Of a stretch of 32,000 nt of DNA, positions 1-32,000 are shown in pieces. The stretch lies in assembly GCA_047651235.1 (NCBI GenBank), contig CP178758.1, positions 660,001 through 692,000 of the forward strand, in the 5' to 3' direction. The notes below the pieces were generated by a model that saw nothing but the letters and a program-made list of their open reading frames with translations, made no database searches and was not told the origin of the DNA. The DNA comes from Candidatus Electrothrix yaqonensis (lineage in GTDB: Bacteria > Desulfobacterota > Desulfobulbia > Desulfobulbales > Desulfobulbaceae). The translations under genes were made by a program, and so were the position numbers. Each line of letters begins with the position of its first letter. The first letter of the stretch is position 1.

Positions 1-949
1 TGTTGCCAAGATGGGCAAGCCGCTGTGCATTATTGCAGAAGATGTTGACGGCGAAGCCTTGGCTACCCTGGTGGTCAATAAGCTGCGCGGCACCTTGAAC
101 GTTGCTGCTGTCAAGGCTCCGGGCTTCGGCGATCGCCGCAAGGCAATGCTGGAAGACATCGCCATCCTCACCGGTGGTCAGGTCATTACCGAAGATCTGG
201 GCATCAAACTGGAAAATATCACAGTTAACGACCTCGGAACCGCCAAGCGGATCGTGATCGACAAGGACAACACTACGGTTGTGGACGGTGCCGGTGACAA
301 GGACAAACTGGCTGCACGGGTTAAGCAGATTCGTACCCAGGCCGAAGACTCCACCTCCGACTATGACCGTGAGAAACTCCAGGAGCGTCTGGCCAAGCTG
401 ATCGGCGGTGTTGCCGTGATCAATGTCGGTGCTGCCACCGAGGTTGAAATGAAGGAGAAAAAAGCCCGTGTTGAGGATGCCCTGAACGCCACCCGCGCTG
501 CCGTTGAAGAGGGTGTGGTTCCCGGCGGCGGTGTTGCCTTCCTGCGCTGCATCAAAGCACTTCAGGAGATGAAACTGGTAGGCGAGCAGGATCTCGGCCG
601 TCAGATCATCATGCGCGCTCTTGAAGAGCCAGTTCGGCAGATCGCCTGTAACTGCGGTCGTGAGGGTTCTGTGGTTGTGGAAAAAGTGAAATCATTGGAA
701 GGTGCCAACGGTTTCAACGCAGCGACTGAAGAGTACGGTGACCTCATTGCTGCCGGTGTTATTGATCCCACCAAGGTAACCCGCACAGCCCTGCAGAATG
801 CGGCTTCTGTCTCCGGTATGCTGCTCACTACCGAGTGCATGATCGCTGATGAGCCGGAAAAAGAGGACCGTGCCGGAATGGGTGCCGGAATGGGTGCCGG
901 CGGAATGGGTGGCATGGGCGGAATGGGTGGCATGGGCGGAATGATGTAA
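1..949 (+). CDS. groEL: Chaperonin GroEL, C-terminal ~315 aa (5' end outside window)
   Basis: Frame is open from the window edge to TAA at 947-949. Translation has GroEL hallmarks ([56 protein letters not shown]) and a GGM-repeat C-terminal tail. Confidence 0.97.
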
Positions 950-999
950 CCTGCTCTGCTCCTGACTGCTTGTCAGACCCGTCACTCCATGACGGAACA

Positions 1000-1038
1000 G
1001 GCGGCATTATCCGAAAGGGTGATGCCGCTTTATTTTTT
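1000..1038 (+). terminator. Rho-independent terminator after groEL
   Basis: Hairpin GCGGCAUUAUCC-GAAA-GGGUGAUGCCGC (1001-1028) followed by UUUAUUUUUU. Confidence 0.7.
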
Positions 1039-1060
1039 CTGCTGCAGGTATGTTTTTTTC

Positions 1061-1092
1061 TTGACAGAAATACGCAGATAATGCTATATAAT
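1061..1092 (+). promoter_or_regulatory. Sigma70-type promoter for the tRNA gene
   Basis: TTGACA (1061-1066), 18-20 nt spacer, TATATAAT (1085-1092), about 20 nt upstream of the tRNA 5' end. Confidence 0.5.
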
Positions 1093-1111
1093 CGCCTCAT
1101 AAAAAAATTAT

Positions 1112-1188
1112 GGCGATGTAGCTCAGCCGGTTAGAGCGCACGGCTCATATCCGTGGTGTCCGGGGTTCAAGTCCCTGCATCGCCACCA
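1112..1188 (+). tRNA. tRNA with CAT anticodon (elongator tRNA-Met, or tRNA-Ile2 if lysidine-modified)
   Basis: 77 nt cloverleaf read by eye. Acceptor GGCGAUG/CAUCGCC; D-arm GCUCAGCCGGUUAGAGC; anticodon stem CACGG/CCGUG with loop CUCAUAU; T-arm CGGGG-UUCAAGU-CCCUG; encoded CCA. The G1-C72 pair argues against an initiator tRNA. Confidence 0.9.
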
Positions 1189-1223
1189 TAAAGCAATCCG
1201 GTACAGTCCGGTTAAGTATATAG

Positions 1224-1262
1224 CCCCGATTCCTGACAAGGAATTCGGGGTTCTTTGTTTTC
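1224..1262 (+). terminator. Putative terminator after the tRNA
   Basis: Imperfect hairpin CCCCGAUUCC-UGACAA-GGAAUUCGGGG followed by UUCUUUGUUUU. Confidence 0.45.
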
Positions 1263-1431
1263 TGCCTGTAAGAAGCTGTCCGGGGCTGTGTTTCCGGCAG
1301 GGGCTTTGCACCGCGCTGCGGTCAGGCCAGGAAAAGTTGCACGACGTTATGTGTGGCAAATATCTTGATCCAGAAAGGACAAATTTTATGCAACGAGCTG
1401 AACTCCACTTTATCGGCACCGTGCACAGCGA

Positions 1432-1720
1432 TATAGCTGGAGCAACATAATTTGAATATGCCCACAAGAGGCATAAGTTTTGCCATCACGCCTTTCAGAT
1501 AGCTGATCCTGTATTCAGTTTATACTGCTCCAGCTATATCCGGGAGGCTGTAACATCTTCCGGGCATCTGATCGAGTACCTGCCTGTTTACTCTCCCGAC
1601 CTGAATCCCATCGAACATAAATGGGCGCAGGCCAAAGCTCTCAGGAGAAAACATCGCTGTTCCGTTGATGAGCTTTTTCAGCGGTACAAATTATAGTCAG
1701 TTTATATTGCTCCAGCTATA
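1432..1720 (+). mobile_element. IS630-family debris: MITE-like IR pair (1432-1538) plus 5'-truncated IS copy (1541-1720)
   Basis: Left IR TATAGCTGGAGCAACATAA (1432-1450). The reverse complement of 1702-1720 is TATAGCTGGAGCAATATAA (18/19 match). The reverse complement of 1521-1538 is TATAGCTGGAGCAGTATA. Ends are embedded in TA dinucleotides, the IS630/Tc1 target. An IS630-type transposase C-terminus lies between the second and third IR. Confidence 0.7.
1541..1696 (+). pseudogene. IS630-family transposase, C-terminal remnant only
   Basis: Translation ...GHLIEYLPVYSPDLNPIEHKWAQAKALRRKHRCSVDELFQRYKL* (stop 1694-1696) carries the YSPDLNPIE motif typical of IS630/Tc1-mariner DDE transposases. No start codon and no N-terminal or catalytic portion. 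Confidence 0.75.
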
Positions 1721-1964
1721 ATTACCAATTACCCGGAAGGAGCCGGTCTCTGTTCCTGGCCCGCGAACGGATAAAATGTCAACCGAGCCGAAGCTGTCGC
1801 CAGCATGGAGTCAGGAGAAAGAGCCAATGGAGAAAATTGACCCGCAGGGGTTGACAGCTGTCCGAATGTACAATAACCTCGAAATGATATCAGATAGGAT
1901 TGTCGCACCCTGCGCAGTCCTGATTATTCATTCCGGCCATCCTGCACCAGGATAAGGAGTCTGT

Positions 1965-2393
1965 ATGACTGCAGCAAAACAAGGAGACAGCGTCAAAGTC
2001 CATTACACCGGTTCCCTGACGGACGGTACCCAGTTTGATTCTTCCGTGGGGGTTGATCCCTTGGAGTTCACCTTGGGCAGCGGCCAGGTAATCGCCGGTT
2101 TTGACGAGGCCATCACCGGTATGGAGCCGGGCGAGAAAAAGACAGTGACCATTTCGGCGGATAAGGCATACGGCCAGCGCAATGAAGAGATGGTCATCAA
2201 CGCGCCCCGTGACCAGGTGCCGGACAACATCACCCCTGAAGTGGGACAGCAGCTGCAGCTCTCCGGACCGAACAACCAGCCTATTATCGTCAAGGTCATT
2301 GAAGTGACAGACGAGCATATCCAGCTTGACGCCAACCCTCCCCTGGCTGGCAAAGACCTCACCTTTGATCTCGAACTGGTTTCTATTGCCTAA
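1965..2393 (+). CDS. FKBP-type peptidyl-prolyl cis-trans isomerase (SlyD/FkpB-like, with IF chaperone insert)
   Basis: 142 aa with VKVHYTGSLTDGTQFDSS...PLEFTLGSGQVIAGFDEAITGM...ANPPLAGKDLTFDLELV. AAGGAG Shine-Dalgarno 6 nt upstream. Confidence 0.9.
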   Translation: MTAAKQGDSVKVHYTGSLTDGTQFDSSVGVDPLEFTLGSGQVIAGFDEAITGMEPGEKKTVTISADKAYGQRNEEMVINAPRDQVPDNITPEVGQQLQLSGPNNQPIIVKVIEVTDEHIQLDANPPLAGKDLTFDLELVSIA

Positions 2394-2443
2394 TTTCCCG
2401 CCGGGGTGCTTTTCCCGGCTGCAGATACTTTCTTCAGCCCGGA

Positions 2444-4858
2444 TCATCCTCCGGGCGTTGCTTCCTTCTCCTGCCCTGTCAAAATCCAGCGCTGCAGCAG
2501 CGGCACCCGGAATGACCAACCGTTGTCCTCCTGCGCGAGGATTTCCTTGCGCACCAGCATGGATGCCGCCCTACCCGTCTCTTCGATCGGCTCCCGCTCC
2601 TCTGCCACCGCCCGGAGCAGCTTCCGCTGGGCGTCGTTGAGGGCATTCCAGAATTCATCAAAGTAATAATGCCCATGCTCAAAGGCGGCAGGGAGAATGG
2701 CCTCCACGTCGCCGGGCTGCACAGCTTTGGTTTTATTTCTGTTGAGGTGATCAACAGCTTCAGAGCAGAGGAGCTGGATGAGATAGGGCTGGCCCTGGGT
2801 GAGCTGCCAGACCGCCTCTGCCGCCCCATCCGGCCAGATTGCCGGGAAGTCCGGCACCGGGCGGCAGATCAGCTCCAGCGCATCGTTCTTGTCCAAGTAG
2901 CTTACGCGCAGACTGCGGGTGTTGATCAGGCAGTCGCTCCAGTGTGGGGTCAGCTCGTCCGGTGTGTGCGCCCCGGCAAAAAGGAGCTGCCAGCGGTCGC
3001 GGTGCTGGATCAGGTGGCGGAGGAAGTTAAGCGGGGCTTGGCTGCCGCTGGCAGTGACGATCTCCTCTATCCGCTCGAACTCGTCCAAGCAGAGCAGGAA
3101 GGTCTTGCTAGGCGCGGCCTGCTCGACCATATCTAACCAGCCGAGCAAGGCGGCGAACGGGTCGGTCTTTAGTTCTTCCTTGTCTGGGGGAGATAGACTC
3201 AAACGGTGTGTTGTATGGGCTGAGGCGGCAATCTGATCAGCAATGCCCTTGGCCAGACCATGCAGCGAGATAGACACTAACGCGCCTTGAAGGTCCACAA
3301 ACAAAGGCAGGATGTCCGAGGGCATCTGCCTGGGCAGGTAGCGCAGGGCCGAGCTTTTGCCGCTGCGCCGGTTGCCCTGCATGACCAGGGTGGGCGGCTG
3401 GGCCGAGAGCAGCAGGCTTTCGATCTGGTGGAAGAGGTCACGGCGGCCCTTGAACAGCCTCCCGGCCTTGTCCGGCTCCAGGGTCGGACCGGGCAGATAG
3501 ACCGGGGGAATCTCGTCGCTCTGTGCGGCCTGCTCGCGCAGAGTCTTGCGGGCGGTCTCCAGGATGCGCTGCCAGTGATCCAGCACCGCGCCAAGGGCGG
3601 TGGCCTCGCGGGCAGAGGCAGCGGCCAGGGCATTGCGCTGCTGGTCGATTCTGGCGCAGACCTTCTTCAGTCGCTCCTCCCTGCGAAATGGGGTGGTGGA
3701 GTTCAGGGCCGAGTCCGTGTCCTGGCTCAGGTCAAGGCAGGTGGTGATCTGCCCGGCCTGCTCAGCAGACAGCCAGTCCAGCTTCTTCCGCACCTCGGCA
3801 ATATCCTCTGCGCTCCAGCAGCGGCGGAACTCCTCTGCCGCAATGAGGAGCATGGCCTTGCTGGCGGCCTTCTGCTGATTGGTGGAGCTGATCAGGTGGT
3901 TCACAGTCTGGCGGGCGGCGGCTTGGTTCTCCTGATATGCTTTGGCGATGAGGCCGGGCAGGAAAGGCATGGGCAGGATAAACTGATCGAACTGCGGAAA
4001 CAACAAGTCCAGTTTAGAGCAGGCTTGATTATTCGGAAATAGGAGATAAGGCAGCTTCAGCAGCCAGAAGCAAAGACGCAGCACGCCGACAATAAAGGAA
4101 ACACCGAATGCTATAGTAGTTACTTGCTCGACCGTTGTTGCAACGGTCATTGCTCCAAACATAACTACAAATACTGTGCTACCCATCACTATAACCACTG
4201 AGCCTGCAACGACCTCCGCCCCGCTGAACACTGCTGCAAACGCTCTGCCGACCGCCACGCCGACCGCTACGCCGACTGTCACACCTCCTGCAATGCCGAC
4301 TGTTGTGCTTCCTGCAATACCAATCGTTGCACCGACTGCCGCGCCTATTGCTACACCACCTACAGCACTGACCGCTCCATCAATCGCTATACTGACGATT
4401 ATGCTGACCGCCACAATGATTGCTGCTTCATTGAGAAAATTATATTTGAGCATAAATATGATTGGCAGGGTTATTACCGAAATTATTACCGGCCAAACTG
4501 CTCTTTTCCTTACTATCCGAAGAAAAATTTGGCCCAGCAGCCATCCAAGGGAAAAAAAATAGCTCAACCACCAGTTGAGCTGCAAGACAGCAGTTCCGAC
4601 AATAAGCCGCGAAATACTGTCTGCCAGCGGCGCATACAGAAATATCGTCGCAATAGGCACCAGTGCAGTCAGCCACCAGACCTGATCATCGTAACGCTTC
4701 AGACGCGGATTTGCCCGTGTCTCCGCAGAACGGCGGTAGATGTTGTCGTTGTACGGATCAGTGATTTCCGGGCAAATCTCCCGTACATACTGCTTCAGGG
4801 TGTAGGGCTTGAAATAAATCCAGTACAGCAGCTGGAGGCATTCTTTGATGTATTGCAT
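2444..4858 (-). CDS. Membrane-anchored P-loop NTPase: N-terminal multi-TM / Gly-zipper-like module + Arch_ATPase/STAND-like NTPase + wHTH-like tail
   Basis: 804-aa ORF. The N-terminal ~270 aa are hydrophobic and include AVSAVGGVAIGAAVGATIGIAGSTTVGIAGGVTVGVAVGVAVG. C-terminal half has FKGRRDLF, Walker A QGNRRSGKSS, Walker B LLCLDEFERI, GQPYLIQLL and a C-terminal helix-rich tail. AAGGGA SD upstream. Confidence 0.8.
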   Translation of the reverse strand: MQYIKECLQLLYWIYFKPYTLKQYVREICPEITDPYNDNIYRRSAETRANPRLKRYDDQVWWLTALVPIATIFLYAPLADSISRLIVGTAVLQLNWWLSYFFSLGWLLGQIFLRIVRKRAVWPVIISVITLPIIFMLKYNFLNEAAIIVAVSIIVSIAIDGAVSAVGGVAIGAAVGATIGIAGSTTVGIAGGVTVGVAVGVAVGRAFAAVFSGAEVVAGSVVIVMGSTVFVVMFGAMTVATTVEQVTTIAFGVSFIVGVLRLCFWLLKLPYLLFPNNQACSKLDLLFPQFDQFILPMPFLPGLIAKAYQENQAAARQTVNHLISSTNQQKAASKAMLLIAAEEFRRCWSAEDIAEVRKKLDWLSAEQAGQITTCLDLSQDTDSALNSTTPFRREERLKKVCARIDQQRNALAAASAREATALGAVLDHWQRILETARKTLREQAAQSDEIPPVYLPGPTLEPDKAGRLFKGRRDLFHQIESLLLSAQPPTLVMQGNRRSGKSSALRYLPRQMPSDILPLFVDLQGALVSISLHGLAKGIADQIAASAHTTHRLSLSPPDKEELKTDPFAALLGWLDMVEQAAPSKTFLLCLDEFERIEEIVTASGSQAPLNFLRHLIQHRDRWQLLFAGAHTPDELTPHWSDCLINTRSLRVSYLDKNDALELICRPVPDFPAIWPDGAAEAVWQLTQGQPYLIQLLCSEAVDHLNRNKTKAVQPGDVEAILPAAFEHGHYYFDEFWNALNDAQRKLLRAVAEEREPIEETGRAASMLVRKEILAQEDNGWSFRVPLLQRWILTGQEKEATPGG

Positions 4859-4887
4859 GGAAAATCCCTTGTGACTAGCAAGCAGAC

Positions 4888-4897
4888 AGTGTACACT
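4888..4897. promoter_or_regulatory. Perfect 10-bp palindrome AGTGTACACT in the divergent promoter region upstream of vapB (candidate operator)
   Basis: Palindrome abuts a TATGAT -10-like hexamer (4897-4902), 35 nt upstream of the vapB start. Confidence 0.35.
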
Positions 4898-4931
4898 ATG
4901 ATAGTGCTAAATCTTAATCGGGAGATACGAG

Positions 4932-5150
4932 ATGATAAAAAACATAACCCTCAGTGCTGATGAACGCCTGATCTTCAAGGCCAGAAAAAAAGCTCAATCC
5001 GAACATACAACCCTGAATGCCCGCTTCCGTCAATGGCTTGACAGGTATACCGCTTCCAATATTGACAGTGAATACGACCGTCTTATGGATCAGTTAAGCC
5101 ATGTAAGGGCGAGCGGTCCCTACAGCAGAGACGAGTTGAATGAGCGATAA
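4932..5150 (+). CDS. vapB: Antitoxin (RHH/CopG-like, VapB-type)
   Basis: 72 aa with N-terminal ITLSADERLIFKARKKAQSEHTTLNARFRQWL, an RHH-antitoxin-like pattern. Overlaps the downstream PIN gene by 11 nt. GGGAGA SD. Confidence 0.6.
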   Translation: MIKNITLSADERLIFKARKKAQSEHTTLNARFRQWLDRYTASNIDSEYDRLMDQLSHVRASGPYSRDELNER

Positions 5151-5571
5151 ATATTTTATTGATACCAATATCTTTGTCTACTCTTTTCAACGGGATGAAC
5201 CAGAAAAACAAAGTGTTGCCCAGAAGCTGATTCGGAATGCCCTGAAGGAACAGACAGGCTGCATAAGTTCTCAGGTCATACAAGAATTTCTGAATGTTGC
5301 CACGAAAAAGCTCAACCCTCCCCTGTCGCATCAGGAAAGTCTCAAATATCTGGATACAGTGCTGGCACCATTGTGCGAAGTGTTCAGCTCACTTGAACTG
5401 TACCATAAAACTATAGAAATCACAGAGCGATGGAAATACACTCTATATGATTCTATGATTATTACTGCGGCCTTGCAGGCCAATTGTGCCGTCTTGTATA
5501 CAGAGGATCTGCACCACGGGCAGCAGGTCGAATCTCTTGTTATTGAGAATCCTTTCCGTGCCGGATCATGA
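5140..5571 (+). CDS. vapC: PIN-domain ribonuclease toxin (VapC-type)
   Basis: 143 aa. Acidic PIN residues in the usual order: FIDTNIFVY (D), VIQEF (E), LYDSMII (D), YTEDL (D). Confidence 0.85.
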   Translation: MSDKYFIDTNIFVYSFQRDEPEKQSVAQKLIRNALKEQTGCISSQVIQEFLNVATKKLNPPLSHQESLKYLDTVLAPLCEVFSSLELYHKTIEITERWKYTLYDSMIITAALQANCAVLYTEDLHHGQQVESLVIENPFRAGS

Positions 5572-5592
5572 TAAGAGACAGTCTATCATCTT

Positions 5593-6624
5593 CTATTTCA
5601 CCAGCTTGCTCAAAAAATCAAGAATGTCCTTTACCGGTAATTGCCCGCTCCACCACGCATACCCCACCGCAAGAACAACGACCAGCACCAGAACACAGGA
5701 CATAATCGGTTTGCAATCGGTAGCATGTTTGGGCAACTTGGGAAATATTTTCAGTATCCAGCCTGCGTATCGTTTCCACACACTGACCGGTCTGATCCGG
5801 CACCGCTGCTCCTCAAACAGCTTCCTTGCCCACTTTGTCTTTTTCCCGAACTGCCGGGTCTCGAACAGAGCCGTCGCAGCCAGCTGGAGCAGATAGGGAT
5901 GCCTGCCGCCCCATTTCCGGGCTAACCGCTGATCTTTCGGCTCCAGAGCAGGTGGGGCATGAGCGGGCAGACACACCAGCTTCTCCGCTTCTTCCTCGGT
6001 CAGCTCACCCAATTTCAGCACATGGCCGAGATTGAAAAAGGCTGAGGTGAGCTGGTGCTCCCCGGCACAGACATCTAGGGATTTCCGGCTGGCCGGGATC
6101 AGCATCAGCCGGTTGGCATTCATGAATCCCCGCAGCCGATCAAAAAAGCTGTCTGTAAACTGCTCCTGCCGCTTGAGCAGCTTTTCGAATTCATCCAGAC
6201 AGAACACCGGCAGCAGATCCTGGGCAGCAAAGGCATCCAGTAGCTTGCTGAAGTCCTTATGCGTTCCGGGAAGAGGAGACAGCGCGGAACGCAGCGGTCC
6301 GATCTGGGCAACCGCAGGCCGGTCCAGCGCACCTGCCAGCAGCCGATAAAAATCCGCTTCTGTTGGCGGGTCATCTTCCTGCAGATCAATATACACCACC
6401 ACGAATCGGGCCGGGTTGTTCACCCGCTGTTCCCAGGTCTGAAAAAAATGATAGAGCAGCGAGGACTTGCCGATGCGGCGTTCGCCGATCACATTGACGC
6501 TGACCGGCTGGGCACCGCTCATCCGGCGGGCAAGGAAACGCAATTCCTCTTTCCGTCCGACAAATAGACCGGGATCAGTGATCTTCGGTCCGGCAACAAA
6601 GGGGCATGAACTTGATGCGTGCAT
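5593..6624 (-). CDS. P-loop NTPase (Arch_ATPase/STAND-like) with a C-terminal transmembrane anchor
   Basis: Start reassigned to ATG at 6624 (GGGAGAA SD; MHASSSCPFVAGP...). The longer 401-aa ORF overlaps the upstream GT2 gene. Motifs LFVGRKEELRFL, Walker A GERRIGKSS, Walker B VFCLDEFEKL, GRHPYLLQLA, and a C-terminal TM helix IMSCVLVLVVVLAVGYAWW. Confidence 0.8.
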   Translation of the reverse strand: MHASSSCPFVAGPKITDPGLFVGRKEELRFLARRMSGAQPVSVNVIGERRIGKSSLLYHFFQTWEQRVNNPARFVVVYIDLQEDDPPTEADFYRLLAGALDRPAVAQIGPLRSALSPLPGTHKDFSKLLDAFAAQDLLPVFCLDEFEKLLKRQEQFTDSFFDRLRGFMNANRLMLIPASRKSLDVCAGEHQLTSAFFNLGHVLKLGELTEEEAEKLVCLPAHAPPALEPKDQRLARKWGGRHPYLLQLAATALFETRQFGKKTKWARKLFEEQRCRIRPVSVWKRYAGWILKIFPKLPKHATDCKPIMSCVLVLVVVLAVGYAWWSGQLPVKDILDFLSKLVK

Positions 6625-6655
6625 GATGTTCTCCCTGTAAAATGGGTCGTAAAGT

Positions 6656-7522
6656 TTACCCCGCAGCCGGAGTATTTTCCCTTTCCCGGCCTGACAAGAA
6701 CCGCTCCGGCAGGGCAAGATAGCGTTCCCCCTCCTCCGGCCTGCCGTGTTTGATGCAGCCGTTCCCGTAAATATTGCATTTTTTCTCCAGCTCCGCAACA
6801 GCCAGACCGTACTGCTCCACAGTCAGCGGGCACTCTTCCAACAGGTGACAGAGGGAGCGGATGCGCCAAGTGTCCATACCCAGCCGGTGCACGACTGAGA
6901 GTTGATCCGGCCGGCCGCCGTCCTTCAGGGTCAGCGGTTCATCAATCAGAAGAAACTCTTCTTTTCTGCTCACCCGTAGCCAGAGGTCATAGTCTTCGCA
7001 GCAGGGCATGTCTTCGGCAAAGGTGCCGTAGCGCGTGAACAGCTCTCGGCGCACCATGACTGTGGACATGCCTACCACGCACATGGCCAAGGCGCGGCGG
7101 AAGATGTTCCCGTGGGGCGGGGTGTGTTTCTTTTTCTGATTCACCTGCCTGCCGTGCCGAAACCACAGTTCCTTGGTGTGTGAAATCAGATACTGCGGCG
7201 CTGCCTGCATGGCCCTGAACTGCAGGTCCAGCTTGCGCGGCGCCCAGCGGTCATCGGAATCAAGAAAGCAGAGGAGATCGTACCGGGCCTCGGTAATGCC
7301 TCGGTTCCGGGCGGCAGAGGCTCCCTGGTTCTGGTGAAAAAAATACCGGATCGGTACGTTGCTGCAGGCGGCAAGCCGCCGGATCAGCTCCGGGGTCGCA
7401 TCGGTGGAGCCGTCATCGATCACCAGAATTTCGGCGCAGGCAAGGGTCTGCTTCTGCACCGAGGTGATGGCCTGTTCAAGAAAGTTAGCCCGGTTATAGG
7501 TGGGGATAATGACGGAGATCAT
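6656..7522 (-). CDS. Family 2 glycosyltransferase
   Basis: 288 aa starting MISVIIPTYNRANFLEQAITSVQKQT...ILVIDDGSTDAT...FLDSDD, the GT2 (GT-A) signature. Confidence 0.9.
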   Translation of the reverse strand: MISVIIPTYNRANFLEQAITSVQKQTLACAEILVIDDGSTDATPELIRRLAACSNVPIRYFFHQNQGASAARNRGITEARYDLLCFLDSDDRWAPRKLDLQFRAMQAAPQYLISHTKELWFRHGRQVNQKKKHTPPHGNIFRRALAMCVVGMSTVMVRRELFTRYGTFAEDMPCCEDYDLWLRVSRKEEFLLIDEPLTLKDGGRPDQLSVVHRLGMDTWRIRSLCHLLEECPLTVEQYGLAVAELEKKCNIYGNGCIKHGRPEEGERYLALPERFLSGRERENTPAAG

Positions 7523-7800
7523 TTGCCGTGTTTTTTTCAGGCGGATTTGCCGGAATTCATTTTTGCCGCAATGGGCTGCAACGGTACCCGATAACCAATT
7601 CAGTTTTCTGAGCTACACAAGGATGCCTATAACTCCCTTCCACGTCTTTGCTGCAGAAAAACTGTCGTGCAATCCAAGGTATAATGGAGTATGATGTTCA
7701 TAGGAGCACTATGCAATAACATTCACAAAGGAGTATGCAGAATCACTGGCTGTCAGACGGGTCAATAATCCGGACAAACAACTATACGAGGGAGGACATC

Positions 7801-8100
7801 ATGAAAAAAAAGATACTACTGATAACTCTGGCTGCTGCCAGTATCGGCATGTTGAGTGGCTGCTACTACTATCCACCGACGAACTCGGCAGTTGTCGTTC
7901 CCGCACCGTCACGACCGAGTGCGGCTGTTGTCGTTCCTGCTCCGGCTCCGACAGTTGTTGTGCCAGCACCTCGTTCTTACCGTTATTCCTATCCTAGGCG
8001 TTATCGAACGTATCGAAAATATAGAAGATACAGAGCGCCATCACCTCCATCATCTCATTATCGTTATCGTTCCTATCCCAAGCGCCACCGGAGATATTGA
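7801..8100 (+). CDS. Small lipoprotein with VVVPAP repeats and an Arg/Tyr-rich tail
   Basis: Start moved to ATG 7801 (GGGAGG SD). Signal peptide with lipobox: MKKKILLITLAAASIGMLSG|C. Three (V)VVPAP units, then RSYRYSYPRRYRTYRKYRRYR...HYRYRSYPKRHRRY. Confidence 0.7.
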   Translation: MKKKILLITLAAASIGMLSGCYYYPPTNSAVVVPAPSRPSAAVVVPAPAPTVVVPAPRSYRYSYPRRYRTYRKYRRYRAPSPPSSHYRYRSYPKRHRRY

Positions 8101-8418
8101 GCAATAAACATCCCATCTGCCTTGGTGTTGAACAAAAAGCCGCCTGTATGTTCATCGCCCGGCAGATGGGTGGCGATCAGCTCAACCTGTTGGCGGAATG
8201 GTGACTATCATTTCGCTTCTAATAAAAAAGCTGCTTGTAACGAATTCTACATACGATCAATCGCAAGTGCCCCCACGCTGCTTCCCGTTTCTTCACCGCC
8301 TCCGAACCTTCTATCCCCGCGTGCTCCTGATCCGCCCTGCATGAACAGAATTCATATTGCATAAAGAACCGGAATATTCTACTCTGCTGGCAATGACCTG
8401 GAGTGCAGTAAAAATCAG

Positions 8419-8796
8419 TCAACCTTCCGGGCCCTCTGGACTCCGGGCCGCAGAAGCATTCTGTGTATCTTTAGAATGTTGTATGCTTTCCTGTTGCTGC
8501 TGTTGCTGATACACCCGATCATTGCGCTCATACAGGGCAAAGTAAAAGCCGAACAGGATGCCGAAGGTGAAAAAAATACGGGCAATCCTGTCCCAAGCAG
8601 GCCGTTTTCCATTATGGAGAAAACGGATCACCGCTACCAGAATCCAGGTAAAGCCGATACAGTAGGGCGCTGTGGTCAGCAGCTGCTCCACAGTGCCTGC
8701 CAGGCTGCTGCCCGCAGATGCTCCTAACCGGAGATGAAAGAGCAGATAGACTGCGGCTGTCAGCGCAAAGCTTATTTTTTCACGAATTGTCTGCAT
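8419..8796 (-). CDS. Small integral membrane protein (about 3 TM) with a poly-Q tail, unknown function
   Basis: Start taken at the internal ATG 8796 (MQTIREKISFALTAAVYLLF...), because the upstream part of the 199-aa ORF is antisense to the 8798 gene. Hydrophobic segments followed by QQQQQQ. Confidence 0.5.
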   Translation of the reverse strand: MQTIREKISFALTAAVYLLFHLRLGASAGSSLAGTVEQLLTTAPYCIGFTWILVAVIRFLHNGKRPAWDRIARIFFTFGILFGFYFALYERNDRVYQQQQQQESIQHSKDTQNASAARSPEGPEG

Positions 8797-8797
8797 A

Positions 8798-9970
8798 ATG
8801 TCTTTTGAGATCGCGTATATTTTTCCGGACACCCTGCCTGACGAGGCGCTGGTCTTTCCGCTTGTCCAGCTTGTTGACCGGGTTGTGTTCCTTCGGCCTG
8901 CGGAAAACGATGAACCGGAAGCGGAGGAGTTGACCCCGTTCCTGCGGGAAATGACGGAACAGCAGTGCATCAGCTCTGCCTGTCCGGCTCCGCTGCGGCA
9001 GGACCGGGACCGGTTCATGCAGCTGCTCCAGGATATCCGCTCCCGGCCTGATGATTATGCCGGACATCTCAGCAGCCTGTCCGCAGGATTCGGCAGCATT
9101 GGCAGCATCGGCGAGCGGCAGGAAAGCGAACATGCCATCATGGAGACCCTGCTTGCCCAGACCGGTATCCGGGCACCGCTCCGGGACACTCTTCCTGAAC
9201 CTACCCCTGAACCGGCAAAGGGGCAAGAGGAGAAACAGCGTTCTTTGCTTCTCTGGCAGGCTAGGCTGCTGCTCAAACTCGGGGAAACCGTTGACCGGAG
9301 CCGGGCGGAAATCCGGCGCAATCTGGATGCCCTGGCTCGGCGGGAAAAAACATTGCTGCAGGATCTGCGTCAGGAACAAGAAACCGGACAGCTTTTGTCT
9401 GCAGCAAACCTTGGCGAGCAGGAGGAGATGTCAGCCGGGCAGCAGCGGCTGCGCCTAAAGGCATGGGCCCGGCTTTTTGCCGCCGGAGAGCAACCGCCCC
9501 AGTCCGCTGTCTTTATCACCCGGAGTGCTAATGCCTTTGAAACACTCTTTGATCACTTTGAGCACAGTAGAGAGACTGCCCGGCCGGAGCAGCTGCTCAC
9601 CCTGTCCCTGCCTGCAATTCTGAACAGGGATGGAAGAAAATTTATGCAACAGCGGTGCTGTTTTCAGGAAGCTGCGGCGGAGCTGCTCAGGCTGTTCAGT
9701 ACAGCAATACATGCACAGCAGCCGTTGACGGAGAAAGCAGAGAAAGAAATGCAGGATGAATGGGCCGCTCTTCTGGAGCAGCATTATCCGGCAGGGGAAA
9801 CCGGACGCTGCAGGCTCTCTCTGTATTCGGTTCCTGAGTCCACTCCGCAGAAACTGTTTGTGGAAACCTTTGCGCCCGGAGACAACAGGGCGGACAGGGT
9901 ACGTTCAGCCGGAACAGAAGAAAAAGGCAACAAAGGGAACGGAACGGTTATCGGGCTGCTGGAGGTGTAA
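8798..9970 (+). CDS. Hypothetical protein, 390 aa, acidic and helical, no recognised domain
   Basis: Long ORF followed by a terminator. I recognise no family. Confidence 0.6.
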   Translation: MSFEIAYIFPDTLPDEALVFPLVQLVDRVVFLRPAENDEPEAEELTPFLREMTEQQCISSACPAPLRQDRDRFMQLLQDIRSRPDDYAGHLSSLSAGFGSIGSIGERQESEHAIMETLLAQTGIRAPLRDTLPEPTPEPAKGQEEKQRSLLLWQARLLLKLGETVDRSRAEIRRNLDALARREKTLLQDLRQEQETGQLLSAANLGEQEEMSAGQQRLRLKAWARLFAAGEQPPQSAVFITRSANAFETLFDHFEHSRETARPEQLLTLSLPAILNRDGRKFMQQRCCFQEAAAELLRLFSTAIHAQQPLTEKAEKEMQDEWAALLEQHYPAGETGRCRLSLYSVPESTPQKLFVETFAPGDNRADRVRSAGTEEKGNKGNGTVIGLLEV

Positions 9971-9993
9971 AAAAACTGAACAACTACCGGGAA

Positions 9994-10030
9994 GGCGGAC
10001 AGCATCCGCCGCCCCTTTCTTCTTTCTTTT
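9994..10030 (+). terminator. Rho-independent terminator after the 390-aa ORF
   Basis: GGCGGA-CAGCA-UCCGCC hairpin followed by a U-rich tract (CCCCUUUCUUCUUUCUUUU). Confidence 0.55.
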
Positions 10031-10047
10031 ATGCACCTGAGCTTCAG

Positions 10048-10536
10048 TTACTTTTTGGCAGGAGCAGCAGGATATCCCTGCTTGGGGCCGTATGCCTGGC
10101 TTAATGCCTGCAGCCCGCCTTTCAGGATGTAGACATTGTCAAAGCCGATATGACGGAGCGCTGTGCCCGCAACGGTGGCCCGTGCACCGGACTTGCATAT
10201 GATCATCACCGGCTTGTCCGTGGGAATGCGCTTGAGATTTTCCTCCTTGAACAGCTCGTTAATCGGGATTGCCATACTGCCGGGCAGGGTCATGCCGAGC
10301 ATACCGGCCTCTTTCGATGTCCGCACGTCTATGGCCACGAACTCCTTGCCAGCCTGCACATCCTTGATGAACCCGTCCGGCTTGACAAAATGCAGTTCTT
10401 TTCCCACTTTGGCACCATCTGCCGGGGCGAACAGTTCTGCGTAGCTTGCAGCCATCTCAGTATTATAGGACCACGCTGCTGAACTGGTGCTTATGCATAT
10501 TCCGACGGCAGCAAGCATAAGAAGTTTTTTTCTCAT
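10048..10536 (-). CDS. Periplasmic rhodanese-domain sulfurtransferase
   Basis: 162 aa with a signal peptide (MRKKLLMLAAVGICISTSSA) and a rhodanese active-site loop, ICKSGARATVAG. Confidence 0.85.
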   Translation of the reverse strand: MRKKLLMLAAVGICISTSSAAWSYNTEMAASYAELFAPADGAKVGKELHFVKPDGFIKDVQAGKEFVAIDVRTSKEAGMLGMTLPGSMAIPINELFKEENLKRIPTDKPVMIICKSGARATVAGTALRHIGFDNVYILKGGLQALSQAYGPKQGYPAAPAKK

Positions 10537-10943
10537 TGAATTATCCTCCGGTTGCTCCGATTTTGATCAGAAAATCAGGTGAAAAGCGGAGCCTGCTTTT
10601 TCCCTGGAAAAGAAACAGGCTCTTTCTTACCTGAAAACAAAAGAAGCCGCAAGTTTTTTATAAAATGATATCAGGAGGGAGCAGATGAGGGATGAAGCTC
10701 GGTTTTCCAGCAGGCAGTCCTCCCGCAATCTGAAGAACAAGCCGTTTCCTGTTCAGGAGTTTCTTAAACCGGGTAATGGACACTTTCAGACTGATTCCAG
10801 GAGTACTTTTGTCGTTTTTACCAATTTGTAAATTTTATTAAATATGTTTAGTGTAACTATGAAATTATCAAACAAAAGTACAGGAACGATAATCTCTATT
10901 ACATATTATATTAATGTTGATATGTTTTTTTCTGGAATAGGCA

Positions 10944-10972
10944 TTGACAGGGGGGGGTAAATTTTGTACTCT
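10944..10972 (+). promoter_or_regulatory. Candidate sigma70 promoter with a G8 homopolymer inside the spacer
   Basis: TTGACA (10944-10949), then a 17-nt spacer that starts with GGGGGGGG (10950-10957), then TACTCT (10967-10972). It lies in an AT-rich ~900-bp intergenic region upstream of the leader RNA and the 986-aa gene. Confidence 0.35.
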
Positions 10973-11163
10973 TCATTTAATAATGTTAAAAAGCTATATA
11001 GAAAGTAGCATTAGTGGCCTGACGCCTTCTTTTGTACTGATAGAGGCGGGCTGCAGTGCAGTTTTCGGGCAAACAGAATTCATTGATCATAAGTACCGAT
11101 ATTAACTCTATCCATTCATAAATTCATAACAATGGCAATGCTTATTCAGTAAGCAGGTGCTGT

Positions 11164-11298
11164 GCTTTCCGGTCGATGACGGAAAGCTGATAAAGCCACA
11201 ACCGCTGCGAGGCGGTGTCGGAAAGTCGCGGGTCTCCGCAGGGGAGACGGCCGGACTGCCTGCTTTTTATAAATCTATATACCGGGAGGTATGTTATG
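11164..11298 (+). promoter_or_regulatory. Structured 5' leader RNA, copy 1 (riboswitch-like; GEMM-I-like core, class unconfirmed)
   Basis: Three hairpins: 11164-11187; 11201-11216 with GCGA loop; 11232-11248. Conserved single-stranded blocks are shared with 18875-19010, with compensatory changes in the stems. The element ends at the SD and ATG of a short ORF. Confidence 0.6.
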
Positions 11299-11454
11299 CA
11301 ATCCGCCGAAACGGGGTTCACCCGATTCTTTCACTCCTGCCGTAATCATTCTCCTCCTTCCGTCCTGAAGAAAGAGCGTTTCTGCCGGAAGCGTTTACAG
11401 ACGGACGGCTTGGATATTATTCAACGCAACAACATAACGGAGGAAGAGAAGTGA
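11296..11454 (+). CDS. Short leader ORF (52 aa), possibly translationally coupled to the downstream gene
   Basis: GGGAGG SD 6 nt upstream of ATG 11296. Its stop overlaps the GTG start of the next gene (GTGA at 11451-11454). No recognisable domain. Confidence 0.35.
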   Translation: MQSAETGFTRFFHSCRNHSPPSVLKKERFCRKRLQTDGLDIIQRNNITEEEK

Positions 11455-14411
11455 AGACACATTGGTTTAAAACAGTACCGGTGACAGCCGGTCTGCTGCT
11501 GGGCTTCGGCCTGACGGCTGGCCCGGCCTTTAGCGAGGTGCAGTTTACGGACAGCGGGCAGATTCTGGGAAGCAATTATACTTGGGAGGCGGTGCTGGGT
11601 GATCTGGATGGTGACGGCGATCTAGATGCTTATTGTGCGAACGCTGGAACTCAACCCGACAAAGTATGGCTGAACGACGGAACGGGTATCTTCAGCGATA
11701 GTGGGCAGGCTCTTACTGGCAATCTGCACAGTGGTGCTGTAGCACTGGGCGATCTGGACGGTGACGGTGATCTGGATGCCTTTGTAGGTAAATCAAACTA
11801 CCTTACAGTGTTGATGAATGGCGGGACAGGCAGTTTTTCAGACACGGGACAGCGATTGAACAGTTACGGCACTCACGCTGTGGCACTGGGTGATGTGGAC
11901 GGCGACGGTGATCTGGATGCTTTTGCCGGAAGGTGGGGGCAGCCTACTCATGTATGGATGAATGACGGATCAGGCATTTTCACCGACAGCGGCCAGGAGC
12001 TGGGCGATTCGGGATCACTTGATTGTGATATCGAATTGAGGGATTTAGACGGTGACGGCGATTTGGATGCTTTCGCTGCGAATCATGGGACAAGCGGCAA
12101 TCCGGTCTGGCTGAACGACGGTGCCGGAAATTTTTCTCTCCACGCAAAGCTGGGCAACTTAAGCAGTCATAGCATTGCCTTGGGCGACTTGGATGGCGAC
12201 GGTAATCTGGATGCCTTTGTCGGAAATGTATATGATCCGGATCAAATATGGTTGGGAGACGGAGCAGGCAATTTTATCGATAGCGGCCAGAATCTTGGCG
12301 ACACAATGAGCCTTGAGGTTTCCCTGGCAGACCTAGACAGCGACGGCGATCTGGATGCTTATGTGGCGACCGGCAATATCTGGACCCGGCGTAGCGAGAC
12401 CGACAAGATTTGGCTGAACGACGGATCAGGTGTCTTTTCCGACAGCGGACTGCCTTTGGCATATGCGGCCAACAGTTCCATCCCGTTAGGTGATCTGGAT
12501 GGCGACGGTGATTTGGATGCCTTCAGTGCGGCCTATGGGAACAATGTGGCCTACGGGAACAATACGGTTTGGATGAATGAGTCGGATGGAGTTATTGTGT
12601 ATTACCCGCTGGACGGCAATGCGGAAGAAGCAAATAACAACGCATATGACGGGACAATTCACGGTGCCACGCCAACGACGGATCGTTTTGGTCAGACTGA
12701 CGGGGCAATGCACTTTGACGGAGATGACTATATTGTCACACCGTTTAATATGAGTCAGGAATTTTCGCCTTACGCTCCGGTAACCGTTTCTTTCTGGTTC
12801 AAAGTTGATCCGTCAGACGCTGCTCAGCAAAATACTCTCATTTTTGGTGGAGCCCCTGGCGGAGGCCCAGATTTTATGGCGGGGTTAAACAATGGTATTG
12901 TGAGGAGCAGACTGTACGGCGGTGCTCCGTTAGGAGAATCGGATACAACGTATGCCGATGGAGAATGGCACTATGTAGTATTTGGAAATTACGGCAGCGG
13001 AATCTATGATACCTATTTCTATATTGATGGGCAAAGGCAATCGAACACTCCTTCATTATATTATAATGGAAACGATGTCGGCGGTTACAATCGGGAGGAA
13101 CAGCTTACACTAGGATGCAGGGTCTGGAATTTTACGACTCCAAGTAATTTTTTTATCGGTGATATTGATGACTTTAAAATTTTCTATAATCCTTCACAAC
13201 AGGATGCCGACGAAGATGGTGTTGCAGATGACGAGGACAACTGTCCGAACGTAGCCAATGCAGATCAATCTGATGAAGACAATGACGGCATCGGTGATGC
13301 CTGCGATACCTGCGGGCAGGATCCGGAGAATGATGCGGACGGCGACGGCGTTTGCGGGGATGTGGATGTCTGTCCGGGACATAACGATGCTGTGAATGCT
13401 GACGGCGACAGTGCGCCGGACGGCTGCGATGCCTGCCCGAACGACCCGCAGAACGATGCGGACGGCGACGGAATCTGCGGGGATGTGGATACCTGCCCGA
13501 ACGATGCCGACAACGATGCGGATAACGACGGAATCTGCGGAGATATGGATACCTGTCCAAACGATGCTGCTAACGATGCGGACAACGACGGTGTCTGCGG
13601 GGATGTGGATGCCTGCCCGAACGATGCGGACAACGATGCGGACGGTGACGGAACCTGCGGAGATGTGGATACCTGCGCAAATGATCCTGATAACGATGCG
13701 GACGGCGACGGAGTCTGCGGAGATGTGGATATCTGCCCGAACGATGCTGCTAACGATGCGGACAGCGACGGAATCTGCGGAGATGTGGATGCCTGTCCGA
13801 ACGATGCGGATAACGATGCCGACAATGACGGAATCTGCGGAGATGTGGATGTCTGCCTGCTTGGTGATGATAATCTGGACACAGACGGCGACACAGTTGC
13901 CGATGACTGCGATGTATGTCCACTGGATATCGAGAATGATGCAGACGGTGACGGCATTTGTGAATCGGATGACAACTGCCCGACTCTGGCCAACACCAAT
14001 CAGTCGAACGTGGACGGCGACGAGTACGGCGACGCCTGCGAGCCTGACAATGACGATGACGGCGTGATTGATGATAACGACAATTGCCCGCTGGACGTCA
14101 ATGCCGATCAGGCGGACTACGACGGTGACGGTGTCGGCGACGTCTGCGATGCGGACACGGACGGCGACAACGTGATTGATGCGGATGATGTGTGTCTGGA
14201 AACGGCTGTGGGCGCACCGGTACTTGCCAACGGCTGCTCAGTGGATCAGGAATGCGTGTGTGAGGCGAAATGGAAGAACCACGGTGCCTATGTACGATGT
14301 AATGCACATGCCTGTGAGGATCTGGTTGATGCAGGTCTGCTCACCGAAGCGGAGAAGGACGCGATCATGTCCGAGGTCGGAGAATCTGACTGCGGGCATA
14401 AGAAGAAATAA
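11451..14411 (+). CDS. Large secreted protein: FG-GAP/VCBS repeats + LamG (concanavalin-A-like lectin) domain + thrombospondin type-3 Ca-binding repeats
   Basis: GTG start with GGAGGAAG SD and signal peptide (TAGLLLGFGLTAGPAFS). About 8 repeats centred on GDLDGDGDLDA(F/Y) and WLNDG(S/T)G.F. LamG-like block (GAMHFDGDDYIV...VSFWFKV...GEWHYVVF...IGDIDDFKIFY). More than 12 D-x-D-x-DG-x-C/D TSP3-like repeats. Confidence 0.9.
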   Translation: MKTHWFKTVPVTAGLLLGFGLTAGPAFSEVQFTDSGQILGSNYTWEAVLGDLDGDGDLDAYCANAGTQPDKVWLNDGTGIFSDSGQALTGNLHSGAVALGDLDGDGDLDAFVGKSNYLTVLMNGGTGSFSDTGQRLNSYGTHAVALGDVDGDGDLDAFAGRWGQPTHVWMNDGSGIFTDSGQELGDSGSLDCDIELRDLDGDGDLDAFAANHGTSGNPVWLNDGAGNFSLHAKLGNLSSHSIALGDLDGDGNLDAFVGNVYDPDQIWLGDGAGNFIDSGQNLGDTMSLEVSLADLDSDGDLDAYVATGNIWTRRSETDKIWLNDGSGVFSDSGLPLAYAANSSIPLGDLDGDGDLDAFSAAYGNNVAYGNNTVWMNESDGVIVYYPLDGNAEEANNNAYDGTIHGATPTTDRFGQTDGAMHFDGDDYIVTPFNMSQEFSPYAPVTVSFWFKVDPSDAAQQNTLIFGGAPGGGPDFMAGLNNGIVRSRLYGGAPLGESDTTYADGEWHYVVFGNYGSGIYDTYFYIDGQRQSNTPSLYYNGNDVGGYNREEQLTLGCRVWNFTTPSNFFIGDIDDFKIFYNPSQQDADEDGVADDEDNCPNVANADQSDEDNDGIGDACDTCGQDPENDADGDGVCGDVDVCPGHNDAVNADGDSAPDGCDACPNDPQNDADGDGICGDVDTCPNDADNDADNDGICGDMDTCPNDAANDADNDGVCGDVDACPNDADNDADGDGTCGDVDTCANDPDNDADGDGVCGDVDICPNDAANDADSDGICGDVDACPNDADNDADNDGICGDVDVCLLGDDNLDTDGDTVADDCDVCPLDIENDADGDGICESDDNCPTLANTNQSNVDGDEYGDACEPDNDDDGVIDDNDNCPLDVNADQADYDGDGVGDVCDADTDGDNVIDADDVCLETAVGAPVLANGCSVDQECVCEAKWKNHGAYVRCNAHACEDLVDAGLLTEAEKDAIMSEVGESDCGHKKK
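13311..13853 (+). repeat. In-frame 60-bp (20-aa) tandem repeat array encoding CPNDADNDADxDGxCGDVDx
   Basis: One unit at 13311-13370, one degenerate unit, then seven contiguous 60-bp units at 13434-13853. Confidence 0.85.
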
Positions 14412-14440
14412 CAGACTCTTTTAACAGATAATACTGAACA

Positions 14441-14470
14441 GGGCGGGGCCGTGAGGCTCCGCCTTTTTTG
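14441..14470 (+). terminator. Rho-independent terminator after the 986-aa gene
   Basis: GGGCGGGGCC-GUGA-GGCUCCGCC hairpin followed by UUUUUUGUU. Confidence 0.7.
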
Positions 14471-14644
14471 TTGCGGCTGTACAGAACATCCGGCAAGGAA
14501 TCATGAATTGATTGCGCAGGCGCCCGACTATGCGGACTTTCAGCGGAACTTACAGCAGGTGAACAAGGACTTGGCGGCGTTGGCTTCTCCTGACACGTAA
14601 GGGCGAAAAATCTTTCGCCCCTCCAAAGCGCCCCGGCTCCCGCA

Positions 14645-14672
14645 TTGACACCCTGCACATCATTCTTATCTT
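14645..14672 (+). promoter_or_regulatory. Candidate promoter for clpB
   Basis: TTGACA (14645-14650), 16-nt spacer, TATCTT (14667-14672), about 75 nt upstream of the clpB start. Confidence 0.35.
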
Positions 14673-14747
14673 TTTCTTCAGGAGAAGAAAACCCTCCCCC
14701 ACGGTTTTGCACGCAAAAAGAGAATACAGGCAGAAGAGAGAGGAACT

Positions 14748-17336
<2,589 letters not shown>

Positions 17337-17367
17337 CGTAACCGCTCCAAATCGATTTTACTGCACC

Positions 17368-17397
17368 AAGGCGGACATAACGTCCGCCTTTTGTTTT
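17368..17397 (+). terminator. Rho-independent terminator after clpB
   Basis: AAGGCGGAC-AUAA-CGUCCGCCUU followed by UUGUUUU. Confidence 0.7.
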
Positions 17398-17474
17398 GAC
17401 ATCGGTTCTGAAAAAAGTTACCGTACCCCAAGATAACCTGCAGCTCATTTTGCTCAAGAAATAACAAAAAGGGT

Positions 17475-18477
17475 TAATTCTACTTTGGCACTCACAAAGG
17501 CTGTGGTAATAATTTGCAATTCGGTTGTTTCTCATATGCGAAATCAATCGAAGCTTGCCTCTTTTCATGCCGTTGACGAAGCTGTCTTATAACTTCATCT
17601 TCGTTTACATCTCGACGTGGAAGAATTGACTTGAGTAATGTTGTTATATCAGCGCAACTCAATAACGGGACACCGACTTGATGGTATAATCGTTGCTCGA
17701 CCATAAACAACATGGCCATCATGACCATAGTCATATGATGATGCCAAGCCAGCCATCCCCGAGCCTTAGCCTTAAGACAACGTTCCTTGTCATCCGTCCA
17801 GCTTTTCGGTAAATACAGCCGACAGTCGATCGGCGTTGAAAAGCGACCATATCCCAAAGTTGCAAACACTACTACTTGACAGTTGTCGGTTTTACCAAGC
17901 TGCCCGCACCATTGACGAGAAACCCCAACAGACATTTTACCCTTTTTGGGTATCCCGGATTCATCAATAAAAAGAGCGCTATCTTCCTTTCCTCCAAAAA
18001 TGTTATCCGCATCTTTAGCTACGTGGTTGTTTACAGGACGCCAATCCCAGTTCGATTCGGAAAGAAAATACTGGAGGGGCTCATATTTAACGCCCGGAAC
18101 CTTTTCCTCCATACGTTCCATGTTTTTTTGTCAGACTGGAATAAACCTTTCAAGTATTGGAATGCTTTATCTGACAAACTTACCGTATGTCTCTTAAAAA
18201 AATGATGATATCTTTCGTGAAAAGACGTAAGTTGCCGGGCGATGCCGGTCAACTCAAAGAATTTGTCATGGGGACTTCTTTTTTCGGGGCTGGGAGCGTT
18301 CATAAAAAGAATAAAGTTATAATCAGGGCGATTGACGGGTATTTTTTTGATAGCTGTTATCAGGTGCTATCTTGATCAAAAAGCGATAAAATCTTCCTAA
18401 TGAAAGATACAACTTTATCCGGATATTGCAAGAAGTTTTTACAAATAGATCAAAAGGTTATGGTTGACAAAGTAGAA
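17475..18477 (-). mobile_element. Defective IS701-family-like insertion sequence, copy A
   Basis: 1003 bp shared with 27626-28628 at constant offset 10,151, roughly 97% identity by eye. Imperfect terminal IRs: TAATTCTACTTTG... at the left and ...CAAAGTAGAA at the right. Boundaries +/- 3 bp. AT-richer than the surroundings. Confidence 0.8.
17492..18303 (-). pseudogene. IS701-family (COG5659-type) DDE transposase, frameshifted and internally deleted
   Basis: ORFs 18303->18031 and 18121->17492 join by a -1 shift at an A7 run (T7 at 18123-18129 on the + strand). The junction reads ...AFQYLKGLFQSDKK|NMERMEEKVPGVKYEPLQYFLSESNWDWRPV. LFIDESG (first D) is present. The sequence then passes from YLPKSWTDDKERCLKAKA directly to RGWLAWHHHMTMVMMAMLF, so the central catalytic region seems to be missing. 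Confidence 0.7.
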
Positions 18478-18874
18478 GTAACGGGGGCTTGTTTTAGAAG
18501 CATGTTTTTCAAACAGCTTCTCAGACAGGCTGCCATAAAAATTACGCATCCGCTTTTCTGTTTCGGGAGAATATGCCTGTATCTTCATGACCGAATGAGC
18601 ATAAACGCAACTATGAAATTCTCAATGACCTGTCAGCAAGTTCCGTAGTTATTAAATTTTCATTCCATATCAGCATGGAGCGGGATGATTCCGTAATTTC
18701 TGAGGCCAGAACCTCCATATGCACCCTTTACCAAGGGCACTTCTCCCGCTACCTTTCCATCCCCCTGTTCCGCAGTCTGCACCGCAAAAAACTTGACATT
18801 TTGTGCTCGTTAGAGTTACATGGAAGATACAGGGAGCTACTTCTCATCTTTGCACCAGTTCTCTGATATAATAT

Positions 18875-19010
18875 GCTTTCCGGGTAGAACAGAGCCGGAA
18901 AGCTGATAAAGCCACAGCCGTCGTGAGACGGTGTCGGAAAACCACGGGTCTTCCTGAAGGAGACGGCCGGGTTACCTGCTTTCACTCTTATAATCGGAAG
19001 GTGTGTTATG
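18875..19010 (+). promoter_or_regulatory. Structured 5' leader RNA, copy 2 (riboswitch-like; GEMM-I-like core, class unconfirmed)
   Basis: Hairpins at 18875-18903, 18917-18932 (GUGA loop) and 18948-18964, plus conserved blocks identical or near-identical to copy 1. Ends at the SD (GGAAGG) and ATG 19008. Confidence 0.6.
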
Positions 19011-19172
19011 CAATTCACATCAGAAGTAATCCACAGAAGCTTTATCTCCGCAGCAGCTTTTTTGTTTGCTGCTTCTTTTGCCGCTCAGGCAGTCACCGTT
19101 AACGCTCAGTATCAGCGACTGGAATCAGGACAATTAATCCTTTTCCCTCCACGTACAGGTGGGCAATTATGA
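19008..19172 (+). CDS. Short ORF (54 aa) with a signal-peptide-like N-terminus
   Basis: MQFTSEVIHRSFISAAAFLFAASFAAQA|VTVNAQYQRLESGQLILFPPRTGGQL. SD GGAAGG 6 nt upstream. Below the 60-aa cutoff of the ORF track. Confidence 0.45.
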   Translation: MQFTSEVIHRSFISAAAFLFAASFAAQAVTVNAQYQRLESGQLILFPPRTGGQL

Positions 19173-19368
19173 AAAAGGATCATTCTCCAAAGGATTATTT
19201 CCATGAGACGCTGTTTTTAACCATGTTCTAATAAAGTATTTCTTGGTTGCCGGAAGGGAAATGCCAATAAAATTAGAACAGCATGTTGCTGTATCTTTTA
19301 ACGGGCGGGATTGCGCTGCTGTGTTCCCGTCTGCACAGAGTCAATACCATGAATAACGGAGGGTCACG

Positions 19369-20568
19369 ATGAAAAATGCAGTTGTTGCTTTAGGGTTCAG
19401 TGTGCTGCTGATAAGCCAGCCGGCTTTTTCTGCAGAAGAGGAGGCTCCAGTGTCAACGGCGGATACGGTGCTTCCTTCTTCAGGTTCTGAAGGAAAATTT
19501 TACGACCGTGAACAGCTCATACAAACGCTCCTCGGTGATTTAAATGAGGAGGAGGATGGTACCGAAGAAACTGCAGATGATTCCGGAGAGGTTGCGGATG
19601 GTACCGAGGAAGCTGCAGATGATTCCGGAGAGGTTGCGGATGGTACCGAAGAAGCTGCAGATGATTCCGGAGAGGTTGCGGATGGTACCGAGGAAGCTGC
19701 AGATGATTCCGGAGAGGTTGCGGATGGTACCGAAGAAGCTGCAGATGATTCCGGAGAGGTTGCGGATGGTACCGAAGAAGCTGCAGATGACTCCGGAGAG
19801 GTTACGGATGGTACCGAAGACGCTGCAGATGACTCCGGAGAGGTTACGGATGGTACTGAAGAAACTGCAGATGATTCCGGAGAAGTTACGGATGATTCCG
19901 GTGATCCGGATGCTGAACAGCCCACGCAAGAACAGATCACGGCTTTTGTTGAAAAATTGTCCGATGAACAGGTCTTTGCCCTCAACCGTTCTTTGAACAA
20001 TGCTGTAAACAATGGTCTGCCGATGGCATACGATAAAATCCTGGAAAAAATTGTTGAGGAGAACTATGACGGCAGGCAGATTAATGCGCTGACCAAAGCG
20101 TTGGAGGAGGATGCCAAATTCCAGGCCCTGTATGAGAAGACTGGCAATGCCAAGTTTCTGGAACGGGCAGAACAGCAGAAAGAGAAATTTCTGTCAAAAG
20201 TAGACAGATTCCGAAATGACGACATGGAGAGTCCGCTGACAGAAGAACTGCAGGATATGGCTCAGGATACAGTCAAAGATATCTCCAAGGAGACTGCCAG
20301 AGAGGCAGCAAGAGAGATGGCAAAGGAATCTGCCCAGGAAAGCGCAAAGCAGGCAGCCCATGATGCAGTTAAAGAAAGCATTAAGGATATTGTCAAAGCG
20401 ACAAAGAAGGAGACCGTTAAGATAAAGCAGGCGGAGAGGAAAGCTGCCAGAGAGGCAGCAAAAGCGGAGAAAGTGAAACCGGAAAAACCTGGAAAGCCGG
20501 AGAAAGTGAAGTCGAAGAAGGAAAAGCCGGAAAAACCGGAAAAGGCAGAGAAGTCAGAAAAGGAATAA
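19369..20568 (+). CDS. Secreted acidic tandem-repeat protein with a Lys/Glu-rich C-terminus
   Basis: 399 aa with GGAGGG SD and signal peptide MKNAVVALGFSVLLISQPAFSA. Eight DGTEE(A/T)ADDSGEV(A/T) units, a helical charged middle, and KPEKPEK-type tail repeats. Confidence 0.8.
   Translation: MKNAVVALGFSVLLISQPAFSAEEEAPVSTADTVLPSSGSEGKFYDREQLIQTLLGDLNEEEDGTEETADDSGEVADGTEEAADDSGEVADGTEEAADDSGEVADGTEEAADDSGEVADGTEEAADDSGEVADGTEEAADDSGEVTDGTEDAADDSGEVTDGTEETADDSGEVTDDSGDPDAEQPTQEQITAFVEKLSDEQVFALNRSLNNAVNNGLPMAYDKILEKIVEENYDGRQINALTKALEEDAKFQALYEKTGNAKFLERAEQQKEKFLSKVDRFRNDDMESPLTEELQDMAQDTVKDISKETAREAAREMAKESAQESAKQAAHDAVKESIKDIVKATKKETVKIKQAERKAAREAAKAEKVKPEKPGKPEKVKSKKEKPEKPEKAEKSEKE
19555..19905 (+). 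repeat. In-frame 42-bp tandem repeat, 8 full copies plus a partial copy
   Basis: Units 19555-19596, 19597-19638, ... 19849-19890 are near-identical. Copies 2-5 alternate ACCGAGGAA / ACCGAAGAA. Confidence 0.9.
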
Positions 20569-20698
20569 GGGCAGATCAATAGACTTCCTGCAAATCCAAA
20601 AAAAAAACGTCTCGCAACTTGCTGATATAACCTATTTTTAAAGAGCGGAAAGCTGAGTTTTGCAGGAGGTCTAATCTATTACAGCAGGCAGGAGGAGT

Positions 20699-22210
20699 AT
20701 GATGAACACAAATACAGCAAACAGCCTGAAGAGGAGTGTTCCGCAATGGGTCCTACTCCTCCTGCTTGCCTTTATGGCAAGTACGGTAAGTACAGCTTGG
20801 GCTGCAGCGGATGAACAGACGGCATTTGAACGGGGATTGGCATTGTTCAGAAATGGAGACCTCAAAAATGCACAGCAGGCCTTTGAGGATTCAGTTCAGG
20901 TGACCCCTGATAATGCGGAAGCATATTTTTATCTCGGCTTAACCTGTACACGCCTGCATGATTATGCCGACGCTGTATCGGCCCTTGAAAAGGCCCATAC
21001 TCTTGATCCTGCCCTGCCGGGTGCGCAGCTGAACTTGGCAATCAGTTATTATAAACTGAAGGAATATGAACCCGCCCTGACAACCCTGCAGCAGGTCCTG
21101 GCGAAAGATCCTGAAAGCGGCGAAGCCAATCTTTTTACAGGGCTTGCGTTACAGGGGCAGGAGCAGTTCAGTGAATCAATCCCGTATCTGAACCAGGCTA
21201 TCCTGCTCGATCCCGACTATGCCCAGATGGGACTGTATTACATAGGGCTTGCTCGATACCGGACCGGACAGCGTCCGCTCGCCCGGGAGGCCCTGCAGCA
21301 GTCTGTTGCCATTGATCCGACATCTGAAATCGGGAAGATGGCAGCAGAGCTTTCAGCTGTACAGCAGGAAGGTAAGCGGCCTGGTAAAAGATGGCGGATG
21401 CGGGCGGAACTCGGCTATGAGTACAATGACAATCTGACTGTGGAACAGACAGATACGGTCTCGGATGAGGCAGATCATGCCGCTGTTGTTGAGGTCGGCG
21501 GAAGCCTGAAGCTGCTGGAGCAGCCGATTGAAGCTGAAATAAGCTATGATTTTTATCAGAGCCTGTACACCGAATATTCTCAGTTTAATATGCAGTCGCA
21601 CCGGGCCGGAATTTCAGCTGGTCACGATTTCGAGAGCTGGAATGTGAGTCTCGGTTACGATTATACGTATATCTTTCTGGATAGTGACGAATTCATGCAG
21701 ACGCAGAGCGTCATGCCCTCGATAGGCTTCTCTTTTGCCGACCTGTACGCTGACCTGGGATATACGCTGCAGGTGAAAGACTTTCTACAGGATGAAGATG
21801 ATGACAGGGATGCCCTGAATCATTCAGGAGGAGTCAATCTCTTTCTCTTTTCCCTGAAGAAGATAGATATGGTACAGATCGGGATTCGGTATGAACAGGA
21901 AGATGCCGAAGATGACGAGCTGGATTATATTGGGCCGGTTGTGACCGGTTCACTGCGTTTCACTGTGCCGTGGGGCATCACGGTCCGTCCTTCCTATAAA
22001 TATCATCTGAAAAGTTACGATGACATGATCCTGGATACAGGGGAAAAACGGGAGGACACCAAGCAGACCTTTGCCTTAACGATAAGCAAAAAGCTGCCTT
22101 ACGGACTGAAGCTGCAATGCGGCTATAAGTATATTGACAGCGATTCCGAGTATCAGCCGACTGACTATACAGAAAATACAGTCTTTGCAGGGTTAAGTTA
22201 CTCGTTGTGA
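20699..22210 (+). CDS. Outer-membrane protein: signal peptide + TPR domain + C-terminal beta-barrel (Slam/DUF560-like architecture, unverified)
   Basis: 503 aa with AGGAGGAG SD and signal peptide ending AWA|AADEQ. About 5 TPR-like units (aa 40-210). The C-terminal ~270 aa have an alternating amphipathic strand pattern (ELGYEYNDNLTV ... VFAGLSYSL). Confidence 0.75.
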   Translation: MMNTNTANSLKRSVPQWVLLLLLAFMASTVSTAWAAADEQTAFERGLALFRNGDLKNAQQAFEDSVQVTPDNAEAYFYLGLTCTRLHDYADAVSALEKAHTLDPALPGAQLNLAISYYKLKEYEPALTTLQQVLAKDPESGEANLFTGLALQGQEQFSESIPYLNQAILLDPDYAQMGLYYIGLARYRTGQRPLAREALQQSVAIDPTSEIGKMAAELSAVQQEGKRPGKRWRMRAELGYEYNDNLTVEQTDTVSDEADHAAVVEVGGSLKLLEQPIEAEISYDFYQSLYTEYSQFNMQSHRAGISAGHDFESWNVSLGYDYTYIFLDSDEFMQTQSVMPSIGFSFADLYADLGYTLQVKDFLQDEDDDRDALNHSGGVNLFLFSLKKIDMVQIGIRYEQEDAEDDELDYIGPVVTGSLRFTVPWGITVRPSYKYHLKSYDDMILDTGEKREDTKQTFALTISKKLPYGLKLQCGYKYIDSDSEYQPTDYTENTVFAGLSYSL

Positions 22211-22232
22211 AGACAGCTGTAGACAACTTGTA

Positions 22233-22251
22233 CCCGGCGGCATTCGCCGGG
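22233..22251. terminator. Hairpin between convergent genes (possible bidirectional terminator)
   Basis: CCCGGCG-GCAUU-CGCCGGG. Only weak U/A tracts flank it. Confidence 0.35.
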
Positions 22252-22282
22252 TATACTGTCCTCTCCTGATGACCTCAATCCT

Positions 22283-23212
22283 TCATTCCCCCGCCATCAG
22301 CTCTGTACTTAAATACCGCTCACCTGTATCCGGCAGCACAACCACGATTTGTTTACCCTGATTTTCCGGTCGGGAAGCAATCTTCAAAGCAGCGGCAGCA
22401 GCAGCACCGGATGAAATGCCGCAGAGGATTCCTTCCTGCCGGGCCAGGTTCCGGGCTGCTGTCATGGCCTCTTCATTGCTGACCTGTACCACCTCGTCAA
22501 GAAGCTGCTGCTCCAGGATTGCCGGAATAAACCCGGCTCCGATCCCCTGAATTTTATGCGGTCCCGGATTACCGCCGGACAACACCGGAGAGTCAGCGGG
22601 TTCCACGGCTACAAGCTGAATCTCCGGGTTCTGTTCCTTCAGAAATCTGCCTGCCCCGGTGATCGTGCCGCCGGTCCCCACTCCGGCTACAAAAATATCC
22701 ACCTTTCCATCGCTCTGCTCCCAAATCTCCGGCCCGGTAGTCCGGTAATGCATAGCAGGATTGGCCGGGTTTTCAAATTGATTGGGCATCCAGCTCGATT
22801 TGTATTCCTGCAGCAGTTCCTGAGCACGGGCGATGGCGCCTTTCATGCCTTCAGTTCCCGGGGTCAGGACAAGTTCTGTACCAAGATAGGTGAGCAGTTT
22901 TCGTCGCTCCAAGCTCATAGTTTCCGGCATGGTCAGAATCAACTTATACCCCCGGCTGGCACAGACAAAGGCTAAGCCGATACCGGTATTGCCTGAAGTC
23001 GGTTCGATAATTACAGTTTCCGGGAAAAGCAGGCCGTCTGCTTCGGCCGTATCCAGCATGGCTGCGGCAATCCGGTCCTTCACGCTGCCCAGCGGATTAG
23101 CGGATTCAAGTTTGACCGCCACCTCGGCCGCACAGTCGGCACTGAATCTGTTGAGCCGCACTATCGGGGTATTGCCCACACTGCGGGATAGATTCTCAAA
23201 AATCTGCATCAT
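22283..23212 (-). CDS. cysK: Cysteine synthase A (O-acetylserine sulfhydrylase)
   Basis: Start at ATG 23212 (AGGAGG SD 6 nt upstream). [19 protein letters not shown] (PLP lysine), [20 protein letters not shown]. Confidence 0.93.
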
Positions 23213-24185
23213 GCTTTCCTCCTTTTTCTTTTTTCCCGGCACCGCGATACACCAGTTCCGGCTCTTTAAGAAGCACTCTGGTATCCGGCCCGATACTCCT
23301 CGTCAGCCAGACATTACCGCCCACAACGGATCGGGCACCGACCACGGTATCGCCGCCCAGAATGGTTGCGTTGGCATAAATAATAACGTCATCCTCAATA
23401 GTCGGGTGCCGTTTGGTATTCCTGAGTTTCCTACCTGCGTCTTTGGGCAGAGAAAGAGCACCAAGGGTCACGCCCTGATAGAGCCGGACCCGGTTACCGA
23501 TGAGGCAGGTTGCCCCGACCACCACACCTGCACCGTGGTCAATAAAGAAAGAATCCCCAATCTCGGCTCCGGGATGAATATCAATGGTTGTAAGATGGTA
23601 GGCATATTCGCTCATAATCCGGGGCAGCAGCGGAACTTCCAGCTCAACCAGTCTGTGAGCCAGCCGATAGACCAGGATAGCGAACAGACCGGGATAGCTG
23701 AAGATCACCTCATCCACATTACTGGCTGCCGGATCTCCCTCAAGTGCTGCGTTGATATCTGTTTCCAGCTTTTCCCTGATCTCCGGCAGCGAGCGGACAA
23801 ACTGACCAGCCAGTTCATGGCTGCGCTCGCCGCACAGGGAACAGGGGCGACTATGCCGGAAACAGTCATGCCGGATCGCCGAATTCAGCTGTCGCGTCAG
23901 GCTCTTATAGAAATCCGTCAGATGATGGCCAAGATGATACTCCAGACCGGACGGGTGGAGCATGGTGGCACCGAAATAGCCGGGAAAGAGGATCCGCCGG
24001 GCCTGCAGAATCAACTCCACTACTTCCTTTTTTGAAGGAATGGTTACCGGTTCAATATGGCTGGACCATTTCCGGGAGGTGAAGCCGGTGACCATCCGGC
24101 TGACTACAGAGGGAATAAAATCCCCCGGTCCGGGCGGCTGTACAGCTGAGTCACATTGACAGGTTGCGGCTTCTTGTTTGCTCAT
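23196..24185 (-). CDS. cysE: Serine O-acetyltransferase (long form)
   Basis: 329 aa with a left-handed beta-helix hexapeptide region ([41 protein letters not shown]...[20 protein letters not shown]). The stop overlaps the cysK start by 17 nt. Confidence 0.9.
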
Positions 24186-24324
24186 TGCGGCATTACCTCA
24201 GTGTGGGACAATTTCTCTGTCAAAGGAAACACAGTCAAATCAAAAAGTCAACAGTAACCGCCTATATTTTTTGGATGCAGGCCGACCCGGGAAAACAAAG
24301 AGCTTTCGTTTTTTTTCTATTTTC

Positions 24325-24338
24325 TTGACATGCGTCAA
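24325..24338. promoter_or_regulatory. CRP/FNR-family-type palindrome TTGAC-N4-GTCAA upstream of hcp (HcpR/FNR-like operator candidate)
   Basis: Perfect inverted repeat TTGACATGCGTCAA, about 95 nt upstream of the hcp ATG in the cysE-hcp divergent region. -10-like hexamers lie 25-45 nt downstream. Confidence 0.45.
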
Positions 24339-24426
24339 AGAATGTGTGAGGTACATGGTGGTATGGTATGCGTATACAATAACGAATGATGTTTAACGCA
24401 CAATAAAAAAAACTGGGGGAATTATT

Positions 24427-26058
24427 ATGTTTTGTAATCAATGTGAACAGACTGCGCAGGGAACAGGATGTACGAAGGTCGGTGTATGCGGCAAAAACGG
24501 GCAGGTCGCGGATACTGAGGACGTACTTATCTACGCGCTCTGCGGCATGGCCCTGTTTGCCAACGAAGCCAGGCAGAAAGGCATCGTTGACGAGCAGCTT
24601 GACCGCTTCACAATGGAGGCTATTTTCTCCACCCTGACCAATGTCAATTTTGACCCGGAACGTTTTGTCGGCCTGATCAGCAGGACTGTGGAACTGCGTG
24701 AGTCGTTGAAGGAAAAAATCACAGAGGCAGGCGGTAATACGGATTTTGCCCATCCGGCAGCCTCCTTCACCCCGGCGGATTCAGTGGACGGACTGGCTGC
24801 GCAGGGTGTGGAGCTCCAGTTCATCCCAAATCTGGACAGCGATGAAAACGTCCGTTCCCTCAAACAGACCCTGCTCTACGGTCTGAAAGGTATTGCTGCC
24901 TACACCGACCATGCTGCCATCTTAGGACAGACAGACCCGGCCATTGCCGGGTTCATGTACGAGGCCCTGTCCGCCCTGCTTGCCGACAACCTGACCATTG
25001 ATGCCTGCGTGCCGGTTGCCCTGAAGGCCGGGGAGATAAACCTGCGGGCAATGGAGCTGCTGGATGCAGGCAACACTGGGACTTACGGCCATCCGGTGCC
25101 CACCTCTGTGCCCTTGGGACATCGGAAAAACAAGTGCATCCTGATCACCGGTCATGACCTGCGCGATCTTGAGCTGCTGCTTCAGCAGACCGAAGGCAAG
25201 GGCATTGATGTCTACACCCACGGCGAGATGCTGCCCTGTCACGGCTATCCGGAGCTGAAAAAATACGACCATTTCTACGGCCATTTCGGTACAGCTTGGC
25301 AGAATCAGCACAAGGAGTTCCCGGAGTTCCCCGGCCCGGTGCTGTTCACCACCAACTGCATCCAGAAGCCCAAGGATGAGTATAAAGACCGTATCTTCAC
25401 CACCGGTCTGGTGGGCTGGCCCGGCGTCACCCACATTGCAAAGAAGGATTTCAGTCCGGTGATCGACAAGGCCCTGGCAATGGACGGCTGGCAGGATGAT
25501 GTAGATAACGGCTCGGTAATGGTCGGGTTTGCCCGCAACGCAGTCTTGAGCGTGGCCGATAAGGTGATCGAAGCGGTCAAGGGCAAGCAGATCCGGCATT
25601 TCTTCCTGGTCGGCGGCTGCGACGGGGCCAAGCCGGGCCGGGATTACTACACCCGCTTTGTCGAGCAGGTGCCGGATGACTGCATGGTATTGACTTTGGC
25701 CTGCGGCAAATTCCGCTTCTTTGATAAAGACCTGGGCAATATCGGCGGCATTCCGCGCCTGCTCGATGTGGGCCAGTGCAATGACGCCTATTCCGCCATC
25801 CAGATCGCTGTGGCCTTGGCCGGAGCCTTTGAATGCGAGGTCAATGATCTGCCTCTGTCCATGATTATTTCCTGGTACGAACAGAAGGCTGCGGCCATTC
25901 TGCTGACCTTGCTCTATCTCGGTATCAAGGATATTCGCCTCGGGCCGTCCCTGCCTGCCTTCATCAGCCCGCCGATTCTGGATTTCCTGGTGGCAACCTT
26001 TAATATCAAACCGATTGCAGAAACACCGGAGGAGGATCTGGAGGCGATTTTGGGATAA
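24427..26058 (+). CDS. hcp: Hybrid cluster protein / hydroxylamine reductase
   Basis: 543 aa with the N-terminal Cys motif MFCNQCEQTAQGTGCTKVGVCGK and conserved blocks (ILITGHDL, FGTAWQNQ, GGCDG, LACGKFRF, GQCNDAYSAI). Confidence 0.95.
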   Translation: MFCNQCEQTAQGTGCTKVGVCGKNGQVADTEDVLIYALCGMALFANEARQKGIVDEQLDRFTMEAIFSTLTNVNFDPERFVGLISRTVELRESLKEKITEAGGNTDFAHPAASFTPADSVDGLAAQGVELQFIPNLDSDENVRSLKQTLLYGLKGIAAYTDHAAILGQTDPAIAGFMYEALSALLADNLTIDACVPVALKAGEINLRAMELLDAGNTGTYGHPVPTSVPLGHRKNKCILITGHDLRDLELLLQQTEGKGIDVYTHGEMLPCHGYPELKKYDHFYGHFGTAWQNQHKEFPEFPGPVLFTTNCIQKPKDEYKDRIFTTGLVGWPGVTHIAKKDFSPVIDKALAMDGWQDDVDNGSVMVGFARNAVLSVADKVIEAVKGKQIRHFFLVGGCDGAKPGRDYYTRFVEQVPDDCMVLTLACGKFRFFDKDLGNIGGIPRLLDVGQCNDAYSAIQIAVALAGAFECEVNDLPLSMIISWYEQKAAAILLTLLYLGIKDIRLGPSLPAFISPPILDFLVATFNIKPIAETPEEDLEAILG

Positions 26059-26066
26059 CGGATCGC

Positions 26067-26127
26067 GTAGGGGCAGACTTGTGTGTCTGCCCGGTATGAA
26101 AGGGCGAACACGCGGGTTCGCCCCTAC
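26067..26127. repeat. Nested palindromic (REP-like) intergenic element
   Basis: Hairpins GGGCAGAC-UUGUGU-GUCUGCCC (26071-26092) and GGGCGAAC-ACGCGG-GUUCGCCC (26102-26123), enclosed by GTAGGGGC (26067-26074) / GCCCCTAC (26120-26127). Confidence 0.5.
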
Positions 26128-26141
26128 AGGAGGAGGACACC

Positions 26142-26885
26142 ATGCAATGCCCGGGACAGGACAGCCGTTACTGGAGCGGCGAGGATGTATTTGAGAGCAA
26201 ATGCCAGAAATGCGGTCATCCCGTTGAATTTTTTAAGGATGACAGTCAGCAGAAATGCCGGAACTGCGGCTACAGGATGCTGAACCCGAAAATAGATTTC
26301 GGCTGCGCTTCCTATTGCCCTCATGCGGAACAATGTCTGGGTTCCATGCCGCCGGAACTGCTGGCTAACCGGGGCGATCTGTTCAAAGACCGGGTTGCGG
26401 CTGCCATGCGCCGCTATTTCGGCAGCGACAGCCGCCGTATCCGTCACGCCGAGGCTGTGGCCGAGCAGGCTGAAATCATCGGCAGACAGCAGGATGACGG
26501 GGACATGATGGTCATCATGGCTGCTGCCTGTCTGCATGACATCGGCATCCGGGAGGCAGAGCGCAAGTTTGACTCCTCGGCTGCCCGCTATCAGCACAGC
26601 GAAGGACCGCCGGTAGCTCGGGAAATTCTGACCCAACTCAAAGCAAAGCCGGAGTTGATCGATGAGGTCTGCGATATCATCGGCCATCATCATGCTCCAC
26701 GGGATGAGGAAACGACCAATTTTAAGGTGCTCTATGATGCCGATCTGATCGTCAATAAGACTGAGCTGTATCAGAAAAAAGCACCGACTCAGGAACAGCT
26801 GGATAAATTGGCAGCCTTATTTTTAACCAAAGCCGGGGCAGAACAGGCAAAGGCTGCTCTGCAGAAATTTGTCCGCAAAAACTGA
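26142..26885 (+). CDS. Zinc-ribbon + HD-domain phosphohydrolase
   Basis: 247 aa with N-terminal CxxC pairs (CQKCGHP...CRNCGY), HD motif AACLHDIG and distal GHHH...YDADL. AGGAGGAGG SD. Confidence 0.8.
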   Translation: MQCPGQDSRYWSGEDVFESKCQKCGHPVEFFKDDSQQKCRNCGYRMLNPKIDFGCASYCPHAEQCLGSMPPELLANRGDLFKDRVAAAMRRYFGSDSRRIRHAEAVAEQAEIIGRQQDDGDMMVIMAAACLHDIGIREAERKFDSSAARYQHSEGPPVAREILTQLKAKPELIDEVCDIIGHHHAPRDEETTNFKVLYDADLIVNKTELYQKKAPTQEQLDKLAALFLTKAGAEQAKAALQKFVRKN

Positions 26886-26905
26886 ACAGTGACAGGATAG
26901 ATTCC

Positions 26906-27628
26906 ATGAAAACAACACGAAAAATCATTGAAATTGACGAAGACCTCTGCACCGGCTGCGGAGAATGTATCCCGAACTGTGCTGAAGGTTCCCTACAGAT
27001 TATCGACGGCAAGGCCCGACTGGTAGCGGATAAGCTCTGCGATGGCCTTGGTGCCTGTCTCGGCCACTGCCCGGTCGGGGCGCTGCAGATTATTGAGCGG
27101 GAGGCGGATGAGTTTGATGAAGAGGCAGTGGAACAATTCTTGAAGGAACAGAAAAAAGCGGCAGCAGGCAGCGGGTGTCCTTCTGCGCAGTTCAAAACCC
27201 TGCAGCCGAGTTCCTGCGAAACAGCCAATGAACCGGCTGCTCAATCCGGCAGTGCACTCAGCCATTGGCCGGTGCAGATCCGTTTGATTCCGCCCAATGC
27301 ACCCTTTCTGGAAAATTGCGATCTGCTGATTGCGGCAGACTGTACCGCTGTCGCCTACGGCAGCCTGCACCATGATTTCATCCAGAGCCGGGTTGTGATG
27401 ATGGGCTGCCCGAAATTCGATGACCAGCAGCTCTACGTGGACCGCTTTACCGAGCTGTTCAGAACCGGAAAACTCAATTCGGTGACTATGCTGATTATGG
27501 AGGTGCCCTGCTGTTCAGCCATGCTCCAGATCGTCAGAACCGCCTATGATCGGGCCGGGGCAGGCGTACCGGTACGGCAGGTTGTGGTTTCTACGCAGGG
27601 GCAGATTCTTGATGAGCGGAAGTGGTAA
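26906..27628 (+). CDS. 4Fe-4S dicluster ferredoxin-domain protein; the stop codon lies in the first 3 nt of IS copy B
   Basis: 240 aa with CTGCGECIPNC and CDGLGACLGHCP cluster motifs and a C-terminal domain containing GCPKFDD and MEVPCC. TAA at 27626-27628 is the first triplet of the repeat shared with copy A. Confidence 0.8.
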   Translation: MKTTRKIIEIDEDLCTGCGECIPNCAEGSLQIIDGKARLVADKLCDGLGACLGHCPVGALQIIEREADEFDEEAVEQFLKEQKKAAAGSGCPSAQFKTLQPSSCETANEPAAQSGSALSHWPVQIRLIPPNAPFLENCDLLIAADCTAVAYGSLHHDFIQSRVVMMGCPKFDDQQLYVDRFTELFRTGKLNSVTMLIMEVPCCSAMLQIVRTAYDRAGAGVPVRQVVVSTQGQILDERKW

Positions 27629-28628
27629 TTCTACTTTGGCACTCACAAAGGCTGTGGTAATAATTTGCAATTCGGTTGTTTCTCATATGCGAAATCAATC
27701 GAAGCTTGCCTCTTTTCATGCCGTTGACGAAGCTGTCTTATAACTTCATCTTCGTTTACATCTCGACGTGGAAGAATTGACTTGAGTAATGTTGTTATAT
27801 CAGCGCAACTCAATAACGGGACACCGACTTGATGGTATAATCGTTGCTCGACCATAAACAACATGGCCATCATGACCATAGTCATATGATGATGCCAAGC
27901 CAGCCATCCCCGAGCCTTAGCCTTAAGACAACGTTCCTTGTCATCCGTCCAGCTTTTCGGTAAATACAGCCGAAAATCAATCGGCGTTGAAAAGCGACCA
28001 TATCCCAAAGTTGCAAACACTACTACTTGACAGTTGTCGGTTTTACCAAGCTGCCCGCACCATTGACGAGAAACCCCAACAGACATTTTACCCTTTTTGG
28101 GTATCCCGGATTCATCAATTAAAAGAGCACTGTTTTTCCTCCCTCCTAAAAGTTTATCTGCATCTTTAGCTACTTGGTTGTTTACAGGACGCCAATCCCA
28201 GTTCGATTCGGAAAGAAAATACTGGAGGGGCTCATATTTAACGCCCGGAACCTTTTCCTCCATACGTTCCATGTTTTTTTGTCAGACTGGAATAAACCTT
28301 TCAAGTATTGGAATGCTTTATCTGACAAACTTACTGTATGTCTCTTAAAAAAGAGATGATATCTTTCATGAAATGACGCAAGTTGTGGGGCGATGCCGGT
28401 CAACTCAAAGAATTTGTCATGGGGACTTCTTTTTTCGGGGCTGGGAGCGTTCATAAAAAGAATAAAGTTATAATCAGGGCGATTGACGGGTATTTTTTTG
28501 ATAGCTGTTATCAGGTGCTATCTTGATCAAAAAGCGATAAAATCTTCCTAATGAAAGATACAACTTTATCCGGATATTGCAAGAAGTTTTTACAAATAGA
28601 TCAAAAGGTTATGGTTGACAAAGTAGAA
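27626..28628 (-). mobile_element. Defective IS701-family-like insertion sequence, copy B
   Basis: Same 1003-bp element as 17475-18477, in the same orientation, with the same A7 frameshift site (T7 at 28274-28280) and the same internal deletion. Confidence 0.8.
27643..28454 (-). pseudogene. IS701-family DDE transposase, frameshifted and internally deleted (copy B)
   Basis: ORFs 28454->28182 and 28272->27643 are collinear with copy A. Amino-acid differences are confined to a few short patches (e.g. NNQVAKDADKLLGGRKNSALL vs NNHVAKDADNIFGGKEDSALF). Confidence 0.7.
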
Positions 28629-28831
28629 TTAGGCAGCAGAGGTGCCCCGATCTTGGCATCGTTCTGTCGTGTATTTTCCAGCTCAACGATGTACGCTCCA
28701 TTGTCAAGTTCCCGGAGGGACGGTTGCTCAAATTCGTAAACAACACTGTATTCTCCTGCAATCAGGGACGCAGGGAATGCCAGCATGAAAAGGACCGTTC
28801 CGATAATACTACGTAACCAATTTTTTGCCAT
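28629..28831 (-). pseudogene. N-terminal fragment (~67 aa) of an exported protein, truncated by IS copy B
   Basis: AAGGAGA SD and signal peptide MAKNWLRSIIGTVLFMLAFPASLIAG, then EYSVVYEFEQPSLRELDNGAYIVELENTRQNDAKIGAPLLP. The reading frame then runs into the IS right end. Confidence 0.55.
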
Positions 28832-29300
28832 TTTTGGTCTCCTTTTATTGAAATTTTGTTTTTGCAGACAGATGTTGTCCAGCCTGACTTCATCAGGCTG
28901 TTCTGCGGAAAGAATGATTGTTTCGTTCTGCGATCACCTCCTTGATTGTTTATTGCATCGACTGAAACTCCTGTTATTAAACAGAATTATTACAGAAATA
29001 TTCCGGTAATAATTATTGTTCATTTAAGCCTATATTATTGATTATACGTTACTTTAATTTGACGCATAACATTAATTACAGAAAACCGCAAGAAAAACTA
29101 TGTGAAAAAGATGCCGGAGAAAAGGATAACCAGGAGAGAGCGGAATTGGAACCGGCGAGAAGTTAATGACAAAACCGTACTCTTCTTCTATACTGTTGCC
29201 TCACATTTCTGTGTTGCCGAGAGAAAAGGACGGATGTACGCCGCAGTAGAACTTGCCCCTCCTGCAGACGTACCCGGTTGTTTCAGAGGACGGAGCGAGC

Positions 29301-30554
29301 ATGTCTGAGGTTTTTGTTTTCGGGATCAGCGGAGAAAGGCTGCCGAAAGACCAGATGCAAAAGATTTCCCGGTGCAGTGCGGTGGTGATTTCGTCACGGC
29401 ACCATTTCCTGCTCAAGGGGATGAAGGTGCACCGCATCCCCATTGCCCCGGTGGAGGAAATGGTCTATGAGCTGGCCGTGGCCCTGAACGAGGGTGATGT
29501 TGCGGTGCTGGCTTCCGGTGACCCACTTTTTTTCGGGATCGGCAGGACATTGCTTGAACGCTTCGGCGCGGATCGGGTGCATATCACCCCGGCGCTGTCC
29601 GCTGTCCAATTAGCCTGCGCCCGGTTCAGACTTGCCTGGGATGACCTGCCCCTGATCAGTCTGCATGGTCGTGCTCCGGGGGCACTAGCGGGCAGGGTTT
29701 TGCCTCACCCCAAGGTGCTGCTCTTTACGGATCACCGCAACAGCCCGGATAAAATCGCAGCCGAATTGCTTGCCGTGCTGGAGGAATACGGCGATCACAA
29801 GCGGATTGAACAGATACGGGTCCGGGTGGGAGAAAATCTTGGGCTGAAGGACGAGCGCCTGTGCAGCGGAACTCTGGCCGAAATTGCCGGGCAGGAATTT
29901 GCTCCGCTGAATATGATGCTGATTGAGCGTGATTACGGTGAAGAAGAGTCCGGAGAGCCGCCTGATCCGCCCGGGACCGGATTCAGTCTGGGGCTGGAAG
30001 AGGAGGAGATTGCCCATTCACGGGGTCTGATCACCAAAGATGAAATCCGGGCCGTGATTCTGCATCGTCTCCGGTTGCCGCCGACCGGAGTGCTCTGGGA
30101 CGTGGGCGGCGGTTCCGGCTCCGTGTCCGTGGAAGCGGCCCGTTTCTGCCCGGAACTGGCTGTTTATACAGTGGAACAGAAAGAGGAGAACCAGGAGAAT
30201 ATCCGGGCCAATATCGTCCGGTACGGTTTGTATAATATCCGGCTGATCTGCGGCCAGGCTCCTGACGAGTTTGCCGGACTGCCTGATCCTGACCGGGTGT
30301 TTATCGGCGGCAGCAAGGGGCTGCTGGCTGAAATTATTCCTCCCTGTGCGGAACGGCTGACGCCCGGAGGCAGAATGGTGGCCAGTGCGGTGCTGAAGAA
30401 CACAGCGGAACAGGCACCTCTGCTTATGGCGGCAAACGGCCTTGAGGTGGATGCCCGCACAGTGGCCGTGACCAGGGAAAAGCAGCCGTACACTGACGAC
30501 AGGGAGCCGGGCGTCCGCCTAAACCCTATCACGATTATTACCGGGAAGAAATGA
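29301..30554 (+). CDS. cbiET: Fused precorrin-6Y/cobalt-precorrin-6B methyltransferases CbiE-CbiT (CobL-type)
   Basis: Start moved to ATG 29301 (MSEVFVFGISGE...). N-terminal tetrapyrrole methylase domain (VLASGDPLFFGIG) plus a C-terminal SAM-MTase domain (VLWDVGGGSGSVSVEAA). Confidence 0.9.
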   Translation: MSEVFVFGISGERLPKDQMQKISRCSAVVISSRHHFLLKGMKVHRIPIAPVEEMVYELAVALNEGDVAVLASGDPLFFGIGRTLLERFGADRVHITPALSAVQLACARFRLAWDDLPLISLHGRAPGALAGRVLPHPKVLLFTDHRNSPDKIAAELLAVLEEYGDHKRIEQIRVRVGENLGLKDERLCSGTLAEIAGQEFAPLNMMLIERDYGEEESGEPPDPPGTGFSLGLEEEEIAHSRGLITKDEIRAVILHRLRLPPTGVLWDVGGGSGSVSVEAARFCPELAVYTVEQKEENQENIRANIVRYGLYNIRLICGQAPDEFAGLPDPDRVFIGGSKGLLAEIIPPCAERLTPGGRMVASAVLKNTAEQAPLLMAANGLEVDARTVAVTREKQPYTDDREPGVRLNPITIITGKK

Positions 30555-31309
30555 GCAGAACTGAGCAGACAGGCCGCCTGTATCTTGTCGGGGTCGGGCC
30601 GGGTGATCCGGAGCTGATGACCTGTAAGGCCGTGCGTATCCTGGAAAGCGTACAAGTCTGGGCCGTACCCAAGGCACGGGAGGACGGAACAAGCAGCGCC
30701 CTGCAGATCGCCTCAGCCATGATCAGCCTGAAGGACAGAACTGTGCTGGAGCTTTGCTTTCCCATGAAAAAGATCCGCCTTGAACAGGAGCATGACCCGG
30801 AGGTGGTCCAAAGCTGGCTGAAGGCGGCCAGTACCGTGCTGGAGCATCTTGATCAGGGCAGGGATGTAGCCTTCCCGACCCTTGGTGATCCGGGCGTCTA
30901 TTCCACCTCGTTTTATCTCCTGCATGTTCTCCATGGACTGCGGCCGGAACTGCGGGTTTCGATGGTGCCGGGTATCACGGCCATGTCTGCCTGCTCGGCC
31001 CAGGTCTGCAGGCCGCTGGGCCTGGGTGATGACATACTGTCCGTGGTGCCGGCAGCCTTTGACGACGACCGGCTGCGGGAGATTCTGCTCACGGCCGATG
31101 CCGTGGTCCTGATGAAGGTCTTCCGCCGCCTGCCCCGGATCATTGCCCTGCTGGACGAGCTGGGCCTGACTGGACAGGCCGTGCTGGTGGAACGCTGCGG
31201 CATGGACGATCAGCATATCTATACGGATATCCGGGAAGCAGCAGACCTAGACCTGCATTACTTCTCCACCCTCCTGGTCCGGAAAAAACAGGTAAGCAGG
31301 ACGGAATAA
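30551..31309 (+). CDS. cbiL: Precorrin-2 / cobalt-factor-II C20-methyltransferase
   Basis: 252 aa with GRLYLVGVGPGDPELMT...FPTLGDPGVYST...VPGITAMSA. ATGA overlap with cbiET. Confidence 0.9.
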   Translation: MSRTEQTGRLYLVGVGPGDPELMTCKAVRILESVQVWAVPKAREDGTSSALQIASAMISLKDRTVLELCFPMKKIRLEQEHDPEVVQSWLKAASTVLEHLDQGRDVAFPTLGDPGVYSTSFYLLHVLHGLRPELRVSMVPGITAMSACSAQVCRPLGLGDDILSVVPAAFDDDRLREILLTADAVVLMKVFRRLPRIIALLDELGLTGQAVLVERCGMDDQHIYTDIREAADLDLHYFSTLLVRKKQVSRTE

Positions 31310-32000
31310 TGCAGACACCGATTGTTTTTCTCGGGGCCGGACCGGGTGACCCGGAACTGATTACTCTGAAGGGCCGCCGCTTGCTGGATGAGGCGGACGT
31401 GATTGTCTATGCGGGCAGTCTGGTCAATCCGGCCCTGCTGGATGGAATACGGGCGGAAATCCATGATTCTGCCGGAATGACCCTGGATGAGGTGCTGGCC
31501 GTACTGATTCCTGCCTGGCAGGCAGGAAAGAAAGCGGTGCGCCTGCATACCGGCGATCCCTCGATTTACGGGGCGATCCGGGAACAGATGCAGCGGCTGG
31601 ATCAGGAAGGCGTCCCGTATGAGGTGGTGCCAGGGGTGACCTCGGCGATGGCTGCAGCTGCCGCACTCAAGGCGGAGTTGACCGTGCCTGAAGTCACCCA
31701 GACGGTGATTTTTACCCGTCAGGCCGGGCGGACGCCGGTACCTGAGTCGGAGTCCCTGCGCAGTCTTGCTGCTATCCGGGCATCCATGTGCATCTTTCTT
31801 TCTGTATCCATGATGGACACGGTGGCCGGAAAGCTTATGGAGGGCGGTTATCCGCCGGATACCCCGGTAGCAGTGGTGGAAAAGGCATCCTGGCCGGATC
31901 AGAGCATTGTCCGGGGCACATTATCCGACATTGCCGAAAAAATTAGGGCCTCGGCCATCCGCAAGACCGCCATGATCGTGGTGGGCCGGGCCCTGTCCGA
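31309..32000 (+). CDS. cbiF: Precorrin-4 / cobalt-precorrin-4 C11-methyltransferase, 3' end outside window
   Basis: Not in the ORF track because there is no stop in the window. ATG 31309 overlaps the cbiL stop (TAATG). Translation MQTPIVFLGAGPGDPELITLKGRRLLDEADVIVYAGSLV...RLHTGDPSIYGAI...VVPGVTS. Confidence 0.9.
   Translation, partial: MQTPIVFLGAGPGDPELITLKGRRLLDEADVIVYAGSLVNPALLDGIRAEIHDSAGMTLDEVLAVLIPAWQAGKKAVRLHTGDPSIYGAIREQMQRLDQEGVPYEVVPGVTSAMAAAAALKAELTVPEVTQTVIFTRQAGRTPVPESESLRSLAAIRASMCIFLSVSMMDTVAGKLMEGGYPPDTPVAVVEKASWPDQSIVRGTLSDIAEKIRASAIRKTAMIVVGRALS

Follow-up and report, generated by a model that had tools for sequence, protein, structure and literature searches.

A conserved two-gene operon of paralogous, membrane-anchored NTPases with a repeat-encoded glycine array in cable bacteria and other lineages

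The window analysed here is a stretch of 32,000 nucleotides from Candidatus Electrothrix yaqonensis (GCA_047651235.1 CP178758.1:660001-692000), whose minus strand carries a large and a small NTPase gene with a VapBC cassette between them (Table 1). The large gene is real, and it is more than a chance reading frame because at least 200 relatives exist among GTDB species genomes. Its ATG start matches orthologues opening with MQY[IV]KECLQLLYW, and sequence search with the 804-aa protein returned 70 homologues, with full-length examples from cable bacteria, cyanobacteria and Beggiatoa. The cytoplasmic parts of this large subunit are strongly conserved, with ~40% identity between phyla.

Table 1. 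Coordinates of the subunit genes, their domains and motifs, and the intervening cassette in the window
Feature	Position	Strand	Description
Large subunit gene	2444..4858	-	804 aa, ATG start; membrane module, helical linker, NTPase and winged helix
N-terminal segment, aa 1-57 (probably cytosolic)	4688..4858	-	Motif ECLxLLYWxYFKPYTL, then a basic stretch
Polytopic hydrophobic membrane region, aa 58-272	4043..4687	-	Hydropathy and predicted helices
Glycine-zipper array, aa 167-204	4247..4360	-	Hypervariable core of the membrane region; sequence and GxxxG statistics
Juxtamembrane motif and helical linker, aa 273-460	3479..4042	-	LPPxFDQLIxLPLPF...EAYQENxxAARxTIxYLIxSTNQQK conserved
P-loop nucleotide-binding domain, aa 461-655	2894..3478	-	Opens with the FKGRxDLF motif
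Large-subunit Walker A, aa 495-503	3350..3376	-	GNRRSGKSS; sequence
Large-subunit Walker B, aa 588-595	3074..3097	-	LLCLDEFE (CLDEFE at 590); sequence
Helical lid, aa 656-712	2723..2893	-	GxP-type motif GQPYLIQLLC (GQPYLIQLL at 689)
Winged-helix-like C-terminal domain, aa 713-804	2447..2722	-	AF2 model
VapB-like gene and PIN/VapC gene	4932..5571 (4932-5150 and 5140-5571)	+	Cassette between the subunit genes; PIN 1.7e-11
Small subunit gene	5593..6624	-	343 aa from the ATG at 6624; the mechanical ORF extends to a TTG at 6798
Small-subunit C-terminal TM helix (tail anchor), aa 305-325	5650..5712	-	AF2 helix 305-325
Small-subunit Walker B, aa 142-147	6184..6201	-	CLDEFE; sequence
Small-subunit Walker A, aa 47-55	6460..6486	-	GERRIGKSS; sequence

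The AlphaFold2 (AF2) model of the 804-aa protein has a mean pLDDT of 75, with residues 300-800 mostly above 80. Together with Foldseek matches to 2qen and 2fna, it bears out the order proposed in the initial annotation, namely a transmembrane (TM) module, a helical linker, an Arch_ATPase/STAND-like NTPase and a winged helix. The motifs named there were also located, with F-x-GR-x-x-L present as FKGRRDLF at residue 469 and Walker A, Walker B and GQPYLIQLL at the positions given in Table 1. Invariance in the large subunit was judged on an alignment of 29 sequences. The N-terminal segment is modelled as two helices (pLDDT about 80) and holds invariant Y12, W13, F16, P18 and P30; K/R-rich residues precede the first TM helix, and by the positive-inside rule the segment is therefore probably cytoplasmic. 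The linker is all-helical (helices ~279-446, pLDDT 80-90), with L283, D291, P296, Q328, A332, W362, W429 and L433 invariant across the juxtamembrane and linker region. Five parallel strands, between residues 490 and 652, form the nucleotide-binding domain, where all 29 orthologues retain G495, R497, R498, G500, K501 and S503 of Walker A and L588, L591, D592, E593 and E595 of Walker B. Helices 657-708 make up the lid (invariant Q690, P691, Q695 and C698), and the tail at 715-800 is modelled as helices 715-770, a beta-hairpin at 774-783 and a helix at 786-800. The protein stops after this winged helix, and neither the AF2 model nor Pfam repeat families reveal C-terminal sensor repeats.

The small subunit is a paralogue of the nSTAND1 NTPase type that carries a transmembrane anchor at its C-terminus, and its ATG start is backed by orthologues and by database protein P0071. 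Comparison with the NTPase of the large subunit yields 27% identity by BLASTP (1e-7); the hhalign value is 97.7% (E 2e-12). Walker A and B are intact in both subunits, and 30 orthologues of the small subunit share invariant G47, G52, K53, S54 and S55 in the former and C142, D144 and F146 in the latter. Its AF2 model (pLDDT 86.7) consists of a nucleotide-binding domain and lid, lacks a winged helix, and ends in the TM helix with no C-terminal sensor domain; the hydrophobic stretch of the tail is kept at the same position in five orthologues. In cable bacteria and cyanobacteria the small gene lies directly upstream of the large gene on the same strand. A median of 63 nt separates its stop from the LLYW motif of the large gene, and the two-gene arrangement is retained down to relatives of 30% identity. 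The 804-aa protein is thus one subunit, the large one, of a module undescribed so far, a conserved operon of two genes in which it is encoded at the 3' end and its tail-anchored NTPase paralogue at the 5' end.

This pairing bears directly on the initial idea of a self-contained fusion of sensor and effector, which does not hold for a protein that has no C-terminal sensor and is half of an operon. A single-gene abortive-infection protein, acting alone with sensor NTPase and membrane effector in one chain, would fit the architecture of the large protein taken by itself, and one locus in Pleurocapsa (L058) lacks a partner in the 6 kb upstream. That locus is the exception, however, as the small gene is directly upstream in 72 of the 73 assessable loci, and the genes abut or overlap. 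With neither a sensor domain nor a defence-catalogue match on the large protein, we hold this explanation to be very improbable. In the window the pair is split by the VapBC cassette, and the same cassette occupies the same site in Ca. Electrothrix gigas. The cassette is not a core part of the module, because most genomes have the two subunit genes abutting. Insertions between them are tolerated.

Inspection of family profiles gives different results for the two subunits. The small subunit passes nSTAND1 (PF20703; 33.7 bits against a cutoff of 27.1) and stays below the cutoff of 24 bits for nSTAND2 (PF20702; 16.5 bits, E 0.0055), for which the large subunit gives no match. The large subunit of the window has no nSTAND1 match at E <= 0.1, and its Pfam matches to AAA_16 (9e-6) and AAA_22 (5e-4) are both below threshold. 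Among its 29 orthologues, 7 match nSTAND1 at E <= 1e-3, and the relatives P0201, P0204, P0233 and P0282 score 29.8-35.2 bits. For PF01637 (ATPase_2/Arch_ATPase; cutoff 33.2 bits) the large subunit has no match and the small subunit reaches 19.6 bits, while 10 of the 29 large-subunit orthologues match at E <= 1e-3. A KAP-family P-loop NTPase, with TM helices inside the P-loop domain, was ruled out; all hydrophobic segments of the large subunit lie N-terminal to residue 275, and its NTPase (461-712) is uninterrupted.

Set against the STAND superfamily criteria of Leipe, Koonin and Aravind (2004), the large subunit carries a Walker A of the form GxxxxGK[ST] and a Walker B of the form hhhhD[DE], and its modelled domains follow the order of nucleotide-binding domain, GxP-type helical domain and winged helix. 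Neither Pfam nor AF2 reveals C-terminal superstructure-forming repeats (TPR, WD40, LRR) in either subunit. In structure, the closest matches of both subunits are Arch_ATPase (2qen, 2fna) and ORC/Cdc6. For the large subunit, the leading Foldseek matches are Arch_ATPase (2qen, E 6e-8, target TM-score 0.68; 2fna, E 4e-7, 0.61), ORC/Cdc6 and RuvB, whereas Avs3 (8dgc) ranks only 34th and NRC2 41st. That is to say, the nearest solved structures are not STAND proteins. Foldseek matches to ORC, TnsC, MuB and DnaA domain III, along with weak Pfam matches to TniB and ORC-CDC6-like families, could point to a membrane-bound AAA+ protein of transposition or replication (TniB/TnsC/MuB-like or ORC/Cdc6/DnaA-like). 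Those structural matches reflect the shared AAA+ core alone (query TM-scores 0.2-0.5), however, and no transposase or Tn7-like genes were found to recur beside the pair. Considering further that the chromosomal position is stable, that the small subunit lacks a winged helix and that both proteins are membrane-anchored, such a role is scarcely credible.

The claim of an N-terminal multi-TM module stands on hydropathy, with Kyte-Doolittle windows of at least 1.6 nearly unbroken over residues 60-274. Topology of the large subunit is drawn from hydropathy and the positive-inside rule, and AF2 predicts helices in the region at 51-87, 96-117, 122-138, 144-167, 189-210 and 241-273, the last of which bears the conserved LGVLRxYFWLPEL. 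The small-residue run noted earlier for its GxxxG spacing is likewise present, as GGVAIGAAVGATIGIAGSTTVGIAGGVTVGVAVGVAVG at residues 167-204 (38 aa), within a charge-free stretch of 44 aa (161-204). Its composition is Gly/Ala/Val, and the glycine-rich part of the AF2 model has a pLDDT of about 30. Residues 58-272 contain 8 GxxxG motifs where shuffled sequences lead one to expect 2.1 (z 4.6; a count of 8 is attained in 1 of 2000 shuffles), and 28 [GAS]xxx[GAS] against 17.9 expected. This enrichment extends to orthologues, with a median z of 6.9 across 39 proteins; a few are glycine-poor, with no GxxxG in L048 and three each in L055 and L057. The spacing that defines a glycine zipper, (G/A/S)xxxG in hydrophobic helices above what composition predicts, is thus found in the window protein.

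The glycine array is repeat-encoded and hypervariable, and its length changes among close relatives. In the window, a tandem repeat of 12 bp lies in frame within its coding sequence (4247-4276, 2.5 copies), the same array has grown to 13.8 and 26.5 copies in orthologues, and in another lineage the unit is 18 bp. Nostoc proteins whose cytoplasmic parts are 90-96% identical have membrane regions that differ by up to 67 aa. Kim and colleagues reportedly described, in PNAS in 2005, channel-forming GxxxGxxxG segments such as the VacA N-terminus, Abeta and the PrP hydrophobic core. The array resembles these in its small-xxx-small spacing within a hydrophobic Gly/Ala/Val segment, but is far longer (up to ~26 tetrapeptide units), encoded by tandem repeats and built into a polytopic module that is fused to an NTPase.

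Whether such a membrane module acts as output or as input divides two readings of the same two-gene, NLR-like arrangement. As a sensor or transducer it would inform the NTPase pair of disturbances in the membrane or periplasm, such as depolarisation, envelope damage or phage entry, with output passing through N-terminal domains of the small subunit (TIR, Death-like, EAD) or through other partners. The hypervariable part of conflict proteins is usually the sensor, the variable part here is the repeat-encoded membrane array, and effector-type domains occur on the small subunit, not on the large. In the giant relatives P0313 and P0294, a WD40 propeller lies between membrane segments of a duplicated module, a placement that fits sensing or transduction better than an effector role, and a membrane-sensor role has been proposed for the glycine-patch TM helix of EACC1 (Kaur et al., PMC7159879). 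These WD40 variants are rare outliers, however (2 of the 150 representatives listed), and long GxxxG arrays are known mainly from channel-forming segments. Moreover, most versions, the window's included, lack an enzymatic effector on either subunit, and the membrane module is therefore their sole candidate output. On balance we regard the sensor reading as unlikely, though it merits serious consideration.

Named hosts of the module are almost all filamentous lineages, from four phyla; the best 80 of the 200 GTDB matches come from cable bacteria, filamentous cyanobacteria, Beggiatoaceae and Chloroflexota. Loci are usually single-copy, and the gene tree separates Electronema from Electrothrix among cable bacteria, in agreement with taxonomy, so that inheritance within cable bacteria looks vertical. 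In Nostocales the pair sits in conserved synteny with an ABC ATPase, YacP, a BlaI/BlaR-like gene, rmlACD, psbA and ClpB. Flanks are mostly housekeeping, as is the context in the window, and searches of IMG/VR viral contigs and of plasmids turned up no relatives. Across the neighbourhoods surveyed there is no recurrent defence-island or mobile-element location. Among 135 non-redundant flanking proteins, defence-type genes are sporadic and no PADLOC family is matched by more than three, although a pAgo locus adjoins one divergent pair. The association of homologues with defence islands that the initial annotation had suggested surveying is thus not seen, and the pair resembles a core gene more closely than it does a defence gene of the typical, shuffling kind. 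Consistent housekeeping operons had been named there, alongside a lack of membrane topology, as grounds for rejecting a conflict role; the first of these applies in part, the neighbourhoods being stable and mostly housekeeping, and the topology is supported by hydropathy.

Domains fused to the partner point in the other direction. Close homologues of the small subunit carry TIR_2, bDLD1 or EAD7 above Pfam thresholds, domains that are hallmarks of conflict and cell-death systems and not of housekeeping ATPases. Each TIR-bearing homologue is followed by a large-subunit orthologue, and the two-gene arrangement is also kept for one bDLD1-bearing homologue (P0138). Its contig, of 7,894 nt, equals in length that of locus L056, where a long small-subunit ORF (484-2013) adjoins the large gene. 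The conflict-system logic proposed at the outset therefore draws genuine though indirect support from these fusions and from the nSTAND1 partner, but not from the genomic flanks. The large subunit has no match in PADLOC-DB v2 or NCBIfam, in keeping with the earlier remark that no named system was recognisable, and the sole PADLOC-DB v2 match of the small subunit is to PDC-S27 (42 residues, E 1.6e-4).

These observations bear on a further alternative, a non-conflict AAA+/ORC-like pair of membrane ATPases whose cell-biological role would be specific to bacteria that form trichomes. Candidate tasks include work at septa or cell-cell junctions, remodelling of membranes, breakage of filaments and coordination of gliding. 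The filamentous hosts in four phyla, the single copies with a cable-bacteria tree that follows taxonomy, the Nostocales synteny, the lack of phage or plasmid copies and of a PADLOC match for the large subunit, and the conservation of the cytoplasmic parts between phyla would all suit such a machine. The partner's nSTAND1 membership and its fusions to TIR, bDLD1 and EAD7 would not, and length hypervariability driven by repeats is unusual in a structural machine. Insertions tolerated between the operon genes also weigh against it, and no conserved third gene was found that ties the pair to septal or motility machinery. We consider this role improbable.

Comparison with described systems places the module next to several of them. 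The predicted nSTAND1 counter-invader systems (Kaur, Iyer, Burroughs, Aravind, eLife 2021, PMC8195603; PF20703) share with it the NTPase clade, as judged on the small subunit and on many large-subunit orthologues, along with multicellular hosts and the N-terminal TIR, bDLD1 or EAD7 of partner variants. In contrast to these systems, the module has no C-terminal FGS, lectin or repeat sensor, combines two paralogous, membrane-anchored NTPases in one operon and includes a polytopic glycine-zipper membrane module. The nSTAND2 systems combine two STANDs in one operon and are predicted to hetero-multimerise (PMC8195603, section 15, Fig. 6C), and adjacent genes for paralogous STAND-type NTPases are likewise found here. 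In nSTAND2, the partner that bears GT4 or HEPN effectors has eroded NTP-binding motifs, and the operon is described as mobile, with no membrane anchoring in the description (PMC8195603). The present pair keeps Walker A and B intact in both proteins, each of which is membrane-anchored; its locus is stable, and Pfam finds no GT4 or HEPN in the subunits or partner homologues. The EACC1 system is also two-gene, membrane-associated and enriched in multicellular bacteria, with a TM helix whose unusual small/glycine patch was proposed to be a membrane sensor (PMC7159879). The module is akin to it in these respects, but that system consists of the single-TM EACC1 plus a caspase, lacks paired NTPases and is found mainly in actinobacteria. 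More broadly, an enrichment of STAND-type conflict systems in multicellular prokaryotes has been described (PMC7159879, PMC8195603).

The Arch_ATPase proteins PAB2304 (2qen) and SSO1545 (2fna; PF01637) are the best structural match to the NTPase, lid and winged helix, and have in common with the large subunit an F-x-G-R-x-x-E/D-L lead-in and an AAA+ core followed by a wHTH. Unlike the module, they are soluble and archaeal, with neither a membrane module nor a paired partner. To our knowledge, neither has an assigned function.

The antiviral STANDs Avs/AVAST and bNACHT are each encoded by a single gene; they are tripartite, bind phage proteins through a large C-terminal sensor, typically reside in defence islands and have been validated in E. 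coli. They act as NTP-driven oligomerising switches with N-terminal effectors, as may be the case here. The figures of a 2026 STAND survey list TM among their domain labels (PMC13581612). The module differs from Avs/AVAST and bNACHT in consisting of two genes and in lacking a C-terminal sensor, a defence-island location and, for the large subunit, a PADLOC match. In plant paired/helper NLRs, fungal NWD2/HET-S and bacterial Bell/BASS-NLR, adjacent genes include one encoding a membrane-inserting executor that is activated by NTPase oligomerisation. Such NLR-type pairs belong to multicellular organisms in which one cell is sacrificed for its kin. Any likeness to NLR resistosomes, NWD2/HET-S or Bell/BASS-NLR would be a functional analogy alone, with no detectable sequence relationship, and the candidate executor here is an integral membrane glycine-zipper array rather than a soluble CC/HeLo domain that inserts upon activation.

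Taken together, the module is most likely a regulated cell-sacrifice or membrane-alarm device. As a tentative model that may well prove right, we propose an NLR-like switch at the membrane, formed as a hetero-oligomer, by which a compromised filament cell is made permeable. The small subunit (~345 aa) would be held at the cytoplasmic face of the membrane by its tail anchor, while the helical linker would tether the large-subunit NTPase to the polytopic membrane module. Upon a trigger, both subunits would co-assemble at the membrane into a nucleotide-dependent hetero-oligomer, so that the glycine-zipper helices cluster and, as a pore or lesion, depolarise the cell. The depolarised cell would then be sacrificed or sealed off from the remaining filament, by a logic that resembles that of an NLR or resistosome. 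In some lineages, TIR, bDLD1 or EAD7 on the small subunit may deploy or recruit further effectors.

A broader and more speculative version of this switch, which we regard as somewhat unlikely to hold in full, would make the module a bacterial counterpart of paired/helper NLRs found solely in filamentous multicellular bacteria. Its minisatellite-encoded glycine array would form a pore or amyloid-like lesion, such that one trichome cell is killed or sealed off and the rest are protected. The module would have been exchanged horizontally among cable bacteria, cyanobacteria, Beggiatoaceae and Chloroflexota and then passed on by vertical descent as nearly core equipment for life as a filament.

Inspection of the locus and its relatives reveals a module of two paralogous, jointly encoded NTPases, each tethered to the membrane and one of them carrying a hypervariable glycine-zipper array. 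The initial annotation had described a single-protein fusion of a multi-TM module to an NTPase. This architecture holds for the large protein, whereas the large gene itself proved to be half of a two-gene operon, with the partner present at 72 of 73 assessable distinct loci and a Pleurocapsa MAG as the true exception. Two loci, L056 and L066, were first scored as partner-less because their reading frames overlap; the partner is present in both. The subunit genes abut or overlap, given a median of 63 nt between the partner stop and the large-gene LLYW motif, and the two-gene order is kept in relatives at only ~30% identity. In four genomes with mutually unrelated wider flanks (Ca. Electrothrix communis, Ca. 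Electronema PJ, Cylindrospermum and Anabaena azotica), the gene directly upstream and in the same orientation encodes a small-subunit orthologue of 351-361 aa. Beside this pairing, a stand-alone Abi protein is an unlikely identity for the large subunit. Tandem duplication of the whole module (small-large-small-large) was observed in Mastigocoleus testarum (L078, also L081), the only type of multi-copy locus seen among those examined. Scans of window positions 2300-6900 returned four promoter-like sites (2.4 expected from shuffles) and six terminator-like sites (3.7 expected).

The small subunit lies within a mechanical ORF (5593-6798, minus strand) that scores 33.7 bits against the Pfam nSTAND1 cutoff of 27.1; its start was set at ATG 6624 because orthologues and the database protein place it there. 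It is paralogous to the large NTPase (27% identity, 1e-7; hhalign 97.7%, E 2e-12), and all 30 orthologues share its Walker A and B residues. The structural model (pLDDT 86.7) has a nucleotide-binding domain, a lid and then a C-terminal TM helix, but no winged helix; structurally it is closest to ORC1/Cdc6, 2qen and 2fna. Both NTPases of the pair are apparently active.

The ATG start of the large gene was taken to be right because cable-bacterium orthologues share the N-terminus MQY[IV]KECLQLLYW. The ORF, domain order and motif positions first read from the sequence all stand when ORF, hydropathy, motifs and an AlphaFold2 model are considered together. This model, built with 29 orthologues as input, has a mean pLDDT of 75, with residues 300-800 mostly above 80; it presents the juxtamembrane and linker region as helices, as the initial annotation had proposed, and resolves the suggested wHTH-like tail as a winged helix with a beta-hairpin. 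Pfam finds just AAA_16 and AAA_22 in the window protein, both sub-threshold. Among the 29 large-subunit orthologues, matches are to AAA_22 (25), AAA_16 (18), ORC-CDC6-like (14), ATPase_2 (10) and nSTAND1 (7), and more distant relatives exceed the nSTAND1 cutoff. Foldseek against the PDB places archaeal Arch_ATPase on top (2qen, E 6e-8, target TM 0.68, and 2fna), with ORC/Cdc6 and RuvB below and Avs3 at rank 34. The label "STAND/Arch_ATPase-like" is thus accurate on both the orthologue profiles and the Foldseek ranking. That is to say, the large protein is an AAA+ of the ORC/Arch_ATPase/STAND neighbourhood with the order nucleotide-binding domain, lid, winged helix, after which it stops, lacking a C-terminal repeat sensor. 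The family profile matched a single chance P-loop among PDB sequences (3llu, E 0.31), and the large protein gave no matches in PADLOC or NCBIfam.

With ORC/Cdc6 among the structural matches, a transposon- or replication-type AAA+ comes into question, and is unlikely: a transposon AAA+ (TniB/TnsC/MuB) was rejected because no transposase recurs beside the pair, and an ORC/Cdc6-type replication factor because of the membrane anchor on each protein and the small subunit's lack of a winged helix. A KAP NTPase was set aside since the TM helices lie outside the P-loop domain.

Coordinates of features in the window (nt), in the two subunits (residues) and at homologous loci in other genomes (L handles, nt)
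Feature	Position	Strand	Remark
tRNA-Met (CAT)	1112-1188	+	window
Large gene	2444-4858	-	ATG, 804 aa
12-bp tandem repeat	4247-4276		2.5 copies, in large gene
VapB-like/PIN cassette	4932-5571	+	PIN 1.7e-11
Small gene	5593-6624	-	343 aa
Lipoprotein-like ORF	7735-8100	+	121 aa
FG-GAP repeat ORF	11451-14411	+	986 aa
DDE_5 partial match	17492-18121	-	209 aa; profile 31-150 of 272
Large protein, glycine-rich part	154-247		pLDDT ~30, AlphaFold2
Large protein, charge-free stretch	161-204		44 residues
Large protein, small-residue run	167-204		38 aa
Large protein, juxtamembrane and linker helices	~279-446		AlphaFold2
Large protein, FKGRRDLF	469		
Large protein, nucleotide-binding domain	490-652		five-stranded, AlphaFold2
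Large protein, GNRRSGKSS	495		
Large protein, CLDEFE	590		
Large protein, helical lid	657-708		AlphaFold2
Large protein, GQPYLIQLL	689		
Large protein, winged-helix beta-hairpin	774-783		AlphaFold2
Small subunit, C-terminal TM helix	305-325		model
L009 (Ca. Electrothrix gigas), VapB-like/PIN (VapC) cassette	~5098-5734	opposite	
L009, ATGCAATACATCAAAGAATGCCTGCAACTGCT copies	~4595, 5005, 5812		
L048 (Oscillatoria sp. SIO1A7), inserted ORF	4199-5182		327 aa
L056 (Chloroflexota MAG), long small-subunit ORF	484-2013		adjoins large gene
L078 (Mastigocoleus testarum), duplicated module	4829-8388, 8978-12606		
L090, divergent pair and neighbours	5310-9576		

Hydropathy bears out the TM-rich N-terminus, where Kyte-Doolittle windows of at least 1.6 are nearly unbroken across residues 60-274. 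The small-residue run that had drawn attention in the initial annotation is enclosed by a longer charge-free stretch, and the GxxxG spacing noted there is a true enrichment: residues 58-272 hold eight such motifs, against 2.1 predicted by shuffling these residues (z 4.6), and only one shuffle in 2000 attains eight. The median z among 39 orthologues is 6.9, and the L048, L055 and L057 orthologues have almost no GxxxG. Alignment shows strong conservation of the cytosolic N-terminus (ECLxLLYWxYFKPYTL), the last helix (LGVLRxYFWLPEL) and the juxtamembrane segment (LPPxFDQLIxLPLPF ... STNQQK), and the stretch between these conserved parts ranges from 157 to 507 residues (median 270). The glycine zipper is coded by a 12-bp in-frame tandem repeat, which runs to 13.8 copies (90% match) in L086 and to 26.5 in Nostoc linckia; one lineage carries (ALALAG)n from an 18-bp unit instead. 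Between Nostoc large proteins whose cytoplasmic parts are 90-96% identical, the membrane region can differ by as many as 67 residues, and its glycines number 27 versus 50.

A profile of residues 1-345 was searched against 1.84 billion representative proteins, yielding 1288 matches, of which the best 150 are nearly all full-length orthologues or fragments. Many matches, of 445-460 aa, break off within the linker, as if cut short at a contig end. The module as a swappable effector was rejected, as no fusion to another enzyme occurs among the best 150 of the 1288 matches. The sole variants within those 150 are the giant relatives P0313 (1819 aa) and P0294 (1473 aa), in which the membrane module is duplicated and membrane segments flank a WD40 beta-propeller; the C-terminal part of P0313 is the same NTPase. 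Given the single TM pass before it, this propeller might be periplasmic.

The link to conflict systems rests on the partner gene, not on the large gene. N-terminal extensions of 100-230 aa occur on ~23 of 120 listed small-subunit homologues, and those above Pfam thresholds include TIR_2 (P0150, P0153, P0161), bacterial Death-like domain 1 (P0123, P0138) and EAD7 (P0160); the Chloroflexota versions share a helical extension with a weak EAD11 match (E 0.017). Behind each TIR-bearing partner comes a genuine large-subunit gene whose start overlaps the partner's stop (profile scores 1022 and 798 bits). The Death-like-bearing P0138 is encoded on a contig of 7,894 nt, equal in length to that of L056, where a long small-subunit ORF adjoins a large gene. 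TIR, Death-like and EAD domains belong to the adaptor/effector vocabulary of NTP-dependent conflict systems in multicellular prokaryotes (PMC7159879, PMC8195603). A precedent from another family is nSTAND2, a two-gene operon of paired STAND NTPases with a predicted hetero-multimer (PMC8195603). In that operon, however, one of the two is inactive and bears GT4 or HEPN, whereas here both are intact and membrane-bound. Together with the EACC1-caspase pair, also different, it is the nearest published system.

Our preferred reading, held tentatively, is that the two NTPases would form a nucleotide-dependent hetero-oligomer at the inner membrane face, that this oligomer would cluster the glycine-zipper helices into a pore or lesion, and that the outcome would be an NLR-like switch sacrificing a compromised cell of the filament. 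No sensor domain is recognisable that would point to the trigger of such a switch. Somewhat doubtful is the same switch with the membrane module as its sensor, which would agree with hypervariability lying in the membrane array, with the WD40-insertion variants, with effector-type domains being found on the partner, and with the glycine-patch TM helix of EACC1, proposed as a membrane sensor (PMC7159879).

Inspection of the genomic context speaks against an association with defence islands: homologue flanks are mostly housekeeping, and viral or plasmid relatives were not found. In the window the pair's surroundings are housekeeping too, including groEL, tRNA-Met, FKBP, GT2, rhodanese, ClpB and hybrid-cluster protein, and at least 25 Nostocales loci have common flanks (ABC ATPase, YacP, BlaI/BlaR-like, rmlACD, psbA, ClpB). 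Among 135 non-redundant flanking proteins, every PADLOC family in the 25 most-hit matches three or fewer; repeated matches are two cytosine methyltransferases, AbiLi, mad2/mad3 and two PDC candidates. A scan of IMG/VR viral contigs returned no relatives, and plasmid tblastn none beyond 28%-identical NTPase-only matches on Acinetobacter plasmids. The pair is not a typical defence-island gene set. A non-conflict, filament-specific membrane ATPase machine would accord with this housekeeping context and with a stable, near-core locus; set beside the adaptor and effector domains of the partner, it is a more doubtful reading still.

Several neighbours merit separate mention. The clearest defence-type neighbourhood among the loci examined is L090: behind its divergent pair, at 30% identity, come DUF433, an HTH protein, a PD-(D/E)XK nuclease and a Piwi-domain protein (pAgo). 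In the window, the tRNA-Met lies just past the groEL 3' end, ~1.2 kb from the large-gene 3' end, and is a possible integration landmark; the DDE_5 ORF is probably an IS remnant. The FG-GAP ORF, with Laminin_G_3 and thrombospondin type 3 repeats, probably encodes a large surface or adhesion protein, and the lipoprotein-like ORF combines a signal ending …LSGC, VVVPAP repeats and a very basic Tyr/Arg-rich tail, YRYRSYPKRHRRY.

The window pair is split by the VapB-like/PIN cassette, on the opposite strand, and the same cassette occupies the same intergenic site in L009. VapBC as a system component was rejected, as it was found in the window and L009 only and few of 58 measurable gaps fit any insert. 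Window and L009 DNA look much alike (roughly 85-90% as judged by eye on the alignment) from the small-gene stop through the opening ~32 nt of the large gene, although the two large proteins are just ~52% identical; the similarity at this site points to a recent lateral exchange, or to a site-specific insertion, within the cable bacteria. Those ~32 nt, ATGCAATACATCAAAGAATGCCTGCAACTGCT, occur in three copies in L009, at least two of which are followed by the same ~100-nt sequence (TGTTAAAGAAGCCCCAGTGTTGAAAC...GGGACAGCACGAAAA), a pattern that resembles target duplication by a small mobile (MITE-like) element. The L048 insert, with a QQG[IL]QQG repeat, is a further case of the intergenic site taking insertions and by eye resembles Rpn-family/PD-(D/E)XK transposase-like proteins. 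G+C steps from 0.60-0.63 at 2001-4000 (large-gene cytoplasmic part) to 0.48 at 4001-6000 (membrane part, VapBC and small-gene 3' end).

Hosts were scanned using one genome per GTDB species, giving at least 200 relatives. The best 80 of these comprise 66 cyanobacteria, seven cable bacteria or Desulfobulbaceae, three Beggiatoaceae (Parabeggiatoa, Thioploca), three Chloroflexota (Thermoflexus, Anaerolineales, one MAG) and one other bacterium. Cyanobacterial carriers named among them are Nostocales, Microcoleus, Oscillatoria, Symploca, Coleofasciculus, Leptolyngbya, Pseudanabaena and Halomicronema, which we take to be trichome-forming, plus one Pleurocapsa, the exception. Small-subunit matches with names give the same host picture. 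In a neighbour-joining tree of the C-terminal 500 aa of the large subunit, the window protein clusters with Ca. Electronema, and the cable bacteria form one clade whose Electronema/Electrothrix split agrees with taxonomy; the Chloroflexota adjoin this clade, and the Beggiatoaceae fall within cyanobacterial diversity. This topology points to a small number of old transfers between phyla, with vertical inheritance since. Filamentous gliding bacteria are known to share genes (PMC1951784; PMC6390638), and no mention of the paired-NTPase family was found in these two papers.

The initial annotation recognised no named system here, and indeed the pair is absent from PADLOC-DB v2 and was not found described in the papers searched, including PMC7159879, PMC8195603, PMC10907252, PMC13581612, PMC6390638, PMC1951784 and PMC10580974. 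The parts are known, namely an nSTAND1-like NTPase, TIR/Death/EAD adaptors and a glycine zipper; not found described is their arrangement as a paired, doubly membrane-anchored module with a minisatellite-encoded TM array, whose named hosts among the best 80 of 200 are filamentous lineages, one Pleurocapsa excepted. Were the non-conflict reading true, the pair would be a new filament-specific membrane ATPase machine common to distant phyla, also worth knowing. If the cell-sacrifice reading is true, the pair would be a compact two-gene switch, for cell sacrifice or membrane alarm, that lends itself to experiment and whose distribution follows multicellular filamentous growth across four phyla, including cable bacteria and heterocystous cyanobacteria. 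Its membrane-embedded executor or sensor would derive from a coding tandem repeat, an unusual route to TM-segment diversity. Such a switch would allow a direct test of whether NLR-like regulated cell death co-evolves with bacterial multicellularity, and would offer a molecular handle on how a filament responds to a compromised cell, as in necridia or the filament breaks of cable bacteria.

Follow-up and report, generated by a model that had tools for sequence, protein, structure and literature searches.

The window analysed here is a stretch of 32,000 nucleotides from Candidatus Electrothrix yaqonensis. It holds two copies of a common structured leader of ~135 nt, copy 1 at positions 11164-11298 and copy 2 at positions 18875-19010, set in flanks that are unrelated to each other. 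The similarity had been recognized by eye in a first-pass annotation of the sequence, and it was borne out by a repeat search, which returned a two-copy family with a gapless core of 87 nt (11180-11266 versus 18896-18982) at 80% identity; the unrelated flanks, also claimed there, agree with MAFFT alignments that are good between the copies and poor outside them. A degenerate 33-nt core pattern matched the window twice and gave no match in 100 shuffles. The elements described for the two leaders are all present. An upstream hairpin with common arms, GCUUUCCG(G)/(C)CGGAAAGC, carries loops that differ in length (GCUUUCCG-8 nt-CGGAAAGC in copy 1, GCUUUCCGG-11 nt-CCGGAAAGC in copy 2). The 20-mer GGAAAGCUGAUAAAGCCACA is identical between the copies, and a GNRA-capped hairpin (ACCGCU-GCGA-GGCGGU in copy 1, GCCGUC-GUGA-GACGGU in copy 2) differs by one double compensatory change (C-G to U-A) and by two changes on one side only, with pairing kept throughout. 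Both copies further contain the block GUCGGAAA, a GUCUCC/GGAGAC hairpin, the block GGCCGG..CCUGCUUU, and a Shine-Dalgarno (SD) sequence followed by AUGCAAU. The conserved leader of copy 1 begins farther 5' than first noted, at ~11134, with an additional hairpin.

The first open reading frame (ORF) behind copy 1 (11296-11454, + strand) has 52 codons; it lacks a signal peptide and matches nothing in Pfam. In the sequence GTGA its stop codon shares bases with the GTG that starts a gene for an exported protein of 986 amino acids (11451-14411, + strand), which contains FG-GAP, Laminin_G_3 and TSP3 repeats according to Pfam and is likely the gene regulated by copy 1; a terminator scan places a terminator-like site after it, at 14440-14465. 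Behind copy 2, the first ORF (19008-19172, + strand) has 54 codons and a signal peptide. Over its first 35 residues it shares 60% identity with the N-terminus of a 373-residue protein (L184) from a secreted family that lies behind Electrothrix riboswitch leaders. The ORF is then frameshifted and stopped (the +1 frame reads ISDWNQDN and a stop, against NDWNLETD in L184), so that it is a truncated remnant. It is followed, 200 nt later, by the gene for a 399-residue exported acidic-repeat protein and then by that for a TPR/outer-membrane barrel protein. The earlier statement that both copies precede genes for exported proteins needs qualifying on these grounds: for copy 1 it fails for the first ORF and holds for the large gene whose start that ORF overlaps, and for copy 2 it holds for the 399-residue protein, the adjacent ORF being what is left of a secreted-family gene.

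Both copies match the c-di-GMP-I aptamer

Searched with cmscan at the gathering thresholds of Rfam 15, the whole window gave three matches, one tRNA and two c-di-GMP-I aptamers (RF01051, GEMM-I; gathering score 35 bits). The aptamer of copy 1 (11185-11263, + strand) scores 51.1 bits (E = 2.4e-07) and that of copy 2 (18901-18979, + strand) 56.7 bits (E = 1e-08), and both are full-length matches that span model positions 1-87 of 87. With these strong matches to an existing family, the novelty implied by the first reading is gone while the feature stays, as that reading itself had allowed for; the c-di-GMP-I riboswitch class was described in 2008 and has long been known. The model also gives the earlier elements their proper names. 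The GNRA-capped hairpin is the first arm of the aptamer, here named P2 (11201-11216 in copy 1, with the GCGA loop), the GUCUCC hairpin corresponds to the tip of P3 (11224-11257 in copy 1), and GGCCGG..CCUGCUUU runs from the 3' strand of P3 through C92 into that of P1. The upstream hairpin lies outside the aptamer and is part of the expression platform. Both aptamers are situated in a same-strand 5' leader directly upstream of a gene, with SD and AUG 28-32 nt past the aptamer.

The model alignment places the ligand-contact positions G20, A47 and C92 at 11195, 11222 and 11259 in copy 1, and at 18911, 18938 and 18975 in copy 2. The numbering is that of the Vibrio cholerae aptamer Vc2, transferred to the model columns by our own mapping of the Vc2 sequence, and it is consistent for all three nucleotides. 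In Vc2, the Hoogsteen edge of G20 reads G-alpha, G-beta is Watson-Crick paired to C92, and A47 touches the ligand (PMC6140456, PMC5888326). We aligned 36 leaders, including both window copies, with MAFFT and without structural input. At positions 20/47/92, 34 of the 36 read G/A/C and two (L137, L164) read G/A/U, so that G20 is kept in all 36 of these cable-type leaders. P2 is paired in 100% of cells, with double changes at four of its six pairs, and P3 in 93.4%, with double changes at four pairs, against 37-51% in slid controls. The use of the Rfam model and of structure-blind alignments guards against shaping the alignment after the structure that it serves to test; the covariation statistics are uncorrected for phylogeny, and the leaders are paralogues of shared ancestry. 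The proposal of a structured cis-regulatory leader RNA is thus upheld, in that the stems named for the two copies are real helices that covary among 36 homologues. Substitutions that break the stems had been given as a sign against it, and pairing is instead preserved across the same set. It is nearly certain, in our view, that the two segments are paralogous c-di-GMP-I (GEMM-I) riboswitches and canonical members of RF01051, and the nucleotides at the contact positions make c-di-GMP very probably the expected ligand.

An anti-SD element upstream of the aptamer

Four short elements make up the expression platform, with family consensus sequences GCUUUCYGG for A, 5' of the aptamer, CYGGAAAGY for B, the 5' strand of P1, CUGCUUU for C, the 3' strand of P1, and ACCRGGAGG for D, the SD. 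All lie on the + strand. In copy 1, element A (CUGUGCUUUCCGGU, 11160-11173) is a pyrimidine-rich anti-SD that can pair either with B (CGGAAAGCUG, 11180-11189), which serves as 3' arm in the A:B hairpin and as 5' strand in P1, or with the SD region D (ACCGGGAGGUAUG, 11281-11293), to which it is complementary over 12-13 bp; element C (CUGCUUUU) occupies 11260-11267. The corresponding elements of copy 2 are A (AUAUGCUUUCCGG, 18871-18883), B (CCGGAAAGCUG, 18895-18905), C (CUGCUUUC, 18976-18983) and D (UCGGAAGGUGUGU, 18994-19006), and the minimum free energy (MFE) structure of 18871-19017 pairs A with 18994-19006 over 13 bp. An extended -10-like sequence, TGATATAAT, is found just 5' of element A in copy 2.

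Among the 36 leaders, A:B is paired in 92.6% of cells and the A:D core in 90%. One pair of the A:D core occurs as U-A in 15 leaders, C-G in nine and U.G in six, and the covarying column in D is no simple mirror of B; in a set of 17 leaders the core is 95.8% paired, with U-A in nine and C-G in six. A control confined to A:D gave 88.5% of cells paired, against 31-61% when the strands were slid, and a covariation score that was reached in 4 of 500 shuffles, which is moderately significant. Pairing of B with C in P1 amounts to 82.6%, with a conserved U.U mismatch and with pair 61-140 present as UG in 23 leaders, UA in six and CG in five. Duplex energies calculated with RNAduplex are -13.6 kcal/mol for cognate A:B and -12.4 kcal/mol for cognate A:D, against about -7 kcal/mol for shuffled partners, and cognate pairing beats non-cognate pairing for both (p<0.0005 for A:B, p=0.0075 for A:D). 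P1 is weak on its own (-5.5 kcal/mol), with no gain over shuffled strands. A pyrimidine-rich element such as A would be expected to fit any SD to some extent.

Other arrangements were considered and set aside. Pairing of A with C left no signal in the duplex energies. Pairing of C with D, an arrangement in which the free RNA would have its SD covered by the 3' strand of P1, yielded -5.8 kcal/mol against -5.4 kcal/mol for shuffled strands, and the terminator scan found no intrinsic terminator at 11263-11296 or 18979-19008. What the leaders do contain is what characterizes a translational platform, namely an anti-SD complementary to the SD, with an availability that is predicted to be tied to P1.

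Predicted folding states

When P1 and the aptamer helices alone were forced as a mimic of the bound state, the MFE structure paired the SD with A in 31 of the 36 leaders. Folds with forced P1 and folds with forced A:B differ by 0.6 +/- 3.2 kcal/mol across the 36 leaders, and by 0.3 and 0.2 kcal/mol in the window copies; without constraints, copy 1 adopts the A:B fold and copy 2 the fold with A:D and P1. Opening the ribosome-binding site (RBS; SD through AUG) costs 5.7 +/- 1.4 kcal/mol when A:B is formed and 9.1 +/- 2.7 kcal/mol in the P1 state. The rise has a mean of 3.4 kcal/mol, with the P1 state the costlier in 31/36 leaders (Wilcoxon p=5e-8), and it takes copy 1 from 8.2 to 14.4 kcal/mol and copy 2 from 7.0 to 12.8 kcal/mol. 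The A:B state does not free the SD completely in the MFE structures, where a weak local hairpin, ACC-RGGA-GGU, keeps a mean of 3.7 of its 5 nt paired. This hairpin is an alternative reason for the conservation of ACC, and the folding models suggest that the ON state may be incompletely open.

A further upstream layer in copy 1

The additional 5' hairpin of copy 1, P0 (GGCA-A-UGCUUA / UAAGCA-GG-UGCU; 11134-11161, + strand), was read directly from the sequence and forms in the MFE structure of 11130-11305. It is conserved in 17 P0-type leaders, with 62-78% of cells paired in an alignment of their own, and it probably lies at or near the 5' end of the copy 1 transcript; transcription starts are predicted at ~11134-11137 for copy 1 and upstream of 18871 for copy 2. 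We rejected a sigma-54-like reading of the conserved TGGCAAT upstream of copy 1, because the elements are wrongly spaced and the 5' arm of P0 accounts better for the motif.

The 3' arm of P0 is element Z (AAGCAGGU, 11151-11158, + strand), which is complementary to C' (GCCUGCUU, 11258-11265), the 3' end of the aptamer, where C92 and the 3' strand of P1 are located and where the family form is UURCCUGCUU. Z, with the family form AGCRGGUGC, is located upstream of A in copy 1 and in about two thirds of the family; neither P0 nor Z has a counterpart in copy 2. The Z:C' duplex of copy 1 has an energy of -12.6 kcal/mol in RNAduplex. In 17 leaders, 94.1% of Z:C' cells are paired, against 30-65% in slid controls, with pair 62-196 present as UA in seven, UG in seven and CG in three, and another pair showing one U-A exchange; taken alone, the signal was reached in 10 of 500 shuffles and is moderately significant. 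Z:C' is compatible with A:B and incompatible with P1 or A:D. For 11130-11305 we obtained three folds within 2.5 kcal/mol of each other, P0 with A:B (-64.8 kcal/mol), Z:C' with A:B (-64.2 kcal/mol), and P0 with P1 and A:D (-62.3 kcal/mol), and in the last of these, for which only P1 had been forced, P0 and the 12-bp A:D helix arose unforced.

Relatives in cable bacteria and beyond

A core pattern, validated on the window, was scanned over species-representative genomes and gave at least 112 loci. The aptamer core variant (GCC.ACA...GUCGG) is widespread among the matches listed. The complete leader, defined by the upstream hairpin, the same P2, a short P3, CCUGCUUU, ACCRGGAGG and an AUG 28-43 nt past the aptamer, was counted at least 40 times in the fetched loci, and among the matches listed it is confined to Ca. 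Electrothrix, Ca. Electronema and related Desulfobulbaceae metagenome-assembled genomes, with several per genome in cable bacteria. When 19 complete-leader loci were rescanned with Rfam, every leader matched the c-di-GMP-I clan. The whole leader is one of a large, lineage-specific family of paralogues. The clpB gene of the window and that of Ca. Electronema aureum GS have 79.6% nucleotide identity, and in the latter genome, too, clpB is followed by a leader. Elsewhere, members of the family precede genes for CAP-domain proteins, a C10 peptidase and its inhibitor domain, small Cys-containing ORFs with signal peptides, and several secreted families without any Pfam domain.

The relatives from outside the cable bacteria, as read from the listed loci, mostly have terminator platforms that overlap the 3' strand of the aptamer. 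Such terminator-type c-di-GMP-I aptamers of other Desulfobacterota and of Proteobacteria display the same core pattern, AAAGCCANA...GUCGGAAA, and in several of them (L097, L101, L107, L114) behind the aptamer 3' strand come its complement and a U-run, which together form an intrinsic terminator. The window copies, in contrast, have no terminator and instead combine the SD and start codon 28-32 nt past the aptamer with an upstream A:B hairpin.

Comparison with known systems

The closest well-studied relative is Vc2 of Vibrio cholerae (RF01051), which has the same P1, the GNRA-capped arm, a long P3 arm and the same G20/A47/C92. Vc2 is reported to repress translation of tfoY, the RBS being masked when P1 forms (bioRxiv 10.1101/617340; Inuzuka 2018 as cited in PMC11705072), and the action predicted for the window copies is the same, masking of the RBS once ligand-stabilized P1 forms. 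The genomic setting is also shared, since RF01051 members likewise reside in the 5' untranslated regions of genes for exported, 'environment and membrane' proteins. The architecture differs in several respects. P3 is short in the window copies, unlike in Vc2, and the inner junction pairs are C-G, C-G (GCC...CGG) rather than the consensus G-C, C-G (GGC...GC). Vc2 is described as having its anti-RBS downstream of the aptamer; here the anti-SD is placed on the 5' side, with the 5' strand of P1 itself as its decoy. The Z element of copy 1, which can pair with the aptamer 3' end including C92, is a further difference from Vc2.

A second point of comparison is provided by the GEMM-Ib riboswitches of Geobacter, such as Gs1761, which respond to 3',3'-cGAMP. 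They have the same fold, come from the same phylum-level neighbourhood (Desulfobacterota), and likewise occur in many copies per genome before genes for extracellular and cell-surface proteins. The variant families RF03167 (GGC) and RF03168 (UAU) are built on a very similar scaffold.

Proposed mechanism

We consider it reasonably probable that these c-di-GMP-I riboswitches, situated in the leaders of secreted-protein operons, act as translational OFF switches for c-di-GMP by means of the upstream anti-SD; the OFF direction itself, as modelled from the folds, seems more probable than not. The platform would control translation and not termination. In the ligand-free RNA, the A:B hairpin would form, the SD would be comparatively free and translation would proceed; in copy 1, Z would additionally pair with the 3' end of the aptamer and cover C92. 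Binding of c-di-GMP would lock P1 (B:C) and release A, which would then pair with D as an outward extension of P1, so that the SD becomes masked and translation drops, and Z of copy 1 would return to hairpin P0. The switch of copy 1 would act on the 52-codon ORF, and because the stop of that ORF overlaps the start of the 986-residue gene, the large gene would follow through translational coupling or polarity. Copy 2 may be a relic, given that it has neither Z nor P0 and that the gene behind it is degraded. High c-di-GMP is commonly expected to favour adhesion, and an OFF switch for adhesin-like exported proteins runs contrary to this expectation. Class I switches of C. difficile are reported to be mostly OFF switches (bioRxiv 10.1101/617340).

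The same riboswitch might work with the opposite sign, if the free RNA were SD-masked or degraded and the ligand rescued translation or mRNA stability. Many c-di-GMP-I riboswitches are indeed ON switches, Vc1/gbpA being an example (bioRxiv 10.1101/617340), and the terminators of the non-cable relatives overlap the aptamer 3' strand in a way that predicts an ON switch (L101, L107, L114). Activation at high c-di-GMP would also fit regulated proteins that are exported and adhesin-like, and the residual pairing of the SD in its local hairpin in the A:B state points in the same direction. However, we found no SD-masking element specific to the ligand-free state, the C:D pairing being no better than that of shuffled strands, and the only strong, covarying partner of the SD is A, which is freed only when P1 takes B. 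We regard an ON switch as unlikely.

That the aptamers sense another ligand, either 3',3'-cGAMP as in Geobacter GEMM-Ib or the ligands of the GGC and UAU variants, appears very unlikely. In its favour, cGAMP riboswitches occur in Desulfobacterota, the phylum of the host (PMC8835794), and some sister leaders score marginally best against RF03167 (59.4-63.3, threshold 59) or RF03168 (66.8-67.7, threshold 65.9); the two leaders with U at the C92 position, L137 and L164, might take another dinucleotide as ligand. The cGAMP-selective GEMM-Ib RNAs, however, have A in place of Vc2 G20 (PMC6140456), a position that is G in both window copies and throughout the 36 cable-type leaders. The model alignments define the GGC variant by G at position 47 (consensus GACGC-G-AA) and the UAU variant by U at positions 20 and 92; the window copies read GUCGG-A-AA at the former and G and C at the latter, and RF01051 is the best clan member for both. 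With G20, A47 and C92 present, the window copies are thus not cGAMP, GGC or UAU variants. It is hardly credible that the repeat is no regulatory RNA at all and represents protein-coding sequence or the end of a mobile element. Mechanical ORFs do overlap both copies (e.g. 11157-11345 and 11215-11454), and an IS-like repeat of 1012 nt with a fragment of a DDE_5 transposase lies nearby (17469-18480 and 27620-28631). Against this reading stand the full-length, above-threshold covariance-model matches of both copies, substitutions that keep pairing in 36 homologues, and loops and a linker from C to the SD that are free in length; the IS-like repeat stops 395 nt upstream of copy 2 and has nothing in common with the leader, and the flanks of the two copies are unrelated.

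Significance

For riboswitch biology, the two leaders enlarge a well-known class and supply a well-supported case of an anti-SD upstream of the aptamer. None of the findings alters a major open question. The aptamer class itself is already known; what may be new is its lineage-specific expansion in cable bacteria and the upstream anti-SD platform. A literature search of incomplete coverage returned nothing relevant that links cable bacteria with riboswitches or c-di-GMP. We tentatively suggest that cable bacteria have undergone a lineage-specific expansion of c-di-GMP-I riboswitches, with at least 40 leaders in ~12 genomes and one unusual upstream anti-SD translational platform, which would possibly place much of the secreted and periplasmic proteome under direct control by c-di-GMP. 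In many of these leaders, if the expansion is read in this way, a second upstream element can unzip the binding pocket, and c-di-GMP would directly control secreted families without Pfam domains too. The compact RNA parts could in addition serve as reporters for c-di-GMP.

To our knowledge, cable bacteria have neither been obtained in pure culture nor been genetically manipulated, and a set of c-di-GMP-responsive genes that is marked by sequence could therefore be more useful there. The leaders mark, by sequence alone, the cable-bacterium genes that are predicted to respond directly to c-di-GMP, among them genes for secreted proteins of unknown function, CAP-domain proteins, a C10 peptidase and FG-GAP adhesin-like proteins, and they offer hypotheses for how filaments may switch among surface attachment, gliding and growth.

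Transcription and translation starts of the leaders

A candidate σ70-type promoter of copy 1, the first of the two c-di-GMP-I riboswitch leaders in the window, lies at window positions 11102-11130 (TTAACT-17 nt-CATAAC); this site was not flagged by a consensus promoter scan. A CATAAC-AA(A)UGGCAA block upstream of P0, the 5' hairpin of the leader (11134-11161), is kept in sister leaders, and from this conservation the transcription start of copy 1 would fall at the base of P0.

At the other end of the leader, the motif RUGUUAUG is kept at the start codon across the family, both in the window (11291-11298 and 19003-19010) and in most leaders of our 36-sequence alignment (columns 188-197). The first AUG/GUG of this motif is located only 1 nt past the Shine-Dalgarno (SD) region, inside the helix by which the upstream anti-SD would mask it. 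The second start triplet, at normal spacing from the SD, is probably the one used.

Downstream of copy-1-type leaders come short ORFs (41-96 codons; window 11296-11454 and loci L123, L163, L173, L099, L127 and L138), which are poorly conserved, lack a signal peptide and are succeeded by a large gene. Several of them share the N-terminus M(R/S)(S/T)LFHSS. These short ORFs may encode leader peptides, serve as coupling devices or have arisen by chance.

Genes and repeats in the window

The ORF under copy 2 (19008-19172) shares 60% identity over 35 amino acids with the N-terminus of a 373-residue Electrothrix protein. A frameshift follows this matching segment, and the +1 frame reads ISDWNQDN and a stop codon, versus NDWNLETD in the longer protein. 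Judged from its sequence, the copy-2 ORF is a truncated remnant. One copy of a 1012-nt repeat separates copy 2 from clpB. The repeat, an IS-like element, is present twice in the window (17469-18480 and 27620-28631, 97% identity), and each copy contains a DDE_5 transposase fragment as a 209-residue ORF on the minus strand.

Two probably regulated genes contain in-frame tandem repeats. Those in the gene for a 399-residue exported protein (19462-19965) have a 21-nt period and encode acidic, GTEE/ADDSGEVAD-type repeats, and those in the gene for a 986-residue protein (13272-13982) have a 60-nt period. The window also carries a tRNA at 1112-1185.

Related leaders at other loci

In Desulfobulbaceae MAG S01.Bin068 (L177:640-1088), a distance of 231 nt separates two complete riboswitch leaders, each with a small Cys-containing signal-peptide ORF downstream of it. 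These leaders form separate units rather than a tandem aptamer. A cobalamin riboswitch (129 bits) was observed at a Ca. Electrothrix gigas locus (L109:2906-3090, minus strand).

Two sister leaders, from Ca. Electrothrix laxa (L137, 3156-3234) and Desulfobulbaceae MAG S24.Bin023 (L164, about 5400-5480, minus strand), have the ligand-pairing C92 replaced by U (GGGUUGUCUGC); the ligand-contacting positions G20 and A47 are retained. Element Z, the 3' arm of P0, lies upstream and is complementary to the aptamer 3' end including position 92; it is altered along with this substitution (AAAGCGGGCGGC). A secreted family of 122-124 residues is encoded downstream of both leaders, in which C92U may reflect a changed ligand specificity or merely a G·U wobble to the ligand.

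Follow-up and report, generated by a model that had tools for sequence, protein, structure and literature searches.

Two c-di-GMP-I riboswitch aptamers with a putative 5' anti-Shine-Dalgarno leader in Candidatus Electrothrix yaqonensis

The window (the whole 32,000-nucleotide stretch of DNA that was analyzed) contains two RNAs that are, by family membership, bona fide class I c-di-GMP (GEMM-I) riboswitch aptamers. The explanation proposed as a whole is that class I c-di-GMP aptamers with a canonical ligand pocket are carried in a leader with a 5' anti-Shine-Dalgarno (anti-SD) arm and function as translational OFF switches; its probability is estimated at about 0.6. In this leader family, bound c-di-GMP probably keeps secreted-protein genes from being translated. 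We infer both this direction of regulation and that the upstream arm, designated 'a', lies within the transcript.

The whole leader, which is common to ~75 metagenomic relatives, is ~135 nt long and consists of 'a' (GCUUUCYGG), a short loop, a' (CCGGAAAG, also the P1 5' strand), the aptamer, the P1 3' strand, 10 to 20 nt, the SD (CCRGGAGG), and AUG. Its nearest relatives are two leaders from Desulfobulbaceae MAGs (L003 and L040) and one from Ca. Electronema sp. PJ (L082). On sequence grounds, the aptamer subtype (C21-G46, GYRA tetraloop, and short P3 with CU:AG) is common in Thermodesulfobacteriota; C24 with U or C at position 43 is an added signature, and the closest leader relatives are in Desulfobulbaceae/cable-bacterium genomes. 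No riboswitch studies on these sediment bacteria were found in the literature searched. In Desulfobulbaceae-like sediment bacteria, a many-copy, lineage-specific c-di-GMP leader stands before secreted-protein genes of diverse kinds and would give direct access to the c-di-GMP regulon of these hard-to-culture organisms; the closest named genome match is Candidatus Electronema.

Features of the two leaders in the window (positions are those of the window; nucleotides G20 to C92 are in Vc2 numbering)
Feature	Positions	Strand	Basis or remark
Copy 1 arm 'a' GCUUUCCGG	11164..11172	+	duplex with SD, -15.3 kcal/mol
Copy 1 a' / P1 5' strand CGGAAAGCUG	11180..11189	+	
Copy 1 aptamer, c-di-GMP-I (GEMM-I)	11185..11263	+	RF01051, 51.1 bits; RF03167, 52.9 bits
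Copy 1 P1 3' strand CUGCUUUU	11260..11267	+	
Copy 1 SD region UACCGGGAGGUA, predicted partner of 'a'	11280..11291	+	P1 forced: p(a:SD) = 1.0
Copy 1 first ORF, 52 aa	11296..11454	+	
Copy 2 arm 'a' GCUUUCCGGG, proposed 5' anti-SD	18875..18884	+	complementary to a' and SD region
Copy 2 P1 5' strand GGAAAGCUG	18897..18905	+	overlaps a' CCGGAAAGC (18895-18903), complement of the upstream arm
Copy 2 aptamer, c-di-GMP-I (GEMM-I)	18901..18979	+	RF01051, 56.7 bits; RF03167, 57.3 bits
G20 equivalent, canonical G, recognizes G-alpha of c-di-GMP	18911	+	RF01051 model position 11
C21-C22, 5' half of P2 closing	18912..18913	+	C21:G46 (18937) flipped; C22:G45 (18936)
C24, consensus A	18915	+	covariation with position 43, a U at 18934
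P2 stem, GUGA tetraloop at 18923-18926	18917..18932	+	covariation
G42 U43 C44 G45 G46 A47 A48 A49	18933..18940	+	RF01051 alignment
P3, short continuous helix, CUGAA loop	18940..18973	+	95% of cells paired
C92 equivalent, canonical C, Watson-Crick partner of G-beta	18975	+	RF01051 alignment
Copy 2 P1 3' strand CUGCUUUC	18976..18983	+	sequence, pair counts, folding
Copy 2 SD region UCGGAAGGUG, predicted partner of 'a'	18994..19003	+	9-bp duplex with 'a', -11.9 kcal/mol
Copy 2 first ORF, 54 aa, signal-peptide-like N terminus	19008..19172	+	

Family membership and structure of the aptamers

With cmscan at gathering thresholds, both RNAs gave full-length matches to RF01051 (c-di-GMP-I/GEMM-I). Copy 2 scored 56.7 bits (E = 1e-8; model positions 1 to 87) and copy 1 scored 51.1 bits, both far over the gathering score of 35 bits. 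These significant scores, together with covariation in all three helices, bear out the original prediction that the leader core forms a GEMM-I three-way junction. The string on which that prediction was based, GGAAAGC-UGAUAAAGCCACAGCC-GUC(GUGA)GAC-GGUGUCGGAAAACCACGGGUCUUC(CUGAA)GGAGACGGCCGGGUUACCU-GCUUUC, sits at 18897-18983, and the two copies are ~77% identical over 124 nt.

Thermodynamic folding of 18895-18986 alone recovered P1, P2, and P3 (-32.4 kcal/mol). The z-score of this folding energy was only -1.62, and thus the energy is not significant by itself; it is the covariance model and the covariation that support the structure. Across 108 related aptamers, 87.3% of the cells in the three-helix structure were paired, compared to no more than 48% when the partners were slid. 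Compensatory changes were present in all six of the P2-stem pairs, and pairing reached 98% of cells in P2 and 95% in P3. For P1, the paired share was 61% of cells among the diverse aptamers and ~78% within the close family; in alignment A3, P1 pair G14-C93 was present in 53/54 leaders and the four P1 core pairs (columns 22 to 25 with 39 to 42) in 49 to 53 of the 54, with a systematic U.U mismatch. The related sequences share phylogeny, so that shuffle-based statistics overstate significance.

The P2 tetraloop is of the GNRA type (GUGA and GCGA in the window copies), and the distal hairpin had been described as lacking an obvious tetraloop receptor. The 11-nt receptor is absent, and eight P3 positions in the receptor region are deleted relative to the RF01051 model. 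That description is explained by a GYGA loop that goes together with a CU:AG step conserved in P3 (C18950-U18951 : A18961-G18962): CU:AG accompanied GNGA loops in 69/76 cases, whereas CC:GG accompanied GNAA loops in 8/23 (Fisher p = 0.006). This association is in line with the CU:AG step as a candidate helical receptor for the P2 tetraloop.

Ligand-contacting and substituted nucleotides

In class I aptamers, G20, A47, and C92 make the pairing or stacking contacts with c-di-GMP (PMC6140456; PMC5888326). A47 intercalates between both ligand guanines, and C44 and G83 form an inter-helix pair (PMC11705072; PMC3764141). According to the RF01051 alignment, A47 to A49 in copy 2 are AAA at 18938-18940 (A47 at 18938), and both partners of the predicted inter-helix pair are canonical (C44 = C18935 and G83 = G18966); in copy 1, the equivalents are 11195 for G20, 11259 for C92, and 11222-11224 for A47 to A49. 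G20, C44, G45, G46, and A47 to A49 were present in 108/108 relatives, but the retrieval pattern had fixed them; at positions that the pattern left free, G83 was found in all 108 and C at position 92 in 105. It had been proposed that the ligand-contacting junction strands are altered and form a variant pocket. The altered bases themselves do not touch the ligand, and G20, A47, C92, A48, A49, C44, and G83 are all unchanged.

The identity of nucleotide 20 (A versus G) sets the selectivity between cGAMP and c-di-GMP (PMC6140456; PMC6456294). The A20G change makes Gmet_0970 selective for c-di-GMP, with nucleotide 20 alone deciding in a Geobacter-type scaffold (PMC6456294). From the canonical pocket (G20, A47, and C92), we infer that the expected ligand is c-di-GMP. 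It seems unlikely that the flagged RNA has a new ligand, as had been suggested on the basis of a variant pocket, because nucleotide 20 is G and the substitutions fall on variable or compensated positions.

The four named substitutions are genuine. In the RF01051 alignment, model pair 12-37 is C-G in place of the consensus G-C (the P2-closing pair, flipped to C21-G46), with C for A at model position 15 and U for A at model position 34. They are also conserved in relatives, partly by construction: the retrieval patterns already specified the variant nucleotides, and independent evidence is limited to a few additional copies at the same loci. The substituted positions are not ligand contacts. Positions 21, 24, 43, and 46 are exactly the ones that a published inventory of highly conserved nucleotides in c-di-GMP-I RNAs leaves out (PMC3764141). 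The 21-46 flip is compensatory and occurs in at least 119 species-level genome loci from many taxa and phyla, and flip-type relatives in other taxa often precede typical GEMM-I platforms, such as terminators. The combinations at positions 24 and 43 among 108 aptamers were A-A (64), C-U (22), A-G (11), and C-C (8). Thus, the substituted positions largely lie within normal GEMM-I variation, the outcome that the original prediction itself had named as counting against a variant pocket. Flip-type strings searched literally in the literature gave chance matches only, and no binding data for any member of the flip subtype were found in the literature searched. The flipped pair adjoins G20 and could tune affinity or selectivity.

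Expression platform and downstream genes

In the proposed mechanism, 'a' would be locked in a local hairpin with a' when no ligand is present, leaving P1 open and the SD largely free, and translation would be ON. Binding of c-di-GMP would allow P1 to capture a', and the freed 'a' would form with the SD an outer helix that stacks on P1, turning translation OFF. A 5' anti-SD that competes with the P1 5' strand would be a compact and comparatively well-supported platform design.

The arm 'a' is complementary to both of its proposed partners. Ungapped pairing between 'a' and the SD was 8/8 in 47, 7/8 in 19, and 6/8 in 5 of 71 parsed leaders. Position 6 of 'a' and its SD partner were C:G in 23 leaders, U:A in 35, and U:G in 11, with mismatches in 2. 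The a' partner of U remained G in 37/46 leaders; thus, covariation of the SD with 'a' does not depend on a'. In alignment A3, a:SD was 80% paired, and pair 7-55 was CG in 21 leaders, UA in 21, UG in 12, and unpaired in none, with 21 double changes; a:a' was 91% paired. The mean energy of the a:SD duplex was -11.1 kcal/mol for cognate versus -9.9 kcal/mol for non-cognate combinations (0/5000 permutations), compared to means against the SD of -5.9 kcal/mol for shuffled 'a' and -4.4 kcal/mol for the P1 3' strand.

Constrained folding was consistent with the proposed exchange. When P1 was forced in copy 2, p(a:SD) was 0.98 and the unpaired probability of the SD was 0.00. The corresponding medians for 59 leaders were 0.96 and 0.006, whereas forcing a' to pair upstream gave 0.013 and 0.21. 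The SD is only ~21% unpaired (median) in the apo-constrained ensemble, which makes for an imperfect predicted ON state. With ligand energy left out, the apo ensemble of the 59 leaders was favored over the holo ensemble by ~2.7 kcal/mol, as a thermodynamic switch requires.

No intrinsic terminator was found on the + strand between the aptamer and the start codon of the first ORF for either copy, and control by an intrinsic terminator was rejected on this ground. A sigma-70/two-hexamer promoter scan at both leaders gave nothing convincing. A TATAAT hexamer, at which that scan gave no promoter, is present at 18867-18872, 2 nt upstream of 'a' in copy 2; if it is a -10 box, the 5' end of the RNA would be inside 'a'.

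The N terminus of the first ORF of copy 2 resembles those of secreted proteins of 443 to 455 aa that are encoded behind related leaders. The stop of the first ORF of copy 1 overlaps the GTG start of a gene (11451-14411) for a 986-aa FG-GAP/TSP3/LamG protein, and the regulated short ORF would be translationally coupled to this adhesin-like gene. In tblastn searches, proteins encoded behind related leaders had no matches in the window; thus, the cargo genes differ between leaders. No genes for c-di-GMP turnover were found in the window, only one for an HD-domain protein. Repression of adhesin-like genes by c-di-GMP would be opposite to the commonest regulatory direction.

Alternative readings and comparison with known systems

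With the ligand pocket canonical at G20, A47, and C92, it is quite improbable that C21-G46 and C24/U43 retune it to another dinucleotide, cyclic or linear (3'3'-cGAMP, pGpG, or a mixed one), or make the RNA bispecific. The changed pair does stack directly on the ligand-recognition layer (PMC11705072), the candidate variant family c-di-GMP-I-GGC gives the best score, the variant nucleotides are conserved over ~75 leaders (with the effect of the retrieval patterns noted above), and the cGAMP class is a precedent for hidden GEMM-I variants (PMC7266159). However, the flip is compensated and widespread across phyla, before typical platforms such as terminators; the single nucleotide that switches selectivity in the Geobacter scaffold (PMC6456294) is G in the window copies; the G47 that defines RF03167 is absent; and family members vary at positions 24 and 43 (PMC3764141). 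A new ligand pocket is most likely not present, which spares a wet-lab chase: the aptamer is well known, and its substituted positions are variable and compensated. It is also highly doubtful that the Desulfobulbaceae/cable-bacterium-type subtype is a functionally distinct GEMM-I subclass governing a large secreted/surface-protein regulon. That idea builds on the C21-G46 flip, the wrap-around 5' anti-SD, and a re-pairing (C24-G42/A23-U43) by which the P2 internal loop would become helical, leaving C44 as the only bulged nucleotide; if it were true, selectivity or affinity might be shifted, for example, to a bispecific c-di-GMP/cGAMP or a pGpG-sensitive RNA.

The direction of regulation could be reversed if, in the apo state, the P1 3' strand CUGCUUUC masked the SD and c-di-GMP drew this strand into P1, with the upstream 'a' hairpin merely tuning P1 stability. 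GCUUUC is partly complementary to GGAAGG, and adhesin and biofilm genes are commonly activated by c-di-GMP, in agreement with the gene-context argument of the original prediction. Such a translational ON switch is nevertheless unlikely, because duplexes of the P1 3' strand with the SD are weaker than even those of shuffled 'a' and far weaker than those of 'a' itself; the P1 3' strand was rejected as an anti-SD for this weak complementarity (mean, -4.4 kcal/mol). Furthermore, forcing P1 leaves the SD almost wholly paired with 'a', and the complementarity of 'a' extends to a UACC flank that is not needed for a' and co-varies with the SD. Control could instead be transcriptional, through Rho-dependent or cryptic termination, with the a:SD match a by-product of the purine-rich a', which both 'a' and the P1 3' strand must match. 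Many flip-type relatives elsewhere are followed by hairpin-plus-U-tract terminators, and a' (CCGGAAAG) resembles the SD (CCRGGAGG), so that some complementarity comes free. This is very unlikely for the leaders studied here, in which the + strand between each aptamer and its ORF has no terminator-like site, the SD follows P1 by 10 to 20 nt with no U-tract there, and position 6 of 'a' shows covariation with its SD partner (U:A in 35) while a' keeps its G (37/46). Translational repression through the 5' anti-SD is the reading preferred here.

The 3'3'-cGAMP riboswitches (GEMM-Ib; Geobacter Gs1761 and Gm0970) resemble the window copies in fold, delta-proteobacterial-type scaffold, GYRA loop, and short P3. 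The closing pair of Gs1761 is presumably also in the C-G orientation. The defining A20 of GEMM-Ib is G in both window copies, and the cGAMP class was rejected on this basis. The Geobacter examples are transcriptional ON switches (PMC6456294), whereas the window leader would be a translational OFF switch.

The top-scoring model of the clan was c-di-GMP-I-GGC (RF03167), with 57.3 bits for copy 2 and 52.9 bits for copy 1, both under its gathering cut-off of 59 bits; many flip-type relatives score 60 to 75 bits. This family was reportedly proposed by Weinberg et al. (PNAS, 2017) as a variant with a possibly altered ligand. It is similar to the window copies in its short P3 and overall sequence background. 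Its consensus, however, is GACGC-G-AA (G47, G21-C46), while the window copies and all flip-type matches have GNCGG-A-AA (A47, C21-G46), and the G at RF03167 model position 37 is met by A in both window copies and in a 75.4-bit match (L050). Assignment to c-di-GMP-I-GGC was rejected because of the scores below the cut-off and the absence of the defining G47. As RF03167 takes many A47, pair-flipped GEMM-I RNAs above its cut-off, automatic 'variant ligand' annotations in Thermodesulfobacteriota call for care. The name of another variant, c-di-GMP-I-UAU, we take to stand for U at positions 20 and 92. This Rfam family (named in PMC12452182) was rejected because the window copies carry G20 and C92.

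Compared with Vc2 of Vibrio cholerae, the prototype of RF01051, the window copies have the same P1/P2/P3 junction, the same G20/A47/C92 pocket, A48, A49, C44, and G83, and a GNRA tetraloop on P2. They differ from Vc2 in the C21-G46 flip, in C/U rather than A/A at positions 24 and 43, in a GUGA or GCGA rather than a GAAA tetraloop, and in a P3 that is 8 nt shorter and has no 11-nt receptor, with the CU:AG step as a likely substitute. Also unlike Vc2, the putative anti-SD of the window leaders stands 5' of the aptamer.

Identity and fold of the two aptamers

The string that the original prediction parsed as a GEMM-I-like leader core is present, letter for letter, at window positions 18897-18983. 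When the entire window was scanned with Rfam 15 at curated thresholds (gathering score for RF01051, 35), there were three matches, one tRNA and two RF01051 (c-di-GMP-I/GEMM-I) aptamers, here designated copy 1 and copy 2. The copies are ~77% identical over ~124 nt, from the upstream hairpin into the first codons of the next open reading frame (ORF). Because both RF01051 scores were above gathering and two similar copies were present, the resemblance to GEMM-I at copy 2 is real rather than a chance likeness, and the element is a member of a known riboswitch class, c-di-GMP-I.

Features located in the window, with the scores of Rfam matches
Feature	Window positions	Details
Truncated Cpn60/GroEL ORF	11-949	Adjoined by the tRNA gene
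tRNA gene	1112-1185	+ strand; RF00005, 67.3 bits
ORF grouped with the IS-like repeat	1890-2519	Part of it, 1894-2397, resembles stretches in loci L179 and L143 (76-78% identity)
P0 hairpin of copy 1 leader	11134-11160	GGCAAUGCUUA-loop-UAAGCAGGUGC(C)
Copy 1 aptamer	11185-11263	RF01051, 51.1 bits, full-length model match
Copy 1 spacer to start codon	11290-11298	RUGUUAUG
First ~16 codons after copy 1	11296-11344	MQSAETGFTRFF...
IS-like repeat, two copies	17469-18400 and 27620-28551	97% identity, 932 nt; each encodes a 209-aa DDE_5 transposase fragment
TATAAT motif	18867-18872	2 nt 5' of copy 2 arm 'a'
Copy 2 aptamer	18901-18979	RF01051, 56.7 bits, full-length model match
Copy 2 spacer to start codon	19002-19010	RUGUUAUG
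54-codon ORF behind copy 2	19008-19172	Signal-peptide-like N-terminus

In a MAFFT alignment of 108 aptamers, 87.3% of the cells were paired under the P1/P2/P3 structure, compared to 32-48% in slid controls. Compensatory changes were detected in all six P2-stem pairs, and the observed covariation score was reached by no shuffle of these sequences, which are related to one another. On the strength of this covariation and the contrast with the slid controls, the proposed three-way junction is supported.

Retained and changed nucleotides and the expected ligand

Substitutions were read off the RF01051 alignment in the Vc2 numbering of the c-di-GMP-I aptamer. The window aptamer retains G20 (18911), C22, A23, A25, G42, C44, G45, A47-A48-A49 (18938-18940), G83 (18966), and C92 (18975), and the tetraloop, GUGA or GCGA in place of GAAA, keeps its first G and its last A. 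The P2-closing pair G21-C46 is replaced by C21-G46, a compensated flip, and the internal loop carries A24-to-C and A43-to-U substitutions. Position 50 of copy 2 is changed from G to A, facing U.

In the Vc2 structure, A47 is stacked between both ligand guanines. In crystal structures the two ligand guanines are recognized by G20, at the Hoogsteen edge of one, and by C92, through Watson-Crick pairing with the other, and the 2'-hydroxyl of ligand G-alpha bonds the backbone of A47 (PMC6140456; PMC5888326; PMC3764141); the key ligand-recognition nucleotides are G20, C92, A47, and A48 (PMC3764141). An inter-helix pair joins C44 to G83, and A25 and G42 form a sheared pair (PMC11705072). It had been proposed that the altered junction strands contact the ligand, but this fails at nucleotide resolution, because every position retained here, and none of positions 21, 24, 43, and 46, appears in a published set of nucleotides that are highly conserved in c-di-GMP-I (PMC3764141).

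With G20, A47, and C92 all present, c-di-GMP is the expected ligand, at a probability of roughly 0.8 as judged from the sequence. The cGAMP subclass is defined by A20 (PMC6140456), in contrast to G20 in the window aptamer, and in the Geobacter Gmet_0970 scaffold A20G alone switches selectivity from cGAMP to c-di-GMP (PMC6456294). The suggestion that a variant pocket signals a different ligand is quite unlikely, given that these three nucleotides are canonical and the changes fall outside that conserved set.

In one-genome-per-species bacterial contigs, at least 119 stretches matched a pattern that fixed G20, the flipped P2-closing pair, and the first part of P3 and allowed any base at positions 24, 25, 42, and 43. 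Among the matches listed, flip-type loci were mostly in the Thermodesulfobacteriota (Desulfobulbales, Desulfobacterales, Desulfobaccales, and Geobacteraceae) but also in the Methylococcaceae, Campylobacterota, Acidobacteriota, Nitrospirota, and others. A24 A25/G42 A43 was retained in 78 of 125 flip-type aptamers among these matches, and 17 had G43. C24/U43 was rarer and, again among the matches listed, was carried by both window copies, by L003 and L040 (MAGs of Desulfobulbaceae), and by two unrelated MAGs; Methylococcaceae and Candidatus Electronema sp. PJ (L082) had C24/C43. The variant positions are thus largely within normal GEMM-I variation, and the aptamer is lineage specific yet structurally conservative. 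Two flip-type aptamers were found within 8 kb in each of four loci, spaced 250-300 nt (L053 and L091), about 1.5 kb (L108), or about 5 kb (L094) apart. L205 holds, on its minus strand, a second leader copy (offset 1367 in reverse-strand coordinates) that has U22, a U-G wobble with G45, and keeps C24/U43.

Positions 24 and 43 covaried in the 108-aptamer alignment (A-A, 64; C-U, 22; A-G, 11; C-C, 8). The corresponding alignment columns, 21 and 42, are purine-purine or pyrimidine-pyrimidine across several phyla. This pattern would be expected of a structural noncanonical contact rather than a ligand contact; no description of a tertiary or noncanonical 24/43 covariation was found in the literature covered. 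In the minimum free energy fold of copy 2 (ViennaRNA), A23-U43, C24-G42, and A25-U41 are paired and C44 and G26 are bulged. If this fold is right, the subtype may swap the 3x3 internal loop for a helix, with C44 still presented as a bulge.

The original prediction had noted no obvious tetraloop receptor. The 11-nt receptor is indeed absent, P3 lacking the 8 nt that bear it. Nearly all flip-group tetraloops are GYRA, with a short P3, and a conserved C-U:A-G step in P3 accompanied GNGA loops in 69 of 76 cases; CC:GG was more frequent with GNAA loops (8/23; Fisher p = 0.006, sequences nonindependent). According to the Costa and Michel selection rules, GNGA loops reportedly prefer CU:AG helical receptors. 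The observed association agrees with this preference, and the CU:AG step, as the likely helical receptor, would account for the "missing" one.

Leader architecture, proposed switch, and downstream genes

A subtype-specific pattern recovered 88 metagenomic stretches, ~75 of them true leaders, and by sample identifier many of them traced to a small number of samples, assumed to be sediment communities. The leaders share the following 5'-to-3' order: in many members, an upstream P0 hairpin; then arm 'a', (G/A)CUUUCYGG; 3-30 nt of loop; a', CCGGAAAG, the partner of 'a', which runs on into the 5' strand of P1; the aptamer; the 3' strand of P1, CUGCUUUY; 10-20 nt; the Shine-Dalgarno (SD) region, CCRGGAGG; 7-8 nt; and AUG. 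P0 is a conserved hairpin directly 5' of arm 'a' (within 48 nt in most L120-L207 leaders); a CATAACAAA motif ahead of it is conserved too, and by eye the hairpin has apparent compensatory changes (GGCAAC/GUUGCC, GGGUC/GGCCC, and GCUCA/UGAGC). It is absent from copy 2 and its subgroup and could be a 5'-terminal stabilizing stem or a promoter-proximal element. If the TATAAT motif at copy 2 served as a -10 box, RNA would start inside 'a'; leaders of the copy 2 subgroup have similar A/T-rich motifs there (CATAAT and AATAAC). The RUGUUAUG spacer, conserved in most related leaders, places a first AUG 1-3 nt past the SD in the frame AUG-UUA-UGA (Met-Leu-stop), overlapping the real AUG.

Arm 'a' is complementary to the SD region as well as to a'. 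Among 71 parsed leaders, 47 had ungapped a:SD pairing at all 8 positions, 19 at 7/8, and 5 at 6/8, and complementarity reached a UACC flank whose partners are loop nucleotides of the a:a' hairpin. When the variable Y of 'a' was C, it faced G in 23/25 leaders, and when it was U, it faced A (35) or G (11). Because the a' partner of Y remained G in 37 of the 46 U cases, the SD region covaries with 'a' independently. The a/SD duplex was at -11.1 kcal/mol for cognate versus -9.9 kcal/mol for noncognate pairs (0/5000 permutations; the leaders are mutually related), and controls against the SD gave -5.9 (shuffled 'a') and -4.4 kcal/mol (P1 3' strand). On a leader block alignment anchored without use of 'a', the a:SD helix was 80% paired, with one pair CG in 21, UA in 21, UG in 12, and unpaired in none, and the a:a' helix was 91% paired.

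Partition-function folding of 59 leaders with P1 forced gave a median p(a:SD) of 0.96, with 0.6% of the SD unpaired. With a' forced upstream, p(a:SD) was 0.013 and 21% of the SD was unpaired, so that this apo state is not cleanly open; the apo ensemble was ~2.7 kcal/mol more stable than the P1-formed (holo) ensemble without ligand. For neither copy was a terminator found on the + strand from the aptamer to the start codon of the first ORF. The simplest reading, reasonably supported by these pairing and folding predictions, is a translational OFF switch, in which c-di-GMP binding would close P1, P1 closure would remove a' from 'a', and the freed 'a' would mask the SD.

The first ORF behind copy 1 has 52 codons, and its stop codon overlaps the GTG at which the gene for a 986-aa FG-GAP/thrombospondin-type-3/LamG protein begins. 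The region is 90% identical to L134 over 228 nt, and its first ~16 codons are conserved in L134 and L124 with mostly third-position differences, despite unrelated downstream proteins. In L124 this N-terminus forms an in-frame fusion with an 875-aa protein, whereas the window version has its own 52-codon ORF, which stops at the GTGA overlap. Beyond the 54-codon ORF of copy 2 lie genes for a 399-aa protein, which has no Pfam match and, by sequence, a hydrophobic N-terminus, and then for a 503-aa TPR and beta-barrel (SlipAM-like) protein. The 54-aa product matches secreted proteins of 443-455 aa from the L130, L149, and L201 leaders at their N-termini (...SAAAILFAAPLAAQAVTVDG...) but departs from them past about residue 32 and stops early. 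The gene may have been truncated or have decayed. The end of one IS-like copy is ~470 nt 5' of the copy 2 leader.

Related leaders precede many different secreted proteins (120-1800 aa) with AAQA-type signal peptides, and no homology was found between these proteins and those in the window. With cargo so diverse, the leader behaves as a regulatory cassette ahead of diverse exported proteins. No publication treating cable bacteria, riboswitches, and c-di-GMP together was found in the literature searched.

Comparison with the Rfam variant family c-di-GMP-I-GGC

Many relatives were assigned to c-di-GMP-I-GGC (RF03167) over RF01051, at 60-75 bits against a cutoff of 59. In E-value mode the window copies scored 57.3 and 52.9 bits with RF03167, slightly above their RF01051 scores and below the cutoff. 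Flipped aptamers that exceeded the cutoff despite A47 were L050:2182-2255 and 15 further loci at 60-75 bits (L069, L023, L037, L113, L005, L110, L001, L087, L014, L012, L082, two in L094, L124, and L040). The high RF03167 scores stem from the common short P3 and a deltaproteobacterial sequence background, and Infernal-based calls will overassign this "variant" family.

The RF03167 consensus, AAAG-GC...GACGC-G-AA, combines the pair G21-C46 with G47 next to it, whereas L050 (75.4 bits) and the window copies combine C21-G46 with A47 (AAAG-CC...GACGG-A-AA, with GUCGG-A-AA in the window copies). Because the family-defining G47 is absent, and with scores below 59, the window copies were not filed under RF03167.
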